NCBI GenBank assembly: GCA_964632015.1 | Contig: CAZWAT010000001.1 | Coordinates: 1,834-65,833, forward strand | Source: an uncultured Planctomycetaceae bacterium | GTDB taxonomy: Bacteria; Planctomycetota; Phycisphaerae; SM23-33 | Length of the DNA: 64,000 nucleotides | Direction of reading: 5' to 3' | Part shown: positions 1 to 64,000 of the stretch, piece after piece | Numbering within the stretch: position 1 is the first letter of the stretch | Layout of the letters: every line of letters starts with the position of its first letter | The notes under the pieces: generated by a model | The model's database searches: none | Told to the model about the DNA's origin: nothing | The model's input: the letters and a program-made list of their open reading frames with translations, nothing else | Made by a program: the position numbers and the translations under genes

Positions 1-2
1 TC

Positions 3-386
3 TGGAAACTCGGGCGCGTGTTGCAGCGCCTGCACGACAATAACTTCGCTCACCGCGATCTCAAGGCGGACAACATGATGATCTACCACCCCACGACCGG
101 TGGTCTGGAAGTGGTGCTTATAGATCTTGACGGCCTGTCCCAACGACGACACCTGAGCATGTCCAGACGATTCCAGGGGCTCATGAGACTTAACGTGTCG
201 TTGCTGAACTGCCATGTGGTAAACCATGCTGGCAGACTGAGAATGCTTCTTGCGTATCTTCGAAGACCCGCCTGTGGAAGGATTGATTTTAAGCCTTACT
301 GGCGGATGCTGGAGAAATGGTCGGACAGAAAGCTTAATCAGCAGATTCGATCGCGACAGAAGAGACAAAAGGCAAAGAGACTTTAA
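3..386 (+). CDS. LPS/Kdo kinase-family protein, C-terminal fragment (gene begins upstream of window)
   Basis: Reading frame is open to the 5' edge. HRDLKADN catalytic-loop motif and LIDLDG (DFG-like) motif fit Kdo/WaaP-type LPS kinases. An LPS heptosyltransferase follows directly. Confidence 0.5.
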   Translation, partial: WKLGRVLQRLHDNNFAHRDLKADNMMIYHPTTGGLEVVLIDLDGLSQRRHLSMSRRFQGLMRLNVSLLNCHVVNHAGRLRMLLAYLRRPACGRIDFKPYWRMLEKWSDRKLNQQIRSRQKRQKAKRL

Positions 387-406
387 CAGAATCCATTATT
401 GTTTCC

Positions 407-1468
407 ATGGACATCTTTCCTAACAAAATATTGATTATCAAGCCCAGTTCGCTTGGCGACATAGTTACGGCTATGCCCGTGCTGATAGGTTTGAGGAGAA
501 CCTTCCCCAATGCGCACATATCGTGGCTGGTTGGAAAGAGTTTTGCGGAACTCCTCGAAAGCCAGCCCGAGCTTGATGAGCTGGTGGTGTTTGACCGTCG
601 AGGGGCCTCGGGGGCATGGCGATCACCAAGGGCGGCACGAATCGTAGGGCAGCTATTGTCGAAACTCAGGCGGGCAAGATATGATTGGGTCATAGACCTG
701 CAAGGGCTACTGCGAACGGGCCTGTTTACGCGCTCCACGAAAGCGCCCATGCGGGCAGGATTCGCCGATGCGCGTGAAGGCGCGTGGATCGGGTATAATC
801 GCAGAATACAGGTGAGCGTTCGACATACCATGGAGCGCAACGTTGAACTCGTGCGGGCACTGGGCGTCGACGCCCGCGTCGAGGACATGAAGCTGACCGT
901 AAGCCACCAGGCGATGGAATACGCCCAAGGTGTTTTGCACAGGCTTGCACTTCGCAAAGGTGGATACCTTGTATGTTTTCTGTCGACGCGCTGGCCGACT
1001 AAGGTGTATCCATATCGCCACTGGGCGTCTGTGCTGGCGAAGCTGAGCCAACGAGTGCCAATGGTTCTTATGGGTACGTCAGGCGAGGCCGAAATCGCCG
1101 CCAGACTTGCACAGACGCTCGGCCCGAGGGTTATAGACCTGGTCAACCAGACATCTATCCCACAGATGGTCGCCATGGTGGCGGACTCCGGCGGAGTCAT
1201 ATGCCCCGACTCCGCGGCGAATTTCATAGCCCCGGCGCTGGGCGTTGACGTAGTCACTCTTATTGGACCGACAAAGGTCGAGCGAACCGGTCCGGTAGGT
1301 ACGAATGTGGCGATAACCGCACCAGTCCCCTGCCAGGGATGCCTACGGAAAAAATGTTTGCACATGACGTGTATGGAATCGATATCGCCTGAATCAGTCG
1401 CAAAGTCGGCTGAGGCAATGATTGACAAGGTGACGGACGGATGGTCAGGACAACCACCCGAAAACTGA
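407..1468 (+). CDS. ADP-heptose:LPS heptosyltransferase (glycosyltransferase family 9)
   Basis: N-terminal KILIIKPSSLGDIVTAMPVL is the classic GT9 (RfaF/RfaC/RfaQ) start. Length of 353 aa fits, as does the LPS gene context. Confidence 0.7.
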   Translation: MDIFPNKILIIKPSSLGDIVTAMPVLIGLRRTFPNAHISWLVGKSFAELLESQPELDELVVFDRRGASGAWRSPRAARIVGQLLSKLRRARYDWVIDLQGLLRTGLFTRSTKAPMRAGFADAREGAWIGYNRRIQVSVRHTMERNVELVRALGVDARVEDMKLTVSHQAMEYAQGVLHRLALRKGGYLVCFLSTRWPTKVYPYRHWASVLAKLSQRVPMVLMGTSGEAEIAARLAQTLGPRVIDLVNQTSIPQMVAMVADSGGVICPDSAANFIAPALGVDVVTLIGPTKVERTGPVGTNVAITAPVPCQGCLRKKCLHMTCMESISPESVAKSAEAMIDKVTDGWSGQPPEN

Positions 1469-1965
1469 AATACCTTATAATTCATCGGGTCTTGAGCCTG
1501 GACGACACCCCCCATCGAATAGCCTTGGGAGTGGCGATAGGCGTGTTCGTCACATGGACGCCCACCATCGGTCTGCAGATGGTGCTGACCATCGCAATAG
1601 CGACCCTGCTTAAAGCCAACAAATTTGTCGGCGTGCCAGTCGTGTGGTTGTCGAATCCATTCACGCTCGTCCCGATCTACTATCCAAGTCACTTGCTTGG
1701 CTGCTGGATTACGGGAAGCCAGACCAAGGGCGCCCGCGAGATTTTACGAATTCTCCGCCTGGAAGAGGGCTGGTACAACATGCTCATAAAGACCATGGAC
1801 ATGTACCTGACGATGTTGCTTGGCAGCATTGTCATAGGTCTTGTCCTGTCGGTGATAACGTACTACATAACGAGATTCGCCATTCGGAAATACCGCATGT
1901 TCCGCAAGCACCATCCCCACCTGATCCGCAGACCCAGGCGCGAGAAGCAGAATTCCACCCCCTGA
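1441..1965 (+). CDS. DUF2062-family membrane protein
   Basis: A basic N-terminus followed by ...AIGVFVTWTPTIGLQMVLTIAIATLLKAN... matches the DUF2062 architecture. It overlaps the heptosyltransferase stop by 28 nt, suggesting an operon. Confidence 0.5.
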   Translation: MVRTTTRKLKYLIIHRVLSLDDTPHRIALGVAIGVFVTWTPTIGLQMVLTIAIATLLKANKFVGVPVVWLSNPFTLVPIYYPSHLLGCWITGSQTKGAREILRILRLEEGWYNMLIKTMDMYLTMLLGSIVIGLVLSVITYYITRFAIRKYRMFRKHHPHLIRRPRREKQNSTP

Positions 1966-2050
1966 TGAGCCTGCCCATCCCACTTCTTTTGCTCCACATC
2001 AGGGCTAGAATTGTACAGGATAAGAATCGGGTGGATGGGAGGAGCTTGAC

Positions 2051-2494
2051 ATGAAAGCTCAAGACCTGATGACAAGGGATGTCTGGTCATGTCACGAGGA
2101 TACATCGCTACAGGACGTCGCCAAGATCATGTTCGAGAGGGAAGTCGGCGTCGTGCCCATAGTCGATAGCGAGCATCGCCTCAAGGGAATCGTGACCGAC
2201 AGGGACATATGCATTCGAGCGGTGTCGCAGGGCAAGGATCTGCAATCTAAGGTTTCGGAAATCATGACCAAATCGCTGCATTTCGTCAGCGGCGATGCAG
2301 ACGCGGACGAAATAGAAGCCGTGATGAAAGAATACAGGATACGGCGTCTACCCGTGGTCGATGAAAACCGTAAACTTAAGGGCTTGATCACCTTGGGTGA
2401 CCTTGCCAAGCACATCCACGGGCTCTGGAAGGAGCACCACCTTGCCGAGACCCTTGAAGCAGTCTCGTCAGGACCTGAAAGCGACACATTTTAA
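2051..2494 (+). CDS. CBS-pair domain protein
   Basis: Two CBS repeats (MTRDVWSCHEDTSLQDVAKIM... and RLPVVDENRKLKGLITLGDL) in a stand-alone 147-aa protein. Confidence 0.7.
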   Translation: MKAQDLMTRDVWSCHEDTSLQDVAKIMFEREVGVVPIVDSEHRLKGIVTDRDICIRAVSQGKDLQSKVSEIMTKSLHFVSGDADADEIEAVMKEYRIRRLPVVDENRKLKGLITLGDLAKHIHGLWKEHHLAETLEAVSSGPESDTF

Positions 2495-2638
2495 CATGCA
2501 CGCGGGCATAGCGGGCGGGGCCATCAACCTCGCCCGCTGCCCACCGGGAGGCACAGAAGACTAAGCGAACCCCGGGCAATAAACAACAAAGGTGAGATCC
2601 ACCTTAACTCCGAAGCCCGCTGAGGGTACAATATCGTC

Positions 2639-3661
2639 ATGTCTTCACGCGAACACGGTGCGGATGTAGCCCAGATGCTCGAGGACTTCGAGCACACATA
2701 TACCCAAGTGACTGCACAGGTTGCACGGGTGCTTGTGGGCCAGCGAAACGTATTGGATGAAGTCATGACATGCCTGCTGGCAGGCGGGCATGCACTTCTT
2801 GAAGGCGTACCTGGGCTGGGCAAGACACTGCTCGTTCGCAAGCTTGGCGAAGCGCTGGATCTGACGTTTGGGCGAATCCAGTTTACACCCGACCTGATGC
2901 CATCCGACATCACCGGCACGCAGATACTCGACTCGTCACCCACCGGACCCAAAAGCTTCAAGTTCGAACCCGGGCCAATATTCGCTAACCTGGTTCTCGC
3001 CGACGAGGTCAACCGCGCCACCCCTAAAACGCAGTCGGCCATTCTCGAGGCAATGCAGGAACGAACCGTCTCCATCGCCGGAACCAGCCATCCGCTGCCC
3101 GAACCTTTCATCGTGCTCGCCACCCAGAACCCTCTTGAGATGGAGGGAACCTACCCCCTGCCGGAAGCACAGCTTGACAGATTCATGCTCAAGATCGTTG
3201 TCCCGCCTCCGTCATCATCGGAACTGGTGGAGATTCTTGATCGCACCACCGGATCATCCGAGCCTGAAGTCAATGCCGTTGCCAACGCAAGGAAGATCGC
3301 CCGGATGCAGCAGATCGTTCGTGAAGTCCCCGCTGCCACTGCGGTCAAGAAGTTCGTTGCCGATCTTGTGCTCAATACCCATCCGACCTGCCCCACCGCG
3401 CCTCCGTCGATCAGAAAATATGTTCGCTATGGGGCATCGCCGCGAGGGGCGCAGTCGATACTGCTGGCTGCGAAGGTGCGGGCACTGTGCAAGGGCAGGT
3501 GCAACGTGAGCTACGATGATGCCATCAAGTCGTCAGCCCCCAGCCTGCGTCACCGCCTGATTCTCTCATTTGAAGGACAAGCCCAAGGCGTCCTGCCGGA
3601 TTCTCTCATCGAAGACGCCATCGCCTCGGCGGAGCATATGCGTCAGGAATCTGACGCCTGA
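2639..3661 (+). CDS. MoxR-family AAA+ ATPase
   Basis: Walker A GVPGLGKT, Walker B LADEVNRATPKTQSAILEAM, and an overall MoxR layout (HALLEGVPGLGKTLLVRKL...). Confidence 0.8.
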   Translation: MSSREHGADVAQMLEDFEHTYTQVTAQVARVLVGQRNVLDEVMTCLLAGGHALLEGVPGLGKTLLVRKLGEALDLTFGRIQFTPDLMPSDITGTQILDSSPTGPKSFKFEPGPIFANLVLADEVNRATPKTQSAILEAMQERTVSIAGTSHPLPEPFIVLATQNPLEMEGTYPLPEAQLDRFMLKIVVPPPSSSELVEILDRTTGSSEPEVNAVANARKIARMQQIVREVPAATAVKKFVADLVLNTHPTCPTAPPSIRKYVRYGASPRGAQSILLAAKVRALCKGRCNVSYDDAIKSSAPSLRHRLILSFEGQAQGVLPDSLIEDAIASAEHMRQESDA

Positions 3662-3696
3662 TCAAAGCCGCAACCACCATCGGACGACCCTGCCAT

Positions 3697-5385
3697 TCAG
3701 CGGACTTTCTTTAGAACCCGTAATACCTCTTCAAGTGATGTCCCGCCCGTCTTAAGCAGTGAGTTTGCGGAGGTCCAGAGCGACGCCAGCCCCGTTGGAT
3801 GTCGCTGCCTCAGTCGCGATGATGTTTGGGGCGTGGTTACAAACGTGGATGCGAGCAGCGCTGTCTGATTGTAACCTCCCCTGCAATCCTTGCATCCCGC
3901 CGGGGCGAACAACGGAAACTCCATCCCTTTCCCAATGAGTTCCGGCGGGAGCGCATCCTGTCCAGGGCCGGTGGTCTGTTTTCTGCATCGCTCGCACAAC
4001 AGCCGAACCGTTCGGACTGACGTGATGCCCGCGACAACCGACGATAGACGCCACTCGTCGAGCCCCATATCCCTGAGTCGGGCCAACGCGTCGCACACGC
4101 TCGCCTCGGTCATCCTTGCCACCACAAGCGCGCCCCGCGAAGCAGCGCCGGCTGCGGCGTTGGCGGTGGCCGGGTCAAGAATGTCGGTGAGAATCGCATC
4201 ATGGGCTTGATGGGCGAGAATCTCCATCGCGCCTGCAACGCTCGAAGGGTCAGCCTCATGCTTGGCGCGAGGTACGTCGCTCGGCGCGGCATCCAGCACT
4301 GCCGATATGGTACTCCTGCCGGCGCCTCCAAGCTCGTGCATAAGGGCGTCACAAAAACGCCTTGCACCCGATCTTGGTGGGGCAGTGACGATCATCAATC
4401 CCCAGCTTCGCGAAACCACTGCCCGCAATGTCTTCAGATCCTCTTGTCCCAATCCGAGTGTTTCGAGCCCCCCGGCGGGTGGTAGGAGCAACTCGATATT
4501 CACCATGCTCCCGTCAATAGTCCCGCAGACAGATGCAACGCATGTAACTTCCCCACCATTTGTCCGCAGCTTGAACTCTCCGATGCCCTTGCCGTCAGCA
4601 AGACCCGCCCTATCTGCAAGATCGGCGATGACCTCTTTACCCAGACCAGAAGGGAGCCGACGACGGAAGCCGGGCTTTTCGTTCAGCATCCCCCCAATCC
4701 TCAAGGCGAGCGTAAGATCGTCGTTCCGCAAATGCAGACGCACCCCGGACGCACGGCATCGCACGGCGTCATCAAGCACCGCATCGAGAATCTGCTGAGC
4801 CCTGCCGCTGGGTTCGGGTTTTGTGGAACTGACCTTCAGATCCGCCGGGGGAAGATGAGTATCCTCCTGGTCGGCATGGGTATTGGAATCATCAGTTTTA
4901 GGCGTGTCGCAAGGAACGCCCACAGGCTCGGAAGCGTTCTGAATCTCTTCACTCTCGGCGGGCTGTTTCCGCAGGAGTTCTTCGTTAAATTCAGACGCAA
5001 GACGATCAGGTCTGGGTGTGCTTGCTTCGCGTAGGCTCACATCAGACATCTCGCCGGTGAGCACTGTTTCGCTATTGTTCCGTGCGGCTGCCAAAAGCCT
5101 GCGGGGGCTTTCGTCGCTTGCGAGTGTGGCAACGCATGGAACCTCAACTTCAGGAGTCTTTTCGTCGTGGCCCTCCTCTGACGAGACGGTCTTGGCGAGG
5201 ATCAATTCTATATCTATCCCCTGCGCCTTGAGGAATCGCACAAGCTGCGTTTCGCTTATCCGATAGGTCCTGTCGTCGAGTTTATGACAACGCAACCAGC
5301 CCTTGTCGATCCATGAACGAACCTCCGCGGGTGTAACACCCAACAGATCGGCAAGCTGGTAAATGGTGAACGAACGTTCTGCCAT
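3697..5385 (-). CDS. MerR/excisionase-type HTH fused to a GspE/PilB-family type II/IV secretion ATPase core with degenerate Walker A/B (probable pseudo-ATPase)
   Basis: ATG at 5385 has a GGAGG RBS 5 nt upstream; the ORF-track start at 5430 is TTG. N-terminus FTIYQLADLLGVTPAEVRSWIDKGWL is an HTH. The middle region (RASGVRLHL..LALRIGGML..LADRAGLADGKGIGEFKL) resembles the T2SSE N2 domain. The Walker A position reads APPRSGAR instead of GPTGSGKT, and the His-box region reads ARMTEAS. The C-terminal tetracysteine CERC...CKDCRGGY is retained. Confidence 0.6.
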   Translation of the reverse strand: MAERSFTIYQLADLLGVTPAEVRSWIDKGWLRCHKLDDRTYRISETQLVRFLKAQGIDIELILAKTVSSEEGHDEKTPEVEVPCVATLASDESPRRLLAAARNNSETVLTGEMSDVSLREASTPRPDRLASEFNEELLRKQPAESEEIQNASEPVGVPCDTPKTDDSNTHADQEDTHLPPADLKVSSTKPEPSGRAQQILDAVLDDAVRCRASGVRLHLRNDDLTLALRIGGMLNEKPGFRRRLPSGLGKEVIADLADRAGLADGKGIGEFKLRTNGGEVTCVASVCGTIDGSMVNIELLLPPAGGLETLGLGQEDLKTLRAVVSRSWGLMIVTAPPRSGARRFCDALMHELGGAGRSTISAVLDAAPSDVPRAKHEADPSSVAGAMEILAHQAHDAILTDILDPATANAAAGAASRGALVVARMTEASVCDALARLRDMGLDEWRLSSVVAGITSVRTVRLLCERCRKQTTGPGQDALPPELIGKGMEFPLFAPAGCKDCRGGYNQTALLASTFVTTPQTSSRLRQRHPTGLASLWTSANSLLKTGGTSLEEVLRVLKKVR

Positions 5386-5700
5386 CTGTGCCTCCGAAGA
5401 TATTATGTCAGGCTTTGTGCGATGCGTCAACCGGAGTAATTAACGCCGCTTTGGCGAAGCCAGAAGTGCGGGCCGGCGTACAGAACGATTACCAACGGTA
5501 GATCCAAACTACCGCGGGATTGTTACGATATTCACTTACACGAGTTAAGTATGATGTTCTTGAAGCTTGTTTGACAAACGGATGCGGAGAAACGGTAAGG
5601 CGGACATTATTAGCGTCTCACAACAATCAGATAGCCCCTGTTTGACCCAAATCCGGAATGGTGAACAGGCAAACAAGGCGCCTGTGCGAACATAGTTGTT

Positions 5701-5752
5701 CGAACAACCAACAAAGCACAGAGCGGACGGTATTGAGTCCACTCTGTGCTTT
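5701..5752 (-). terminator. Rho-independent terminator downstream of the V-ATPase operon
   Basis: Perfect 11-bp stem AAAGCACAGAG / CTCTGTGCTTT with an 18-nt loop. On the minus strand it is followed by GUUGGUUGUUCG, a U-rich tract. It sits just 3' of the atpK stop at 5775. Confidence 0.55.
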
Positions 5753-5774
5753 GCAATTGGAGGTTAAACTTGTC

Positions 5775-6239
5775 TTAACCCGGCATGATCAGCAGCGGGA
5801 AGACAAATCCGAACAGGCCCACAGTTTCGGCAATACCCATGGCGATAATCATGAACGCCAGGCCCTTGCCTTCGCCTTCGGACAAAGCTCTACATGCCGC
5901 GGCCCCGATGCTTCCCTGCATCCACGCGCTGAACATTTCGGCCAGTCCGCCCGCCAGACCGATACTGAACAGCGCGCCGCTGAAGGGTAGGCCTACTTCG
6001 ACGCTCTGTTCAATCGCCAGCGGGAACAGCCCCACCAGTGAGAGAATCAGTCCATAAATGGTCTGGGAAAGGGGCATACCTATAAGGATGATATAGGTGA
6101 AGCTAAGGCGTTTGCCTTCGCGTGCTTCTTTTGCCCACGCGCCTGCCGCCGCTCGGCCTGCCGCCCCGATACCAAGCGCACTACCCAGTGCACCAAGCCC
6201 CAGGGGAATAGCCATCGTCAACTGTCCGATAAGTTCCAT
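5775..6239 (-). CDS. atpK: V-type ATP synthase subunit K (duplicated 4-TM proteolipid)
   Basis: 154 aa with four hydrophobic helices. Helix 2 has PLSQTIYG and helix 4 has GIAETVGLFG with the conserved carboxylate. It is the last gene of the V-ATPase operon. Confidence 0.85.
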   Translation of the reverse strand: MELIGQLTMAIPLGLGALGSALGIGAAGRAAAGAWAKEAREGKRLSFTYIILIGMPLSQTIYGLILSLVGLFPLAIEQSVEVGLPFSGALFSIGLAGGLAEMFSAWMQGSIGAAACRALSEGEGKGLAFMIIAMGIAETVGLFGFVFPLLIMPG

Positions 6240-6242
6240 CTG

Positions 6243-8084
6243 TCAGGTCTCCTTGATCTGCTTTGCGGCGAAGGGCTCGTATGGATATCCCGCCCACTCA
6301 ACGCCGGCGTTATTCGAGAACTCAAGCATATTCAGGCGCACACCGTGCGCGAAGATAGCGATCATGGCCAGCGCCATGTTTAGTACGTGTCCAATAACCA
6401 CAACCGGCGCCGCGACGAACCACGTTGCGACTTCGGCAAGGTCCGCCCCCATGCTGTTGAAGGAATCGGCGATGTAATAGCTCGCCAGCCCCACAGCCAT
6501 CAGTCGGATATAGCTCATTGTGTCACTAAACGTTCCAAGGGCCGGCAGAAGGGCATTCGCCAATCCCTTGAACACCCGCTTGACTGGGTTCGCGTCCGGG
6601 GAAAGGAAAAGCATCACAAGCGCCCCGCCGATTATCAGCAGGCTGAATATGACGTTTACAGGCATAAGCTGCTCGCCGCCCCTGCCGAAAAACAGTGACC
6701 AAATAATTCCCAGCATGCCCCACATGAACACGATCCATCCAACCTCCGCCAGGGCCTGTTGGGAGGGCGCCAGAAACAGCGACCTTCGAAGGTGCGCCAG
6801 GGTCAGGTGGATAATGCCTATTATGAAGCTGATTTTCATCAGCAGGTTTCTTCCCTCGGCTGCGTCACGCATCCAGATGGGGGCAACCGCCTCCATCACG
6901 TTGCCCACTACCGCCCACGAGCCGCCCATTTCCTGCAAAACGTCCGGAGTGATTCCGAAATATTGACCCGATAGCACGCCCCAGATCATCGTCGCCACGC
7001 CGAACACTATCAGCAGATTGACCTTGGGGGAGTTTTCCGGATCGGCAGTGAGTTTGCGATAAAACGCCAAGGGCACCAGCGCGAAAATCAGGCCATACCC
7101 GAAGTCGCTTATCAGCATTGCGGCGAACAGGGGCAGCGCGAGCATGAAGAACCCCGACAGATCGACCTCGCGATACCCCGGGATGGTGCCCAGAATGTCG
7201 AACAAGCCCTTGATGGGCATTGCCCAGCGCGGATACCTGACAAGCGTCGGGGGAGTTTCGTCCTCATCCGGCATCATGGCCTCAATCGCCGCCGTGATGC
7301 CCATCGCTTCAAGCTCCGCGCCGAGTGACATAGCCCGATCAAACGGGACCCACCCTTGGATTGCGAAAAAGTGCTCGTGATCAAGGGCGCTACGCGTTGC
7401 GACGACCCATTGTGCGTCGAGCTGAACCTGCATTCTGCGAGTCTTCATATCTCCAGCAAGATGGGCAAGTTCCGCAAGACGTCTTGTCCCCGCCTCGATC
7501 TCGGCGTCGATCTTCTGCGCCTCGGCAAGCACCGTGGGTCGATCATGCGTCGGCAGTTCCACCACGGTTGCGCCCTGGGGCACATAATCGATCGGCTCGC
7601 GGAACACCACCGCCACCAGTGATGTCTTTTTGTCTATCGCCCGGATCGTCTCTACGCATTCAGCATCGATTGGGGGAGGATTCGAAGAGTCAACGGCATA
7701 AAACCGCAGGTGCAGTCCCTTGTCCTCAAGTCTCTTGAAATCGTCAAGCCTCACATCGCCCCAAACCTCTAGCTGCTCGACCTGGCGATGCAGGTTGGCA
7801 AGTCTGCCGCGAAGCTCGGTCGCCCGACGTTCGATGTTCAGTGTTTCCTCCGCTGCCGATTCCGGTGAAACGTCCGGTTTGTTTCCGGCAGGGGAAATAG
7901 CTTCGAGTATCTGCACCGCTCGTCCGAGCTGGTCTATGGTGGTAAGCATTGGCGCGTCGGCCTGGGCTCGCGAGGGATCGACAGGCTTCAAGTGCACCAC
8001 CCCCAGCTCGCGCAGCGCCGCCAGCAGCTTGTCGCGCTGATCCATGGTGCAGGCAATATGGGTCTTGTACATCTTGACGATCAT
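6243..8084 (-). CDS. atpI: V-type ATP synthase subunit I (a-subunit)
   Basis: 613 aa. N-terminal MIVKMYKT...LGVVHL is followed by a soluble coiled region and a multi-TM C-terminus. It lies between the D and K subunits. Confidence 0.85.
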   Translation of the reverse strand: MIVKMYKTHIACTMDQRDKLLAALRELGVVHLKPVDPSRAQADAPMLTTIDQLGRAVQILEAISPAGNKPDVSPESAAEETLNIERRATELRGRLANLHRQVEQLEVWGDVRLDDFKRLEDKGLHLRFYAVDSSNPPPIDAECVETIRAIDKKTSLVAVVFREPIDYVPQGATVVELPTHDRPTVLAEAQKIDAEIEAGTRRLAELAHLAGDMKTRRMQVQLDAQWVVATRSALDHEHFFAIQGWVPFDRAMSLGAELEAMGITAAIEAMMPDEDETPPTLVRYPRWAMPIKGLFDILGTIPGYREVDLSGFFMLALPLFAAMLISDFGYGLIFALVPLAFYRKLTADPENSPKVNLLIVFGVATMIWGVLSGQYFGITPDVLQEMGGSWAVVGNVMEAVAPIWMRDAAEGRNLLMKISFIIGIIHLTLAHLRRSLFLAPSQQALAEVGWIVFMWGMLGIIWSLFFGRGGEQLMPVNVIFSLLIIGGALVMLFLSPDANPVKRVFKGLANALLPALGTFSDTMSYIRLMAVGLASYYIADSFNSMGADLAEVATWFVAAPVVVIGHVLNMALAMIAIFAHGVRLNMLEFSNNAGVEWAGYPYEPFAAKQIKET

Positions 8085-8734
8085 GGCGCCACTTCCTCCG
8101 GGGCATCCTCGACGGCCGGGCCTATATGCTCCTTGTCCGCCTGCAGACGTCCCTTGGCCATCTTCGCCCTTCCAACCGCGGCGGTGCTCTCGTCACCAAG
8201 GCGAATGCGGATTACACGAATGGCCTCGCGGGCCTCAGGAATCTTCACCTTCTCGAACAGGTTCACGCGCTGGATGATCTTGGTGAGCTCTTCCTGAAGC
8301 AACTCGTACTGCTGGGACAGAATATCCGCCCGCGCGACAAGCCTGCTGATTTCCCGCAGGGCCTCCAGCGTCTTGTCAACCCACACGGGCGTGGCGAAAA
8401 GGCTGTAAGTGACCGGTGGAAACTTAACATCCTCCAGAATCGGAATCGTCACCCCGGCAATGTTGCGAGTGGACGTTTCAACCTGCTGGGGTTTCGACAT
8501 GCCTCGCACATTAACGCCCGACCGATCGTTGAGCAGACGCTCGTATGGAACGAACCTCTCGCGTGCTCCCGAGACATCCCGCTGGGCCTGGCGGTGACGA
8601 ATCTCGATGTCGCGCAGCGTCACCTGAAGCTGCTGCTGCTTGAGCTTGAGCATGGGCAGATATCGCTCGAACCTTCCGAGCATATCTCGCTGCCGCTTAA
8701 GATCCGGCCGAGTAAGTTTTATTTTGTTAGCCAT
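8081..8734 (-). CDS. atpD: V-type ATP synthase subunit D
   Basis: MANKIKLTRPDLKRQRDMLGRFERYLPMLKLKQQQLQ is a typical subunit D start. It overlaps atpI by 4 nt (ATGA). Confidence 0.85.
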   Translation of the reverse strand: MANKIKLTRPDLKRQRDMLGRFERYLPMLKLKQQQLQVTLRDIEIRHRQAQRDVSGARERFVPYERLLNDRSGVNVRGMSKPQQVETSTRNIAGVTIPILEDVKFPPVTYSLFATPVWVDKTLEALREISRLVARADILSQQYELLQEELTKIIQRVNLFEKVKIPEAREAIRVIRIRLGDESTAAVGRAKMAKGRLQADKEHIGPAVEDAPEEVAP

Positions 8735-8756
8735 CTTTCCTCAACCGTCGAAAACC

Positions 8757-10049
8757 CTACTTAGGCCAGTGCGCGTCAATAATTGCACGCCTTATGCCGA
8801 CCTCCGCGGGTTCAAAACATTCGGCGAGAATCGCCCAGCACCTGTCCAACGCCTCGAACAGCGGAATGTTGACTTCAAGACTCATGATGCGCTGCTCGAA
8901 GAGGTCTCCATACTTCAGAAGCTTCTGGTCCCACTGGGACATTTCAAAGCCCATGTCGCGTTTTTCACGTGACTCTCGACACAGAGAGTATAACTGTATG
9001 CATGCGTCCATGATTGCCCGGTGGTCGTCACGGGTTTTCCCGTTGACCTGCTGCTTGAGACGCGAAAGAGAGCCGAACGGCTCAATGCGCCCGTTCCGCA
9101 GGTAGAACTGACCCTCGGTGATATAGCCCGTATTGTCGGGAACAGGGTGAGTCACGTCATCACCGGGCATGGTCGTGCACGCAAGCACGGTCATCGATCC
9201 GGCGCCGTCGAAATCAACCGCCTTCTCGTATCGTCTCGCCAACTGGGTGTACAGGTCGCCGGGATAACCACGGTTCGAGGGGATCTGTTCCATGGTAACG
9301 GCGATTTCCTTCAGGGCGTCCGCGAAGGAAGTCATGTCGGTCAACAGAACCAGAACCCTTTTGCCCTGGAGCGCGAACGACTCGCCAACGGTCAGGCAAA
9401 GGTCGGGCACGAGCAGCGCTTCCACCACCGGGTCGGCGGCGGTGTGAACGAACATGATGGTTCTTCCGAGCACGCCGCCTCGATCGAAAGTGTCGCGGAA
9501 CTTGAGGTAGTCGTCGTGACGCAGCCCCATGCCGCCAAGCAAAATCACATCCGCCTGGGCCTGAAGACCCACGCGGGCAAGAAGCTCGTTATAGGGTTCG
9601 CCCGCAACCGAGAAAATGGGGAGCTTCTGCGATTCGACCAGCGAGTTGAAAACATCGATCATCGGAATACCCGTCTCGATCATCCTGTCGGGCATGCGTC
9701 GACGCATCGGGTTAACCGCGGGCGAACCGATATCCACCGGCTTGCCCTCAACCTCGGGTCTGTCGTCCCTGGGCTTGCCGGATCCGTTGAACACTCTTCC
9801 CAGCAGGTCTTCGTTGAAGGGAACCTGCATAGGCTTGCCCAGAAATCTCACGCGATCCCCGGTTGATACGCCCTGCGTACCGGCAAAAACCTGAAGTGAA
9901 ACGTGTCCATCTTCCAGCCGAATTACCTGCGCAAGGCTGGGACCCCGTGAAGTGGTGACCACCGCCAGCTCGTCATAACCGATGTTCGAAGCGGTTACAG
10001 TGACGACGTTTCCGGCAATGCGGGTAATTTCGTCGTAGTACTTTCTCAT
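8757..10049 (-). CDS. atpB: V-type ATP synthase subunit B
   Basis: The product is 430 aa. [16 protein letters not shown]...[13 protein letters not shown] is characteristic of the non-catalytic B subunit. Confidence 0.9.
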
Positions 10050-10067
10050 ATCGCCAACCTCTTGTGG

Positions 10068-11813
10068 TTATTCGGTCTGTTCGCCGTCATCGCCGGCGGG
10101 ATTGGACACCAGGAAGGACTCGATGTCCTCCAGAAGCTTCTTGTATTCGTCGCTTCCCTCAGCAGAGTAGTTCCAGTTCCGGAACATGTCGGTGGTCGCA
10201 ACCATTGTCTTGCGGGCCTGGGCCTTGTCCTTGAAGGCGAATTCCTTGTCCAGCACCGCCAGCACCTTGTCGAACACGAAGACCTGGCGATCCCTCGGGG
10301 TGGCGCCGTCGACCTTGTCGAAGGCGTTCTGCTGGAGGTATATGTTGTCGAAGAACTCGGACTTGAGCATGACGGTGTAATCTTCGATGCTAGTGCCTTC
10401 TTCGCCGACAACGGTCATCATCTGCGCGATTTCGTTGCCTCGCTTAAGTATCGAGCGAACCCTTGCCACCTTCGCCGGATCAATGATGCCGGAGTACTTG
10501 CTCCACGAGTCGAGCGGATCAATTGCGGGATATCGTCTGGCGTCCGACCTGGCCCTGGACAGGCCATGGAATGCCCCGACGACTTTCAGGGTGGACTGAG
10601 TAACCGGCTCTTCAAAATTACCACCCGCGGGGCTGACTGTTCCACCGATGGTGACCGAGGCGACCCTTCCGTCGTAAAGCTCGATCATGCCCGCTCGTTC
10701 ATAGAAACCTGCGATACGGCTTTCGAGATAAGCCGGGAACGCCTCTTCACCTGGAATTTCCTCAAGCCTTCCGGAGACTTCGCGCATCGCCTGAGCCCAT
10801 CGGCTTGTCGAGTCGGCAAGCAGCAGCACGTGCAGACCCATCTGTCGATAGTATTCCGCAAGCGTAACGGCGGTGTATACCGAGGCCTCTCTCGCAGCCA
10901 CGGGCATGGCCGAGGTATTGCAGATGATAATGGTTCGTTCCATTAGGCTCTTGCCCGTTCTCGGGTCAATGAGCTTTGGGAACTCGCGGATGGTTTCAAC
11001 CACTTCGCCTGCACGTTCACCGCATGCGGCAAGAATGACCACGTCAACTTCGGCATGTCGGGAAGTAATCTGCTGAAGGACGGTCTTGCCCGCGCCGAAC
11101 GGCCCGGGTATGCAGTAGGTACCCCCGCGGACGATGGGGAACAGCGAATCGATAATTCTCACCCTTGTCGCAAGCGGTTCTGTAGGCATGAGCCTGCGCT
11201 TTGATACGTTCAGGGGCAGTTTGACTGGCCAATCCTGTTGCATGGTGACCGGGATTTTTCGCCCCGCGTCCGTAATCAGGACTGCTATTTCCTGATCGAC
11301 CGTGTATTCGCCCGCTGGGGCAATGCTTTCGACTTTGGCAGGTTCTTGAAGGTTGAACGGCACCATGATCTGGTGCGTGAACATGTTTTCGGGAACCGTA
11401 CCAAGGGCATGACCCGCCTCGACGGCATCGCCGGGCTTGACAATGGGGGAGAACTCCCACTTTTTGTCCAGTGGAAGACCATGGATGTACAGGCCAGGCG
11501 TAAGGAAGAAGCCCGCCTGCTCGGCAACCTGGGGTAGAGGGTTCTGCAGGCCGTCATAAATCTGTCCAAGCAGACCCGGACCAAGGGTAACCGAAAGCAT
11601 CTCCTGGCGGAATTCGACCTCGTCACCAACCTTGAGTCCGCGAGTTTCCTCGAAAACCTGCAGGTCAGCAACCGATCCTCGAATACGAATTACCTCGCTG
11701 AGCAGCTTGGTGCCATCGGCACGCTTGCAGTAACCCACCGAGTTCTGCACGACTCGTCCGGGAATCTGTGCGACGACCATGTTCCCGAAAACGGCAACTA
11801 TAGTTCCGTTCAC
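10068..11813 (-). CDS. atpA: V-type ATP synthase catalytic subunit A
   Basis: The product is 581 aa. Walker A GPFGAGKTVLQQ is present, along with the non-homologous insert typical of A subunits. Confidence 0.9.
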   Translation of the reverse strand: MNGTIVAVFGNMVVAQIPGRVVQNSVGYCKRADGTKLLSEVIRIRGSVADLQVFEETRGLKVGDEVEFRQEMLSVTLGPGLLGQIYDGLQNPLPQVAEQAGFFLTPGLYIHGLPLDKKWEFSPIVKPGDAVEAGHALGTVPENMFTHQIMVPFNLQEPAKVESIAPAGEYTVDQEIAVLITDAGRKIPVTMQQDWPVKLPLNVSKRRLMPTEPLATRVRIIDSLFPIVRGGTYCIPGPFGAGKTVLQQITSRHAEVDVVILAACGERAGEVVETIREFPKLIDPRTGKSLMERTIIICNTSAMPVAAREASVYTAVTLAEYYRQMGLHVLLLADSTSRWAQAMREVSGRLEEIPGEEAFPAYLESRIAGFYERAGMIELYDGRVASVTIGGTVSPAGGNFEEPVTQSTLKVVGAFHGLSRARSDARRYPAIDPLDSWSKYSGIIDPAKVARVRSILKRGNEIAQMMTVVGEEGTSIEDYTVMLKSEFFDNIYLQQNAFDKVDGATPRDRQVFVFDKVLAVLDKEFAFKDKAQARKTMVATTDMFRNWNYSAEGSDEYKKLLEDIESFLVSNPAGDDGEQTE

Positions 11814-12520
11814 TGTGTATTCCTTTGCGCTTGCCGGGACGGAGGCTCGGCGCCCTTGCTGAACCTGTGCCAGCGGTGCAACATCATCAACCTGGCGGCA
11901 TAGGCAGCCAGTTCATCCTGATCGAAAGTAAACCACTTGTCGTTTCGGGCCAGCCAGTCCCATCTCGCCCTGTCGATTATCCTGAGTGCTTCGAGCGGAT
12001 TCTTCGCCGCGGACCACTCGCCTATGATCGAGTCGAACTTCTCGCCCGAAGTCGCCAGATCGGATGCGACGATGTAATGTGAGGGTTCAAGCCCCAGTAC
12101 CTTTGCCCGGGCTTCAGCAAGGACATTTCGCAGGCTGACTTCATATCCGACCCACCCATTAAGAAACTCGCTGTTTGTCTTATCGCCGACGCTCCTGACG
12201 TATCGGTAGTACGCATCCCATACAGCGTCACCGGGCACATGATGATGGGTTTCGCCCGGCGAAAGCTCGTCTGGAAGAGGCCCCTCGTTGGTTGCCTGTG
12301 CTGGCGATAGCACCACGGGCGAGACTTCCTGAGCTTCACCGCTCAGGTATGAATCGCGCTGAAGCAGGTCATCGCCTAGGAAGATCGCCTTCACCAATTC
12401 CGCAGGGGCCGGATCATCGCCAAGATGATCGATAAGTTCCATCGGCGTCATAGGCGGAGCCGACCCGAGCTGGCCCAGCGATGGCAGGGCTGTTATTTGA
12501 AAGTAGTACCTACCGCCCAT
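11810..12520 (-). CDS. DUF2764-like protein conserved in Chlamydia/Bacteroidetes-type V-ATPase operons (possible C-subunit substitute)
   Basis: 236-aa ORF between atpE and atpA, overlapping atpA by 4 nt. This position is occupied by a conserved hypothetical (CT309-like, DUF2764) in V-ATPase operons that lack C and F subunits. Confidence 0.5.
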   Translation of the reverse strand: MGGRYYFQITALPSLGQLGSAPPMTPMELIDHLGDDPAPAELVKAIFLGDDLLQRDSYLSGEAQEVSPVVLSPAQATNEGPLPDELSPGETHHHVPGDAVWDAYYRYVRSVGDKTNSEFLNGWVGYEVSLRNVLAEARAKVLGLEPSHYIVASDLATSGEKFDSIIGEWSAAKNPLEALRIIDRARWDWLARNDKWFTFDQDELAAYAARLMMLHRWHRFSKGAEPPSRQAQRNTQ

Positions 12521-12523
12521 GCG

Positions 12524-13150
12524 TCAAGATTTCTCCTGTGCAAGGGCGTTGTCGAGCACATCCCGTAGCTCGGGTCCTACAAGCGACTTGAGAGCCGCCG
12601 TGACAGATTCGACAGTGACTTCCACCGTCGAACCGGTAATTGAGTATTCGAACCCCGCCTGATGAAGCGAACTTTTAAGGTCAATGGACATCTTGTCAGA
12701 GACCTTTTCGGCGATTTCGTTGATGACCCAGTCGAGCAACTGCTTGCGGGTTTGCTCGCTTACGTGAATCTCCAGCGTGTCGCCCTCAATGTCGGCCTTG
12801 GCGTATGAGAGAATCAGCTCGTGAAGAATGTTCTTGAGAAAGTCGGCGTCTTCGAGTCTTTCGTTGACCGCCCGGCGCAGTGTCGCCTCGATCACCCGGG
12901 ACAAGGCGTCTCTGAGCTTGAGCAGGGTGTCGCGTGCCGCGAGATCAAGTTCCGTCTTGCCCCTGGCGACAATGGCATTGGCCTGATTCTCGGCGTCCTG
13001 GATAATCCTGCTTGCCTGATCCTGGGCCTGCTTGAGTATGTTCTGGGCCTGTGCCTGGGCGTCCTGACAAATCTTTTCGGCAGCTTGTTTGCCCTGTTCA
13101 AGGCCCTCAGTCTGCAGGCGGGATACAAAAGCTTCAATAGTGTCTGGCAT
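12524..13150 (-). CDS. atpE: V-type ATP synthase subunit E
   Basis: 208 aa with an A/Q-rich coiled coil (AQAQAQNILKQAQDQASRIIQDAENQANAIV). It is the first gene of the operon. A GGAG RBS lies 9 nt upstream. Confidence 0.8.
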   Translation of the reverse strand: MPDTIEAFVSRLQTEGLEQGKQAAEKICQDAQAQAQNILKQAQDQASRIIQDAENQANAIVARGKTELDLAARDTLLKLRDALSRVIEATLRRAVNERLEDADFLKNILHELILSYAKADIEGDTLEIHVSEQTRKQLLDWVINEIAEKVSDKMSIDLKSSLHQAGFEYSITGSTVEVTVESVTAALKSLVGPELRDVLDNALAQEKS

Positions 13151-13400
13151 TGGTAAGCTCCATGGTCGGCCTGCGCGCCAGGCGCAGCTTTATCTTATAG
13201 AATCGCCCGTTCTGACGGCGAGCTTGAGAAAATCAATGTATTGTATCGAAGCCGGCGATTCAACTTGATACGATCCAAAATAGTCTCAAATTTGCAAAAA
13301 AACGCTTTTGCGAAGGCTTCCGAACCGGGATACGGATGACAACACGTCGTCCTTTTTCGTCAACCCTGCCTTGTGGTACTCAATAGACCAGCAGCATCGC

Positions 13401-13439
13401 CCCCGCACATTACAGTGACATTATACTTACCGTGCGGGG
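13401..13439. promoter_or_regulatory. Inverted repeat in the divergent atpE / ORF13487 intergenic region
   Basis: Perfect 8-bp arms CCCCGCAC / GTGCGGGG flank a 23-nt AT-rich spacer (attacagtgacattatacttacc). It lies 45 nt upstream of the ORF starting at 13487. Confidence 0.3.
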
Positions 13440-13486
13440 ATCTGATCGTGTATTGTACCTCCTTTATCACTTGAATGGAGTTTCAG

Positions 13487-14161
13487 ATGGCTTCTTACAA
13501 ACTGAACCTTGCAAGGGTCAGGGGGCTGCCCCCTGCAGACGATATACTTAAGGCTCTCAATGAGTTCGGCGTTCCCGATGACGACGAGTTCGGCGTGCTC
13601 AAGGCATCCGGAACGTCCACCGCCACCATGGGTGTGATCATCCGCCGAAGCAGACAGGCGGTTCAGCAGCTTGACAACGAAACGCATGAGCTGACATCGG
13701 CGGGCGTGGACAAAGTAACCGCCTTTCCCGTGACCTTCTGGCCGGAAAAAGAGCTGATGGAGATCTACGCGGGTTCGGCGACTAGCATTGAACAGATCGG
13801 TTTGTTTCTGTCCGGGTCGTTGGCGTTTTCGACAGTGACCGAAGGCCTGGAGGTGGACGTACCCTCGGCCATCGAGACGCTTTCGGAACAGAAGAAGTTT
13901 CAGTTGGTGTCTGTCCGCGTGAGCGATTTCGCCCACAATTCGTTCATGATAGGCCCGTATGTTCCCAAGTTCCAGGATTCGCAACACGGCATGGACTTCA
14001 TCGAAAAATATCTTGCGGGCGTGACCTCGGCGACAATGAAGTTCGCAGGCCCCACCGGAAGGGTTAACGTTACAATTACCCCGAACGCGTGCTTCCGCTA
14101 TTCCTGTCACGAGGACGACCAGGCCCATGTGCAGTCCCTGCTTCGGGGATTGACGAACTGA
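13487..14161 (+). CDS. Hypothetical protein (no recognisable domain)
   Basis: Clean ORF with a GGAG RBS (ttgaatGGAGtttcagATG). Coding-like composition. Transcribed divergently from the V-ATPase operon. Confidence 0.5.
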   Translation: MASYKLNLARVRGLPPADDILKALNEFGVPDDDEFGVLKASGTSTATMGVIIRRSRQAVQQLDNETHELTSAGVDKVTAFPVTFWPEKELMEIYAGSATSIEQIGLFLSGSLAFSTVTEGLEVDVPSAIETLSEQKKFQLVSVRVSDFAHNSFMIGPYVPKFQDSQHGMDFIEKYLAGVTSATMKFAGPTGRVNVTITPNACFRYSCHEDDQAHVQSLLRGLTN

Positions 14162-14261
14162 TCACGCGAACCCGCCCCCAGCAGCGAAAGTAATCTACCG
14201 TCGGGACGTTTTTCGCGCACAGGGAACCGGGGAGGCGGGGACCCTGCCCGGCCATGCCCGT

Positions 14262-15452
14262 CTATCGGCTCGAGGCGGTTTCGGCAATTCGATTGCGAAC
14301 GTTGTCCAAAATATTCATGTAGTTGATATACGCGTCATATGGCGACTCGTACGGGTTGAAATACTTGTGAACATCGCCGTCAGCGAACCACTTAGTGCAC
14401 ATGTAGTAGAAGTGGTCGCTTGTCTGGAGCTTTCGCCAGTCGTCGATAAGTTTGTCATCTTCTGTCGCCAACACGTCTTCAGCCAGTGCATACACATCGT
14501 GCAGCGCGTTGGACTGCATGCTGTTGCCCAGCCAGGCGGACAGATCCCGCTCGGTATCCGCCCATGAGATCATATGTGGCACGTCCACCTCACCAACGGA
14601 CGGGTGTTTGTCCACCGCCTGCGAAACGGTCAGGAAGTCGTTCTTGCCCGTCTTTAGCACGGCTGCGGGCAGGGCCTCGATGAAGTCGAATATGCCCGTA
14701 TCCGCCCATTGGTGCTCGCCAAAGGTCTCATAATCCATGAACAAGTTGCAGACGTAACCGTTACCGTTGATGTTGTCGACCCACTTGGCGAATTTATCAG
14801 CACTGAGGGGCCACTCCGCCCAGCCTCGATTGCCGAAACGGAATGCAATGTCGTCGCTTAGGCGGTAATTCTTCAAAAGCATTTTTACGTCGGGACAATT
14901 GGGCGGATTGTACAAGAAGTTCGGGCTTCGATAACCCAGCACGTGGTCCGCGCCTTCTGTCAGTATTGCGTTGAACCCCATATCCTCAACGACCTTCGCG
15001 ACATCATTGTTGTATGTCAGTTCGGTGTTTCTGAAGACCCTGGGTCGTTGCCCGAAGAGTTCTTCCATGCACTCGGCGTGCTTTTGCGTCTGGTGCACAA
15101 ACTCATCGCGGTTGTACAGGAACGCCAAGCTGTGATAGTAGGTTTCGGCGATGAACTCAACGCATCCGGTTTTGGACAGCTCGATGAACATGTCCAGCAC
15201 TTCCGGCGCCCATAGCTTGAACTGCTCGATTATCGTGCCGGTTAGGGAATAGCTGATCCTGAAATTTCCCTTGTGCCGTTTTATCAGGTCAAGAATGGCT
15301 GTTGTCGCCGGTATGTAGCACTTGGCAGCAACCTTTTTGAACACTTCCTCGTTCCGCCAGTCATCGAAATAACTGATGTCACTGTCGAAGATGGTGTACC
15401 GCCTCAGGCGGAAGGGTTGATGAACCTGAAAGTAGAAAACCACAGAAGCCAT
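14262..15452 (-). CDS. Glycoside hydrolase family 57 protein (alpha-glucan active)
   Basis: N-terminal VVFYFQVHQPFRL, an acidic/aromatic-rich catalytic region (FMDYETFGEHQW) and a size of 396 aa fit GH57. It sits adjacent to a GT4 glycogen-synthase-like gene. Confidence 0.6.
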   Translation of the reverse strand: MASVVFYFQVHQPFRLRRYTIFDSDISYFDDWRNEEVFKKVAAKCYIPATTAILDLIKRHKGNFRISYSLTGTIIEQFKLWAPEVLDMFIELSKTGCVEFIAETYYHSLAFLYNRDEFVHQTQKHAECMEELFGQRPRVFRNTELTYNNDVAKVVEDMGFNAILTEGADHVLGYRSPNFLYNPPNCPDVKMLLKNYRLSDDIAFRFGNRGWAEWPLSADKFAKWVDNINGNGYVCNLFMDYETFGEHQWADTGIFDFIEALPAAVLKTGKNDFLTVSQAVDKHPSVGEVDVPHMISWADTERDLSAWLGNSMQSNALHDVYALAEDVLATEDDKLIDDWRKLQTSDHFYYMCTKWFADGDVHKYFNPYESPYDAYINYMNILDNVRNRIAETASSR

Positions 15453-15658
15453 AGCTCTAGCACCACGAAAGAAGTCCGGTCGGTTTAGAAATACACGCCC
15501 GCGCCGCTACCGACGTACCAGCGCCGTCGTGCGGGGCCCGCGGCCCCAATATGATATTTACCCTATCGGCACGGCAAGAGCAATGGCTTGCGAGAATCAT
15601 CGAATTCGCGACAAGAGTTGCGCGCAGTGAATACTACCCGCGATTGCCCGCCTGCTCA

Positions 15659-17035
15659 TCACGCATTTTGCCCGTGGGCAAGCGGCGTATAGACCTCGTT
15701 TAGTTTCACGGCTGTGTCGACCCATGAGAACTTCCGCAGCTCGATCTGGCCGTGCTGACGAAGCGTCTTCTGCAAAGGAGGATGACGAAGAACGGCAAGG
15801 ATCTTATTAGCCATTTCTTCGGTGTCCCAGAAATCCACCTTCAGAGCGTGAGTAAGCACTTCGCTGACGCCCGACTGTTTCGAAATGACCACAGGCACAT
15901 TTCTACCGAGCGCTTCGAGGGGAGCGATACCGAATGGTTCCGACACGCTGGGCATGACGTAAAGATCGGCCATGCGGAAGACCTTATCCACATCCTTTCC
16001 GCGCAGGAACCCCGTAAAGGTCACATAACGTCCGAGCCTGAGATCGGCTGCGAGTCGAATGCACTTGGCGATCATATCTCCGCTACCGGCCATGACGAAA
16101 CGAACGTTGGGATAACGCTCGACGACCTTCTTCGCGGCTTCCAGGAAATATTCCGGACCCTTTTGGAACGTCACCCTTCCTAGAAACAGAACAATTTTTT
16201 CGTCCCGACGGATGGGGTTGAACTCAATCTTATCGTTTTCGGGCAGCTCGACGGCGTTGTAGACCACCGTGCATTTTTCGGGGCTCACCCCGTATCGTCT
16301 CTCGCAGATGGTCTTGGTGAGATGACTGACGCAGACGACCCTGTCGGCGCCATGCATGCCCGCCCGCTCGATGTCGTAGACCACTTGGTTGACCCGCTCG
16401 CCGCTTCGGTCGAACTCGGTACTGTGAACATGTACCACAAGAGGCTTGCCCGAAGATGCCGCGACAGCCAGTCCCGCCCGGTAAGTCATCCAGTCATGGG
16501 CGTGAATGACGTCAAATTCTTCATTGGCCGCGATGGACACCGCAATTCTGGCGTACCGGTTGATCTGGTCCATTAGGTTTCCGGCGTAGTGTCCTCCGCT
16601 GCCACCAAAGACGATTGACCCGCTCGACCGTTTGGGGGGGCTTTGGGGCTGGGGTTGCGTTTGAACCTGTTCTCGGGGCGTTTGAAGCGCGGTGGAAGAT
16701 TGTTTCTTTGTAAGCTCGACCTTCCGCTGGTGCTGGTGGAACTGCTCCTGTGGTGATAATGGTGCGGCGTATGGCTGAAGTGTCGCCCTTGCCTGGTAGA
16801 TCTCGACGTTATGAAAATTCTCGGCCTCGACCTCAAAGTAATCGGGCAAATTTGCCGGGCTGCGCAAATCCACGTGACTAGTGACCTCGCCTCCATCAAC
16901 AGGAACAGCCGTTGGTAGAACGAAGCACACCTGCACGCCAATTTCATCCAGTCCCTTGGTCATACCGTAGCAGGCTGTACCAAGACCTCCACTGATGTGG
17001 GGAGGGAACTCCCAGCCCAGCATAAACACTCTCAT
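15659..17035 (-). CDS. GT4/GT-B glycosyltransferase, glycogen(starch)-synthase-like, with an internal Q/P-rich insertion
   Basis: ATG at 17035 (MRVFMLGWEFPPHISGGLG) has a GAGG RBS. The C-terminus carries EPFGIAPLEALGRNVPVV, the GT4 E-x7-E region. A roughly 80-aa low-complexity insert (QPQPQSPP...GGSGG) lies in the N-terminal domain. Confidence 0.65.
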   Translation of the reverse strand: MRVFMLGWEFPPHISGGLGTACYGMTKGLDEIGVQVCFVLPTAVPVDGGEVTSHVDLRSPANLPDYFEVEAENFHNVEIYQARATLQPYAAPLSPQEQFHQHQRKVELTKKQSSTALQTPREQVQTQPQPQSPPKRSSGSIVFGGSGGHYAGNLMDQINRYARIAVSIAANEEFDVIHAHDWMTYRAGLAVAASSGKPLVVHVHSTEFDRSGERVNQVVYDIERAGMHGADRVVCVSHLTKTICERRYGVSPEKCTVVYNAVELPENDKIEFNPIRRDEKIVLFLGRVTFQKGPEYFLEAAKKVVERYPNVRFVMAGSGDMIAKCIRLAADLRLGRYVTFTGFLRGKDVDKVFRMADLYVMPSVSEPFGIAPLEALGRNVPVVISKQSGVSEVLTHALKVDFWDTEEMANKILAVLRHPPLQKTLRQHGQIELRKFSWVDTAVKLNEVYTPLAHGQNA

Positions 17036-17261
17036 GGTCGCCTCATAACTATAGCCTTGTAGATAGTTTACAGAAAAAATGCGGGGCAAGACGCAAGTGG
17101 TCGGCTTGCACAAAACTCATTATAGACTGCATTTCTTTGGAAAAAACAGCACCATCAAGCAAAGCTGATGTGTGCGCACATGCCCGACACATTCCCCAAT
17201 CCGACGGCACCCATTGTTGATATATCGGCAGCTTGTTCATGTGCGCTCAATCTGTGTGTTA

Positions 17262-18239
17262 TTAGTTGTCAATTTGCAGCGCGCCGACGATGTCTTTCAC
17301 CGCGGCGTACCCATGCCGCTTGAGGTAATCTGCAATACCGTCGGCAATGTCAACAATGCACACCGGGTTGACAAACAGGGCAGTGCCCACCGCCAGGGCG
17401 CTTGCGCCGGCTAGTAAGAATTCCAGCGCATCGCCGCACCGCTGTATGCCGCCCATCCCGATAATGGGCACCCGAGCGGGTTTGGCGACCTGCGTATAGA
17501 CCCTGTGCACCATCTGCACGGCGATCGGTCTGATTGCAGGACCGCTAAGCCCTCCGGTGACGTTGGCAAGCACGGGTCGACGACGTTCCACATCTATCGC
17601 CAGGGCGGTAAAGGTGTTTATCATGCTCAGTGCCTGGGCTCCGGCCTCGACTGCCGCCGCCGCCGTAAGCGCTATGTCAGTCACGTTCGGTGACAGTTTG
17701 ACAATGAGAATGTTCTTCCGGCAGACCTTCTTCACCGCAGATACGACCTTGTACACCTGCGTAGGGTCGACACCAAACTGTATGCCGCCGGCTTTGACGT
17801 TGGGGCAAGAAATGTTCAGCTCAATTCCGCGGACGACATCAACAGATTCCATCGCCCGGGCGACTTCGAGGTAATCATCAACAGTCACACCCGCGACGTT
17901 GACGAACACCGGCATATCGAGCTTTTCGAGTGCGGGCACCTTGGTGCGGATGAACTCATCCAGGCCCACATTGGCAAGACCAATGGCGTTCATCATGCCC
18001 GCTCGCGTTTCAACCACGCGGGGGTACTCGTTGCCCACCCTGGGTTTAGGAGTTATGGACTTGGTGACAAACGCGCCAAAATTCTTCAGATCGACAAAAT
18101 CCGCATATTCTCCGCCATATCCGCACGTGCCGCTGGCGGGCATCAAGGGGTTTGAAAGCTTTACGCCAGCGATTTCCACCGACAGATCGGGCATTGACGA
18201 GTTGGCGTTATTGTCAGTCATGATCCAGGGCGAAATCAT
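17262..18239 (-). CDS. pyrD: Dihydroorotate dehydrogenase catalytic subunit (class 1)
   Basis: LSVEIAGVKLSNPLMPASGTCGYG..., NVSCPNVKAGG and IIGMGGI motifs. Confidence 0.85.
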   Translation of the reverse strand: MISPWIMTDNNANSSMPDLSVEIAGVKLSNPLMPASGTCGYGGEYADFVDLKNFGAFVTKSITPKPRVGNEYPRVVETRAGMMNAIGLANVGLDEFIRTKVPALEKLDMPVFVNVAGVTVDDYLEVARAMESVDVVRGIELNISCPNVKAGGIQFGVDPTQVYKVVSAVKKVCRKNILIVKLSPNVTDIALTAAAAVEAGAQALSMINTFTALAIDVERRRPVLANVTGGLSGPAIRPIAVQMVHRVYTQVAKPARVPIIGMGGIQRCGDALEFLLAGASALAVGTALFVNPVCIVDIADGIADYLKRHGYAAVKDIVGALQIDN

Positions 18240-18283
18240 ACACAGTTTGTGGACAAAACGCGATACTTTTGCTTATCACGCTA

Positions 18284-19363
18284 TTACAAACATTTTGCCA
18301 GTTCCTGCAAGGTGATGTCATCGAAAGACTCAACCCGTCCAATTGCCGTAGGCAAGATCATCCTCACCTTGCCATGCCTTGCCTTCTTGTCGTGCAGCAT
18401 GGTCACCCATATCTCTTCGGGCGCCAGTTCGGAATATGAAACAGGAAGTCGGAGCTTTTCAAGAAGGGTAGTGATTCGCTTGCACGAATCCGCGTCAATC
18501 AGTTCCCTTTCCCTCGCCAGCTTCATCGCAAGCACCATTCCCAGCGACACCGCCTCGCCATGCAGCATGGCCCCATACCCGCCCAGCGCCTCGATAGCGT
18601 GTCCAATGGTATGGCCGAAGTTCAAATGCTCTCTTTGCCCCGACTCCCGTTCATCGGCAGAGACCACCTGCGCTTTTATCTGAACATTGCGCGCCACAAG
18701 GTCGCACAGCACATCGCTTCGACGATCAAAAACCTGCTCGTAATTGGATTCGATATACTCCACGAGTGTCACATCGCGAATAATCCCATGTTTGACGCAT
18801 TCGGCCAGGCCACTGGATAACTGGCGGTCGTCAAGAGTCTTTAGCAAACCCACGTCTATCAGAACGGCTGCGGGTTGATGAAACGCGCCAATAAGGTTCT
18901 TGCCCGCCTGGTGATCGAGCCCGGTCTTTCCGCCAACAGAAGCATCCACCGCCGAAAGCAACGTCGTGGGGCATTGCACCACCCGCAGCCCCCTCAACAC
19001 CACCGCCGCAAGGAACCCACACATGTCCCCGACAACTCCTCCGCCAAGACCGACGAGCAACGTCTTGCGATCAATCGCGGGCTTGAGCGCAAGTATCTCG
19101 TCTGCGAGGCTGCTGAATGTTTCGAGGTTCTTATGCTCCTCCCCTGCGGGAAAGGTCAGCAAACTTGCCTGTATCCCGGCGTTTTCGAGGGAAGTCTGGG
19201 CCTTCTGCGCATGAAGTGCCTGGACTGTGGAATCTGTAACCACAACCACAGAAGACGGATCGAGCGACACGACCGCCTGACCGAGATGCTCCATGGCGTC
19301 TGGCGCGATGCGCACGTCGTAACTTCGGTCGGCCAGGTCAACCCTGATCTTCGCGCTCATCAA
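18284..19363 (-). CDS. aroB: 3-dehydroquinate synthase
   Basis: GGGVVGDMCGFLAAVVLRGLRVVQCPTTLLSAVDASVGGKTG and HTIGHAIE motifs. Confidence 0.85.
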   Translation of the reverse strand: MMSAKIRVDLADRSYDVRIAPDAMEHLGQAVVSLDPSSVVVVTDSTVQALHAQKAQTSLENAGIQASLLTFPAGEEHKNLETFSSLADEILALKPAIDRKTLLVGLGGGVVGDMCGFLAAVVLRGLRVVQCPTTLLSAVDASVGGKTGLDHQAGKNLIGAFHQPAAVLIDVGLLKTLDDRQLSSGLAECVKHGIIRDVTLVEYIESNYEQVFDRRSDVLCDLVARNVQIKAQVVSADERESGQREHLNFGHTIGHAIEALGGYGAMLHGEAVSLGMVLAMKLARERELIDADSCKRITTLLEKLRLPVSYSELAPEEIWVTMLHDKKARHGKVRMILPTAIGRVESFDDITLQELAKCL

Positions 19364-20378
19364 CGTCCTCCTTTCGCCGACGATAGTCCTCCGCCGCCGC
19401 CCTCAGTTCCGGATCAATCGACTCGGGATCCTCCAGTACATCATCGTCGACTGCCTGTTCATCACGGGGTATCGCGCGCCACCTTCGCCCCGCGGCTGCC
19501 TCGTCGTCCCTCTTTTTCAGAGTCATCTGCCTTTTGATTATGATGAAGCCCATGGCAAGGGCCAACACCACTATCAACATCGCCTGCGTGCTCTTGTTGC
19601 CCGCGGGCTTTTTCGTCGATATGTCCTCTTGACGTATCTGCCAAGCCAAGGCTACCGGGTAAGTATAAGGTTTGTGTTCTATTGTCTTTCCATCAACAAC
19701 CTTGTAGAAAACGCCCGCAACTTCCACTGCGGTGGAGGTCCAGTCATAGGTGGCATCTCCGTCTTGATCCCTGCTTGCGGGCTTGCCGAGGATCTTTTCA
19801 GGATCAATATGGGTCAGCACGGTCAGCGCCTGATTCGTGGGCTTGCCGTCAACTGACAGCAGGCAATCCCATTGCCACACAGGCCCGTTGCTTGCGGGCC
19901 AGTAGACATTAGGCACGAAGTGCTCATTCGGGCGTCTTGTGAGAACCCTCGCCACATGCACCTTTATTCTCATGGGGACGGCAGCGTATCGTTCTGGCTT
20001 GCGCAGCAGGTTGCCAATTGCCGGTGCGTCAAGCTGGGTCCATTCATCATCATCCAGAGTTGGCGCAACCTTCAGACGCGATATGAACATAAGCGCCACG
20101 GGCATATCCACATTGTCCCGACGTTCTATTGACCGCTCATAGGCAAGCTTCTCGTGATCCAGCAGGCGCAGGCCCCGCTCGATGGCGTGAACCTTGTTCA
20201 CAGGTGGAAGATCGTCTGGCGAGGTCGCATCATTGCCAGAGGCGACATCCGTCACCCCCTGCCCAGCCGCGGACTCGATGTGGGTTTCATCCTGATCGGC
20301 CCATGCGGGGGTGGCGACTGCAATAGCCACAATGCAGGCGACAAACCAACTTTGCGTTTTTATTTCAGGCGTCATCAT
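19338..20378 (-). CDS. Hypothetical exported protein with cleavable signal peptide and C-terminal TM anchor plus charged tail
   Basis: N-terminal FVACIVAIAVATPAWA is a signal peptide. The C-terminus has LIVVLALAMGFIIIKR followed by an acidic/basic tail. The stop overlaps the aroB start by 26 nt. Confidence 0.5.
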   Translation of the reverse strand: MMTPEIKTQSWFVACIVAIAVATPAWADQDETHIESAAGQGVTDVASGNDATSPDDLPPVNKVHAIERGLRLLDHEKLAYERSIERRDNVDMPVALMFISRLKVAPTLDDDEWTQLDAPAIGNLLRKPERYAAVPMRIKVHVARVLTRRPNEHFVPNVYWPASNGPVWQWDCLLSVDGKPTNQALTVLTHIDPEKILGKPASRDQDGDATYDWTSTAVEVAGVFYKVVDGKTIEHKPYTYPVALAWQIRQEDISTKKPAGNKSTQAMLIVVLALAMGFIIIKRQMTLKKRDDEAAAGRRWRAIPRDEQAVDDDVLEDPESIDPELRAAAEDYRRRKEDVDEREDQG

Positions 20379-20423
20379 TCTGAACAGATTACCGTTTGTA
20401 TTGTGACTGTCATAAAAAGGCCA

Positions 20424-21548
20424 TTATACTGAAAGGCTCTGCTCGAAACCCTTTATCTTTCGATACAGATTATGCAGCACCGTCACGTTGTCTCCGCAAA
20501 GATACTTTACCTTCCCTCCCATACGATGGAAAGATTTGCAGAATCGCAGGTAATACGCTGGATGATCCTTTGGTGGTTCGCCGCGTGACCAATCCCAATC
20601 GCCGCCATCCTGAATGTCCACAACCGCGATGGTGTGGTCTTTCACCGGGTCGCAACCCTGTGCGATGCGAAGATTATTGGCAAGGCTCAGGGCCTTTTCG
20701 AACACCTGTGGACTCATTATCGCCGAGCCCACCGAAAGGTAAACTCCACCGGAGAGGTTCATCACGCTTGCGGCAAAAACGCGTGCGTCCACCTGGCTGG
20801 TTCGACCGATGGCACAGCCGCTGAACATCGGATGGTTTGTGTAGATGTCGTACCCGATACCTGGATGCACTGTCAGAGGCACGCCCTTTCGGCAGGCATG
20901 GGCGGCGACTGAAAAACGCTTGAAAGGGTGTTCTACATGATATTTCCCAGCAGGCAACTTGAAATTGTCCATCGCGCCGAGCAGATCCGCCCTTGCGGGT
21001 GTGAGTGGATGCCCCGGCTGAGACGCAATAGCCCGCCCAAGCTCCTGCGGATCTTCGAGAACCACTCCATCATCGAGCGTGAATCTGCCGATCGACTCGC
21101 CCAGCCCCAAGCCCGCCGCCGCACCAGTCAGCGCAGAAAGATTTATCGCAACGCCCGTCTCTTCCCAGGTTCCGAACCTTCCCTGGGCGACGTTTTCGCG
21201 TACGCTTTCGCTTGAAACGCCCATGTGGGCGAATTCCCAGTCGTGAATCATACCGGCCCCCTGTGTGGCAAGATGGGTGACAAATCCCTTTTCGATCAAA
21301 GCGTTAAGAAGCGGGCCTCCACCGTTCTTGATAAGGTGCGCCCCGTAGGCAAGCATAACCGAGGCCCCGTTTGCACGTGCTTCCACGATATCCTTTGCGA
21401 GTGCTTCTATCGCCGGTTCGAGTTCTCCCGCGGCTGCTGGTGGATAACTGTCCGGGTCGACGGCAATTTTGTTGATGTCCAGCAGGCTTTTGCGTTCGGC
21501 AAGGGGGAATGTTTTTATCCGGGTAGCGTCGATCTGGTCGTAGGGCAT
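20424..21548 (-). CDS. Conserved hypothetical, possibly deoxyhypusine-synthase-like (DS family) fold
   Basis: Start is set at the first ATG downstream of the tRNA (21548); the longer ORF-track N-terminus is the antisense of tRNA-Val. The segment LAYGAHLIKNGGG...FVTHLATQGAGMIHD resembles the DHS motif LGYTSNLISSG...VLVTTAGGVEED. This is a weak call. Confidence 0.35.
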   Translation of the reverse strand: MPYDQIDATRIKTFPLAERKSLLDINKIAVDPDSYPPAAAGELEPAIEALAKDIVEARANGASVMLAYGAHLIKNGGGPLLNALIEKGFVTHLATQGAGMIHDWEFAHMGVSSESVRENVAQGRFGTWEETGVAINLSALTGAAAGLGLGESIGRFTLDDGVVLEDPQELGRAIASQPGHPLTPARADLLGAMDNFKLPAGKYHVEHPFKRFSVAAHACRKGVPLTVHPGIGYDIYTNHPMFSGCAIGRTSQVDARVFAASVMNLSGGVYLSVGSAIMSPQVFEKALSLANNLRIAQGCDPVKDHTIAVVDIQDGGDWDWSRGEPPKDHPAYYLRFCKSFHRMGGKVKYLCGDNVTVLHNLYRKIKGFEQSLSV

Positions 21549-21618
21549 GCTAAAGACACTCGCTTTGGGATTTATCTCGAAAAGGTCGCCAGCCCGCCAG
21601 GCTGCACACTTCGAGTAC

Positions 21619-21692
21619 TGGGCGCAACAGGGCTTGAACCTGTGACCTCGTCCTTGTAAGGGACGCGCTCTAGCCAACTGAGCTATGCGCCC
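21619..21692 (-). tRNA. tRNA-Val (anticodon UAC)
   Basis: Hand-folded cloverleaf: acceptor GGGCGCA/TGCGCCC, D-stem GCTC/GAGC, anticodon stem CGTCC/GGACG with loop CTTACAA, T-stem ACAGG/CCTGT with loop TTCAAGC. CCA is not encoded. Confidence 0.85.
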
Positions 21693-21900
21693 GCGCACAG
21701 AAGTATACATCAAGTCGCCTTGTGTGCAAATGCCTGGTTGCACCATTCGTGGAAAGTTGATCGAGACGGTCAGCCCTCGCCGCTGTACGATAAATCACTA
21801 TGACACTTGCATTATCCGCCGGATTACATCAAAATTGCTGTATTGCTGTGTCATTCCCGTCGGGTTATTGACCTACAGAAGTGCGAAAGGCTATCGAAAA

Positions 21901-23124
21901 ATGGTAAAAGTTGCGTTGGTTGGAATCGGGGGTTATGGGGCCTCACTGCTCAAGAGCATACGAAACGCCCAATCCCTTGGGGCATGCCAACTCATAGCCG
22001 CCGCCGACAGCAAATCAGACGAGCTGCCCGAAGCAGGCGAACTTAGCGCCCAGGGTATCAGGATATTCTCAAGCGCCGAGGGGATGTTCTCAGAGATGCG
22101 GGGTCAGGCTCAGGCGATGATAATAGGAACGGGCATTCCCAGTCACGAGCACCTGACCGTCTGCGCAGCCAAGGCCGGATACCATGTTCACATTGAAAAA
22201 CCCCCCGCGGCGACCATACAGGAAGTGGACCGCATGCTCGAAGCCCTTCGCACCGCCGGAAGATTCTGCCAGGTTGGTTTTCAGGCAGTGCATGGCGAGG
22301 ATGTCCGGTTGGTCAAGAAGCGTATCGTGGAGGGCAGACTCGGAAAGGTGTCGACTCTCAAATGTGGCGCAGCCTGGCCAAGAAATGACACGTACTATGG
22401 GCGCAACGGCTGGGCGGGCAAACTCAGAATTGGTGAAAACTGGGTTCTGGATGGCCCCGCCACCAACGCGCTTTGCCACCAGATTTCCAACATGCTGCTT
22501 CTGGCTTCGGACAAACCAGGCGAAATGGCAAGACCCGCAAAGGTTCGCGCGGAACTATACACCACCGGGAACATCGAAGCACACAGCACCGCAGCCATCG
22601 AAATAATCACTACCGAAGGTGTAAAGGCATACTTCATCGCAAGCCATACCTGTAATGACCATTTCGGGCCGGAAATTCTCATTGATGCTCAGCATGCCTC
22701 AGCGGTTTACAAATATGTCGAAGGCAGCACACTGAAGTTCGCGGACGGAACAACCGAAAACGCGCCCCGCTCTCTTGACGCCAGCAACAACATGATGCTC
22801 AACTTTATCGAGGCGATCGAGAAGGACGACAAGTCGCTGCTAAGATGTCCACTTGAGCAGACGCGCCAAATAGTGCTGGCCCTCAACGGTGCCCACGAGA
22901 GCAGCGGCAGCATTATTGTCATCGACGACGAGCATGTGAAAAAGGTTAAAGATGCCCAGGGCACCCGTCTGGTAGTCACCGGAATTGACGATGTGATAAC
23001 ACAATGCGCCGAACAGGGCAAGCTGCCAAGCGATCTGGACAAACCTCCCGCCTGGGCAAAACCAACCAAACCGTTCAGCTTGGAGGATTATTTCAGTTTC
23101 CCACAGCGGTTTTGCATGAGCTAG
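21901..23124 (+). CDS. Gfo/Idh/MocA-family NAD(P)-dependent oxidoreductase
   Basis: ATG at 21901 (MVKVALVGIGGYGASLL Rossmann start) is preceded by GAAAGG. The longer ORF-track N-terminus runs through the tRNA region and is not credible. Confidence 0.7.
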   Translation: MVKVALVGIGGYGASLLKSIRNAQSLGACQLIAAADSKSDELPEAGELSAQGIRIFSSAEGMFSEMRGQAQAMIIGTGIPSHEHLTVCAAKAGYHVHIEKPPAATIQEVDRMLEALRTAGRFCQVGFQAVHGEDVRLVKKRIVEGRLGKVSTLKCGAAWPRNDTYYGRNGWAGKLRIGENWVLDGPATNALCHQISNMLLLASDKPGEMARPAKVRAELYTTGNIEAHSTAAIEIITTEGVKAYFIASHTCNDHFGPEILIDAQHASAVYKYVEGSTLKFADGTTENAPRSLDASNNMMLNFIEAIEKDDKSLLRCPLEQTRQIVLALNGAHESSGSIIVIDDEHVKKVKDAQGTRLVVTGIDDVITQCAEQGKLPSDLDKPPAWAKPTKPFSLEDYFSFPQRFCMS

Positions 23125-23307
23125 ACACTGGCAACAGAGAAGCGCCGCCCCAAGGCCACGCATTTGGGCCTGAGTGGTTGAACCATTTCCGACATCCAGC
23201 GAATACAATGTAGTGACTCTCCTGTGTGTTCGCAGATGCTCAGACTTTGTTGTGATAGGCAGGGTTTATGGTATAATACATATCGAGCCAAGGAGCGGAG
23301 CGACTGG

Positions 23308-23850
23308 ATGAATATCGGGCAGAAACAAAGTGTCTCCAATCTTCGGTTCTATCTCTACGATAGGCCGTTGCACCCGGAATTTTTTGACATTTATCATGAT
23401 CACCATATCACCAAATCCGCGTATGAAGCGCAGATTTGGGTCACCGGTTGTACGCATGTAATCGCCTTCATCCGCGAGAATCAGTCTATGGTGGAAGTCA
23501 CCGCCGATGCTCAGTCAACCCTGCCCGAAAGGGGCAAACTGCTCGAAATGCCCTTCCGCGGCGAGCGAGATCACGAGCGAAAACGCACAAACGGCATCAA
23601 CTATATGATGAACTTCCAGGTCGAGTCGATGAGCGCCAACGTCTACTCGAAGACCCATCACGACCTCGCCAGACTGGGCGCACAGCGAGGCCTGTTCGTG
23701 CCATTTCCCAATTGGATGGCCCGAGGGCTGACGCCCTTCACGTTCATCGACTACCAGGCGAAACCCAACGAACTGCATGTTTTCACGTTCCATGCATTCC
23801 CGGAAGATATGACAGTAGTCAAGACGCAATCCATCTTCGAGTTGGGTTAG
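23308..23850 (+). CDS. Hypothetical protein
   Basis: ATG at 23308 with AGGAGCGGAG RBS. The product is 180 aa with LRFYLYDRPLHPEFF near the N-terminus and no motif I can name. Confidence 0.45.
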   Translation: MNIGQKQSVSNLRFYLYDRPLHPEFFDIYHDHHITKSAYEAQIWVTGCTHVIAFIRENQSMVEVTADAQSTLPERGKLLEMPFRGERDHERKRTNGINYMMNFQVESMSANVYSKTHHDLARLGAQRGLFVPFPNWMARGLTPFTFIDYQAKPNELHVFTFHAFPEDMTVVKTQSIFELG

Positions 23851-24060
23851 TCAAGCCCAACTATCCCATTTTGTGCACATGGGCGATCCGGCGCATTAGC
23901 CTAAACCTTTGCACGACAAGTACTTTCGCAATCGTGAATAGCCTGTGCCCAAACCAGAACATAATCACTGCCGGATAAAACAGGTAAATTGGGTAATCAA
24001 CGCCCCCAAGCCTGTTGGGCTGATATGGAGACAGGTGGGTCAATATGGTATATTGTGCCC

Positions 24061-26427
24061 ATGCCTCTGAATGTGGCGGCTATATGCGTTCATTTCTATC
24101 AGCCTTGGTGGCTTATTGGGTCGCTTGCCGCGCTGGTTCCGATTGTGCTGGCAATTCACGACAGGCACGCCACGCCCGCACCCAATGCCTGGAGCGTACT
24201 AATGCGGAGTGCGGCGATTGTGCTCCTTTGCGCTGCTCTGTCGGGTCCTTCCGTTGCTGGTTCTTCGTCGTCAAGGATGGACTGGCTGGTGCTCAACGAC
24301 GTATCGGACTCCACGCGAAGCAGCACGTCGCAACTGTCGCTGGATGACAACCTTTGTACTGTTGTGGACTTCGCCGGGAGTCTTGGCTCAGAGGCGGACA
24401 GAACGGCTACCTTCATCGCCCCCGCCCTTACGTTTGCCCAGATCAAAGCCCCCGACATCGCGGGTGTTGTCATTCGCACGGATGGGCATTTCCAAGATAT
24501 GGATTGGAAACCTTCGGCAAAGTCGCTGGGGTCAGCCGGCGCAAAAGTGTTTATCCTGCCCATCGCCTCGGCCCAGCCCGACGCCGCGATTACCGGATTC
24601 TCAGCGCATCGGGATGTCAGCGACAATGTTCAACTCGGCGTCACAATAGCGTCCAACTTTCATATGGAGCGTGTGTTGCGTGTATATCGGCAGCATGCGT
24701 TGCTTGTCGAAAGACAAGTTTTGCTTGAGGCTAACCAGGCGATAACAATTCTGGTGCTCGACACCGCAGGCGCGCCAAACTCGGTGCAATATGAGGCCTC
24801 ACTGACCCCCGGCGATGCTTATGCCGAGAATGACCGGGCCGAGGCACTGGTGGGTCCGGCGATTGCTCGAACCGCCATCGTGTGCGATGACGCTAACGCG
24901 CTGGCGCTGACGCCCGGGGCAAAGTCGATATCGATGACACAGGCGCCTCATCATGCGGTGGATTACCATCACTATTCGGCTGTGCTGCTTCACGACCCCA
25001 ACGGCGAGGCACTGACGAACTCTCAGCGAACCGCGCTTGCTGAGTACGTGCGATCTGGAGGCGGGCTTGTAATGCTTGGCGCAAGCGCCGGCGAGCGATC
25101 GGACGACGATCCCCTTCTTGGCGTCAGTGCCCTTGAAAGCGATCGTTTCCGCCGAAAGCCTTTGAGAGTAATCGTGGTTCTTGACGCCTCGGGTTCCATG
25201 ACCGGCACGCTGGTCGACGATGCTGGTCAGATGAGATCCAAGTTTGACCAGGCTTCGGAGGCGTTGCTCGCAGTCAGACCTCACATCACAGATGCCGACT
25301 CCTTGGCGGTCGTGACTTTCAACGATACCGCCAAGACGGTCTATGACAGCTCTTCGGGCCGGGTCGATTGGCAGGGGCTCAGGCAATCTCTCACAAACGT
25401 CGGCTGCGCCGGCCCCACGTACGCCGATGAGGGCCTGAAACACCTGCTCAAGATGGATGATCCCCACGGGCTCGATACATTGGTGATATTGGTGACCGAC
25501 CTGGCGGTCAGGCCGATGGATGCATCGGCGCTGGCGAACAGGCTCAACAACGCCAACATCGCGCTGGCAATCGTAACGGTTGACGATGATGAAGAATCCA
25601 TCCCAGAGCCTTCGGTAATGGCACTGGCGGAGATGATGGACTCAGCACTTGTGAGGGCACAGGGCTATACAGGACTGGCTGACATTTTCGCCCGCTTCAT
25701 CAAACGCCACCGGGGCTCGTCCATGATCAGGGGAAAATTCGTATCGAATTCTGCTCTATTCGGGGTCAACCTGTCCGGTGCACCGTTTGAAACATGGTGG
25801 CCGAGCGTGCCGGCGAGCGAAGCACAGGTGCTTGCCCGAATCGAGCCCGGTCCCATTGTCGCGACTAAACAGGCCGGCGCCGGAAGATCAATATCCATCG
25901 CCACAGGAGATCTCAACTTCAGCACGAATCTACAAAGCCTGCTGCGCTCGGCTCTGAGATACGTCACACTTCATGAAGGCAAATACCGCGTGGAGATCGA
26001 CTCCCGGAATGACCGCTCGCCTGTATTGCGCATATTAAGCAAAGACTCCATGCTGCCAGACAACCTGCATTTTCACATCCACACAGCGGAGGGGATCATC
26101 CAGGCTCACCAGACGGGGCCGGGGCGATATCTGGCGGCGCTGCCCAGTACCCAGGCACTTTCTGGAGTGACTGTCGTGCTTGATGACATGGTAATCTGGC
26201 GAGGGTTTTATGGTGGACTCGCCCCGCGGGAATATCTTCGAACAGGCCCGAACGACGAGGCGTTGCGCGAACTGGCCAACCTGACCGGGGCGACAATAAT
26301 CACCGAGGCGCAGCTTCCATTGGCAACAACGGCTGCAAGGGAACAATACGCGGATATTTCGAATGCGCTTCTGCTCGGGGCGCTTGCGATTATGCTGGTT
26401 AATTGGATGCTGTTTCGCCCGGTGTAA
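24061..26427 (+). CDS. BatA-like protein: N-terminal double-TM anchor, vWA domain, C-terminal TM
   Basis: FYQPWWLIGSLAALVPIVLAIHDRH matches the BatA/TIGR02226-type N-terminal double-TM start. A vWA MIDAS motif VIVVLDASGSMTG lies mid-protein. C-terminal TM helix LLLGALAIMLVNWMLF. Confidence 0.6.
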   Translation: MPLNVAAICVHFYQPWWLIGSLAALVPIVLAIHDRHATPAPNAWSVLMRSAAIVLLCAALSGPSVAGSSSSRMDWLVLNDVSDSTRSSTSQLSLDDNLCTVVDFAGSLGSEADRTATFIAPALTFAQIKAPDIAGVVIRTDGHFQDMDWKPSAKSLGSAGAKVFILPIASAQPDAAITGFSAHRDVSDNVQLGVTIASNFHMERVLRVYRQHALLVERQVLLEANQAITILVLDTAGAPNSVQYEASLTPGDAYAENDRAEALVGPAIARTAIVCDDANALALTPGAKSISMTQAPHHAVDYHHYSAVLLHDPNGEALTNSQRTALAEYVRSGGGLVMLGASAGERSDDDPLLGVSALESDRFRRKPLRVIVVLDASGSMTGTLVDDAGQMRSKFDQASEALLAVRPHITDADSLAVVTFNDTAKTVYDSSSGRVDWQGLRQSLTNVGCAGPTYADEGLKHLLKMDDPHGLDTLVILVTDLAVRPMDASALANRLNNANIALAIVTVDDDEESIPEPSVMALAEMMDSALVRAQGYTGLADIFARFIKRHRGSSMIRGKFVSNSALFGVNLSGAPFETWWPSVPASEAQVLARIEPGPIVATKQAGAGRSISIATGDLNFSTNLQSLLRSALRYVTLHEGKYRVEIDSRNDRSPVLRILSKDSMLPDNLHFHIHTAEGIIQAHQTGPGRYLAALPSTQALSGVTVVLDDMVIWRGFYGGLAPREYLRTGPNDEALRELANLTGATIITEAQLPLATTAAREQYADISNALLLGALAIMLVNWMLFRPV

Positions 26428-26444
26428 CTCGCAATTCTCCATAG

Positions 26445-26475
26445 ATAAGGTGAACACCTTATTTTGTGTTTTTTT
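26445..26475 (+). terminator. Rho-independent terminator after the BatA-like gene
   Basis: Inverted repeat ATAAGGTG-aa-CACCTTAT followed directly by TTTGTGTTTTTTT. Confidence 0.5.
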
Positions 26476-26565
26476 CGCAAATTCCCTATCGTTTACCCCG
26501 TCGTTCTTAAGCCCTCCCCCCGGTGCGCCGATAGTGCTTATGGGCGGTCACATTAGGAGAAACTC

Positions 26566-27585
26566 TTGACGGGGCGGAGACAGATTCTCGTAGTCGATGA
26601 TGATCACGTTATCTGCGACGTACTGTGTGCGACGCTGCGAAACGCGGGGATGAAGTGCCACGGTACCACAGACGGTCACGAGGCCCTTGCGCTTCTTTCG
26701 AAGGCGACATACGACGTAATGATATGCGACATAATCATGCCCGGCGTCGGGGGCCTGGAATTGCTCGAAAGGTCACAGACGTTGGCGCCTGATTGCAAGG
26801 TCATAATGATCACCGGATGCAAGGATACCCAGCATCTGGCCAACTCTCTTCACCTTAACGCGTTTGACTATGTGCAAAAGCCTTTCGACATGCATTACAT
26901 GCTGGAAGTGGTCGAAAAGGCCTATGCACACTCTGCACAGTCCCTCCAACTTCGTGCTGCAGAGGCGCTGGAGCTGCAAAGCAGGCAAAGGCAAATCTTC
27001 CTGGACAGCGTGCAGGCACTGGTGAACATCGTCGAAGCCAAAGACAGCTACACAAGGCGGCACAGCGATCATGTAACATATTACAGCCTGTGCATCAGTC
27101 GCCTGCTTGGCATGCCAATAGAGATGCTTTCGTCCATAAAGACCGCTGCCCTGCTTCACGATATCGGAAAGATCGGCGTGCCCGATCGCATACTCACCAA
27201 GCCGGGGGCGCTGACCAAGGATGAATTCGACCAGATCCGCCGGCACCCGCTTTTAGGGGCGGAGATCCTGCGGAATATCTCGGCGTTCCAGACCGAGGCC
27301 AGCTATGTTCAGTCGCATCATGAAAAATGGAACGGCCGAGGTTATCCCCACGGTATCAGCGGAAAGCAGATTCCACTACCCGCACGCATAATCAACGTCG
27401 CCGATTCAATAGACGCAATGCTGATGGAACGCAGCTACAAGCCGGCATTCCCGCTGGAAAAAGTGATAGAAGAAATTTCCCGCGGCGCGGGCGAACAGTT
27501 CGACCCTTCAATTGCCGAGGCGACAATCGCCTGGTGCACCTCAAACTACGATGAAGTAATGAGGCCTTTGCTGGAAGCTGCCTAG
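26566..27585 (+). CDS. Response regulator with REC domain and HD-GYP c-di-GMP phosphodiesterase domain (RpfG-like)
   Basis: TTG start 5 nt after an AGGAGA RBS. REC signature ILVVDDD...MICDIIMPGVGG. HD-GYP signatures HSDHV...LLHDIGKIGVPDRIL...HHEKWNGRGYPHG. No cognate histidine kinase is adjacent. Confidence 0.8.
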   Translation: MTGRRQILVVDDDHVICDVLCATLRNAGMKCHGTTDGHEALALLSKATYDVMICDIIMPGVGGLELLERSQTLAPDCKVIMITGCKDTQHLANSLHLNAFDYVQKPFDMHYMLEVVEKAYAHSAQSLQLRAAEALELQSRQRQIFLDSVQALVNIVEAKDSYTRRHSDHVTYYSLCISRLLGMPIEMLSSIKTAALLHDIGKIGVPDRILTKPGALTKDEFDQIRRHPLLGAEILRNISAFQTEASYVQSHHEKWNGRGYPHGISGKQIPLPARIINVADSIDAMLMERSYKPAFPLEKVIEEISRGAGEQFDPSIAEATIAWCTSNYDEVMRPLLEAA

Positions 27586-27635
27586 TTTTCCAATTTCCTG
27601 GTTCTCACATCGAGTTTCCTGTCGTATTATGTTAT

Positions 27636-27653
27636 GACTGACCAGTCAGTCAG
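27636..27653. promoter_or_regulatory. Putative TetR operator
   Basis: Perfect 8-bp inverted repeat TGACTGAC-ca-GTCAGTCA, 18 nt upstream of the tetR start codon. It overlaps an AT-rich -10-like tattatgtta. Confidence 0.5.
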
Positions 27654-27670
27654 AGAAAGAATGAGCAAAC

Positions 27671-28312
27671 ATGGCCGATAATCATCAGAAGAAAGACAGA
27701 AAGACGGCAATTCTCGCCGCTGCCGAAAAGGTTTTTGAGGAACACGGTTACTCCTCGACAACCATCGAAGCAATCGCGCTGGAGGCGAGCACCGCTAAAG
27801 GTAGTGTATACAATTACTTCAAGAGCAAGGAGGAACTCTTCGGGCAAGTGGTTTCAAAGGTTATCGCGGTCAACGAGGCGGACGTCAACAAGGTAATGTC
27901 CACCAGCAAAATCGCTTCTGAAAAGCTATTGTCTGCAATTGACATGTGGTTTGACCGCCTCGCCTATTACAGCAGAATAGGCAGGTTGATGCTTGAAGCC
28001 CGGGCCGCATCCGCCGCCAATGACGAACATGGCTCTTTAATTGCCGCCCAGTTCAAGGGGATTTATGAGCTGATGTGCAGAATCGTCAGCACGGTCATAG
28101 CCGAAGGTATCCAGTCGGGGGAGTTTTCAAGCACAATAGACGCCAGACAGGCTGCCATGCTCACAGTCGCCCTTCTGGACGGAATGCAGATAGAGTGCAT
28201 TCTGAACGTGGGAGTTACACCTGACAGAAATCTGCTGGAAGTGCTCAAGAGCGGAATTGTTTCGTCGCTGCGGGCTGGCATTATCAAGCAGGAACCGCAC
28301 AAAGAAGGGTGA
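27671..28312 (+). CDS. TetR/AcrR-family transcriptional repressor
   Basis: N-terminal HTH: RKTAILAAAEKVFEEHGYSSTTIEAIALEASTAKGSVYNYFKSKEELF. Confidence 0.85.
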   Translation: MADNHQKKDRKTAILAAAEKVFEEHGYSSTTIEAIALEASTAKGSVYNYFKSKEELFGQVVSKVIAVNEADVNKVMSTSKIASEKLLSAIDMWFDRLAYYSRIGRLMLEARAASAANDEHGSLIAAQFKGIYELMCRIVSTVIAEGIQSGEFSSTIDARQAAMLTVALLDGMQIECILNVGVTPDRNLLEVLKSGIVSSLRAGIIKQEPHKEG

Positions 28313-29514
28313 GGATGATAGTGCGTCAAGGGAAGACAAAATACGTGTCACCCAGCAGAAAGCTGAAGAAACTGCCGCGATGGCTTGTACCTGGACTGGT
28401 GATCACCGGTGGCGTACTGACGGTGATTCTTCTGGCGGTTCTTCTTGGGAAGCCTACGGGCATCGACGCGCCCTCGGGCAGGCCCCTCGTCAACGTGCAC
28501 GTCGAGCAAGTCGTCCCCGTGCCCGTGGTGGAGGACGTCTTTCAGATCAACGGAGTGGTCGAGCCTCTGCGAACGGTCAGCATTGCCGCCGAGGTTGCGG
28601 GGCAGGTTGAAGGGCGAGGTCCTGCCGATCGACCCTTGGAGAAAGGCGATCATGTCGAGGTCGGAGACATCATCCTGCGAATCAACACCGAGCTGCTTCA
28701 GGCGGACTACAACCGTTACGATGCCCAGAGACAGTTTGACGAGGCAGACCTCGAACGCGTGATAGAGCTGAATAGAGTTCGAGCAGCCACCGACAGGGAG
28801 GTCGAGGAGGCACGAACAAGGTTGCAGATTTCACAGGCTGCCTACGAGTCCGCGCGTGCCCAGTTGAGGCGATCCACCATCACTTCACCCATCCCAGGAT
28901 ACGTGAACTCGCTGCCGGTTGAGGCGGGCGAGTATGTCACATCCGGCACGGTCGTCGCTGACATTGTGCAGGACGATCCCGTCAAGGTTATCGTTCATGT
29001 ACCCGAGCGCAATATCAGTTATCTGAAGATCGGCGACACGCATCGCATTGTCGACAAGCTTGGTGGATCGATTTTCGCCAGTAATAACAATATTGACGAG
29101 TCGCATACGTGGGAAGGCACGATTACCTTCATCAGCGCTACCGCCGATACGGCAACCCACACAACACGTATCGAGCTTACGGTACCCAACCCGCGTCAAA
29201 GCCCGCAAAGGCTCAGGGCCGGACAGATCGTACTGGCCAGACTTTTGCGGCAGGTTCATACCGATGCCATCATGGTTCCCTTGCGCGTGCTTATTCCCCA
29301 GCCGATGAACGGGCAGCAGCGATACGTCGTCTTTGTCGAAGAAGATGGAATCGCCCAACAACGAGTAGTAACCCCCGGCCAGATTCGCGATGACATGGTG
29401 ATGATCGTAGGTGGCGACCTTGAGCCTGGCGAGATGCTCATCACCGAAGGTCACCGCTACATCGGCCCAGGCCAGCCTGTAAGAATCGTTCCGGCAAGCG
29501 AGGCGAACTGGTGA
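28309..29514 (+). CDS. RND efflux membrane fusion protein (periplasmic adaptor, HlyD/AcrA family)
   Basis: GTG at 28309 overlaps the tetR stop; an alternative ATG is at 28315. Single N-terminal TM, then coiled-coil and lipoyl/beta-barrel motifs (EVGDIILRINTELLQADYNRYDAQ...RSTITSPIPGYV). Confidence 0.8.
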   Translation: MRMIVRQGKTKYVSPSRKLKKLPRWLVPGLVITGGVLTVILLAVLLGKPTGIDAPSGRPLVNVHVEQVVPVPVVEDVFQINGVVEPLRTVSIAAEVAGQVEGRGPADRPLEKGDHVEVGDIILRINTELLQADYNRYDAQRQFDEADLERVIELNRVRAATDREVEEARTRLQISQAAYESARAQLRRSTITSPIPGYVNSLPVEAGEYVTSGTVVADIVQDDPVKVIVHVPERNISYLKIGDTHRIVDKLGGSIFASNNNIDESHTWEGTITFISATADTATHTTRIELTVPNPRQSPQRLRAGQIVLARLLRQVHTDAIMVPLRVLIPQPMNGQQRYVVFVEEDGIAQQRVVTPGQIRDDMVMIVGGDLEPGEMLITEGHRYIGPGQPVRIVPASEANW

Positions 29515-32500
29515 TCATTACTAATGCGGCAATCAATAATCGAATCACCGTAGCCGTGCTCGTGGTGCTTATCGCCATCCTCGGTGTGATGAGCTACCTT
29601 AGCCTTCCTCGCGAGGCGGCCCCGGACGTGCCCATCCCGTATGTCTTCATCACCACCATTTACGAAGGCGTTTCCCCCGAGGATGTCGAGACCGCGGTGA
29701 CGATGAAGATCGAGAAAAACCTCACGGGCATCAGCGGCATCAAGGAAATTCGATCCGCAAGCTCAGAGGGCGTCTCGACAATTCTTGTCGAGTTCATGCC
29801 GGACGTACGAATCGAGGACGCCCTTCAATATGTGCGTGACAAGGTCGAGCAGTCCCGCGGCGACCTGCCCACCGAAGAGCAACTAAGGGAACCCGTCGTA
29901 CGAGAAATCAACGTGGCAGAGTTTCCCATCCTCACGTTCAACATCTCCGGACCCGTCTCACCAGTTGTTCTCAAATCTATAGCGGACGAGCTTGAAGACC
30001 GTATCGAAGAGATTCCCGGCGTGTTGAACGTCGATGTCCTTGGCGCGCTTGAGAGGGAGATCCGCCTTGAGGTAGACCAAGACCGCATCGCCGCCTACGG
30101 GTTGACAATTCCTGAGCTGATCACTCTCGTCCCCTCCGAGAACGTCAACATATCGGCAGGTGGCCTGCGAACGCCCAACGTCAGGTTCAATGTACGTGTG
30201 CCCGCGGAGGTGGTTGACCCGACGGAGGTTTACGACTGGCCTCTCGTCGAGCGCGATGGAAAGATGATTTACCTGGCGGACATCGCCGACGTGCGCGATA
30301 CTTTTAAAGACCGCGAGCAGTATTCCCGGCTCGATGGGCAGGAGTCCATCACACTCAGCATCCAGAAGCGGGTCGGAGCGGACGTCATACCCATTGCCGA
30401 CACCATCAAGGCAATGCTAGCCGAAGCGAAGAATGTCGTCCCCAGGGATGTCACCTTCAGCATCACCATGGACCACAGCGACGATATCCGCATGATGGTG
30501 GCCGACCTCGAAAACAACCTATTCGCCGCCTTCGTGCTGGTTATAGTTGTGTTGATTATTTCGATGGGGTGGCGTGCGGCGGTGGTCGTCGCCACGGCGG
30601 TGCCCCTGAGCATGCTAATGAGCCTCGCGATCATATCGGCTTTAGGCCATACGCTCAACATGATCGTGCTTTTCAGCCTCGTGCTTGCAGTGGGCATGCT
30701 GGTCGATAACGCAATTGTCATCGTCGAGAACATTTTCAGACACAGGGAGCTGGGATACGACAGGATCGAGGCCGCCAAGAAGGGCGCTGCCGAGGTCGCC
30801 TGGCCGGTCATAACCTCGACGCTTACGACAGTTTCGGCGTTCATACCACTGCTGTTCTGGTCGGGGATCATGGGCGACTTCATGAAGTATCTGCCCATCA
30901 CCGTTATAGTCGTGCTTTCAAGCTCGCTGTTTGTCGCCCTTGTGGTAAGCCCGGTCGTTGCGACACTGCTGTCATCGAAGGTCAAGTCGCATGAACGTGA
31001 AACCCGCATCCGCAGATGGTACCGCTGGTTGCTCAATTCAATGCTCGAACATCGAGCGACGACGCTGATTGTCTGCATACTGCTTCTAGTGGGTCTGGGG
31101 GTCGTATTCGTACGGGTTGGCCCGGGGTTCGAGTTCTTTCCTACCATGGACCCCAGGAACTCACTGATCAACATCCGAAGCCCCCAGGGAACCAGCGTCG
31201 AGCGATCTGACGAGCTTGCCCGCCAGGTCGAAGAGCAAATCGAGAAGCTCCGCGGCCCTGAAGACAATCCGCACATTGACTATGTGGTTACCAACGTCGG
31301 CGGGGCGAGCGGAGGAGACCCATTCGGCGGCGGGGGTACAGGCCCGCACATGACCAATATCACCCTTACTTTTCCGGATTACGAATACCGGCCTCGCCCT
31401 TCCGCGGACATCATCGCCGAACTTCGAGGCATGCTCACCGACATCACTGGCGCGGAAGTCAAGGTAGAGCGGCAAAGAGAAGGCCCGCCAACAGGTGCCG
31501 CGGTAACCGTGCGCATCGTCGGCGAAGATTTAACCACCCTCGAAAAGCTGGGCGAAGAGGCGATGGAAGCAATTGTCGATGTACCCGGCCTGGTCAATCT
31601 GCGCAGCGACCTTGAAGCGACCAGGCCCGAACTTGCATTCATCGTCGACAGGCAACGCGCAAGCAGGATGGGACTCAGCACCGCGACAGTGGGCAACTTC
31701 CTGCAGACCGCCATCTTCGGATCAAAGGTGGGAACGTTCAGGCAGTTCAACGACGAGTACGATATAACCATCCGCCTGCCCGAATCGCAAAGGCAGGACA
31801 TCAATGATCTATTCCGACTGCATGTGCCCAATGTCACCGGCGAGGCGGTGCCCCTGAGCGAACTGGGCACATTTGAATACCGCGGAGGACTGGGAACCAT
31901 ACACCGCATCAATCAGCAGCGGGTTGTTACCCTCACCGGCGATGCCGAGGGAAGACTAGCGCCGGAAGTACTCGAGGACGTAATGAGCCGACTCGATGAG
32001 TTGAATCTACCAGACAACTATGAGATCCAGTACGCCGGCGAAAGAGAACAACAGGACGAAGCAAGCCGATTCCTCCTCGGCGCGTTCGCCATGGCCTGCC
32101 TGTTGATTGTGCTCATCCTGGTCGCCCAGTTCAACACACTTACCGCCCCGCTGATCATCATGACAACCGTAGTGCTTTCACTGATAGGCGTGCTGCTGGG
32201 GCTGCTGATAACACACCTGCCGTTCGTTATCATCATGACAGGAATCGGAATCATCAGCCTTGCCGGCGTCGTTGTGAATAACGCTATTGTTCTGCTCGCA
32301 TATACCCGCCAGCTTGAGAAACAGGGAATGGATGTAATATCAGCCACACTGTGCGCGGGTGAAACAAGGCTCAGACCCGTTCTGCTCACGGCGATAACAA
32401 CCACCATCGCACTCATTCCAACCGCAATTGGAATGGGTTTCGACATTCATACCTTCCGCTGGGTCTGGAGAAGCGACTCAAGCCAGTGGTGGCGATCAAT

Positions 32501-32636
32501 GGCGGTGGCAATTATCTTCGGCCTGACTTTCGCCACCTTCCTCACACTTATCATTGTGCCTACCCTCAATGTTTCGCTGCACAAACTCAGGACAAAACTG
32601 GGACTGGTGAAGTCAACCACCTCAGAACATTCCTGA
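29511..32636 (+). CDS. RND (HAE1-type) inner-membrane efflux transporter, AcrB/MexB family
   Basis: 1041 aa in a 12-TM/two-large-loop layout. GTGA overlap with the MFP gene. No outer-membrane factor gene is adjacent. Confidence 0.85.
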   Translation: MIITNAAINNRITVAVLVVLIAILGVMSYLSLPREAAPDVPIPYVFITTIYEGVSPEDVETAVTMKIEKNLTGISGIKEIRSASSEGVSTILVEFMPDVRIEDALQYVRDKVEQSRGDLPTEEQLREPVVREINVAEFPILTFNISGPVSPVVLKSIADELEDRIEEIPGVLNVDVLGALEREIRLEVDQDRIAAYGLTIPELITLVPSENVNISAGGLRTPNVRFNVRVPAEVVDPTEVYDWPLVERDGKMIYLADIADVRDTFKDREQYSRLDGQESITLSIQKRVGADVIPIADTIKAMLAEAKNVVPRDVTFSITMDHSDDIRMMVADLENNLFAAFVLVIVVLIISMGWRAAVVVATAVPLSMLMSLAIISALGHTLNMIVLFSLVLAVGMLVDNAIVIVENIFRHRELGYDRIEAAKKGAAEVAWPVITSTLTTVSAFIPLLFWSGIMGDFMKYLPITVIVVLSSSLFVALVVSPVVATLLSSKVKSHERETRIRRWYRWLLNSMLEHRATTLIVCILLLVGLGVVFVRVGPGFEFFPTMDPRNSLINIRSPQGTSVERSDELARQVEEQIEKLRGPEDNPHIDYVVTNVGGASGGDPFGGGGTGPHMTNITLTFPDYEYRPRPSADIIAELRGMLTDITGAEVKVERQREGPPTGAAVTVRIVGEDLTTLEKLGEEAMEAIVDVPGLVNLRSDLEATRPELAFIVDRQRASRMGLSTATVGNFLQTAIFGSKVGTFRQFNDEYDITIRLPESQRQDINDLFRLHVPNVTGEAVPLSELGTFEYRGGLGTIHRINQQRVVTLTGDAEGRLAPEVLEDVMSRLDELNLPDNYEIQYAGEREQQDEASRFLLGAFAMACLLIVLILVAQFNTLTAPLIIMTTVVLSLIGVLLGLLITHLPFVIIMTGIGIISLAGVVVNNAIVLLAYTRQLEKQGMDVISATLCAGETRLRPVLLTAITTTIALIPTAIGMGFDIHTFRWVWRSDSSQWWRSMAVAIIFGLTFATFLTLIIVPTLNVSLHKLRTKLGLVKSTTSEHS

Positions 32637-32831
32637 TAATCATAACCTCTTAATCAACCCACTTAACTACGGGCAAGGAGGTAATTCACCCCCTGCCCAT
32701 TGTCCATGGTTCTGACATAATTGTCCTTTACCGGGTCCACTATTACGATTTTGTAACGTTTCTTCATCAGGCCCCCGGCACACCGACAATGTAACTCGCT
32801 TTACGCTAAGCATTTCCAATTTTTCTTCTTT

Positions 32832-32848
32832 GTGGCACGCACTGTGCT
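32832..32848 (+). promoter_or_regulatory. Probable sigma54 (-24/-12) promoter of amt-glnK
   Basis: TGGCACG-cact-gTGCT matches the consensus TGGCACG-N4-TTGCW at all but one position. GG-to-GC spacing is 12 nt. It lies 55-70 nt upstream of the amt start. Confidence 0.55.
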
Positions 32849-32920
32849 TTTTATCGCGTGCAGCCGGGGCGTGCCTGGCGGGACTGGAAAGGAAAAAGAA
32901 TCGTGAAGCGAGATTGTCGT

Positions 32921-34249
32921 ATGTACGGATTGGCAGTTGTCGGAGTTGTGGTTGGTCTTCTGGCCCGACCGGTAATGGCCGGGGAGGCGGAACCATCCGA
33001 GGTCGTGGTATCCGTGGACACCCTCTGGGTGCTGCTTGGCGCCTTTCTTGTGTTTTTTATGCAGGCAGGGTTTGGAATGGTGGAGGCGGGATTTATCAGG
33101 GCCAAGAATGCCTGCAACATCCTCACCAAAAACTTCATGGACTACTGCACCGCCAGCATCGTGTTCTTTCTGGTGGGATATGCGTTCATGTTCGGACCTG
33201 GAAACGGATTCATCGGCATGGGCGGATTTGCAATGTCAAACGCGCATAACCCCAGCGGCGTACCGATCTGGGCGTTCTGGCTGTTTCAGGCTGCCTTCTG
33301 CGGAGCCGCCGCCACTATCGTAGCTGGCGCGATGGCCGAGCGAATGAAGTTCGGTGCTTACCTGGCGTACACAGCCGTCATCAGCGCGGTGGTCTACCCG
33401 ATCATCGGACACTGGGTGTGGGGAGGGGGTTGGCTTGCGGAGATGGGATTCGTCGACTTCGCCGGATCGACCGTGGTTCACGCCACAGGCGGGTGGTCGG
33501 CGTTCATTGGTGCGGTGCTTCTGGGAAGCAGAGTTGGCAAGTTCAACGGAGACGGAATGGCCAAGGCAATTGCCGGTCACAGCATTCCGCTGGCGAGCCT
33601 GGGGGTGTTCATCCTGTGGTTCGGATGGTTCGGATTCAACTGTGCATCGAGCCTTTCGGTCGGTGATGGTGAGCTTATCGCTCTTGTCGCCGCCAACACG
33701 AATCTGGCGGCCGCGGCCGGGGCCATTTCGGCAATGCTTACCGTGTGGATGCTGTTCGGAAAGCCCGACCTGTCAATGACCATGAACGGCGCGTTGGCGG
33801 GCCTGGTCGCCATCACCGCCCCATGCGCGTTCGTCGATCCATGGGCTGCGATCGTGATAGGCGCGATCGGTGGGGTCATTGTGGTTTTTGGCGTGCGACT
33901 TCTCGACAAAATCGGCGTGGACGATCCTGTCGGAGCGATTCCGGTGCACGGGATGAATGGGATCTGGGGAACCATCGCCATAGGACTTTTCGCCAGCAGA
34001 GATCTGCTCCTCGACGATATGGTCTCGCATGGATTGCTTCTTGGTGGCGGCATGGGTCAGCTTCTCGTTCAGTCGATTGGTGCGGTATCCGGCGCGGGTT
34101 TCAGCGTGCTGGCAATGGGACTGGTGTTTCTCACCATCAAAAAGACCATCGGCCTGCGGGTCAGCAAGGAAGATGAACTGCGGGGGCTGGACATCGGTGA
34201 ACATGGGCTGGAAGCATACGCGGGTTTCCAGGTCTTCAGCAATATTTGA
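32921..34249 (+). CDS. amt: Ammonium transporter (Amt/AmtB) with signal peptide
   Basis: ATG at 32921; an alternative GTG at 32903 has an AAGGAAA RBS. Signal peptide MYGLAVVGVVVGLLARPVMA. Signature FFMQAGFGMVEAGFIR and an 11-TM layout. Confidence 0.85.
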   Translation: MYGLAVVGVVVGLLARPVMAGEAEPSEVVVSVDTLWVLLGAFLVFFMQAGFGMVEAGFIRAKNACNILTKNFMDYCTASIVFFLVGYAFMFGPGNGFIGMGGFAMSNAHNPSGVPIWAFWLFQAAFCGAAATIVAGAMAERMKFGAYLAYTAVISAVVYPIIGHWVWGGGWLAEMGFVDFAGSTVVHATGGWSAFIGAVLLGSRVGKFNGDGMAKAIAGHSIPLASLGVFILWFGWFGFNCASSLSVGDGELIALVAANTNLAAAAGAISAMLTVWMLFGKPDLSMTMNGALAGLVAITAPCAFVDPWAAIVIGAIGGVIVVFGVRLLDKIGVDDPVGAIPVHGMNGIWGTIAIGLFASRDLLLDDMVSHGLLLGGGMGQLLVQSIGAVSGAGFSVLAMGLVFLTIKKTIGLRVSKEDELRGLDIGEHGLEAYAGFQVFSNI

Positions 34250-34274
34250 TTATCCTCATGTGGAGAATTGACAA

Positions 34275-34616
34275 GTGAAACTAATCATTGCCTACATTCA
34301 ACCCGAAAAGCTTAATGACGTTAAACAGTCACTTTACGCCGCCGAAGTATTCAGGCTATCCGTTACCAATGCCATGGGCTGCGGACAGCAGAAAGGCTAC
34401 CAGGAGACATATCGCGGCGTGGACATAGAGGTAAATCTGCTCAAAAAGGTAAGAATCGAGATCGCCGTCAATGACGACTTTGTCACTCCCACCATCGACG
34501 CCATTATCAACGGCGCGAGGACGGGCAATATCGGAGACGGCAAGATCTTCGTGCTTCCCTTGGAGCAGTGCTTCCGAATCAGGACGGGCGACACTGGACC
34601 CCAGGCCGTCGGCTGA
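34275..34616 (+). CDS. glnK: Nitrogen regulatory protein P-II (GlnK-type, amt-linked)
   Basis: 113 aa with a T-loop ([12 protein letters not shown]) that keeps the Tyr in YRG. It lies immediately downstream of amt. Confidence 0.8.
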
Positions 34617-34660
34617 TGCGACAACAACTGAACCGACTGTATTTACAAGGACACGATCAC

Positions 34661-35629
34661 ATGCGTATTAACAACAAGCTATCAGCAATCATGACAATTT
34701 TGACCATTGCGTCATTCGCCGGTGGACAGCAGGCTATGTCTCAGCCGACGGATCCCACCACACCAACCTCTTCAGGACCACAATGGCAAAAGCCCTTTCC
34801 CCTGGGCTTTTCGCTGGAGTACACGCTGGTTAGCGACTTCGTCTGGCGAGGGATGAACCTGAGTGAATATCCCGGCGAGGGCAGAGAAAAGCCCAATCAC
34901 CAGCTCTGCGCAACAATGGAACTTGATACTACGGACATTCTAGGGGAAGGCACATATTTCGGCACGCTGGGTGGATCAGTGTGGTTCCAGTGGTATGCCG
35001 CCCAGCAAAGACTCACGCCATGGGCGGATACGAACCTGCAGGAAGTCGACTTCGGCGTAAGCTGGACCTACGAAATCGACACGATCAACACATCAGTGGA
35101 GCTTGGTTGGCTGGCTTATCACTTTCCGCCTTATCGCAGGTCCGGCTCGCCAGAATCCGATGTAAGCTCGACATGCGAGGTCTACGCTAAAGTGAGCTTC
35201 GACGACAGCCTGATCTTTGGCAGGTCGCTGTTCAATCCATACATTGCCTACTACCACGACATGGACCTGGTGAAGGCAGGATGGTTTGAGTTGGGCGTAA
35301 GCCACGATTTTGAACTATCCCAACTGGGCATGAATGATATGCCGGTTCTCAAGGATATCACCATCACTCCATCGGTTGTGCTGGGCATATCCCACAGGTT
35401 TTATGACAAGGGCGACGTCGGTAGCGCAAACTCAGTCGCTACAAGGCTTGGCAATTTGGAGTACGGGCTTGATATTACATACGACCTGTCCGGGGCGCTT
35501 GGCATGCCTCAAAAATACGGAACCCTCTCAATTGGAGGGTTTATTAACTTTTCACAGGCGTTTCACAACACCAGCCCAGACATCAACGATGTGCTGTATG
35601 GAGGCATGACATTGGGTTATTCCTGGTAG
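34661..35629 (+). CDS. Predicted outer-membrane beta-barrel protein (paralog 1)
   Basis: ATG at 34661. Signal peptide MRINNKLSAIMTILTIASFAGGQQAMS. Alternating-hydrophobic strands. C-terminal LGYSW ends in an aromatic residue, as OMPs do. Shares the motif WRGMNLSEYPGEGRE with the downstream paralog. Only 45 nt after glnK, with no terminator between. Confidence 0.55.
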   Translation: MRINNKLSAIMTILTIASFAGGQQAMSQPTDPTTPTSSGPQWQKPFPLGFSLEYTLVSDFVWRGMNLSEYPGEGREKPNHQLCATMELDTTDILGEGTYFGTLGGSVWFQWYAAQQRLTPWADTNLQEVDFGVSWTYEIDTINTSVELGWLAYHFPPYRRSGSPESDVSSTCEVYAKVSFDDSLIFGRSLFNPYIAYYHDMDLVKAGWFELGVSHDFELSQLGMNDMPVLKDITITPSVVLGISHRFYDKGDVGSANSVATRLGNLEYGLDITYDLSGALGMPQKYGTLSIGGFINFSQAFHNTSPDINDVLYGGMTLGYSW

Positions 35630-35648
35630 CGTTGCACGTATTCTTCCC

Positions 35649-35686
35649 GCCGTCGGCTTGAGTCGTCAGGCCGGCGGCTTTTTTTT
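35649..35686 (+). terminator. Rho-independent terminator after OMP paralog 1
   Basis: 9-bp stem GCCGTCGGC / GCCGGCGGC (one G.U pair) with a 12-nt loop, followed by T8. Confidence 0.6.
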
Positions 35687-35890
35687 GCTCCGTTTTCCGC
35701 TGCCCCCGTCAGGTATTTCAGAGATGGAGCAAAATAAAAAAAAACATACCCGATTTGGTTTCGTCTTCTCAGCCTGCCTATAAATGGCGTGAGTCAAATC
35801 CCTGTGTATGACGTGGGGGGGATTGATCAGCCGCACATGAGCGGCAGTAGAAGGACGAATAGAATGGACTTCATAGAAGGAGATTCAGGC

Positions 35891-37066
35891 ATGAATGTTC
35901 GAAAAGGGCTATGGTTGAACGCAACGGTCGTTCTGGTAATGGTTGTGGCAAGCAGCACGGGGTCGCTGCTTGCTCAGCAGCGGGTGGATACCGCTGATCG
36001 ACCCGGCGCATGCCCCCCTGCTCCGGCAGCGAGGTCCGGGGACAGCCAGATTATTGGTGATCCCGCCGCTTGTCCCCCGGGAGTGGTGGCGGAAGGCGAG
36101 TCCCGTGATACACGGGGTCGCGATGATGTTTTTCGGTTCGATCGTTATGATCGTGGCGACGACGCCGCTACCGAGGTGGCTGCCGACATATGGGCGGTTC
36201 ACAATGGCGCCATGCCCAAAGTCAAGGCCCCAAGGGCGGAGCGTTCCCATCCCGACAAGCCCATTCCGCTGAGTTTCATAGTGAGTTACGGTGTTGCCAC
36301 CGACCACGTCTGGCGAGGCATTAACTGGAGTGAATATCCAGGCGAGGGAAGGGAACGATGCAACCAGCAGGCCGGTGCGGGTATCGAGTTTGACACCGGG
36401 GCATTCGGTGTCTTCGGCGGTTCCGTGTGGTTTGATTGGTTCCACGGTACAGAACAACTTGCAGGAAGAAGCATAGGTGTTCCCCTTGAGAGCAACTACA
36501 CCGCGTATTGGCGGTATCCTATTCGTGCTATCAGCACCGACATCGAGGTGGGCTGGAGTTACATCCGCTTCAACGCGTTCCGCGAAACAAGCCAGGAACT
36601 TTACGCCCGCATCCAGTTCGATGACAGCGGTCTGTGGGGAACGCAAAGCGCCTTCCTTAATCCTTATGTCTTCTATGCTATTGAATACCACCATACCGAC
36701 TGGACGTCCTGGCTGGAGTTGGGTGTCCAACCACGCTGGGTAATGGCCGATGTCCCGGCGCTGCGTGAGGTACCGGTAGTGCGGGACTTCTGGATCTCAC
36801 CGCACCTGTCAGTCTCTTGGGATTGCGACTATGTTGGAAACATGATTACCGTAAATCCCAATGTTACCGATTCAGGGCCTACCAACCGATGCGCAAACGC
36901 CGTCGCCGGAGTGGAGCTTGGATATGACCTCGGGCATGCGTTCAACGTGCCTGCCAGGTACGGCTCGATCGTTATCATAGGCTTTATCGACTACTCGTAC
37001 GCGTTAGGATCCGAAGAGCTCAGCGACGAGCTGTGGGGTGGAGTCAAGCTGGCATACCTGTGGTAA
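35891..37066 (+). CDS. Predicted outer-membrane beta-barrel protein (paralog 2)
   Basis: ATG at 35891 with GAAGGAG RBS. Signal peptide LNATVVLVMVVASSTGSLLAQQ. Carries WRGINWSEYPGEGRE. C-terminal KLAYLW ends in an aromatic residue. Confidence 0.55.
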   Translation: MNVRKGLWLNATVVLVMVVASSTGSLLAQQRVDTADRPGACPPAPAARSGDSQIIGDPAACPPGVVAEGESRDTRGRDDVFRFDRYDRGDDAATEVAADIWAVHNGAMPKVKAPRAERSHPDKPIPLSFIVSYGVATDHVWRGINWSEYPGEGRERCNQQAGAGIEFDTGAFGVFGGSVWFDWFHGTEQLAGRSIGVPLESNYTAYWRYPIRAISTDIEVGWSYIRFNAFRETSQELYARIQFDDSGLWGTQSAFLNPYVFYAIEYHHTDWTSWLELGVQPRWVMADVPALREVPVVRDFWISPHLSVSWDCDYVGNMITVNPNVTDSGPTNRCANAVAGVELGYDLGHAFNVPARYGSIVIIGFIDYSYALGSEELSDELWGGVKLAYLW

Positions 37067-37620
37067 AGATGATGTAGAATCACCTTCCGCATGACTGCGC
37101 GGAAACAGAAGCACGGCTTGGGTCGCTGCGGGAGTGGCCTGGGCCGTGCATCTTTATTAAGATTAGTTGCACAATTTTGTAATCTTCATGGAACTTTATT
37201 CACAAATATGTAGCATTCCTCTGAACGCCCGCCCCCTCTTCATATTTGCATAACTCGGTCATATACCACCACTTAGGCAGATCCTTTTATTTTGGCATGG
37301 CGTATGCTTATCAATTGGTTGCACTTGTGATTTGACAGGACATCGGGCCTGCCCGGAGGGCTGAGAGTGTCGGCCTTCCGGCCTGGCTGGCGATCCGCTG
37401 CCTGGGCGGACGCTGGATGTTCTTTTTCCCACCCGACCGGTGTTCACAGCGCCGGTCGGGACATATTCATCATCTCAAAAACAGGACGATATGCAAAGAT
37501 TCCGGGACGATTCCATAATCCTGGCGATTATTTGAGGTACAGGCGTCTCGTGTGCATATCATTCGCTTGACTTCATGTCGAGCCAATAGCTACTTTGCAG
37601 TTGAAATTCAGGAGCCTACC

Positions 37621-38802
37621 GTGAAAGAACGAAAACTGCGTATCGGGATGATCGGAGCCGGGGGAATCAGTGGAACTCACTGCCAGGGCTGGACCAAACT
37701 GGACGATTGCGAGCTCGTGGCGATTACGGATATCAATCCCTCGGCATCGGCGCACAGGGCACAGGAGTTCAGCATACCTTCCGTCGAGGCGAGCGCCGAA
37801 AAGCTCATCGCCCGCAAGGACATCGACGCGGTGGACATAGTTGTTCCCAACCACTATCACCGGACTTATGCAATCGCCGCCATGAATTCAGGAAAGCACG
37901 TCCTGTGCGAAAAGCCTCTGGCACTGACCTGCAAGGACGTACTCGCGATGATCGCTGCCGGCGAGAAGAACCGCGTAAAACTCATGGCTGCCCAACATAT
38001 GCGATACCAGGATGACACCTTGGCGATGAAAGACTACATCACAAACAATCCACCTGGCGACATCTATTACGCAAGGGCTTGGTACAACAGGCGGCGACAG
38101 TTACCCTGCCGGGCCGGTTTCATGTATATGAAGAACTCCGGCGGAGGCTGTTGCATCGATGTCGGTGTGCACATTCTGGATACCGCGATGTATTTGATGG
38201 ACAATTTCGAACCCGTCAGCGTGAGCGGAATTTCCCTTTTGAAGCTTGCTCGCAGATCCGACGCATGGAGCGAATGGGGCACCATCGACAAACAGAATAT
38301 CGACGTTGAAGATTTCGCCGCAGGCATGGTTCGCTTTGCCAATGGGGCCGCTCTGTCGCTGGAATGCAGCTTCATGCTTAATCAGAAGTCCCGCGCTACA
38401 CACAAGATCGACCTGTTCGGAACAGAGGCGGGCATAAGCTGGCCCGAGTGCGAAATTTATTCGTCGATGAACAACCGGTTCGTTGATACCAGAATTGAAT
38501 ATTTGACCGGTTACCCGGCCCACCACGCGGTGATACGTGCTTTTGCCGAGGCGGTCATGGGCAATACCGACGTTCCCGTTCCACCGCACCAGTCGCTTAA
38601 GGTTATCGCGATACTCGAGGGTCTGTACAAGAGCCAGAAGACCGGCAAAGAGGTTTCTCTGGCCAAGCGAGACAAGCCCGTCCGCAAGGGCAAGCACATT
38701 ACGGTCTCGCCCGCCAGACCCGCCGCCGGCAACATCGCGCTACGCGTTTCGCCACCCAGGGCGCGACAGGACAGGACGCGAAACCGCCCATCCGCCGGGT
38801 AA
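37621..38802 (+). CDS. Gfo/Idh/MocA-family oxidoreductase with a roughly 50-aa basic C-terminal extension
   Basis: GTG at 37621 with CAGGAG RBS 9 nt upstream. Rossmann start KLRIGMIGAGGISGTH. The tail ...KRDKPVRKGKHITVSPARPAAGNIALRVSPPRARQDRTRNRPSAG is unusual for this family. Confidence 0.65.
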   Translation: MKERKLRIGMIGAGGISGTHCQGWTKLDDCELVAITDINPSASAHRAQEFSIPSVEASAEKLIARKDIDAVDIVVPNHYHRTYAIAAMNSGKHVLCEKPLALTCKDVLAMIAAGEKNRVKLMAAQHMRYQDDTLAMKDYITNNPPGDIYYARAWYNRRRQLPCRAGFMYMKNSGGGCCIDVGVHILDTAMYLMDNFEPVSVSGISLLKLARRSDAWSEWGTIDKQNIDVEDFAAGMVRFANGAALSLECSFMLNQKSRATHKIDLFGTEAGISWPECEIYSSMNNRFVDTRIEYLTGYPAHHAVIRAFAEAVMGNTDVPVPPHQSLKVIAILEGLYKSQKTGKEVSLAKRDKPVRKGKHITVSPARPAAGNIALRVSPPRARQDRTRNRPSAG

Positions 38803-38943
38803 TTCAACAACGGCATCAGCACATACTGGTGCTATCATTCTCAAGGCGATGATCAGTCACGTCTGACATATATCCGTGCGCACGCATAATTGGTTGTGGG
38901 ATGTTGATTGCACAACTGCCATAAAAAACCGGATATCCCTGCA

Positions 38944-38949
38944 TATAAT
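38944..38949 (+). promoter_or_regulatory. Perfect TATAAT -10 hexamer upstream of the DUF378 gene
   Basis: TATAAT lies about 80 nt upstream of ATG 39030. There is no good -35 at 17 bp. Low-confidence promoter element. Confidence 0.25.
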
Positions 38950-39029
38950 TTAGTGAAAGACAAGGGGACCGCCGGTAGGGAGTGCGAGCGTGAGCACTGA
39001 GCCCCTTTAACCAAGCAGGGAGAAGTAAA

Positions 39030-39284
39030 ATGGAAAGTCGACTGAAAACATTGGACTTGGTCGCCTTGATTCTGGTGATCATAGGCGGCATCAACTGGCT
39101 GCTGGTAGGCCTGTTTACGTTTGACGTGGTGGCGGCCATCTTTGGAAGTATGGCGGCAATAACCCGCGCTATCTATGTTCTTGTCGGTATAGCTGCGATC
39201 TACGTTGCCGCACGGTCGCCATATCTTGCCCATTATCGGGAGAAAGGACGCGTTCGTGGAACGCCACCGCATCCCGCTACTTAG
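39030..39284 (+). CDS. DUF378-family small membrane protein
   Basis: LDLVALILVIIGGINWLLVGLFTFDVVAAIFGSMAAITRAIYVLVGIAAIY is the characteristic DUF378 two-helix pattern. RBS AGGGAGAAG. Confidence 0.7.
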   Translation: MESRLKTLDLVALILVIIGGINWLLVGLFTFDVVAAIFGSMAAITRAIYVLVGIAAIYVAARSPYLAHYREKGRVRGTPPHPAT

Positions 39285-39311
39285 CGACTTGCGGTGAGCC
39301 GCGCAGATAGC

Positions 39312-39355
39312 GGAACCGGGGCACAGGGGGGGCTGCCCAGGTTCCGTTTTTTTTT
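39312..39355 (+). terminator. Rho-independent terminator after the DUF378 gene
   Basis: 12-bp stem GGAACCGGGGCA / TGCCCAGGTTCC (one mismatch) with a G-rich loop, followed by T9. Confidence 0.65.
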
Positions 39356-39411
39356 CATCTTCTTGCACTTGTAACCTGTTGAACTTAAGCTCTTTGCCAA
39401 GGAGTACACCT

Positions 39412-40449
39412 ATGAGCAAATGGTTTTCCTTGGTCGGGCTTCACATCCTTGTTTTTTCATTTGCCGGCTGCAACCGCGGCAACGATGAGGCAATGTCACT
39501 GGCGGTTGACAGATTCAAGCTCAGCATGTCCGGGCCGAACTATGCCGCCGCGAGATCAACCAGTGACTCGGTGACAGACACGCCCGAGGCGGATTCACAA
39601 CTGAAGATGCTCAGTGAAAGCCTCGGCGAATCAGAGACAGATAAACAGGTGGATTACTGCCCCACCATCGACGGAGAGCTTGTCTCAAAAGACGACCTGA
39701 AACATCCGTCGCAAATTCACTGGAGCCGTCGTCATGGGCCTGCGTATCCCGGCGAGATCTGGCCAACCTTCGAGGTATGGGCAAAAGAACTGCCGGCAAC
39801 GATATGGGACGACACCGTCGCCACCGCCAAGAATCGCCTGGCGCTTCTTGGGTTCGCCGCCGCAGGCGCCACAGGCATAGCCATAAACGCCTCCGGTGCT
39901 GATGATCGCGTAGCCGATCACTACACCAAGCACGGGACTCAACTCAACACCTTCTGGGATATGGTCGGTGACGTGGGCGGAAACCCTGGGCTTCATTTCG
40001 CCGTCGCCGGCGCCATGTACTTCACCGCGCTGGCAAGAGAAGACAGCGTCGAATACGAACGCGCGACAACGATGATCAACGCGCTGGCGATCAACGGTGC
40101 AGTGACATTGGCTCTGAAGGGAATCGTCCGCACCAGAAGCCCCAATGGAGATCCGTATGGCTGGCCCAGCGGTCATACCTCCAGCGCTTTTACCTTCGCC
40201 ACCGTCGCATATGAGCAGTACGGACCATGGGTCGGGGTACCACTGTTAGCACTTGCCACATATGTGGGCTACGAGAGGATAGACGCCCGAAACCACGATT
40301 TTTCCGACGTCATCAGCGGGGCCATTCTTGGCATCGCGATAGGTCATGCAGTTTCCCAAAACCACATGCCGCGAATCGCCGGGTTCGACATGATACCGTA
40401 CGCCTCGCCGAACGGAACAGTGGGCATAGTATTCTCGAAACAGTGGTGA
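39412..40449 (+). CDS. PAP2-family (acid phosphatase / phosphatidic-acid phosphatase type 2) lipoprotein
   Basis: ATG at 39412 with AAGGAG RBS. Lipobox LVFSFAGC. PAP2 motifs KGIVRTRS, PSGHTS and IDARNHDFSDV (SRxxxxxHxxxD-like). Confidence 0.7.
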   Translation: MSKWFSLVGLHILVFSFAGCNRGNDEAMSLAVDRFKLSMSGPNYAAARSTSDSVTDTPEADSQLKMLSESLGESETDKQVDYCPTIDGELVSKDDLKHPSQIHWSRRHGPAYPGEIWPTFEVWAKELPATIWDDTVATAKNRLALLGFAAAGATGIAINASGADDRVADHYTKHGTQLNTFWDMVGDVGGNPGLHFAVAGAMYFTALAREDSVEYERATTMINALAINGAVTLALKGIVRTRSPNGDPYGWPSGHTSSAFTFATVAYEQYGPWVGVPLLALATYVGYERIDARNHDFSDVISGAILGIAIGHAVSQNHMPRIAGFDMIPYASPNGTVGIVFSKQW

Positions 40450-40458
40450 CATCGCCCC

Positions 40459-41394
40459 TCAGGCGATTCCATTTGGCGCGGGCGGTTCGTTCTTAGGGCG
40501 ATGCTTCCACCTGCGGTGAGCCCAGAGATACTGGGCTGGGTCCTGACGAATTACATCTTCCAATGCGCTCGTATACTCCTGTGTGATCCACAGGACCGGG
40601 TCGTCAGCATCCCGCCATTCATCGGGCCTGATGATTCGCGTCACTCCGACCTCGAACGCCTGCTTGTCTTCGATCCTCCTGCCGTACCCTACGACCACCG
40701 GCGCATCATAATTGATCGCCATCAACGCAATAATCTTGAAGGTACTGGCCTTCCTGCCAAAAAAGTCCACAAAAACCCCTCGCCGTCCAGCATCCTGGTC
40801 GGCAATGAAACTGACCGCTCCACGCTGGGCAAGCAGGTCGGGAACCACCACCGAGGCACCCTTCTTATCCAGAATTCGCTGGCCTGTCTTCTCTCGCACG
40901 CCGATGACGTAACGATCGATGTAGGGGTTGTCAAGCCGCCTGGCAACCGAGACGGTGGGAAATCCCAGAAGCGCCATGAAATACCCCGCCACTTCCCAAT
41001 TCCCGTAATGTCCGGTGATGAATATCAACGGACTCGTGCTTTCTAGCAGCATCTTCAGCGGCTCGCCCAGGTTTTTGAGGCGAAAATGTTTTCGCCACGT
41101 CTGGACCCTCAGAATCTTTGGCGTATAGACAAATTCGATTCCAAGATAAACCAGGCTACGAAGCGACGCACGGGCGACGCTGGCTACTCGTCGTTCACTC
41201 CACTGCGGAAAGCTCCGGCGAACATGCTCCATCGCCCGAATGCGATGACGCCTGTCGAAACGCCACATCAGGTTTCCAATGACCTTGCCCAGACGGTAAT
41301 TCGCCTGGATGCTGAACATGTGCACAAACATGATGAACAGCCTCATCGCGAGGTACTGCGCGTAGTCCACGTATTTGTTTCTGGGCTTGGCCAT
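40459..41394 (-). CDS. Lipid A biosynthesis lauroyl/myristoyl acyltransferase (LpxL/HtrB family)
   Basis: Lysophospholipid-acyltransferase HxxxxE motif TGHYGNWEV within an HtrB-like fold of 311 aa. Confidence 0.7.
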   Translation of the reverse strand: MAKPRNKYVDYAQYLAMRLFIMFVHMFSIQANYRLGKVIGNLMWRFDRRHRIRAMEHVRRSFPQWSERRVASVARASLRSLVYLGIEFVYTPKILRVQTWRKHFRLKNLGEPLKMLLESTSPLIFITGHYGNWEVAGYFMALLGFPTVSVARRLDNPYIDRYVIGVREKTGQRILDKKGASVVVPDLLAQRGAVSFIADQDAGRRGVFVDFFGRKASTFKIIALMAINYDAPVVVGYGRRIEDKQAFEVGVTRIIRPDEWRDADDPVLWITQEYTSALEDVIRQDPAQYLWAHRRWKHRPKNEPPAPNGIA

Positions 41395-41459
41395 GGTTGA
41401 GGTGTATAGCCCAACAAAGCCCTGTTTGCAAGCGGGGCTTGTGCTGGTAAACTATCGGC

Positions 41460-42443
41460 ATGAGAACAGCAAGACGATTCATCAACACGCTCAGGCCTGG
41501 TGAGGCAATCGAAGAGGTCTTTCTTGTCAGGGATAAGGATCTTCGCACAACTAAGACCGGTGATCTGTACATTACGTGTTCACTGGTGGATCGTAGCGGC
41601 CACCTTCCCGCGAGGATGTGGCAGGCGAGTCAGACCATATTCAACGCGATAGAAACCAATGGTTTTCTTCAAGTCAAGGGGCGCACAGAAGATTACCGCG
41701 GCACGCTTCAGTTTGTGATAGACTCGTGCAGGCCTTGCAAACAGGAGAAAGTCGACCTGGCCGATTTTCTGCCCGTCAGCGAGCAGGACATTGAGCAGAT
41801 GTGGGGCGAGTTGATCGAGATCATGCGGTCGGTAAAGGACGAGTGGCTGCGAAGGCTAATCAAGAAATTCCTGGAAGATCACGACCTTGTCGCCGCCTAC
41901 AAGAGATCCCCCGCCGCCACGGCCATGCATCATAATTTCGTAGGTGGGCTGCTCGAACACACGCTCAACATCGCCAAGGCGGCAGAGGCTTTACTGCCCC
42001 TTTATCCCAAGGTCAATGCGGACCTGGTGCTGACGGGCATTTTTATGCATGACATCGGAAAGACCGCCGAGCTTTCATCCGGCACGAGCATCCAATACAC
42101 TGACCAGGGCCAGTTGATCGGGCACATCACGCTTGCGACACTGTGGATCGAACAGAAGGCATCAGAGCTTGCACAGCAGTATGGAGAACCTTTCCCCAGA
42201 AGGACGCTCGACCTGGTTGAGCATATTGTCCTGTCGCACCACGGTTCTTTGGAGTACGGTTCGCCTAAGCTTCCGGCGATACCCGAAGCCTTCATGATTC
42301 ACTATCTCGATAACCTCGACGCCAAGATGTTCATGACGACACAGCAGATCGAGAACGATCCGGATGAATCGTCTGACTTCACGCCGTATCAGCGGGAGTT
42401 GCAGGTTCGGCTGTACAAGAAATCACGCGAGCTCAAGCAGTAG
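41460..42443 (+). CDS. YhaM-like 3'-5' exoribonuclease (OB-fold plus HD domain)
   Basis: N-terminal OB-fold region followed by an HD domain: HHNFVGGLLEHTL...GIFMHDIGKTAEL...HIVLSHHG. Confidence 0.55.
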   Translation: MRTARRFINTLRPGEAIEEVFLVRDKDLRTTKTGDLYITCSLVDRSGHLPARMWQASQTIFNAIETNGFLQVKGRTEDYRGTLQFVIDSCRPCKQEKVDLADFLPVSEQDIEQMWGELIEIMRSVKDEWLRRLIKKFLEDHDLVAAYKRSPAATAMHHNFVGGLLEHTLNIAKAAEALLPLYPKVNADLVLTGIFMHDIGKTAELSSGTSIQYTDQGQLIGHITLATLWIEQKASELAQQYGEPFPRRTLDLVEHIVLSHHGSLEYGSPKLPAIPEAFMIHYLDNLDAKMFMTTQQIENDPDESSDFTPYQRELQVRLYKKSRELKQ

Positions 42444-42468
42444 GTCAACAGCCTCGCGGTCATTCGCC

Positions 42469-42945
42469 TCAGAGCTTCATAATGTAGTGCACCTGTTGCG
42501 CCACTTCCTTGAACCCAAGCGATGGATACAGGTGCCTACCTACCTCGTTTATCGTCAGAGTCTCTATTTTCGCCTGTTCGAGCTTGAGCGAACGGAAATA
42601 CTCCAAGGCCGCGGTGAGCAGCTTTCTGCCCACGCCATGCCCCTGTGCCTTGGCCCGAACTGCCAGGTTGTTGATAATTCCCCGTGACGCGATCTTGTTC
42701 ACGCTCGTGGTAGCATAACCCACCAGTTCACCATCCAGCTCGGCGATAAACGCGCCGGAAAGGTTGTCGGCAAGTTCCTTCCTGATGGTATTGCCCTTGA
42801 TCTCGATCCACGAGGCGGGAGCGCCGATCATGCTTTCTATCATCGCGTCTATCGAAACCGGGCCGAAAACCTCTTCGGTTACTGCGATTATGGCATCGAC
42901 ATCGCTCTCCCGGGCCTGCCTGATTATCACCGATCCTTCAACCAT
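42469..42945 (-). CDS. GNAT-family N-acetyltransferase
   Basis: ATG at 42945 with GAGGGA RBS. Acetyl-CoA-binding motif NLAVRAKAQGHGVGRKLL. Confidence 0.7.
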   Translation of the reverse strand: MVEGSVIIRQARESDVDAIIAVTEEVFGPVSIDAMIESMIGAPASWIEIKGNTIRKELADNLSGAFIAELDGELVGYATTSVNKIASRGIINNLAVRAKAQGHGVGRKLLTAALEYFRSLKLEQAKIETLTINEVGRHLYPSLGFKEVAQQVHYIMKL

Positions 42946-42977
42946 CAACCGTACTCCCTCGATTAAAATCAACCCTG

Positions 42978-44207
42978 TCAACCTTTTGCCATTTGTCCTG
43001 CCAACAACCCGCTCGAAAAAGCCCATTGCAGATTGAAGCCGCCACTGGGTCCATCAAGATCCAGTATTTCACCCGCAAAGTAAAGTCCATCGGTCAACCT
43101 GCTTGCGAGAGTCCGGGGATCAACCTCCGAAAGATCGACGCCGCCCCTTGTCACCATCGCAGCCGACCAGCCCTCGGTCGCGGTTATGGTAAGTGTGGTC
43201 CTGCCAAGAATCCGCGCCAGCTTTCTGGCATCCGCGGAGCTGACATGAGCACATGCGACACCGCATTCTGTTCCCGCCGCCTCGCATAACGCACGTGCCA
43301 GCCTGGAGGGAATGAAATCAGCAAGGTATGACGCGACACTTCTTCTACCATGCTCCCGCCTGGCCAGATCGAGTCGACTCAACCACTCACGTTCATCAAT
43401 TCCGGTCATCGCGAGCGTCAACTCGACTGCCTTTGCCCCTTCGCCAAGAATCCTGCCCACCTCGCTCGAAATATTCAGCACCGCCGGGCCCGAAATACCC
43501 CTGTGCGTGAACAAGACCGAGCCTTGCTCGCTCGCCCGCAGGCCGGGGACGTGGATCCGCACCTGTACGTCATCCATACTTATGCCCGCACAACCGCCCG
43601 GCCAGCGTTCCTTCGTCACCAGCGGCACCAGGGCCCATGTGGGCAGAACAATTTTATGCCCGCACTGCCTGGCGAGCTTGTATCCGATATCGCTCCCACC
43701 AAGGGCGGGATATCCCCTGCCCCCGCAACACAGAATCACTCTGGTGCTGGTGATCGTACCTTCGGATGTTTCAAGCCCCACCACCTTTCCATGGCTCACC
43801 TTCGGCGCCTTGGCCGCCGAGTTGAACATGAACCGCACGCGCCGGGTTCGGCACTCGTCGAGCAAGGCGTTCAGAACATCGCTGCTTCGTTGCGAAACAG
43901 GGTATACATGCACCCCGTCGGGCGAGAATGTCCGCACGCCGAGGTTTTGCAGCATCTCCCTTAAACCCGCCGGGTCGATCGCCTTGAGCGCGGGTCTGAT
44001 GAATCCGCCCCGTTTTCCGAACGCCTTGACGAACTCCTTGATTCCAAGCGTGTTGGTGACGTTGCATCGTCCGCCACCGCTGGCGAGGAGTTTCAACCCC
44101 GGCCGGGACATCCGCTCCAAAACCGTCACCGAGGCTCCGTGGGCGGCTGAAATGGCGGCTGCGAGCCCCGCGGGACCCGCACCCACTATAACCACATCGC
44201 TCGACAT
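42978..44207 (-). CDS. HI0933-family FAD-dependent flavoprotein (BaiN/aminoacetone-oxidase-like)
   Basis: DVVIVGAGPAGLAAA dinucleotide-binding start, the GGGRCNVTN motif, and a C-terminal YFAGEILDLDGPSGGFNLQWA motif typical of the HI0933 family. The exact start is uncertain (44207 or 44222). Confidence 0.7.
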   Translation of the reverse strand: MSSDVVIVGAGPAGLAAAISAAHGASVTVLERMSRPGLKLLASGGGRCNVTNTLGIKEFVKAFGKRGGFIRPALKAIDPAGLREMLQNLGVRTFSPDGVHVYPVSQRSSDVLNALLDECRTRRVRFMFNSAAKAPKVSHGKVVGLETSEGTITSTRVILCCGGRGYPALGGSDIGYKLARQCGHKIVLPTWALVPLVTKERWPGGCAGISMDDVQVRIHVPGLRASEQGSVLFTHRGISGPAVLNISSEVGRILGEGAKAVELTLAMTGIDEREWLSRLDLARREHGRRSVASYLADFIPSRLARALCEAAGTECGVACAHVSSADARKLARILGRTTLTITATEGWSAAMVTRGGVDLSEVDPRTLASRLTDGLYFAGEILDLDGPSGGFNLQWAFSSGLLAGQMAKG

Positions 44208-44359
44208 GTGTCGGCTTTCCATGACGCTATCATGTTGCAGGTGCACTCATGATTCAACTGCAAAGCGCGGGTTCGGCGATCCCGGTCGACCTGCCCCGAT
44301 TCCCAGCAGGTCATGCATCGGCAAAAGGGCAACCGACGCCGCATCCAGGAGGCACGAAC

Positions 44360-47300
44360 ATGTCGGAAAAGCACTCGACAGAACCTCAAAACACCCAAGC
44401 CCACCACCAGCCTCGAAGACGCCGCTGGCCATGGATATTGCTTGCGGTAGCTGTGATACTTATCGTCATGGTACTTCTGCTGCCTATCATCCTTTCAACG
44501 TCCGCTGGACCCAACCTGATTAAAACCGTCGTTAATCCACGAATAAGGGGCTCGATATCGGTTGAGGACATGAATGTCTCATGGGCAGGCCCGACAAGGC
44601 TCATAAACCTTCGAGCCTTCGACCCACAGGGCAGAGAGGTTCTGCATGTCAACGAGGTGGTCTATAGTGCGGGGCTATGGGGGCTGGCGACATCAGCAAT
44701 GGATTTCGACACTCTCGACGTTGACCAGCCACATGCTGTTGCACACGTCGACGAAGACGGAACAGTCTCACTTGCCCAGGCTTTCGAGCCGGTTGAACCC
44801 AGTGAACGCGACACGCCCACGCCTAGGGTTAGAGGCAGGATGAGGGTCCGCTCTGGACAAATGCGCATAATGCACGCCCGCGCGATGGAGCAACCCTACA
44901 CCATCCAGAACATCGATGTGGATGCCAACTTCGACTCCCTTAACGATATCAGCGGAACTTTCAGCGCACAGACCCATCAGCAGGGGTTGATCACCGGTGA
45001 ATTCAACGCACGCAACCTGTTTCCCGAGGACGGCTTGGACCTTCAGCGCGTCAGCGGTGATGTGTTGGTGCGGACGGCTGAGCCTATCGACCTGGCGCCA
45101 TTGGCGCTGGCGTTGGGAAGGGCGAACATGACCGGTATAGTGAATCTGCTTCTACATGCCCGTATGGATAATGGAGTGGGCGGGGGCGAATTGGATATGG
45201 AAATAGCAAACCTTTCGGCTGCGGCTGACGACGCCCGACCAGAGCCCATTACTGTAAGTCTTGTCGGGGAATTCGTAGCAGATGCCGAGGAAATTCGCGG
45301 CGGCGCTAACTTGTCGGCAGCGGGCGAAGTTATCACCCGCTTCAGTTGGCGCAACACCGATGCGCCGCCTCTTGACGCGGACAATATCATCTCGGCGGTG
45401 ATGACCGGCAAAAACGTCGCCATGCCTGCCTTCTCATTGGTCGCCGATGGACAGGTGGATGTAGCGCGTCTATCAAGGGCGATTCCGGCGCTGATGTCGA
45501 TCAGGCCCGGAACCGCGATACAGCGAGGCCAGTTCGTGCTTCGGGACGTTCAGGCGTCCGGAGGACCTCAGCCGAGCTGCACAGGCGTGCTTGCACTTCT
45601 CAACGCGGCGGTGCTTCAAAACGGGCAATTGAGCGAATGGCAGGACATCGAGATTACGCTTGACGGCAGAGTGATTGAAGGCACAGGCCTGCATCTGCGC
45701 CACATGATCGCCCGGGCACAGTGGGGGCTCATCGAAGCAACGGGAACGCCCGCCAGGATGGACTCGCAATACCGCATCGATCTTGCGGGTTTTCAGTCCC
45801 AGGTGACACAGGTCTTCGACATGGGCCAGACCAGGCTGACGGGTGTCATCGACGGCAGCGCACAGGTGATCAGGGCAACCGACCAGCGATTTGATTATCG
45901 GCTCGACACTAACGTCACGGACTTCGCCTACCGTGACGACCAGACGCACATCGAGGTGCAGACGGGAAGAATCGACCAGCAGGGAACGATTATCCTTGAA
46001 GATAACAGGTTTCGCGGGCTCGACGTTGCACACACCACGCTGAACCTTGACGATGATCTGATCATCGGCGCCCAAGGTCAACTCGACCAACAGCAGGGGG
46101 CGATCGAGGGAACTGTGAATATCCAGCGGGTATCGGTGGGATATCTCGACACCCTTCTTACCGGTTTCACGGCCCAGACTCCCCGAGAACTCGGCGGTAG
46201 CATCTCGGGCGTGGCGAGGCTGCATCGTCCCCATGCACAATCGCCACTTTTGAGCGAGGGTACTGTGACTATTCGCGATCTTCGCGACAGAGACGCCATC
46301 ATCGAGCCCGGCGATACGGTGCTGAAATGGACAGGCCTGGAGTATGACCTGCCATCCTCGTTGGCGCTTGAGCAGGCTAGTCTCACAAGCGCGTCGACCA
46401 ATGCCACCGCTTCGAATTTTCGCTATGAACCCCAGCCCGCAATGGTGCTCACCGGCCTTGTGGAGGCGTCGTCAGATCTGCGTGGGGTGTCGCGCATTGT
46501 GCGGGGCCTCGCCCAGGTCGATCTGCCGGAGATGGCCGGTCAGTTAAACCTGACCCACACTTTCGCACCCGCTGGGGTCGAGGGCATCATACCCGTCCAC
46601 GGCAGGATGCTTGTGAGTGGTTTCGTATTGGGCCAGGGTACGCAGGCGTTGAGGGAGGATGAAATCGATCTGGTCTACGCCGCGACTATCGACCCGCAGA
46701 GGGACATCCTTCAGCTTGATCAGGCCAGGCTATCATCGGCAATCATCTCTACGCAGGCTCGGGGAACCATAGAAGAGCTTTCAAATCGTCTCGTGATGAA
46801 CATTTCCGGCGATTATCAGGGCGACTGGAATCGAATCACCACTGCAATTCACCAGGTCGCCCCGGACACTCGCGAAAACATAGCGATGTCAGGCAGCAGC
46901 GCGGGGGACTTCGTCATAACCGGACCTGCACGCGATGCCACCGTCACGCCGGCGTTCAGAGGTGTCGAAGCTCGAACGGCTGTGACTTGGAATTCAGGCA
47001 GGCTTTATGGTATCGAAATTGGCCCGGGAAGGCTCGATCCTTCATTCAGCGACGGCAGGCTCAGCGTACCGGACACGCAGGTGTCCGCCTCCGATGGCGT
47101 CATCCGTATAGGTGGAATTGTGGACCTCACGGGAGAGGACACCTCGTATGCTCACGCCGGGCAGTTGTTCGTCATGGAAGGCGTGCGAGTCAATCCCGAT
47201 ATGTCGCGTGAAATCCTCAGCAGGGTCAACCCGCTATTCTACAGGCTTGCGCAGGTGGATGGACTGGCTTCGCTGGAGGTGTCAGAGCTGTTCCTGCCAT

Positions 47301-47935
47301 TAAGCGACGCCATCTTGGAGCGAGGCAGCGGCAGCGGCGTGCTCGATCTATCAGAGTTGACTCTACAGCCGCTGGGTCCGATGGCCTTGCTTGTTCGCAT
47401 GATGGGGCTTTCCGAGGGGCCACAGCGGGTTATACCTCATCCGGTTCAATTCGCCATTGAGCGGGGCAGGTTGGCGTTTCGGGAGTTCAGACTGGACATG
47501 GGCGGGCAGGTGCTTTTCTTTGACGGGTCAGTCGGCTTCGACGATTCGGTCGACATGGTCGTATCGGTGCCCGTTGGCGCAGAGCTTCTCAGGAGTCTTG
47601 GCGCCAGAGGCGCGGTTGATGACTGGGCAGAGGTGCTTGATGGCGTGAGGATTAGCATACCCATTGTCGGCACGAGGGATCGGCCGCAGCTTGACACAGC
47701 ATCTGTCAACATTCGCCCACTCATAGACCAGGCCGTCCAGACGCTTATTCAGCAACAGCTTCGGGAGCGCCTGGCGCCTCGCTCAGCACAGGATGGTCAG
47801 GACGATCAGCCGGGTCCCTCGCTACCACCACAACGCAGTGAAGACGAGGAGGAGCCTCGCCCAAGCACGCAGCCGGCGGATGAAGACGAAGCCCCACAGC
47901 CCGATAGGCGGTTTCCGTTTCCGTTCCTCAGGTAG
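44360..47935 (+). CDS. AsmA/TamB-like giant envelope protein (N-terminal TM anchor, long beta-rich domain, acidic Pro-rich tail)
   Basis: ATG at 44360 with AGGAGG RBS. RRRRWPWILLAVAVILIVMVLLLPIIL anchor followed by PNLIKTVVNPRIRGSISVEDMNVSW..., as in AsmA-family proteins. 1191 aa. C-terminal DEDEAPQPDRRFPFPFLR. Confidence 0.5.
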   Translation: MSEKHSTEPQNTQAHHQPRRRRWPWILLAVAVILIVMVLLLPIILSTSAGPNLIKTVVNPRIRGSISVEDMNVSWAGPTRLINLRAFDPQGREVLHVNEVVYSAGLWGLATSAMDFDTLDVDQPHAVAHVDEDGTVSLAQAFEPVEPSERDTPTPRVRGRMRVRSGQMRIMHARAMEQPYTIQNIDVDANFDSLNDISGTFSAQTHQQGLITGEFNARNLFPEDGLDLQRVSGDVLVRTAEPIDLAPLALALGRANMTGIVNLLLHARMDNGVGGGELDMEIANLSAAADDARPEPITVSLVGEFVADAEEIRGGANLSAAGEVITRFSWRNTDAPPLDADNIISAVMTGKNVAMPAFSLVADGQVDVARLSRAIPALMSIRPGTAIQRGQFVLRDVQASGGPQPSCTGVLALLNAAVLQNGQLSEWQDIEITLDGRVIEGTGLHLRHMIARAQWGLIEATGTPARMDSQYRIDLAGFQSQVTQVFDMGQTRLTGVIDGSAQVIRATDQRFDYRLDTNVTDFAYRDDQTHIEVQTGRIDQQGTIILEDNRFRGLDVAHTTLNLDDDLIIGAQGQLDQQQGAIEGTVNIQRVSVGYLDTLLTGFTAQTPRELGGSISGVARLHRPHAQSPLLSEGTVTIRDLRDRDAIIEPGDTVLKWTGLEYDLPSSLALEQASLTSASTNATASNFRYEPQPAMVLTGLVEASSDLRGVSRIVRGLAQVDLPEMAGQLNLTHTFAPAGVEGIIPVHGRMLVSGFVLGQGTQALREDEIDLVYAATIDPQRDILQLDQARLSSAIISTQARGTIEELSNRLVMNISGDYQGDWNRITTAIHQVAPDTRENIAMSGSSAGDFVITGPARDATVTPAFRGVEARTAVTWNSGRLYGIEIGPGRLDPSFSDGRLSVPDTQVSASDGVIRIGGIVDLTGEDTSYAHAGQLFVMEGVRVNPDMSREILSRVNPLFYRLAQVDGLASLEVSELFLPLSDAILERGSGSGVLDLSELTLQPLGPMALLVRMMGLSEGPQRVIPHPVQFAIERGRLAFREFRLDMGGQVLFFDGSVGFDDSVDMVVSVPVGAELLRSLGARGAVDDWAEVLDGVRISIPIVGTRDRPQLDTASVNIRPLIDQAVQTLIQQQLRERLAPRSAQDGQDDQPGPSLPPQRSEDEEEPRPSTQPADEDEAPQPDRRFPFPFLR

Positions 47936-48094
47936 ATGCTCGTCAACACGCCCGGGCGTGTGGACTTGATTTCGTTGCACGAAATAAAGTTGCACACAGA
48001 GGCCCTCGGGGCCGGCTTCCTGGCTTGGGCGAGCGAAGCGAGGCAAAGGGCGAATCTACTGTTCTATTGTTCTCATGTATTTGGCAACTGCGAA

Positions 48095-49339
48095 CTAAAA
48101 ACAGTCGCACACGGCCCGAGCTGCGAGCATTGCTGCGCCCTTGGATGCGTTTTCGGTGTTTTTGGTCGCAATGAACTCGCTACCGATCAGTTCGGTCTTG
48201 AGTCTCAACCAGAATTGACTCTTCGCGCCTCCGCCGGATGAAACGACTTTCGCGGGCATATCGTGATCGCACAGCCTGTCGATCAGTTTCTGAACAATCT
48301 GCGCGTTCTTGTTCATTATCTCCAGAACCGGCGCTCCGTGAGGCCCGGCTGGCGCGCCTTCGTGGGCACGTTGGGCAAGAAGCACAAGCTGGTCAATGCT
48401 AATTTCCGGAGCATGGTTGCGCTGATACTGTTCGAGCATGGAAGCGCCATAATTGTCAAACGCAAGACGATAATACTTGTCCCCGACGCCCGCGGCTACA
48501 CAGCATCCAGCAAGGGGCCTGAAACTGTCGCAATAGCAAATGCATGCCTGCACGGTTCCGGTTGATTCGGCGACTTGGGCTATTTGTCCCAGTCCGGCGC
48601 CAATGGCCGAGGCGTGATGATCGAGCGTTCCCGCAACCAGGGGCACACCGGGACTAAGCCCCAACAACCCTGCTGATGATGTCGTGGTGATGACCTCCCC
48701 GCTTCGGCTGGGGGTTGATAGCATATCCTCGTCCAACCCCACGCACACCAGTCCCCGCCGCCACCATCGTCTGTTGGGTACATCCCACATCGCCAGCATC
48801 TGGGCCGTGGATTCATCCCCGCCACGAACGCCAGTAAGCGCATAGACCAGGTAATCACTTATGGACATCACCTTGTCTACGCGACGCCAGATGCCCGGTT
48901 CGTTCTTCCGAATCCACATCAGCTTTGCCAGCGCCAACCCTCCAGAGCAATCGTTCCCGATGCCGGTCGTGGACAGAAAATCGTCCTCCGCGAAGAGCCT
49001 CCTGAGACTGTCATCAATATTCCTGACACGTTTGTCCGACCAGCTTATCAAGGGCGTCAGCGGCTGGTCATTTCTGTCAAGCAGTATGAACGTATTCGCC
49101 TGCGATGAGTACGACACGGCCTGAATATCTCGCCCCGAGATGCCCGCGGCGTTGGTCGCCATATCCATTGCCTCGTGCAGCGAGTGCCAGAAGGATTTGG
49201 CATCGATGGTTCGCATGTCGCCGTCACAGAGCGTCGGAGCCGGTACCCGACCCAGACCAAGCAATTCGCCATCCAGGCTGAATATGCCCACCTTGAAATA
49301 GCTCGTCCCAAGATCGACACCAACGACCGACTTCATCAA
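48095..49339 (-). CDS. FGGY-family carbohydrate kinase
   Basis: N-terminal VVGVDLGTSYFKVGIF is the FGGY motif 1. The product is 414 aa and is the last gene of the nag-type operon. Confidence 0.7.
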   Translation of the reverse strand: MMKSVVGVDLGTSYFKVGIFSLDGELLGLGRVPAPTLCDGDMRTIDAKSFWHSLHEAMDMATNAAGISGRDIQAVSYSSQANTFILLDRNDQPLTPLISWSDKRVRNIDDSLRRLFAEDDFLSTTGIGNDCSGGLALAKLMWIRKNEPGIWRRVDKVMSISDYLVYALTGVRGGDESTAQMLAMWDVPNRRWWRRGLVCVGLDEDMLSTPSRSGEVITTTSSAGLLGLSPGVPLVAGTLDHHASAIGAGLGQIAQVAESTGTVQACICYCDSFRPLAGCCVAAGVGDKYYRLAFDNYGASMLEQYQRNHAPEISIDQLVLLAQRAHEGAPAGPHGAPVLEIMNKNAQIVQKLIDRLCDHDMPAKVVSSGGGAKSQFWLRLKTELIGSEFIATKNTENASKGAAMLAARAVCDCF

Positions 49340-50676
49340 TCTTCGCTCCTGGTGAGTTCGAGTGTCGCCTCAACCAGCATGCTTCCGCTTGTGTAATCGA
49401 ACAGGCTGTTGGACGCCTCATACCCGCCAACCTCGGCGGCGTCTTTGGTCACAATGTAACCCTGAAGCTCCCCGTTGGCGCAGGACATCACAAACGTGCC
49501 ATCCCTCATCGCCTTCACTGCCAGCGAATACTCAACGAATATCTCGCAAGGCCAACCGACAAAGTTCCAGTCGCCCAACGATATAACCTGAACTTCCGCC
49601 GGAAGGACTGAATCGTAAATGCGATCAAGCTCCCCGTTCTGTGCAGACATCGCGAGCGAAAGAGTTTCTTCGGCTCCGAACCAGTCGCACTCCGCAGTGC
49701 GGATTTCGGTTCGAGCAGCCCCGCTACTGCGAAGGCCTTCAAGTCTGGCGATTGCATTGTCCAGTTGCGCCTGGGCCTGTTCGACCGGCGGGAAGCTCCG
49801 CTTGCGTAGGTCCAGGAACTTGCGGGCAACCCTGATATCGGCGCGGTCGCAATAATGTGCCTGTTCAAGGACCTTTTCCACCGCGCTGGCAAAAATCGCA
49901 CCGAGTCTCTTCGCTTCGGTAAATGTATTTTCTTTTGTGACGTGCCTTGGGCTCTGGTTTCCGGCGGGACCCATGTGGTTCAGTATCACACAGTTCTTTC
50001 CGAGCGTTCCCATCTGAAGGATCTGCCTGGCCAGACCCGGAAAATCTCCGCTCACCAGCGTGCTGTCCTCGTGCAACACTGTCGGATGCATCGAGCAGAT
50101 GACCATCGCCGCCAGGTATGCCTGGTCATCCTTTTTTCTCACGAGAAGCACCGGCATGCGTGGGTCGGCGGGGCCGGTGGGGTCCCGTCTGTTGGTGCCC
50201 AGGCCTGTTCCATCGGCCTGCACAACCGACATCTCTGCCAGTACGGGCGCGGAATGGGCTTCGACGCCTGCCTGCACAATTCCATCTTCCACGAGCGTCA
50301 GATACGCCCCGTCAGGCTGGGGTACTGCCTCGTCGCATGTGCTGCTTGCATGACGAATCATCATCGGACCCGAATGCGTGTGCGTGGCAGTTATCATTAT
50401 GTTGCCCGCCGGCACGCCAGTCTTCTGTTCAATCCGCTGGCGCGCCGATGCGACGATGTCCTGCGGCACATAGATAAGGTCGTTGGCGATGATCATCACC
50501 TCTTCGCCACCGTCGGACACATACAGCGCCGAACTCATCAAGGAATCATGCACGCCAGTGCTATAACGCTTAACGTGGGGGTATCCATAGAGAAACTGCG
50601 AATCGGTGGGCGTGATATCCACTGCCGACGCACCGGCCAATAATCCTTCACCTTGTTGTAACGTGTGTTTTGTCAT
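49336..50676 (-). CDS. Neutral/alkaline ceramidase-family amidohydrolase (PF04734-like), short form
   Basis: AVDITP...LYGYPHVKRYSTGVHDSLMSSALYVSD...NIMITATHTHSGP aligns with the N-terminal catalytic region of bacterial neutral ceramidase (ADITG..GY....GIH.R..ARAFV......ATHTHSGP). At 446 aa it lacks the C-terminal tail domain. Confidence 0.6.
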   Translation of the reverse strand: MTKHTLQQGEGLLAGASAVDITPTDSQFLYGYPHVKRYSTGVHDSLMSSALYVSDGGEEVMIIANDLIYVPQDIVASARQRIEQKTGVPAGNIMITATHTHSGPMMIRHASSTCDEAVPQPDGAYLTLVEDGIVQAGVEAHSAPVLAEMSVVQADGTGLGTNRRDPTGPADPRMPVLLVRKKDDQAYLAAMVICSMHPTVLHEDSTLVSGDFPGLARQILQMGTLGKNCVILNHMGPAGNQSPRHVTKENTFTEAKRLGAIFASAVEKVLEQAHYCDRADIRVARKFLDLRKRSFPPVEQAQAQLDNAIARLEGLRSSGAARTEIRTAECDWFGAEETLSLAMSAQNGELDRIYDSVLPAEVQVISLGDWNFVGWPCEIFVEYSLAVKAMRDGTFVMSCANGELQGYIVTKDAAEVGGYEASNSLFDYTSGSMLVEATLELTRSED

Positions 50677-50678
50677 TT

Positions 50679-51611
50679 TTAATACCCCACATCCCAGGTG
50701 GGTTCGATGTTCATTGCAGCCGTTTGCGAAACCCGCACATCGGTGCGAAGCGTCTGGCAGATTGATTCAGGAACCAGCGGCGTCACCGGGCCATGCATCA
50801 CAAGCCTGCTCGTGAGGCGTTGCCATGACGACACCGTGCCCTGCACGCTTATGCCGTGCGACTGAATTCGATGCTTCGCCGCAATCACCTGCGCCGGGCC
50901 TATCGTTGCCGCCTTTGGTGGAACCATACCCGTGTCTCCGCTATATCCAAAGCACCCATGCAGAGAGTTCTGGGCGAGCGTGAACGGGCTGAGCGTGCAG
51001 ACTCTTGGACCCATCTGCTTCCATTCCTCAAGCGTACCGGAGAATTCGGGGCAATCCGGTTCGATGAAGGCGAGGTGTCCAGTCCACCCCGGGCCGCTGT
51101 AGCACACATCCACGCCTCCGAGGTCTTCCATCATCTTGCCATAATCGGCGAGGTTTTCATTGGTCAGGCCGATCATCTGATCTTCCTTAGGCCGGAGCTT
51201 GGGGTCGATCTGCGAATAGAAGAACTTTTTCAACGCGTAACCAAAGCTCATCGGCCAGGTTTCGGGGGCGATCACGCCGTCTTCATTGGCGTATTCGTCC
51301 ATGTTGAAGGTGTAAAGCTTGCTGCAATCGACGTTCATCTCGTTGATGAGATAAGCGACCCGACGGTACATCGGCCAGGGTTGCGGGATGATCATCACGA
51401 GGCGCCTTCCCTCATCAGATGCCCGCTTGATGCGAAGGAACATGCCAGTGACGAAATCCCACTCCATCTCGTTATCGCGATAAATGCGGATCCGGTAATC
51501 GGGATTGGGGTGCTTGGTCAAATCTTCGGTTTTGATCGCCCGTACACGCGCGAGGACTTCTTTGTCTCTGAATGGAACATGTTTTGAGGGGCTGTATTCG
51601 AACTGCGTCAT
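50679..51611 (-). CDS. nagB: Glucosamine-6-phosphate deaminase/isomerase-like (NagB superfamily)
   Basis: ATG at 51611; the ORF-track start is TTG. GVDVCYSGPGWTGHLAFIEP resembles the NagB/6-phosphogluconolactonase active-site region. Confidence 0.55.
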   Translation of the reverse strand: MTQFEYSPSKHVPFRDKEVLARVRAIKTEDLTKHPNPDYRIRIYRDNEMEWDFVTGMFLRIKRASDEGRRLVMIIPQPWPMYRRVAYLINEMNVDCSKLYTFNMDEYANEDGVIAPETWPMSFGYALKKFFYSQIDPKLRPKEDQMIGLTNENLADYGKMMEDLGGVDVCYSGPGWTGHLAFIEPDCPEFSGTLEEWKQMGPRVCTLSPFTLAQNSLHGCFGYSGDTGMVPPKAATIGPAQVIAAKHRIQSHGISVQGTVSSWQRLTSRLVMHGPVTPLVPESICQTLRTDVRVSQTAAMNIEPTWDVGY

Positions 51612-51624
51612 TAAGAAAACCCTT

Positions 51625-52809
51625 TCATTGTCTCTTGTTAAATACGCATCTGCCGCCAACCCATACGGTCTGGACGGTCAGGTTAGAATCCAAAAGCGTC
51701 ATGTCTGCGTCATAATCGGGCTTGATGCTTCCCTTGTTGTGATCCAGCCCCAGCACCGCGGCGGGATTTCGGCTGGCCATATCCACGGCTGTGGGAAGAT
51801 CCAGCTTAAGCATCTTTACGGCGTTTCGAATCGCGGCGTCCATCGTCAGGCCGCTACCGGCGAGGGATCCGGGGCTGCGTGAGTCACTGGTCTTTCTCGC
51901 GGGGCCTCCGGGATATCGAAACTCTATCTTCGCCCCGGCGAATTCGTATACACCCGGTGCCTTGCCCGCACCGACGTTCGCGTCGGTAATCAACGACACC
52001 CCGTGGGCACCTTTGCATTGCAGGGCAAGGGCCACTGCGACAGGGTCGACATGCTCACCATCGAGTATGAAGTCAACGCTCACGTTGGGGTCGGCAAGAA
52101 TCGCCTCCACGGCGCCGCATTGTCTGACACCGGGCTCACATTGCTCGGGGACGGGAAACACATCATAAAAATGTGTCGCATGCCGGGCACCGGCATCTAT
52201 CGCCGCTCGGGTCTGTTCAACGTCCGCCCCGGTATGCGTGATAAAGACGGGACTACCACCAGCCGACATCGCCTTGATGATGGATGGGGCCCCGTCTATC
52301 TCCGGCGAGACGCTGAATATCGCGCGATATTGCCCGCTCGCTGCCCGAAGCCGATGCACCCGATCAACATCGGCGTCGCGAAGCACTTCGGGGGGCAATG
52401 CGCCGCTGATCGCAACGAACGGGCCTTCCAGATGAATACCCAGAATCGCGCTACCCTGCGACACAACCGACGCAAGAGATGCGACGAACCGCTCGTCCTG
52501 ACCGGGGGGCAATGGGCACACGGTGGGAAGGAACCCCGTAACACCATATTTGGGCAGTTCCCGGCAAAGACCCGACAGATCGTCCGGGCCATTGTCCACG
52601 AGATAATCGCCGCTGCCGTGGATATGCAGGTCGATGAAACCCGGCACAAGGTACATGTTTTCGCCATCGATAACTTCGCCGGAGTCATCGCCAGACCCCG
52701 CGGCGTCTTCAACGCGGAATATCCGCCCGTCTCGGCAGGTCACACATCTGCGGGACGTGATAGCACCACCAGAAATAATTCGTACATTATTTATTGTCAA
52801 GTCGCTCAT
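51625..52809 (-). CDS. nagA: N-acetylglucosamine-6-phosphate deacetylase
   Basis: ATG at 52809 with AGGAGGA RBS. Metal-binding GFIDLHIHG and downstream NagA-like motifs. Confidence 0.75.
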   Translation of the reverse strand: MSDLTINNVRIISGGAITSRRCVTCRDGRIFRVEDAAGSGDDSGEVIDGENMYLVPGFIDLHIHGSGDYLVDNGPDDLSGLCRELPKYGVTGFLPTVCPLPPGQDERFVASLASVVSQGSAILGIHLEGPFVAISGALPPEVLRDADVDRVHRLRAASGQYRAIFSVSPEIDGAPSIIKAMSAGGSPVFITHTGADVEQTRAAIDAGARHATHFYDVFPVPEQCEPGVRQCGAVEAILADPNVSVDFILDGEHVDPVAVALALQCKGAHGVSLITDANVGAGKAPGVYEFAGAKIEFRYPGGPARKTSDSRSPGSLAGSGLTMDAAIRNAVKMLKLDLPTAVDMASRNPAAVLGLDHNKGSIKPDYDADMTLLDSNLTVQTVWVGGRCVFNKRQ

Positions 52810-53527
52810 TTCTTCCTCCTGCAAATACCTCGCACGCGAGGGCGACTCGCTCGCCGCGATAATACGATTCGAACACCGCCACAGCCCGGCCCGAGGGCAG
52901 ATAAATAACGTCTCGCGCCTTGAGTAGCGGGCTGCCCGGCTCGACGTCGAGCAGTTCGACATCCGCGGCGCCTGCCTCGACCGCCTCTATCATCTGCCTG
53001 GTGTGCGATGCGGTAAGCTGGGCCTTCTCAAGCCAGATATGCAGGAAGTCAACCTCAAGCAGCATCTGCTCATCTATGCACCCTGCAAGATTCAGCGGGA
53101 TGTACCCGTTATCGTAAGCCAGCGGTTCTTTGCCCGAGAAGTCCAACCTTCGGCAGGTCAAGCAACGCTGGTCGGCGCCTATATTCAGTATGCGGGCAAT
53201 GTCATTCGGTGGCGAATCCTCGCTGAGATGCACGAGCTCTCGATGCATGGCGGGTATCTGAGACAACATCGAACCGCTGAAATCGCCTTCCTGAATGACA
53301 ACCTTCCTGGGCCTGCTCGACCGCACAAACGTGCCCCGCTTGACGAATCGCTCGATCAATCCCTGCTCGCAAAGCAGTCTCAGCGCGTGCCTGACTGTCA
53401 CTCGCGAAAGGTTGAACTGGCGGCATAGATCGAATTCCGACGGGAGCTTTTGCCCAGCGCAGTAGTGGCCGCTGACAATCTGCTCACGCAATGTGTTTAG
53501 AACCCGTTGATAAGCCTTCTGTGCCAT
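52787..53527 (-). CDS. GntR-family (HutC/NagR-like subfamily) transcriptional regulator
   Basis: N-terminal winged HTH (QKLPSEFDLCRQFNLSRVTVRHALRLLCEQGLIER) and a C-terminal UTRA-like domain. It overlaps nagA by 23 nt. Confidence 0.75.
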   Translation of the reverse strand: MAQKAYQRVLNTLREQIVSGHYCAGQKLPSEFDLCRQFNLSRVTVRHALRLLCEQGLIERFVKRGTFVRSSRPRKVVIQEGDFSGSMLSQIPAMHRELVHLSEDSPPNDIARILNIGADQRCLTCRRLDFSGKEPLAYDNGYIPLNLAGCIDEQMLLEVDFLHIWLEKAQLTASHTRQMIEAVEAGAADVELLDVEPGSPLLKARDVIYLPSGRAVAVFESYYRGERVALACEVFAGGRNERLDNK

Positions 53528-53533
53528 TGCCAA

Positions 53534-53545
53534 TTGTTATAACAA
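53534..53545. promoter_or_regulatory. Putative GntR operator palindrome
   Basis: Perfect palindrome TTGTTATAACAA fits the GntR-family t.GT..AC.a core. It lies 6 nt upstream of the regulator start codon, in the divergent intergenic region. Confidence 0.45.
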
Positions 53546-53658
53546 TAGAAAGGATTTATGTCAACCGTCCGCCCAAGACATGATGACACGAGGCAGCAAC
53601 GGTGATTTGCTCTTGACGAGATTGTTCGTTTATGTTAGATTTTGGTCAAAGATAACAC

Positions 53659-54444
53659 ATGGGCAAGAAACAACCATTATCGGCTGAGCAAAGGCAATCT
53701 GAGATCCGCACGCTTCTTCAGGTGGGACGAGAGCTTAGCATCAGCGAGCTTGCACTGCGTTTTGGCGCCAGTGAAATGACCATACGTCGGGACCTTTCCA
53801 AGCTTCAGCAGAGGGGACAGGTTCTTCGCACGCATGGTGGCGTTGTTCCCGCGGATCGGATGATGTTCGAATTCGATTTCGCCGCCCGTCAGCGCGAAAA
53901 TCTCGCCGCCAAGCGCGCCATCGCCCGCGAGGCCCTCAAGTTAATCAACCCTCCCTGCCGGATCATCTTGGACACCGGTACGACGGCGCTTCAGCTTGCT
54001 TACGAGCTTCAGAGTTTCAACGACATCTCCGTCATCACTCCAAGCCTTGCCGTCGCTTCGGCGTTGCAGTTCGCCGAGGGTGTGCAGACAGTTCTGCTTG
54101 GTGGAATTATTCGCAAGGGAAGCCCCGATTTGACCGGCGCGCTGACTGAAAGCATGTTGGAGATGTTCGCCGCCGACATCGCATTCCAAGGGGCAGACGG
54201 AATCGACACGGACGGCTTTTGCTACAATAGAGACCTGCGAATCGCCAAGGTCGACCAGAAGATCCGCCAGCGAGCACAACATGTCTACGTACTGGCAGAC
54301 AGTTCAAAGCTTAACAGAACGGCACTGGTCAGGCATGGATCCATTCAGCAGGTAGACGGGCTGATAACCGACAACAAGGCCGACATGGATTTCATCACAC
54401 AACTGAAGACCATCGGCACTAGTGTAATAATCGCCGAACTTTGA
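53659..54444 (+). CDS. DeoR-family transcriptional regulator
   Basis: N-terminal HTH LSISELALRFGASEMTIRRDLSKLQQRG with a C-terminal DeoR sugar-phosphate-binding domain. Confidence 0.8.
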   Translation: MGKKQPLSAEQRQSEIRTLLQVGRELSISELALRFGASEMTIRRDLSKLQQRGQVLRTHGGVVPADRMMFEFDFAARQRENLAAKRAIAREALKLINPPCRIILDTGTTALQLAYELQSFNDISVITPSLAVASALQFAEGVQTVLLGGIIRKGSPDLTGALTESMLEMFAADIAFQGADGIDTDGFCYNRDLRIAKVDQKIRQRAQHVYVLADSSKLNRTALVRHGSIQQVDGLITDNKADMDFITQLKTIGTSVIIAEL

Positions 54445-54468
54445 ACCTTAACCTACAGGAGAAGTAGA

Positions 54469-55845
54469 ATGACCACGGAAGCACCGTACAAATCACAATG
54501 GGCACAGGTGGACCTCACGAAGGTTCCCAACCTCGTCACCGACTCGATACCCGGGCCTGAATCGAAGAAGCTGCACGCCAGATGCACCAAGCATTTCAAA
54601 GGCCTCAGCGGCCAGGTGAAGCTGTTTCCGGTGGCGTTTGAAGAGGGTTCTGGTTGCACGCTGACGGATGTCGATGGCAATAAGTACATCGACTTTTCAT
54701 CGGGCATCTATGTCACCACCCTCGGACATTGCCACCCGAAGGTAACAGAGGCAGTGCAGAAGTACGCCGGCAAGCTGATGAACTGTCACGACTTCACAAC
54801 CAGGATCAAGACCCTGCTGGTCGAGAAGCTCGCGCAGATCCTTCCGGGCGACTTGAACGGGTTTCAGTTCTATGACTGTGGAACCGCTGCCGTTGAGGCG
54901 GGTCTGCGAGTGCTCAGGGCGGCGAGCGGTAAAAACGAGATGATCAGCGCCTTTTACGACTTCCACGGAAAGACCTACGGCGCCGTGTCGTTGGCTCACA
55001 TACGAAGCCAGGTCTATGGCCGAGTGAGAGCGCCGGGCATGCACATGGTTCCCAGGCCTGATCCCTATCGCCCGATGTGGACAAAGGCCGATGGCACGAT
55101 AGACACCGACAAGTACATCGACTTCTACGCCAAATACATCGATATGGGAACCGTCGGCGACGTGGCCGGGTTCGTACTCGAGCCCATCCAGGGCTGGGGC
55201 GGCTCGGTTGTTCCACCTGATGACTTCTTCCCCAAACTTCGCAAATTCTGCGACGATCATAATATCCTGCTCATGGCCGACGAGGTGCTTACCAGTTGGG
55301 CGAGAACAGGCAAGTGGCTGTGCATGGAGCACTGGGATGTTCTGCCCGACGTGGTTTCAATCGGCAAGGGGTTCGGGAACGGTTTCCCCGTCACATGTGT
55401 TGCGGTTCGCGATAAACACAAGGAGTCTTTCGAGTCCATCAGCGCATCGAGCAGCTACGGCGGTAATCCGATGGCATGTGCGGCCGCCCTGGCGTGCACC
55501 GAGGTCATCGAGGACGAGGGTCTTCTTGCCAGGTCCACACACCTTGGCGAACTGGCGATCAAGCGAATGGAAAAGATGAAGGCAGAGCACAAGATCATCG
55601 GCGACGTTCGCTGCGTCGGTTGCCTGATGGGCATTGAACTCGTCAAAGATCGTCAGACCAAGGAACCGTTCGGCGAAGCGGGAACAATGGTCTACCAGAA
55701 GGCCTTTAGAAAGGGCCTGGCGTGGATACCCGCCGGTCACATCCTTCGAATGAGCCCGCCGGTGGTCATGGACGACGAAACCCTTCTCAAGGGCCTGGAC
55801 ATGATCGACGAGGCGATTGGCGAGACCGAGAAAGAACTGGCATAA
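54469..55845 (+). CDS. Class-III pyridoxal-phosphate aminotransferase
   Basis: Fold-type I class III features: SGIYVTTLGHCHP, ADEVLTSWARTGKW and the lysine region VVSIGKGFGNG. Confidence 0.75.
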   Translation: MTTEAPYKSQWAQVDLTKVPNLVTDSIPGPESKKLHARCTKHFKGLSGQVKLFPVAFEEGSGCTLTDVDGNKYIDFSSGIYVTTLGHCHPKVTEAVQKYAGKLMNCHDFTTRIKTLLVEKLAQILPGDLNGFQFYDCGTAAVEAGLRVLRAASGKNEMISAFYDFHGKTYGAVSLAHIRSQVYGRVRAPGMHMVPRPDPYRPMWTKADGTIDTDKYIDFYAKYIDMGTVGDVAGFVLEPIQGWGGSVVPPDDFFPKLRKFCDDHNILLMADEVLTSWARTGKWLCMEHWDVLPDVVSIGKGFGNGFPVTCVAVRDKHKESFESISASSSYGGNPMACAAALACTEVIEDEGLLARSTHLGELAIKRMEKMKAEHKIIGDVRCVGCLMGIELVKDRQTKEPFGEAGTMVYQKAFRKGLAWIPAGHILRMSPPVVMDDETLLKGLDMIDEAIGETEKELA

Positions 55846-55856
55846 AAGGAACACCT

Positions 55857-56993
55857 GTGAAGAACATCAAATTCGGCATTATCGGTTGTGGCCTGATGGG
55901 ACGGGAGTTCGCAAGCGCCGTCGCTCGCTGGTGCCACCTGACCGACGTATCTGCCCGACCCGAGATCGTGGCGATATGCGACACCAACACCGCGCTGTTC
56001 GACTGGTACAAGGGAAACTTCGATTCAGTCAAGCAGACGACGACAGACTACCACGAACTGCTCGCCAACGAGCAAGTCGAGGCGGTGTACTGTGCGCTTC
56101 CCCACAACCTGCACCAGCAGGTCTACTGCGACATCATCTCGGCGGGCAAACACCTGCTGGGCGAAAAACCCTTCGGGATAGACAAACCCGCCAATGACGC
56201 GATATGCAAATGCTCAGCCGAGCATCCAGAGGTATTCGTCAGATGCAGCAGCGAGTTTCCGTTCTTCCCCGGCGTTCAGCGGATCGGGCGGATGATAGAG
56301 GCAGGAGCATTCGGACGAATCATCGAAGTCAACAGCTACTTCATGCATTCAAGCGATCTCGATCCCAATAAGCCCATCAACTGGAAACGCATGATCGAGG
56401 TCAACGGCGAATACGGCTGCATGGGCGACCTTGGCATGCATGCCTGCCATGTGCCTTTCCGTGCGGGCTGGGTTCCGCGCAACGTGCGAGCGATTCTGTG
56501 CGACATCATGACCCACAGGCCCGACGGCAAGAGTAACATGGTTCCCTGCCGAACATGGGACAACGCGATGCTGCTTTGCGAAACGGGCGACGCCAATGGC
56601 GACTTCCCGTTGACTATCAAGACCCATCGCATCGCCCCCGGCGAGAAGGACACCTGGTCGCTTGAAGTTCTGGGCACGAAGGCGTCGGCAAGATTCTCGA
56701 CGAAGAATCCCAGAAGGCTCGAAGTGCTTGAATACCCCGGCCCCGAGCAGATCTGGCAGCAGATCGACATGGGTTACGAAAGTACGTTCAAGACGATAAC
56801 CGGTGGCATCTTCGAGTTCGGGTTTACCGACGCGATTCTCCAGATGTGGGCTGCGTTCGTGGATGAGCTTGCGACAGGCAAGACCAGAAGCGCATTCGCC
56901 GGGTGCATAAAGCTGGATGAAGTCGCTATGAGCCACCGGCTCTTCACCGCGGCACTGAAGTCATACGCCCAGGGAACAACAGAAGCTGTGTAG
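55857..56993 (+). CDS. Gfo/Idh/MocA-family oxidoreductase
   Basis: GTG at 55857 with AAAGGAACA RBS, 11 nt after the aminotransferase stop. Rossmann start IKFGIIGCGLMGREF. Confidence 0.7.
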   Translation: MKNIKFGIIGCGLMGREFASAVARWCHLTDVSARPEIVAICDTNTALFDWYKGNFDSVKQTTTDYHELLANEQVEAVYCALPHNLHQQVYCDIISAGKHLLGEKPFGIDKPANDAICKCSAEHPEVFVRCSSEFPFFPGVQRIGRMIEAGAFGRIIEVNSYFMHSSDLDPNKPINWKRMIEVNGEYGCMGDLGMHACHVPFRAGWVPRNVRAILCDIMTHRPDGKSNMVPCRTWDNAMLLCETGDANGDFPLTIKTHRIAPGEKDTWSLEVLGTKASARFSTKNPRRLEVLEYPGPEQIWQQIDMGYESTFKTITGGIFEFGFTDAILQMWAAFVDELATGKTRSAFAGCIKLDEVAMSHRLFTAALKSYAQGTTEAV

Positions 56994-57011
56994 ATATGTT
57001 TATGGCAACAT

Positions 57012-57047
57012 GGGGCCGGGTGAGGCTTATCAACCTCTACCGGCCCC
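57012..57047. terminator. Hairpin between convergent oxidoreductase and hflX genes (possible bidirectional terminator)
   Basis: 8-bp perfect stem GGGGCCGG / CCGGCCCC with a 20-nt loop. The flanking U-tracts are weak. Confidence 0.3.
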
Positions 57048-57102
57048 GTGTATTTGCGATCAAGACGCACAGGTCAGACGACCTGAAGCGGACGAAACAG
57101 CA

Positions 57103-58434
57103 CTACTTCGTTACCTTCACATCCTCGCCGAAAAGTTCAAGCTCCCTTAGTCGATTGGCCGGTAACTCGGCATCAATGATCGCTGTGGTATCGACATAAT
57201 CCTGCGATTTTACCTGGGCGTGCTGGCTGATGAACTGCATCAACCTGCCGTTGGCGCAATTGGCTTCGATGTGCACATGCATCGCCCTGCCACCGCTGCG
57301 GTCAAGCACCGTCTCGACCACATTCTCGATACCCCTGCCCGTGCGGGCGGAGATCATGAGCGCGTTGGGGTATTTTTTGCGCAGAACCGTGAACTTCAAA
57401 GGGTCGTCGATCTTGTCCACCTTGTTGAGCACAAGCAGCGTGTCGGACTCTTCGCAGCCGAGCTCCGACAGCACCTTCGCGACGGATGAAATCTCCTGGT
57501 CGACCCGTTCATGCGATGCGTCGGCGACATGGATGAGCAGATCCGCCCAGATTGCCTCTTCGAGAGTCGCGCGGAAGCTGGCGACAAGATGGTGGGGCAG
57601 GTCGCGCACAAAGCCTACCGTGTCGCTGAGCAGAACGGTCTGCCCCTCCGATAGATTCCACCTGCTGGTCTTGGTATCGAGCGTCGCGAAGAGCTTGTCA
57701 GCGACATAGACATCCGCCCCCGTCAGAAGTTTCATCAGCGTGCTCTTGCCCGCGTTCGTGTAGCCCACAAGGCAGACGCTGAACACGTCGCGCCTGCTTC
57801 TGACCTGACGCACCTTTCTGTTGTCTATCTCGGCAAGCTCTCTTTTCAGCACAGACACGCGTTTTTGGACTAGTCGCCTGTCTATTTCAAGCTGCTTTTC
57901 GCCCGGCCCCCTGGTGCCGATGCCTCCAACCGCCCCCGCGCCGGTGGCTGCACCACCCGCAACGCGTTCAAGGTGGGTCCACATATGTCTCAGACGAGGG
58001 TATGTGTATTCAAGTTGAGCCAGCTCAACCTGAAGCCGACTTTCGTTCGTGCGGGCGTGGGCGGCGAAGATATCAAGAATCAACTCGCTTCTGTCAACAA
58101 CCTTGCGTTTGACAACCTGTTCAAGCTCGCGGATCTGCCCCGGAGACAAGTCGTTGTCGAAAATGATCACATCAATTTCGTTCATCTCCACACGCTGCGC
58201 GAGCTCTTGTGCCTTCCCGCTGCCGATGTACATGGCGGGGCTGGGGCGATCGCGCTTAGCGAGCATTTCATCCACAACGACCGCGCCGGCGGTCTTGGCA
58301 AGATTTCTCAGCTCCCCAAGCGGGTCGTCGGGGTCCGAGTTCGAATCCGGAAGCTGCACCGTCATCAGCAGCGCCCGCTCGGCCTGAACGGAAAGATTGG
58401 TTCGTTTGGGTTCAGCCATGTGCCTCCAATACAT
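57103..58434 (-). CDS. hflX: GTPase HflX
   Basis: HflX N-terminal domain plus G1 VGYTNAGKSTL, G3 DTVGF and G4 NKVD motifs. Confidence 0.85.
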   Translation of the reverse strand: MYWRHMAEPKRTNLSVQAERALLMTVQLPDSNSDPDDPLGELRNLAKTAGAVVVDEMLAKRDRPSPAMYIGSGKAQELAQRVEMNEIDVIIFDNDLSPGQIRELEQVVKRKVVDRSELILDIFAAHARTNESRLQVELAQLEYTYPRLRHMWTHLERVAGGAATGAGAVGGIGTRGPGEKQLEIDRRLVQKRVSVLKRELAEIDNRKVRQVRSRRDVFSVCLVGYTNAGKSTLMKLLTGADVYVADKLFATLDTKTSRWNLSEGQTVLLSDTVGFVRDLPHHLVASFRATLEEAIWADLLIHVADASHERVDQEISSVAKVLSELGCEESDTLLVLNKVDKIDDPLKFTVLRKKYPNALMISARTGRGIENVVETVLDRSGGRAMHVHIEANCANGRLMQFISQHAQVKSQDYVDTTAIIDAELPANRLRELELFGEDVKVTK

Positions 58435-58515
58435 CCAAAAATGAGAGTTATTTCACTATACACAACCAAAAGGCCCTGTCCACCGTCGCCGGTTCGACAG
58501 GGCGGCGATATGACA

Positions 58516-59871
58516 TTATTGCGGGTTGTCCCGAGGTTCGAGCCTGAAAAAGATCTTCGGCAACGGCCCCACAACCTCAGCCGAGACCGGCTGGTTGACC
58601 CGGACTTCCACCTGGCGCTCAAGCCAGCTTTCTGTGGGGCTTCTGTCAAGATCGGTCAGGACGATATACGCCTCGACGTGCTGGGCCTGAAGTTTGTCGA
58701 GATCACTCTTGGGGCCTTTGAACGTAATTTCCTTGCGCCAGTCGGCTGGGTCTCGTCGACGCAGGACGTATCGCTCCCACGTGCCGTCCTCGGGCCAGGA
58801 TTGGGGCGTCAGCAGTCGAACCGGAATCGTCAATGTTCTTTCACCAGTCAGTTGAGCTATCTTGCCCGCCACTTCCACGGTCGGCTGCTGGGGTCTGACC
58901 GGAATACCTCCGATCATCGTCTGAAGCTGCACCGGGCCGGGCGGCTCGAATGAACGCAGATCGACATTGACCGTATCGAGCACTATCCTGGGCTGGGCTC
59001 GTAGAGATTCCTCGTTTGACCGTGCGACGGCAACGCTGACCTTGGACGGTATTACCTGTGGATCTTCAAGCGTCGCCCCGCTGGATACCAGTTTGACTTC
59101 CACATCATTCACGGTGACAGATCGGTCAAGCTCCAGTCGGACTTCCTCGGGATACGCCGACGTCAGCGTCAGATTGCTCCTGCTGAACGCGGAACTTGAG
59201 CGAAGAAGCTCCTGTGTGGCAACTACGTTGGCGCCCTCGCCGAATCTACCCACGTCCACAACTATGTCAGTGCCCACGCGGGAAAGACTGGCAAGGCCTT
59301 CCCTAGGCCCCTCAGCAGTGAAGGTCACGTCAACCTCCCGCCGGTGCAGGGCGCCCTGGCGATCGGCAAAGACAAGGTCGCCACCCTCTGGAGTTGTAAG
59401 CACCAACCTTCCCCGGAACTCCTGCGTGGGTTTGACGAGCACGCTTCGCACGAACCTGGGGGCGATGCTGCTGATGCTCAGCCCATTTTTCAAAAGATTG
59501 GTGCGGGCTTCGAGTATCTCGGACAACTGGAACGTGTTTTCACCCAGTCGCCCCTGCGAGACATCGAACTCCACAAGCCACCCCGCGTCGCCAAGCTCTC
59601 TACTGAACCGCTCGATGCTGCTGTTGCTGCCCCGCACGGTAAATTTCACTTCATACTCGTGACCATCACCTTCAAGCTGAATCTGCCCCGAATTGCCCGT
59701 AGTAAGGCGAACACGAATGGTTATGTCTTTGCTTTCAGTCTTTTCAAGGTCGGCGTATACCCATATCAGAAGCGTGACCACAAGCACCCAAACAAATGTC
59801 TTCGAGCCCGAAAGCCACCATTCTCGCGAGAACCGCGGAGGAGAATCCACAAGCGCCAGGCGTTTGCTCAT
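58516..59871 (-). CDS. cdaR: YbbR-domain protein CdaR (diadenylate cyclase regulator)
   Basis: N-terminal TM (FVWVLVVTLLIWVYA) followed by repeated YbbR-like beta-rich modules. It overlaps cdaA by 4 nt. Confidence 0.65.
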   Translation of the reverse strand: MSKRLALVDSPPRFSREWWLSGSKTFVWVLVVTLLIWVYADLEKTESKDITIRVRLTTGNSGQIQLEGDGHEYEVKFTVRGSNSSIERFSRELGDAGWLVEFDVSQGRLGENTFQLSEILEARTNLLKNGLSISSIAPRFVRSVLVKPTQEFRGRLVLTTPEGGDLVFADRQGALHRREVDVTFTAEGPREGLASLSRVGTDIVVDVGRFGEGANVVATQELLRSSSAFSRSNLTLTSAYPEEVRLELDRSVTVNDVEVKLVSSGATLEDPQVIPSKVSVAVARSNEESLRAQPRIVLDTVNVDLRSFEPPGPVQLQTMIGGIPVRPQQPTVEVAGKIAQLTGERTLTIPVRLLTPQSWPEDGTWERYVLRRRDPADWRKEITFKGPKSDLDKLQAQHVEAYIVLTDLDRSPTESWLERQVEVRVNQPVSAEVVGPLPKIFFRLEPRDNPQ

Positions 59872-60722
59872 GACTTCTTCTCCTCTTTGCGTCGCCGAAT
59901 GGGTCTGTGGTTGTGCGAAGTAAGCAGGTCGATGAGCATCTGTCGCAGGTTGTCCATCTCCAACCCAAGGTAGAGCTGACCTTCATACGCCATGGAAACC
60001 CGCCCCGTCTCTTCGCTGACCACGACAACAACCGCGTCGCTGTCCTGTGCCAATCCCAACGCGGCCCTGTGTCTGCTTCCCAACGAGGGATCAACTTCAT
60101 CGCTCTCGGCAAGGGGGAACTGGCAACCGGCAGCCGCGAGCCTTCCCTCCCTGATAACCACGCCCATATCGTGAAGAGCGCTTCCAGGATAAAACACCGT
60201 GTTCAACAGCGACCCCGACAGCCGGGCGTCCATTATGGTTCCAGTCTCCATAAGCGAACCTAGCTGAACCGAACGCTCGACGGCTACCACGGCGCCTATT
60301 TTGTTGCGTGAAAGATATGCGACGCTTTCCATCAATGAATCCACTACAGCCTGAACCTGTCCCCTGCTTCCGCGAAAGAGCCTTGGCTGACCGAGTTGCA
60401 TCAGTGCGCGCCTCAGCTCCGGCTGGAACGCCACCACGGTGGCAACGAATGCGAAAAACAGAAACCGCCCATACAGAAATTCGATTCTCGTCCACTCGTC
60501 GCTTTTGGGTAGTAACCTGACGGTCAGGTAAACCAGCGCCAATACCAGCCCCGCACCCTTTACGAGCCTCGCACCCCGCGTGCCTTTCAGGAAGCGCATA
60601 GCCAACCATACCACCACGCCTATGAGAAACAGTTGAATCACTGTCACCAAGGGATCGTATGTGGCAAACCTGGCGAGATAGATCATCACGCCTTCAAGCA
60701 ATCCTGATAGCAACTTACCCAT
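59868..60722 (-). CDS. cdaA: Diadenylate cyclase CdaA (DisA_N domain, membrane-anchored)
   Basis: Three N-terminal TM helices, then DAC motifs MDARLSGSLLNTVF...HDMGVVI and LGSRHRAALGLAQDSDAVVVVVSEETGRVS. Confidence 0.8.
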   Translation of the reverse strand: MGKLLSGLLEGVMIYLARFATYDPLVTVIQLFLIGVVVWLAMRFLKGTRGARLVKGAGLVLALVYLTVRLLPKSDEWTRIEFLYGRFLFFAFVATVVAFQPELRRALMQLGQPRLFRGSRGQVQAVVDSLMESVAYLSRNKIGAVVAVERSVQLGSLMETGTIMDARLSGSLLNTVFYPGSALHDMGVVIREGRLAAAGCQFPLAESDEVDPSLGSRHRAALGLAQDSDAVVVVVSEETGRVSMAYEGQLYLGLEMDNLRQMLIDLLTSHNHRPIRRRKEEKKS

Positions 60723-60831
60723 GCGTCACCGGTTTAACCGCTTATTATACTACATAACATCGGCAACGGATCGCTTGTGACACTAGCCCCCGTGCAAGAA
60801 AATTTGCGTAACTTGAGAAAAAATGAGTAAT

Positions 60832-61677
60832 TTAACGAATTCGCTTCTGTGCGATCGCCTCGCACACCGCAAAAGCCCCCGCTACTTCATCCACATCATG
60901 AACCCTGAAGATGTTCGCCCCGCGATTCCATGAATCGATGCAGGCAGCCACTGTACCACACAGTCGCTGCTCTGGTTCGCTTTTGCCGGTGAGCGTCCCG
61001 ATGAACCGCTTGCGGGAAACACCCACCATCACCGCAACGCCTATGTTGCGGAATCTGTCCATATTTGCCAGAAGAGTCAGGTTGTGCTCGATGGTCTTTC
61101 CAAACCCGATGCCCGGATCGACAATGCACTTTTCGGGCTCGATACCGGAATCCTGGGCCGCGCGGACCCGCTCACGCAGAAACTCGCCAACCTCCTCCAC
61201 CACATCATCGTACACCGGCGATTGCTGCATTGTGGCCGGGTCGCCCAGCATGTGCATCAACGCGATTGCCGAGCCTGTGGTAGCGGCGAGGGTAAGCATG
61301 CGCGGGTCTTCCCGCCCGGCGGAAACATCATTGATAATGCTCGCGCCGTGGGAAATTGCGAACTCGGCGACATCGGCGCTGGTGGTGTCTATGCTCACTA
61401 CGGCGTCAATATCCACAAGGGCGGGCAGGACGCCGCTCAACCGACGGATCTGCTCCTGTGGTTCGACCCTGCTTGATCGGGGCCTGGTGGATTCTGCACC
61501 GATATCTATGATGGCAGCCCCCTCTCGGGCCATTGTGTAAGCGTGCTCGATAGCTTGGGCGGCGTCAAAAAACCTTCCACCATCGCTGAAACTGTCAGGA
61601 GTGACATTGAGAATGCCCATCACGATGGGTTCGCCCCGAAGGATAGACGCCAGCAGGGTGTCAAATTTCTTCATCAA
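60832..61677 (-). CDS. folP: Dihydropteroate synthase
   Basis: GILNVTPDSFSDGGRF and the DIGAESTRP region are characteristic of the pterin-binding DHPS fold. Confidence 0.85.
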   Translation of the reverse strand: MMKKFDTLLASILRGEPIVMGILNVTPDSFSDGGRFFDAAQAIEHAYTMAREGAAIIDIGAESTRPRSSRVEPQEQIRRLSGVLPALVDIDAVVSIDTTSADVAEFAISHGASIINDVSAGREDPRMLTLAATTGSAIALMHMLGDPATMQQSPVYDDVVEEVGEFLRERVRAAQDSGIEPEKCIVDPGIGFGKTIEHNLTLLANMDRFRNIGVAVMVGVSRKRFIGTLTGKSEPEQRLCGTVAACIDSWNRGANIFRVHDVDEVAGAFAVCEAIAQKRIR

Positions 61678-61741
61678 GGCATTTTACATCGGCGTCGATC
61701 CAGTGCAACATGACGATCATATCTCACCGACAATAACAGCA

Positions 61742-63187
61742 TCACGCCTGCTCTTCGGGCTCCTCAACGATAGCATGCACGGGCGAGTGCTTTCGCGAGG
61801 GCAGTTGCTCCCTGAAGATCGACCATCCTCTGCTCAGTACATACGCCAGGCCACAGACCCACATGGCAGGCAAAAGAATATTGAAACCGGCGGTCATCTC
61901 AAGCACGATTATCAACGTGCTTATGGGTGTGTTGGCAGCAGCAGTGAAGAAACCCGCCATTCCAAGTATCACGAAAACGTCCACCCGGTCGGCAACCTGA
62001 GGCATGAAGGAATGAAAGAATATTCCAATCGCGCCGCCAAGACATCCCCCAATGACCATGCTCGGGCCAAAGACTCCACCAGAGCCACCCGAACCAATTG
62101 TCAGGCTGGTAGTGAGTATCTTTCCAAGCCCCACCACCAGAAGCACAACCGCAGCCATGGAGGTGAGCTCGGTCTTTCCGTCGAAGACGTTCTGCAGAAT
62201 GCCGTACCCAAACGAAAGCACCGCAAGTACGCCTTTCTGGGAATCGGCCCCCATTGGGCTCATCGCGGCGTACAGGCAAAAGCCCACAAGTCCCGTCGCC
62301 ACCGCACCAATTGCGGGCTTAAGCTTTTGGGGAATGCCCAGACGCTTGAACAGAGCAGTTATGCCGTAGAAGCATTTCACATACGCGAGTGACGCGATGC
62401 TCATCAGCGCCGCAAGAATAGTCAAAGGCCCCAGCAGAACCGGGTCGCTGAAGCTCATCTCCGGAACGCGGAACAATGGCGTGAAACCCATTATCATCGA
62501 GAAAACGATGTAGGCTGCGGTGCTTGAGAAGAAAGCGGGGATCATCGATTCGGTTTCGAAATCGGAGTCGCTATACAGCACCTCGGAGGCGAAAATCGCC
62601 CCTGCAAGCGGAGCATGAAATATCGCGCCGACTCCAGCGCCAAGCCCACCGGCCATGATGATGCGACATTCATTGTCGTCCAAGTTCAGCTTATTGCCAA
62701 TGAACGATCCGAACCCGGCCCCGATCTGCGCGATGGGCCCTTCCCGCCCGCCAGACCCGCCGGTTCCGATAGTAAGGGCCGACGCGAAGAGCTTGATAAT
62801 CGGCACGCGCGGGCGAATCCGGCCTCGGTTCCTGTGATAGGCTTTGATGGCGGCGTCGGTACCATGTCCCTCTGCCTCGGGGGCAAAGGTGTACACCAAA
62901 AACCCGCTGATCAACCCTCCGATGATCGGAACCAATATCAACAACCAGGGTCTGAACGTCTGCGCAGTGGGGGCCAGGACATGTAATGCTTGTTCCTCGC
63001 CAAGAGGCCCGCCTGGACGATACCCCGCAATAGCATCCAATGTAAAATGCGATACCGCCTCACCTAACAGGTTAAACGCTATCGCACCGAAACCAGCGAT
63101 AATACCAACCAATATGGACAAAGGAACAAGTCTGCTCAAGCTTTCGTAACCTGAGCCGCTCTGATGGTTCAAAGGCAACTTGCTCAT
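61742..63187 (-). CDS. ClC-family anion channel / H+-coupled antiporter homolog
   Basis: ATG at 63187; the ORF-track start at 63214 is GTG. GREGP gating-glutamate motif, ASEVL (E203-equivalent) and EMTAGF near the C-terminus. The GSGIP serine motif is replaced by AEGHGT. Confidence 0.75.
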   Translation of the reverse strand: MSKLPLNHQSGSGYESLSRLVPLSILVGIIAGFGAIAFNLLGEAVSHFTLDAIAGYRPGGPLGEEQALHVLAPTAQTFRPWLLILVPIIGGLISGFLVYTFAPEAEGHGTDAAIKAYHRNRGRIRPRVPIIKLFASALTIGTGGSGGREGPIAQIGAGFGSFIGNKLNLDDNECRIIMAGGLGAGVGAIFHAPLAGAIFASEVLYSDSDFETESMIPAFFSSTAAYIVFSMIMGFTPLFRVPEMSFSDPVLLGPLTILAALMSIASLAYVKCFYGITALFKRLGIPQKLKPAIGAVATGLVGFCLYAAMSPMGADSQKGVLAVLSFGYGILQNVFDGKTELTSMAAVVLLVVGLGKILTTSLTIGSGGSGGVFGPSMVIGGCLGGAIGIFFHSFMPQVADRVDVFVILGMAGFFTAAANTPISTLIIVLEMTAGFNILLPAMWVCGLAYVLSRGWSIFREQLPSRKHSPVHAIVEEPEEQA

Positions 63188-63377
63188 GATTGTTTGCCCG
63201 AAATCAACGGGCACAGATCAACATATTCGTTATACGAACGCGAGGCAAGAAAGAAAACGAGTGGCTCGATTTTCTTCACGCGCACCGTCCCCGAGATGAG
63301 CCCCAACGCCCCGCCGGGTCGCACCCAGAGGTCTTCACGATCGCATCAACCCTGCATCCATAATCCCGGCGATGCTG

Positions 63378-63920
63378 CTATTTCTTAAGCCTGTCGAGTA
63401 ATCCACCCAGCGGTGGCTTCTCCGCGGGCTGGGTTGACGGGCTCGTGGTGGCGGTTCGGCTGCGAAGACTCTCGGTGATAAGCTCCGTGCCCATTCTCAC
63501 CACGCCTGTCTTTGCGCTTTCAATCAGTGCATTGAGCATCGTCTTGTCATCTATCACAAGTCGGGGGCGATGAGGAATGCCTTCGAGCCTGACGGCAAAA
63601 CTGAGATCGCGGGCCTGATCGAGCATCTGCTTGCTTCTCTCGGCGTCCATTCCAAGAACGCCTTTGCCGTCGGAGGAGACAATCTCAAGATCGCTCGCGC
63701 TGATAAGGACTGGCATGTCGAGCATGTCCGGGGTGAATCTGCCGTCAACCTGAACATGCGCCTTACCCTGTTCAACCTTCACTCGTGACTTGTTTCCAAG
63801 CATGCCCTTGACGTTGATATCCGGCACGTTGAGACGAAGCCTGTGCCCGTCGGAATCATCGGTGAAGGCGAACACCAGCTCGACGAGCAGATCCTTGTCG
63901 CTCTGGAGCCTGATCATCAT
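63378..63920 (-). CDS. Hypothetical protein
   Basis: 180-aa ORF with a Ser/Thr/Pro-rich C-terminal tail and no recognisable motif. Confidence 0.35.
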   Translation of the reverse strand: MMIRLQSDKDLLVELVFAFTDDSDGHRLRLNVPDINVKGMLGNKSRVKVEQGKAHVQVDGRFTPDMLDMPVLISASDLEIVSSDGKGVLGMDAERSKQMLDQARDLSFAVRLEGIPHRPRLVIDDKTMLNALIESAKTGVVRMGTELITESLRSRTATTSPSTQPAEKPPLGGLLDRLKK

Positions 63921-64000
63921 TGGCTTTCCGTTGCGGTCAGGATGACTAGAGACCTCCTCGCCCTGAATGGAATACAGCGTATTGTTGTCGGGACGGGTAA

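Follow-up and report, generated by a model that had tools for sequence, protein, structure and literature searches.

The accepted role of GspE/PilB-type ATPases is that of motors dedicated to secretion systems and pili. In a stretch of 64,000 nucleotides from an uncultured Planctomycetaceae bacterium (the whole of the DNA analysed, here called the window), one gene encodes a core of this type preceded by a helix-turn-helix (HTH) domain, and the catalytic motifs of the core are substituted. The locus raises the question of whether such a protein can still serve a secretion or pilus machine, or whether the motor fold has been put to another use. An earlier note, made by inspection of the same DNA, had described the product as a DNA-binding pseudo-ATPase and had suggested a connection with c-di-GMP; the two proposals fared differently.

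Gene model and domain organisation

The open reading frame listed for this region spans 3697-5430 on the minus strand. Its start codon was placed at the ATG at 5385, because a GGAGG ribosome-binding site lies 5' of it (5391-5395) and the N-termini of related proteins (M-x-E-R-L/S-F-T) are consistent with this position. The gene, its surroundings and the domains of its product are:

3697-5385, minus strand: coding sequence, HTH plus linker plus degenerate GspE/PilB core, 562 aa (stop codon 3697-3699)
5402-5430, minus strand: predicted promoter-like site TTGACG-17-CATAAT with TG 5' of the -10 element (consensus scan)
5711-5754, minus strand: hairpin with an 18-bp stem at the end of the upstream V/A-type ATPase operon (inverted-repeat scan)
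5188-5385, minus strand: excisionase/MerR-type winged HTH, residues 1-66 (Pfam HTH_17, AF2)
4810-5187, minus strand: disordered, acidic, Ser/Pro/Glu-rich linker, residues 67-192 (AF2, composition)
4471-4809, minus strand: N2-type domain, residues 193-305 (T2SSE profile from position 9 onward, EpsE and GspE/PilB alignments, AF2, Foldseek)
3700-4470, minus strand: C-terminal RecA-like ATPase domain with substituted catalytic motifs, residues 306-562 (Pfam, alignments, AF2, Foldseek)

The genes upstream of the target encode V-ATPase subunits (Pfam). Its own promoter-like site and the terminator-like hairpin that precedes it suggest that the target is transcribed on its own. The same succession of elements (TTGAC...AATAAT...GGAGG) is found at the same position 5' of an ortholog sharing 42% identity (loci L001/L013). 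Apart from the V-ATPase terminator hairpin and minor repeats, the inverted-repeat scan returned nothing in the region 5' of the target, and Rfam gave no RNA element near the gene. The regions 5' of 20 non-redundant family genes share no operator-like motif, only GC-rich k-mers at background level.

The N-terminal HTH and the acidic linker

The N-terminus is matched by Pfam HTH_17 (PF12728) at residues 7-55 (30.1 bits, cut-off 27; E 5.8e-7); the TIGR01764 'excise' model falls slightly under its cut-off (26.5 against 28.8). In the AF2 model, which is confident for residues 1-66 and 193-561, this domain has a pLDDT of 80-91 and a predicted winged-HTH topology, with helices at residues 8-15, 19-27 and 45-54 and strands at 34-37 and 40-44. 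A profile of the family HTH matches Pukovnik Xis Gp37 (4j2n), Streptomyces BldC (6ama) and RacA. Its best match in the PDB (8jbs, E 7e-5) is the HTH at the N-terminus of a regulator that binds cobalamin and is 327 aa long. HTH_17-type domains are also able to mediate protein contacts.

The likeness to Xis Gp37 and BldC lies in the N-terminal 66 residues, through HTH_17 and the family profile. Xis and BldC are small stand-alone DNA binders and MerR proteins have a coiled-coil dimeriser, whereas here the HTH is tethered to a dead motor of 370 aa. Assignment to the MerR regulators was rejected, since a disordered linker and not a coiled coil follows the HTH in the AF2 model and the MerR_1 match is borderline (21.7 against 21.6) and covers only profile positions 1-37 of 69. 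Assignment as a true recombination directionality factor was likewise rejected: the target is flanked by housekeeping genes, the V-ATPase operon and MoxR, without an integrase or mobile-element context, and phage and plasmid collections contain no full-length match.

The linker has a pLDDT below 50 over residues 68-192, contains 28 acidic against 12 basic residues and has no Pfam match. Across the family its length varies from 20 to 284 aa, its composition is Pro/Ala/Glu-rich and its net charge is negative in 95% of members. The earlier note had pointed out that GspE N-terminal-type domains act in MshE as receptors of c-di-GMP. The suggestion is not supported for the target: neither the N1 (GspL-binding) domain nor the MshEN/GSPII domain is detected in it (PF05157 and PF22341, no match at E<=1), the region being the disordered acidic linker, and none of 64 family members matches MshEN at E<=0.01. 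MshE belongs to the same ATPase superfamily, but its defining domain is missing here. Separately, P0014, an unrelated degenerate GspE-like protein, carries MshEN.

The proposed link to c-di-GMP through an HD-GYP response regulator is not supported either, that gene being located at 26566-27585 on the opposite strand, 21 kb from the target. None of the recurring neighbours in related loci is annotated as a c-di-GMP gene.

A GspE/PilB fold with substituted catalytic motifs

The remainder of the protein is a recognisable GspE/PilB core. Pfam T2SSE (PF00437) is matched at residues 197-554 with 69.9 bits against a cut-off of 24.9 (E 2e-19), over profile positions 9-368 of 370. In Foldseek, the predicted structure finds PilB, PilF and EpsE at the top (probability 1.00; target TM-scores as high as 0.80, E-values down to 3e-29). 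The best fold matches are PilB/PilF of Geobacter (5tsh, 5zfr) and Thermus (5oiu), at E ~3e-29 and target TM-scores of 0.76-0.80 over ~387 aligned columns. Among solved structures, the best sequence match is EpsE, the Vibrio cholerae GspE (1p9r, 4ksr; E 1e-20, residues 197-560). The fusion of an HTH to a GspE/PilB-type core, as first described, is thus upheld by both profile matches and by the predicted fold.

The state of the motifs was read from a HMMER alignment to V. cholerae EpsE and a MAFFT alignment to canonical GspE/PilB proteins:

4360-4383, minus strand: Walker A remnant APPRSGAR, residues 335-342 (EpsE and GspE/PilB alignments)
4282-4299, minus strand: Asp-box remnant VLDAAP, residues 363-368 (canonical VEDPIE; both glutamates gone)
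4174-4197, minus strand: Walker B remnant AILTDILD, residues 397-404 (EpsE and GspE/PilB alignments)
4102-4137, minus strand: His-box remnant RGALVVARMTEA, residues 417-428 (canonical TGHLVxSTLHTN; both histidines gone)
3883-3996, minus strand: tetracysteine (zinc) module, C464-E-R-C467 ... C498-K-D-C501-RGGY (CxxC...CxxC intact)

In Walker A, the canonical GPTGSGKS/T has become A335-PPRSGA-R342, with Ala341 in place of the lysine and Arg342 in place of the Ser/Thr. In Walker B, VGEIRD has become LTDILD, the catalytic Glu being replaced by Asp, the Gly by Thr and the Arg by Leu. The nucleotide-contacting arginines of the N2 domain are replaced too (QDGR by IGEF, VRVS by CVAS and GERVVxR by GSMVNIE), and the same domain contains a family-specific K-x-x-F-R-R-R-L-P segment at residues 237-245. 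The earlier reading of Walker A, the Asp box and the His box as substituted, with the tetracysteine kept, therefore holds against EpsE and canonical GspE/PilB proteins. The central region is clearly GspE/PilB-like in both its profile match and its predicted fold, and it lacks the P-loop lysine as well as the catalytic residues.

It could still be argued that the enzyme is active through unconventional residues, for example with Arg338, Arg342 or Arg343 taking over from the Walker A lysine, since the P-loop has a cluster of arginines and retains Gly340, and the Asp404 position of Walker B is likewise preserved. This is very improbable, given that the losses are concerted, taking in Lys and Ser/Thr of Walker A, both glutamates of the Asp box, Glu of Walker B, both histidines of the His box and the arginine fingers of N2, and that the motifs vary freely across the family, unlike an active site. 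Moreover, the NCBIfam GspE and PilB models score only 76-93 bits against equivalog cut-offs of 617-676 (TIGR02533, 85.5 against 630; NF007755, 93.3 against 617; TIGR02538, 76.1 against 676).

With GspE/EpsE the target has in common the fold of the N2 and C-terminal ATPase domains and a CxxC...CxxC zinc module, but identity in the Foldseek alignment is 22-23% and all catalytic motifs are substituted; where GspE has its N1 domain for GspL binding, the target has the HTH and the disordered linker, and no gsp genes lie nearby. With PilB/PilF it shares the Cys4-containing extension-ATPase type, but lacks the MshEN/GSPII N-terminal domains, the catalytic residues and a pil gene context.

A family whose named sources are all Planctomycetota

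Orthologs with the same fusion, whose existence the earlier note had left as a question, are numerous. In an exhaustive HMM search, of which the target protein was the seed and is the top-scoring match, the same architecture was found in at least 130 clusters (50% identity), with full-length representatives scoring 200-530 bits. An initial impression of rarity was discarded: word-indexed homolog searches had given only two relatives sharing the architecture. Tandem T2SSE and T2SSF-T2SSE fusions of ~1000 aa, which also came up in the representative search and have their motifs intact, were left out of the family. All named sources of members are Planctomycetota (Phycisphaerae or Planctomycetaceae MAGs), and the target protein itself occurs in identical form on independent contigs from four sources.

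T2SSE is matched in 64 of 64 aligned members and HTH_17 in 56. Eight residues are invariant in this alignment: W25, F51, R229, C464, C467, C498, C501 and G504. The HTH and the Cys4 module are conserved family-wide, whereas the catalytic motifs drift: the Walker A Lys is kept in 11 of 132 members, GK[ST] in three of the 132 and the full catalytic set in none. The P-loop of the family has a consensus of its own, G-P-P-R-S-G-R, which is itself conserved. The target shows the family signature throughout, namely the M-x-E-R-L-F-T...Q-V-A-D-L-L-G...W HTH, the Pro/Glu-rich linker, the GPPRSG-type P-loop remnant and the invariant Cys4; judged by its sequence, it is among the most degenerate members checked.

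These observations bear on the idea that the gene is decaying into a pseudogene, is a chimera of the assembly or arose when a mobile-element excisionase became joined by accident to a piece of gspE, as its degenerate motifs and excisionase-type HTH might suggest. The 562-codon frame is intact and recurs identically in the four sources, the divergent clusters share both architecture and invariant residues, and the flanks are housekeeping genes. Plasmid and phage collections gave no full-length match, only canonical gspE at ~25% identity. Family-wide conservation effectively refutes this explanation.

In PHROGs and PADLOC only the HTH was matched, apart from one functionally uncharacterised PHROGs family that aligns to the ATPase-like core; PADLOC thus gave no match to defence systems beyond the HTH. 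A literature search returned nothing relevant on HTH-fused or pseudo-ATPase GspE/PilB proteins. In public records, members are named "GspE", "PilB", "TadA" or "ATPase, T2SS/T4P/T4SS family".

Gene neighbourhood

No second T2SSE gene was found in the window by tblastn with canonical GspE/PilB proteins, and Pfam scans of 51 of its ~56 larger ORFs revealed no platform, pilin, pseudopilin or secretin component of a T2SS or T4P. The earlier statement that secretion and pilus genes are lacking nearby thus stands. Platform, pilin and secretin genes are also missing among the annotated neighbours on two orthologous contigs. Across ~35 related loci, gathered with a 12-member alignment that reaches only members with the conserved N-terminal peptide and thus a biased sample, no secretion ATPase paralog adjoins the family gene, which is the only T2SSE-like gene present, and the neighbours differ from locus to locus. 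Locus L011 (Ca. Kuenenia) was removed because it proved to be a canonical PilB cluster, and the second family genes that L009, L017 and L037 seemed to contain were dismissed as spurious antisense or low-complexity ORFs or, in one instance, as a separate small HTH protein.

This context weighs on the proposal that the protein is an accessory or regulatory subunit of a T4P or T2SS-like machine encoded elsewhere. The dead ATPase would then co-assemble or compete with PilB/GspE at the inner-membrane platform, and the HTH would couple machine status to transcription or bind DNA in uptake. A fold conserved without catalysis is the pattern of a docking or competitor subunit; the full GspE/PilB fold is kept here, together with an extension-ATPase-specific Cys4 module that is invariant in the family. 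Planctomycetota, moreover, commonly carry several T2SSE paralogs and pili. As canonical genes may sit elsewhere in the genome, beyond the 64-kb window, a role at such a machine is conceivable. It is nevertheless rather unlikely: the N1 and MshEN domains are missing, neither the window nor the related loci place a canonical ATPase gene near the family gene, platform, pilin and secretin genes are lacking in the window and on the two annotated contigs, and the gene looks like a transcription unit of its own.

In one subclade, the family gene is directly followed by a rhodanese gene (16 nt away in L009), and a GltD-like Fer4_20/Pyr_redox_2 oxidoreductase is found repeatedly in the vicinity. Such neighbours would suit a ligand-sensing regulator whose nucleotide pocket (the GPPRSGR-type loop) or Cys4-zinc site binds a small molecule or senses thiol/redox state and so controls DNA binding, the c-di-GMP idea being a special case. 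The conservation of the replacement P-loop, which is not random, and the invariance of the Cys4 module agree with this. For the target, such a function is distinctly improbable, as nearly all phosphate-, Mg- or base-contacting residues are gone, N2 arginines included, and neither rhodanese nor oxidoreductase occurs in its window. In addition, the MshEN module is absent and the HD-GYP gene unlinked, and the Cys4 site of canonical GspE/PilB is regarded as structural. Within the family as a whole, some ligand or nucleotide binding may persist, since the GPPRSGR loop is conserved and a few members keep GK[ST].

Proposed function

The catalytic residues are lost and the family is never found beside secretion genes in the loci examined; for these reasons the target most likely acts on DNA or gene expression and does not power a machine. 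The explanation that we consider best, and in which our confidence is about evenly divided, is that of a cytoplasmic DNA-binding pseudo-ATPase, belonging to an unstudied Planctomycetota family, in which the dead motor would provide an oligomerisation or sensor scaffold. The motor domain would have lost ATP hydrolysis and, in the target member, probably ATP binding too, while the core would still fold and probably self-associate like its hexameric relatives. As an oligomerisation, sensor or docking scaffold, this core could set the number of HTHs presented to DNA, and the role of the protein would be to regulate transcription or to organise DNA. For the acidic tether, a flexible spacer or an autoinhibitory DNA mimic may be envisaged. 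Either the Cys4-zinc site, which is invariant, or the GPPRSGR loop in its remodelled form may receive the regulatory input. Binding to DNA, the state of oligomerisation and the absence of nucleotide binding are all predictions for the target.

A working analogy may be found in regulators that combine an HTH with an oligomeriser, such as the CarH-like cobalamin-binding class, in which the oligomeric state of the C-terminal module controls DNA binding. The CarH-like proteins have a B12-binding C-terminal domain, whereas the target protein carries the GspE/PilB-fold pseudo-ATPase at this place.

More tentatively, and with the odds against it, the family could constitute an unrecognised class of Planctomycetota DNA-binding factor: a dead ring-forming scaffold would display several winged HTHs on long acidic tethers and serve as a global regulator or a chromosome-organising or anchoring protein, possibly switched via the Cys4-zinc site or the P-loop and independent of any secretion or pilus machine.

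Implications

The names given to family members in public records mislead, and would inflate the counts of secretion and pilus systems in Planctomycetota MAGs. The lineage of this family appears to have lost catalysis, acquired a DNA-binding head and left the gene neighbourhood of the machine. If confirmed, a secretion motor would here clearly have been turned into a pseudo-enzyme that acts on DNA or on gene expression, in a phylum of which regulation and cell biology are little understood.

Domain organization and degenerate motifs

The open reading frame is listed at 3697-5430 (minus strand), opening at TTG. This codon actually belongs to the -35 hexamer of the gene's own promoter-like sequence, TTGACG-17-CATAAT, on the same strand. 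Biologically, translation makes more sense from the ATG at 5385, which is preceded by GGAGG at 5391-5395, gives 562 residues and opens the N-terminal peptide M-x-E-R-L/S-F-T common to all relatives. A 42%-identical ortholog carries a TTGAC...AATAAT...GGAGG arrangement at the equivalent upstream place. The protein contains:

Residues 7-55: HTH_17 (Pfam, 30.1 bits, cut-off 27)
Residues 197-554: T2SSE (Pfam, 69.9 bits, cut-off 24.9), spanning nearly the entire profile
Residues 335-342: Walker A, APPRSGAR (canonical GPTGSGK[ST])
Asp box: VLDAAP (canonical VEDPIE)
Walker B: LTDILD (canonical VGEIRD)
His box: RGALVVARMTEA (canonical TGHLVxSTLHTN)
Residues 464-467 and 498-501: CERC and CKDC, retained

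Motif states were read from residue-by-residue alignments to canonical proteins, including EpsE of V. cholerae, the nearest relative of solved structure by sequence (E 1e-20). They confirm each motif described in the earlier note (APPRSGAR at Walker A, substituted Asp and His boxes, a retained tetracysteine); the N2-domain arginines are substituted too. The proposed fusion of an HTH to a GspE/PilB-type core agrees with both the Pfam matches and structure prediction. In an AlphaFold2 model built from a 14-sequence alignment, residues 1-66 are predicted to form a three-helix, two-strand winged HTH (pLDDT 80-91), residues 68-192 are disordered (pLDDT <50) and residues 193-561 are confident. Acidic residues outnumber basic ones 28 to 12 in the linker, which has no Pfam match. 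Foldseek comparison of the model with the PDB ranks Geobacter PilB, Thermus PilF and Vibrio EpsE first (E down to 3e-29, target TM-score at most 0.80, about 387 aligned columns, 21-23% identity) and PilT, DotB and BfpD lower.

Sequence and predicted fold together identify the protein as a GspE/PilB homolog. It differs from functional GspE/PilB in scoring 76-93 bits against NCBIfam GspE and PilB equivalogs with cut-offs of 617-676, in having lost Walker A, the Asp box, the Walker B Glu and the His box, and in lacking an N1 or MshEN domain and any secretion or pilus gene context. On these grounds its assignment as a secretion or pilus ATPase was rejected.

A family found in Planctomycetota

A word-indexed search returned only two proteins of the same architecture, P0002 (42% identity) and P0003 (33%). 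A profile of these and the window protein, run with HMMER exhaustively against 1.84 billion cluster representatives, gave at least 150 matches above 200 bits among the matches listed. Several fragments were set aside, as were about 11 proteins that carry a second T2SSE domain or are long fusions of another kind (Pfam was used to check two of them). This left 132 full-length representatives among these matches, in each of which a variable linker joins an N-terminal HTH to a T2SSE core. Orthologs with the same fusion, for which the earlier note had proposed a search, exist, and the architecture is that of a family, not a singleton. Two top matches of about 1000 residues, P0130 and P0056, carry two intact T2SSE domains in tandem, with a weak MshEN match in the former and a T2SSF platform domain in the latter.

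The Walker A Lys is retained in 11 of the 132 representatives and replaced by Arg in 63; GK[ST] persists in three and the first His of the His box in eight. None of them has the complete catalytic set. An unconventional but active ATPase is very improbable. The substituted P-loop has a family consensus of its own, G-P-P-R-S-G-R. In a 64-member alignment (mean column identity 28%), W25 and F51 of the HTH, R229, the four cysteines and G504 are invariant. Scanned individually, all 64 members match T2SSE and 56 match HTH_17; MshEN is not among the families matched. Linkers range from 20 to 284 residues (median 107), are rich in Ala, Pro and Glu, and are net negative in 95% of members. The window protein ranks among the most degenerate members checked, its T2SSE score being 70 bits against 165-242 for three others. 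P0014, a degenerate 602-residue GspE-like protein outside the family, has an MshEN domain, APVSGGRS at Walker A and no His box, and hints that the superfamily holds a second lineage of pseudo-ATPases, independent of this one.

All loci and proteins bearing an organism name come from Planctomycetota MAGs (Phycisphaerae or 'Planctomycetaceae'); among named sources the family is limited to this phylum. Source annotations conflict ('general secretion pathway protein E', 'ATPase, T2SS/T4P/T4SS family', 'TadA', 'PilB', 'excisionase family DNA binding protein'), and a literature search found no description of a GspE/PilB family that is catalytically dead or fused to an HTH. Plasmid and phage collections gave no full-length match, PADLOC none beyond the HTH, and PHROGs, besides the HTH, a single function-unknown family matching the ATPase-like core. 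Beside the conserved architecture, a pseudogene, a chimera or a mobile-element excisionase is scarcely credible.

Genomic context

13150 to 5775, minus strand: complete-looking V/A-type ATPase operon, upstream of the gene
5711-5754, minus strand: hairpin with an 18-bp stem, ending this operon
2639-3661, plus strand: MoxR-type AAA_3 ATPase gene, convergent, 35 nt downstream of the gene
26566-27585, plus strand: HD-GYP (HD_5) response regulator, on the opposite strand to the gene

The V/A-type operon runs from DUF2764/C-like and DivIVA-like/E-like ORFs to subunits A, B, D, I and K. The hairpin and a 390-nt spacer part it from the family gene, which is apparently a separate transcription unit whose neighbours vary across loci. 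In the related L001 genome, this same operon and the family gene are some 7 kb apart, indicating rearranged local gene order. Flanking housekeeping proteins of the window and L001 are 55-85% identical, whereas the family protein is 42-49% identical and thus evolves faster than its neighbours. A MoxR-type gene lies one to four genes downstream in four loci (the window, L009 at 9616-10626, L017 and L018; 62% identity between the window and L009 proteins), which may simply be retained gene order and not a sign of linked function.

The remark that no secretion or pilus genes lie nearby is borne out: Pfam detects no T2SS/T4P component among 51 window ORFs, and a tblastn search of the window gives no further T2SSE gene. 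Nor, in about 35 related loci gathered by genome and metagenome scans, is there another T2SSE-like gene, except in L011 (Ca. Kuenenia), a canonical PilB cluster rejected as a family locus. The PilB-like fold could suit an accessory component of some pilus or secretion apparatus whose genes lie elsewhere; set beside this context, such a role is rather unlikely.

Neighbour recurrence is confined to subclades. In one subclade a rhodanese gene is directly downstream, in 6-8 loci (for example L009 7645-8232, plus strand, after a 16-nt gap; L002 2952-3542, plus strand). An NAD-dependent epimerase also recurs, as does a divergent 529-residue protein with no Pfam match, in seven loci, and other loci, four in number, have a GltD-like Fer4_20/Pyr_redox_2 oxidoreductase near the family gene. 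Given the invariant Cys4 site, the rhodanese and oxidoreductase neighbours hint at a possible thiol/redox theme; a ligand- or redox-sensing regulator is a distinctly doubtful explanation.

MshEN is a c-di-GMP receptor domain in MshE and PilB. The suggestion that the protein is such a receptor is not supported, since MshEN has no Pfam match in it and is unmatched in the family, and an MshE-type assignment was rejected. The HD-GYP regulator reported for the window is present but unlinked to the family gene: it lies 21 kb away in another cluster, followed by TetR, HlyD-type and AcrB-type (RND) efflux genes (27671-32636, plus strand).

Elsewhere, the window encodes an ammonium transporter and P-II (GlnK-like) pair (32858-34616, plus), a 1228-residue ORF, otherwise unannotated, whose sole match, to DUF748, is weak (44249-47935, plus) and a DAC-domain gene (c-di-AMP cyclase, CdaA-like; 59868-60722, minus), with folP-like and ClC channel genes upstream and a 451-residue ORF without Pfam match directly downstream (58516-59871, minus). 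The sole Rfam/ARAGORN match is a tRNA-Val (anticodon TAC; 21619-21692, minus).

Proposed role

Direct observations are the domain layout, the missing catalytic residues, the family-wide conservation of the HTH and Cys4 site, the variable neighbours of an apparently separate transcription unit, and the confinement of named sources to Planctomycetota. Used as a profile, the HTH of the family finds Xis Gp37, BldC, RacA and the corresponding domain of a cobalamin-binding regulator; excisionase and MerR regulator were both rejected as labels for the whole protein. DNA would be bound through this excisionase/MerR-type HTH, and the dead core, by analogy with regulators combining an HTH with an oligomeriser, may act as an oligomerisation, sensor or docking scaffold. 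We regard this overall reading as evenly balanced. For the acidic tether, a role as spacer or as an autoinhibitory mimic of DNA is conceivable, and any input might act at the conserved GPPRSGR loop or the invariant Cys4 site.

The most fitting description of the protein is as one of a Planctomycetota family, so far unnamed, of pseudo-ATPases in which an HTH is tethered to a GspE/PilB fold. HTH fusions and pseudo-ATPases are familiar themes, and the family's DNA-binding role is putative; it is unusual for a secretion motor to be repurposed as what is probably a DNA-binding pseudo-enzyme, and this as yet unstudied family is large.

Follow-up and report, generated by a model that had tools for sequence, protein, structure and literature searches.

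The genes at positions 48095-56993 of the window, i.e. the whole 64-kb stretch of DNA that was analysed, probably act together as a single inducible unit by which a non-canonical N-acylated amino sugar is broken down in the cytoplasm (rough probability 0.6). The unit holds two amidases and two nitrogen-removal systems, and no enzyme in it scores up to its curated equivalog cut-off. One of the amidases (called CER-like for simplicity) is a soluble protein with a complete neutral-ceramidase catalytic domain and zinc site. Since it is short, cytoplasmic and encoded beside a sugar kinase in an amino-sugar cluster that recurs in at least eight bacterial phyla, its most likely substrate for deacylation is a soluble amino sugar and not a membrane lipid.

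Five genes lie on the minus strand. The first encodes a regulator of the GntR/HutC type (246 aa, 52787-53527) with both a GntR helix-turn-helix (PF00392, 66 bits) and a UTRA effector domain (PF07702, 81 bits), and it is followed by the genes for a NagA-like metal amidohydrolase (394 aa, 51625-52809), a NagB-superfamily isomerase/deaminase-like protein (310 aa, 50679-51611), CER-like, a tail-less predicted zinc amidase (446 aa, 49336-50676), and an FGGY-family sugar kinase of an orphan subfamily (413 aa, 48095-49336). The end of the GntR gene overlaps the start of the NagA-like gene, the next two junctions have gaps of 13 nt (NagA-like to NagB-like) and 2 nt (NagB-like to CER-like), and the CER-like stop overlaps the FGGY start in a common TGATG. 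Public gene calls on identical metagenome contigs contain the same five genes (246, 394, 310, 446 and 413 aa). The preliminary description had given these open reading frames in this order, which was confirmed; its five-gene extent was too short, as the unit runs on to 56993 with a divergent plus-strand operon (53659-56993). This second operon, absent from that description, gives the best hint of the chemistry involved. It encodes a DeoR-family regulator of the AgaR/GlpR-like kind (53659-54444; DeoRC at 149 bits plus HTH_DeoR), a class-III, GABA-aminotransferase-like PLP aminotransferase (54469-55845; Aminotran_3 at 308 bits) and a Gfo/Idh/MocA sugar oxidoreductase (55857-56993; PF01408 and PF22725), whose gene has a GTG start 12 nt past the aminotransferase stop. 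Within the 64-kb window no transporter or glycosidase gene adjoins the cluster.

The divergent regulatory region between both operons (53528-53658) contains sigma-70-like hexamers on both strands and a 14-bp palindrome, ATTGTTATAACAAT, at 53532-53545. The palindrome was spotted by eye, and the repeat finder returned no inverted repeat for the intergenic region. Its core occurs once in the 64 kb (0.02 expected), and it recurs at the equivalent position in one other locus only (L061).

PF04734 matched CER-like at 56.9 bits (cut-off 32.1), and sequence, fold and catalytic residues all agree with the ceramidase-family assignment made in the preliminary description. The protein covers the whole fold of the catalytic N-terminal domain of neutral ceramidase. 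Partial PF04734 matches have been regarded as genuine partial domains (PMC4443539); the CER-like domain, by contrast, is complete. The neutral ceramidase equivalog model NF041649 gave 27.1 bits against a cut-off of 1200. As first described, the motifs GVHDSL (residues 41-46) and ATHTHSGP (residues 97-104) are present and the profile search returned no match to the C-terminal tail domain. In an alignment of 17 diverse homologues, H99, H101, R163, H197, S242, E378, Y407 and Y419 were invariant, and the conserved residues align with the THTHSGP, NR, H(S/P)T, GN(L/Q)SP, (A/G)E and Y..YE motifs of the ceramidase structures 2zws and 4wgk. On the basis of the published structures, we take the His of HxH, the second His, the Glu and a Tyr to be zinc ligands, and His, Arg, Ser and Tyr to be catalytic. 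The three loops with the strongest conservation are specific to this family, and confidence in the structural model is low there. No N-terminal hydrophobic segment was found in CER-like or in 16 homologues, and CER-like has no signal peptide.

The nagA and nagB-like labels given earlier hold at the level of the superfamily and fail as canonical assignments: judged by their sequences, both proteins are sub-threshold paralogues with apparently remodelled phosphate-binding elements. The NagA-like protein falls just under the cut-off of TIGR00221 (207.7 versus 225.65 bits), matches NagA from the PDB (E 2e-39) and retains the HxH, E, H, H, D metal/catalytic residues. All 39 cluster orthologues have C, T, Q, I or K in place of the phosphate-binding Arg of the NagA motif 'HREPG', and each carries a 5-aa insert, 'VRPCG'; a new conserved Arg was gained. 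The NagB-like protein is more remote from its model (TIGR00502, 43.9 bits, cut-off 236.9), has no Pfam match, PF01182 included, and matches NagB from the PDB with an E of 4e-7. Across 35 orthologues, read against the E. coli reference sequence, the equivalents of D72, H143 and E148 are retained in the motifs MDEY and GHLAF(I/L)EP. The TGGT phosphate loop is missing, K, R or Q stands at the position of R172, and most sequences keep an equivalent of K208. Because the substrate-binding elements of both proteins are altered, the cluster does not appear to serve plain GlcNAc catabolism, in line with what had been proposed from the first reading. Given the retained K208 equivalent and the new Arg of the NagA-like protein, the substrate could still be anionic (phosphate or carboxylate).

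The kinase was assigned by profile searches to the FGGY family and not to the ROK/NagK type, again in agreement with the earlier reading. FGGY_N matched at 151 bits and FGGY_C at 24.1 bits, under its cut-off of 27, and the protein carries a 27-aa internal deletion relative to its orthologues. Twelve curated FGGY models match it without reaching their cut-offs, the best being XylB (171.7 versus 380 bits), AI-2 kinase and glycerol kinase; neither the curated models nor PDB sequences gave an assignment to a substrate subfamily. The kinase is translationally coupled to CER-like, and one fused CER::FGGY protein was found. In some genomes a PPi-phosphofructokinase (PPi-PFK) gene adjoins the FGGY kinase gene or stands in its place. 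The PPi-PFK of 11 related loci matched a curated subfamily at 374 bits (cut-off 273), and this operon-encoded enzyme points to a fructose-6-phosphate-like product.

Among the products of the plus-strand operon, the DeoR regulator scored 163 bits with the AgaR model (cut-off 260), and its gene adjoins the aminotransferase gene in 45 of 80 related loci. The aminotransferase reached no equivalog cut-off, and its nearest structures are archaeal GABA/ornithine-type aminotransferases and racemases. The nearest characterised relatives of the oxidoreductase are levoglucosan dehydrogenase, scyllo-inositol dehydrogenase and sugar 3-ketoreductases.

A relative of CER-like is encoded in 466 species genomes, and the gene set is co-inherited across phyla; both the family match and the co-conservation on which the preliminary description depended were found. 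Among the 68 loci whose available sequence extends 1.5 kb or more downstream of CER-like, the next gene encodes an FGGY kinase in 43 and a PPi-PFK in 7 (50/68 together). The 39 well-covered loci contain the aminotransferase in 27 cases, DeoR in 26, NagB-like in 24, NagA-like in 22, Gfo in 21 and glutamate dehydrogenase in 7, i.e. the aminotransferase, the oxidoreductase and the NagA-like and NagB-like proteins are each present in 54-69%. In Spirochaetota, DeoR, aminotransferase, Gfo, CER-like and FGGY genes make up a single co-directional operon. Since NagB-like, CER-like and FGGY occur without the aminotransferase in 12/39 well-covered loci, and aminotransferase, Gfo, CER-like and FGGY without NagA-like/NagB-like in at least 7/39, no single fixed pathway fits every locus. 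Replacement of an absent NagB-like protein by cupin/FucI-like isomerases was considered and rejected, the effect being too weak (4/15 loci without and 4/24 with NagB-like). A subset of loci encodes a BNR_2 sialidase-like protein, DapA/NanA-like or HpcH-type pyruvate aldolases, and MFS, SSF or ABC sugar transporters, which hints at the source of the substrate; all nine aldolase-bearing well-covered loci also encode NagA-like or NagB-like. On alphaproteobacterial plasmids, distant paralogues (25-30% identity) are again accompanied by genes for NagB-like, SIS and amidohydrolase proteins and for sugar ABC transporters, in line with an amino-sugar substrate; copies from Agrobacterium and Bacillus, with unrelated gene contexts, were left out. 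Two ORF families (f8 and f25) were dropped from the synteny analysis as opposite-strand shadow ORFs. The branch of the neutral-ceramidase fold to which CER-like belongs counts 11,367 sequence clusters at 50% identity (E ≤1e-3), the best 150 matches being nearly all tail-less, and full-text literature searches returned no description of the family or of the cluster.

In the pathway that we propose, CER-like would split an acyl group, probably acetyl, from the amide nitrogen of a sugar beyond the reach of NagA. The class-III aminotransferase would transfer the freed amine to 2-oxoglutarate, which glutamate dehydrogenase, encoded in some clusters, could regenerate, and the Gfo/Idh/MocA enzyme would reduce the resulting keto-sugar. 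The NagA-like and NagB-like paralogues would remove the 2-acetamido group and convert the 2-amino-aldose into ketose and ammonia, and phosphorylation by the FGGY kinase would lead the sugar into glycolysis. We infer the sequence of these steps, where the amine sits and which acyl group is involved. A count against the scheme is that, to our knowledge, there is little precedent for class-III aminotransferases that use the ring amine of a free sugar as substrate. The likeliest class of substrate would be sugars that carry a second acylamido group away from C2, such as the 2,4-/2,3-diacetamido sugars of bacterial surface glycans and hexosamine fragments of di-N-acetylated nonulosonic acids. More tentatively, the unit could be the first catabolic route for di-N-acylated 'rare' surface amino sugars (2,4-/2,3-diacetamido sugars, e.g. 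of the bacillosamine type, and legionaminic-/pseudaminic-type fragments), with a ceramidase-fold enzyme recruited as second N-deacetylase. Unphosphorylated 6-deoxy substrates, among them bacillosamine and the fragments from legionaminic or pseudaminic acid, are disfavoured, because the operon-encoded PPi-PFK indicates a product resembling fructose-6-phosphate.

A rather doubtful alternative is a route through an amino-polyol, one of the options named in the preliminary description, in which an ordinary N-acetylhexosamine, e.g. ManNAc (from sialic acid) or GalNAc, would be reduced to an N-acetylhexosaminitol by a Gfo/AKR-type reductase, phosphorylated by the FGGY kinase, deacetylated by CER-like and transaminated at C2 to fructose-6-phosphate, the substrate of PPi-PFK. 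CER-like would then act on an open-chain 2-acylamino-1,3-diol resembling the head group of ceramide, and all four core genes and PFK would be used in sequence, which would explain the tight coupling of CER-like and FGGY. Polyols and ketoses are typical substrates of FGGY kinases, which suits the sub-cut-off best models of the window kinase; PPi-PFK directly follows CER-like in seven loci, and at several loci mannitol-1-phosphate-dehydrogenase-like genes lie within the aminotransferase/Gfo operon. A precedent is GabT1, the class-III aminotransferase of 1-deoxynojirimycin biosynthesis, which interconverts fructose-6-phosphate and 2-amino-2-deoxymannitol-6-phosphate. Such a route would, however, make NagA-like and NagB-like redundant, although in over half of the loci their genes belong to the same operon, and we know of no natural pool of N-acetylhexosaminitols.

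It is unlikely that CER-like simply replaces or supplements NagA in an ordinary HexNAc pathway (for GlcNAc, ManNAc, GalNAc or their phosphates), the aminotransferase/oxidoreductase operon being unrelated. Six of the 39 well-covered loci have NagB-like, CER-like and kinase without NagA-like, so CER-like could feed NagB-like directly there, and the AgaR-like character of the DeoR regulator fits as well. The plasmid paralogues in NagB/SIS/amidohydrolase operons fit too, and in Nitratireductor the operon adjoins nanE and a ROK kinase gene. Against this stand the linkage of the aminotransferase/Gfo pair to CER-like in 27/39 loci, the single co-directional operon of Spirochaetota, the joint presence of CER-like and NagA-like in most loci, and the remodelling of NagA-like and NagB-like themselves. 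The origin in a glycolipid or sphingolipid head group put forward in the preliminary description, with CER-like removing a fatty acyl group from such a lipid or from a lipid-A-type N-acylglucosamine and the cluster consuming the amino-sugar or amino-polyol head group, is highly improbable. In its favour, CER-like has the fold and the catalytic residues of an enzyme that hydrolyses N-fatty-acyl amides, and the window contains lipid A acyltransferase and PAP2 genes at a distance of about 7 kb. Against it, CER-like lacks a signal peptide, a membrane anchor and the tail domain, the conserved partners are all soluble-sugar enzymes or sugar transporters (sugar-type ABC, MFS, SSF), the lipid genes of the window are co-conserved with the cluster in 0/80 related loci, and among these 80 no other lipid-metabolism or fatty-acid-handling gene is co-conserved either.

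A catabolic unit for a non-canonical N-acylated amino sugar would supply the first physiological role for a branch of the neutral-ceramidase fold that is very large and unstudied. It would place the tail-less CER-like proteins among soluble amidases that act on sugars instead of lipids, so that the automatic label 'neutral ceramidase' on MAGs could be corrected, and would provide a conserved gene set with which to test an amino-sugar pathway that current metabolic reconstructions lack. In sediments and digesters, the carriers (Planctomycetota, Spirochaetota, Chloroflexota, Bacteroidota, Acidobacteriota and Kiritimatiellales) turn over complex glycans. If the substrate is a bacterial surface sugar without known catabolism, the cluster offers a way into the recycling of that carbon and nitrogen pool; should the di-N-acylated surface-sugar reading be true, anaerobic glycan degraders of many phyla would be able to recycle nitrogen and carbon from bacterial necromass.

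Compared with the neutral/alkaline non-lysosomal ceramidases (PF04734 plus PF17048; PDB 2zws from Pseudomonas aeruginosa, 4wgk from human), CER-like is only 17-19% identical; those enzymes have 630-690 aa with a tail domain and a secretion signal, whereas CER-like has 446 aa, lacks both and, unlike them, is encoded in sugar-catabolic operons. The sialic acid loci (sialidase, NanT/SiaT, NanA, NanOx, NanK/NanE, NagA/NagB) share with a subset of the related loci the BNR_2 sialidase-like, aldolase, MFS/SSF, Gfo, NagA-like and NagB-like genes, but NanK, NanE or an AGE epimerase is absent from the related loci that carry sialidase-like/aldolase genes, and the window holds no upstream sialic-acid genes. 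We know of no role for a CER-like protein or an aminotransferase in the catabolism of Neu5Ac. In ectoine degradation (DoeB, DoeD, DoeC) and acetylornithine metabolism, N-deacetylation is followed by class-III transamination to a carbonyl and by an oxidoreductase, and the same order of chemistry would apply here; those systems employ other amidase and oxidoreductase families, whereas the partners in the cluster are Gfo/Idh/MocA, FGGY and NagB-like proteins. The cluster resembles canonical GlcNAc/GalNAc catabolism (NagA-NagB plus NagK or PTS; AgaA-AgaI/AgaS plus AgaR) in three respects: regulation is by a HutC- or DeoR-type protein, the predicted N-deacetylase is a metal-dependent member of the amidohydrolase superfamily, and the deaminase/isomerase belongs to the NagB superfamily and keeps the catalytic Asp, His and Glu. 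It differs in its FGGY kinase, its second amidase (CER-like), its aminotransferase/oxidoreductase pair and its altered phosphate-binding elements.

On the minus strand of the window, five closely spaced ORFs (48095-53527) encode a HutC-type regulator with GntR and UTRA domains (PF00392 66 bits and PF07702 81 bits in the family scan), a NagA-like amidohydrolase scoring just under the cut-off of the NagA equivalog (207.7 versus 225.65 bits), a NagB-like protein without Pfam match (43.9 bits on the NagB equivalog, cut-off 236.9), a 446-aa protein of the neutral-ceramidase fold (called CER-like for simplicity; 49336-50676) and an FGGY kinase (48095-49336) with a strong N-domain match (151 bits) and a sub-threshold C-domain. 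The same five genes appear among the gene calls of two public metagenome contigs (246, 394, 310, 446 and 413 aa); ORFs, family scans and identical public gene calls together confirm the five-gene amino-sugar operon proposed in the preliminary description. The CER-like stop codon and the kinase start overlap (TGATG). A second operon on the plus strand (53659-56993), encoding a DeoR regulator, a class-III aminotransferase and a Gfo/Idh/MocA oxidoreductase, diverges from the first out of one shared 131-bp region. Within this divergent promoter region, 5 nt upstream of the GntR start, lies the perfect 14-bp palindrome ATTGTTATAACAAT (53532-53545), whose core occurs once in the window (0.02 expected) and which recurs at the related locus L061, where it lies in the GntR/CER divergent region at a distance of 136 nt upstream of CER-like; it is a candidate HutC-type operator.

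Past the two operons come housekeeping genes unrelated to them, with a DUF748 protein at one end and HflX at the other. Other regions of the window (6243-11813, 29511-32636, 39379-47935 and 58516-63214) look like an ordinary Gram-negative-type anaerobe chromosome. Genes elsewhere in the window include V-type ATPase subunits I, A and B, an RND efflux pump, PAP2, LpxL-like and HD-domain genes, a 1228-aa DUF748/AsmA-like protein, FolP, a ClC channel and a DAC c-di-AMP synthase that adjoins a 451-aa protein without Pfam match.

CER-like belongs to a large family. A word-indexed search returned 2,888 homologues; the 120 of these that were listed come from MAGs of several phyla and nearly all are 433-466 aa long, and every one shares 54-63% identity with CER-like, except for a single match at 99%. 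When 1.84 billion representatives were scanned exhaustively with HMMER, 11,367 clusters had E <= 1e-3 and 342 had E <= 1e-30, the best matches being almost all tail-less. When one genome per species was scanned, relatives were found in 466 genomes, the best 80 of which belong to Planctomycetota (Phycisphaerae, Pirellulales, Thermoguttaceae), Spirochaetota, Chloroflexota, Bacteroidota, Acidobacteriota, Kiritimatiellales, KSB1 and Hydrogenedentota and derive from uncultured MAGs (79) or an uncultured single-cell genome (1). The cluster is widespread among uncultured glycan degraders; full-text searches found no literature on the family or its cluster.

To follow the neighbourhood, ORFs of the best 80 loci were called and clustered into families, which were then re-mapped by tblastn. 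CER-like is followed by 1.5 kb or more of sequence at 68 loci; the gene next to it on its strand encodes an FGGY kinase in 43 of these and a phosphofructokinase in seven, the latter matching the curated PPi-dependent subfamily (374 bits, cut-off 273). Among the 39 well-covered loci, one or the other kinase is present in 31, the class-III aminotransferase in 27, the DeoR regulator in 26, the NagB-like gene in 24, the NagA-like gene in 22, the Gfo oxidoreductase in 21 and a glutamate dehydrogenase, sitting between aminotransferase and Gfo, in seven. The layout of the window is the most frequent one, and in Spirochaetota DeoR, aminotransferase, Gfo, CER-like and FGGY form one operon. A CER-like::FGGY fusion of 885 aa from a Planctomycetota MAG (homologue P0158, MFH1025017.1; CER-like at 1-440, FGGY at about 459-885) hints at the same link, weakly since this lone sequence lies on a 41-kb contig and may be a frameshift artefact. 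Neither result that would have refuted the preliminary description was obtained: the ceramidase family is matched significantly, and the cluster genes recur together across related loci. The data show an FGGY kinase coupled to a soluble protein that has the whole neutral-ceramidase catalytic domain, both being co-inherited with a larger set of amino-sugar genes.

Accessory genes divide the loci. Those of one set have the aminotransferase/Gfo operon in addition, in some cases along with a glutamate dehydrogenase or mannitol-1-phosphate-dehydrogenase-like gene; those of the other have short-chain dehydrogenases and an SSF transporter together with an HpcH-type aldolase, an aldo-keto reductase and a shorter Gfo paralogue. 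Wherever a pyruvate aldolase occurs among the well-covered loci (nine of them), the NagA-like or NagB-like gene is there too. In a subset, the operon includes genes for a sialidase-like BNR_2 protein, a lyase of DapA/NanA-like type and an MFS transporter, and a CUT1-type sugar ABC transporter is encoded at one Anaerolineae locus. Two small Cys-containing proteins (s15 and s19, each about 150 aa), neither with a Pfam or NCBIfam match, and URO-D-like proteins recur inside clusters among eight related loci (L011, L016, L039, L053, L056, L058, L060 and L070).

PF04734, the neutral/alkaline ceramidase N-terminal domain, matched CER-like significantly (56.9 bits, cut-off 32.1), the match being confined to residues 14-219, and the GVHDSL and ATHTHSGP motifs described previously are both present. 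In an alignment of 17 sequences H99, H101, R163, H197, S242, E378, Y407 and Y419 are invariant; profile and pairwise alignments map them to THTHSGP, NR, H-x-T, GN-x-SP, x-E and Y...YE of solved ceramidases, motifs that supply the zinc ligands and catalytic residues of those enzymes. Since these motifs are kept, amide-hydrolysing chemistry as in ceramidases is expected of CER-like. Many invariant residues are Arg or otherwise polar. AlphaFold2 pLDDT falls below 50 exactly on the three loops that are best conserved in the family (residues 26-42, 102-120 and 202-209); these may be mobile active-site lids ordered by substrate or metal.

The partner enzymes are non-canonical. In 39/39 orthologues NagA-like retains the metal ligands and the catalytic Asp, and 'THFYDVF...x(D/E)PGVRPCGAVEA' replaces the canonical 'THLYNAM...HREPG', so that the Arg of HREPG, which binds the 6-phosphate in canonical NagA, is gone and a 5-residue insert supplies a new conserved Arg. 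NagB-like (35 orthologues) retains the catalytic Asp, His and Glu but has lost the TGGT phosphate loop to a deletion; its Arg172 equivalent is variable and its Lys208 equivalent mostly retained. The kinase fell below the cut-off of all 12 curated FGGY models matched, the nearest being XylB (N-domain only). No other full-length member among the 59 ORFs of this kinase family at related loci is as short as the window copy, which has a 27-aa internal C-domain deletion relative to orthologues and a short C-terminus; its GGGA ATP-binding motif is intact. Among characterised proteins the Gfo enzyme is nearest to levoglucosan dehydrogenase, scyllo-inositol dehydrogenase and sugar 3-ketoreductases, which act on ring carbons of sugars and cyclitols by oxidation or reduction, and the aminotransferase groups with GABA/ornithine-type class-III enzymes and racemases, matching no equivalog.

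From this gene context we infer a unit of two amidases and two nitrogen-removal systems: a NagB-type isomerase/deaminase, able to act on nothing but a 2-amino-aldose, and an aminotransferase linked to 2-oxoglutarate that works together with a keto-sugar reductase. This is most simply read as a pathway for a substrate bearing two acylamido groups, or for several related substrates: CER-like would release an amine to be taken off by the aminotransferase, the Gfo enzyme would restore the hydroxyl, NagA-like and NagB-like would handle the 2-acetamido group, and the kinase, followed by PPi-PFK where encoded, would supply glycolysis. Loci lacking one half or the other of this route speak against a single fixed pathway for all loci. 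The substrate may carry an anionic group. PPi-PFK argues against 6-deoxy sugars, and nonulosonic acids are a possible source because some loci carry sialidase, lyase and transporter genes. A route in which the core genes act on an amino-polyol fits those genes elegantly and has a precedent in the class-III aminotransferase of 1-deoxynojirimycin biosynthesis; we consider it unlikely. Somewhat less probable again is that CER-like simply replaces NagA non-orthologously. The glycolipid or sphingolipid head group suggested in the preliminary description is very improbable, as the gene context gives it no support: no lipid-handling gene is co-conserved among related loci, where the LpxL-like and PAP2 genes lying about 7 kb from the window cluster do not recur.

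Distant tail-less paralogues (25-30% identity by tblastn) occur on plasmids of the cultured hosts Devosia (L087), Nitratireductor (L091) and Ponticoccus (L092), in operons ordered LacI, NagB/6PGL-like, SIS, amidohydrolase, CER-like and sugar ABC transporter, the Nitratireductor operon adjoining nanE and a ROK kinase. A Haladaptatus paralogue neighbours a heparinase II/III, a Rid protein and an aldo-keto reductase as well as five Gfo genes. In view of these contexts, the association of the fold with amino-sugar enzymes is old and recurrent. Agrobacterium and Bacillus paralogues have unrelated contexts and were set aside.

Unlike neutral ceramidases, CER-like has no C-terminal tail domain and neither signal peptide nor anchor; its identity to the solved enzymes is just 17-19%, and it scored 27 bits on the NCBIfam ceramidase equivalog against a cut-off of 1200. 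The cluster would represent an amino-sugar catabolic operon with a recruited enzyme fold otherwise known only from lipid metabolism.
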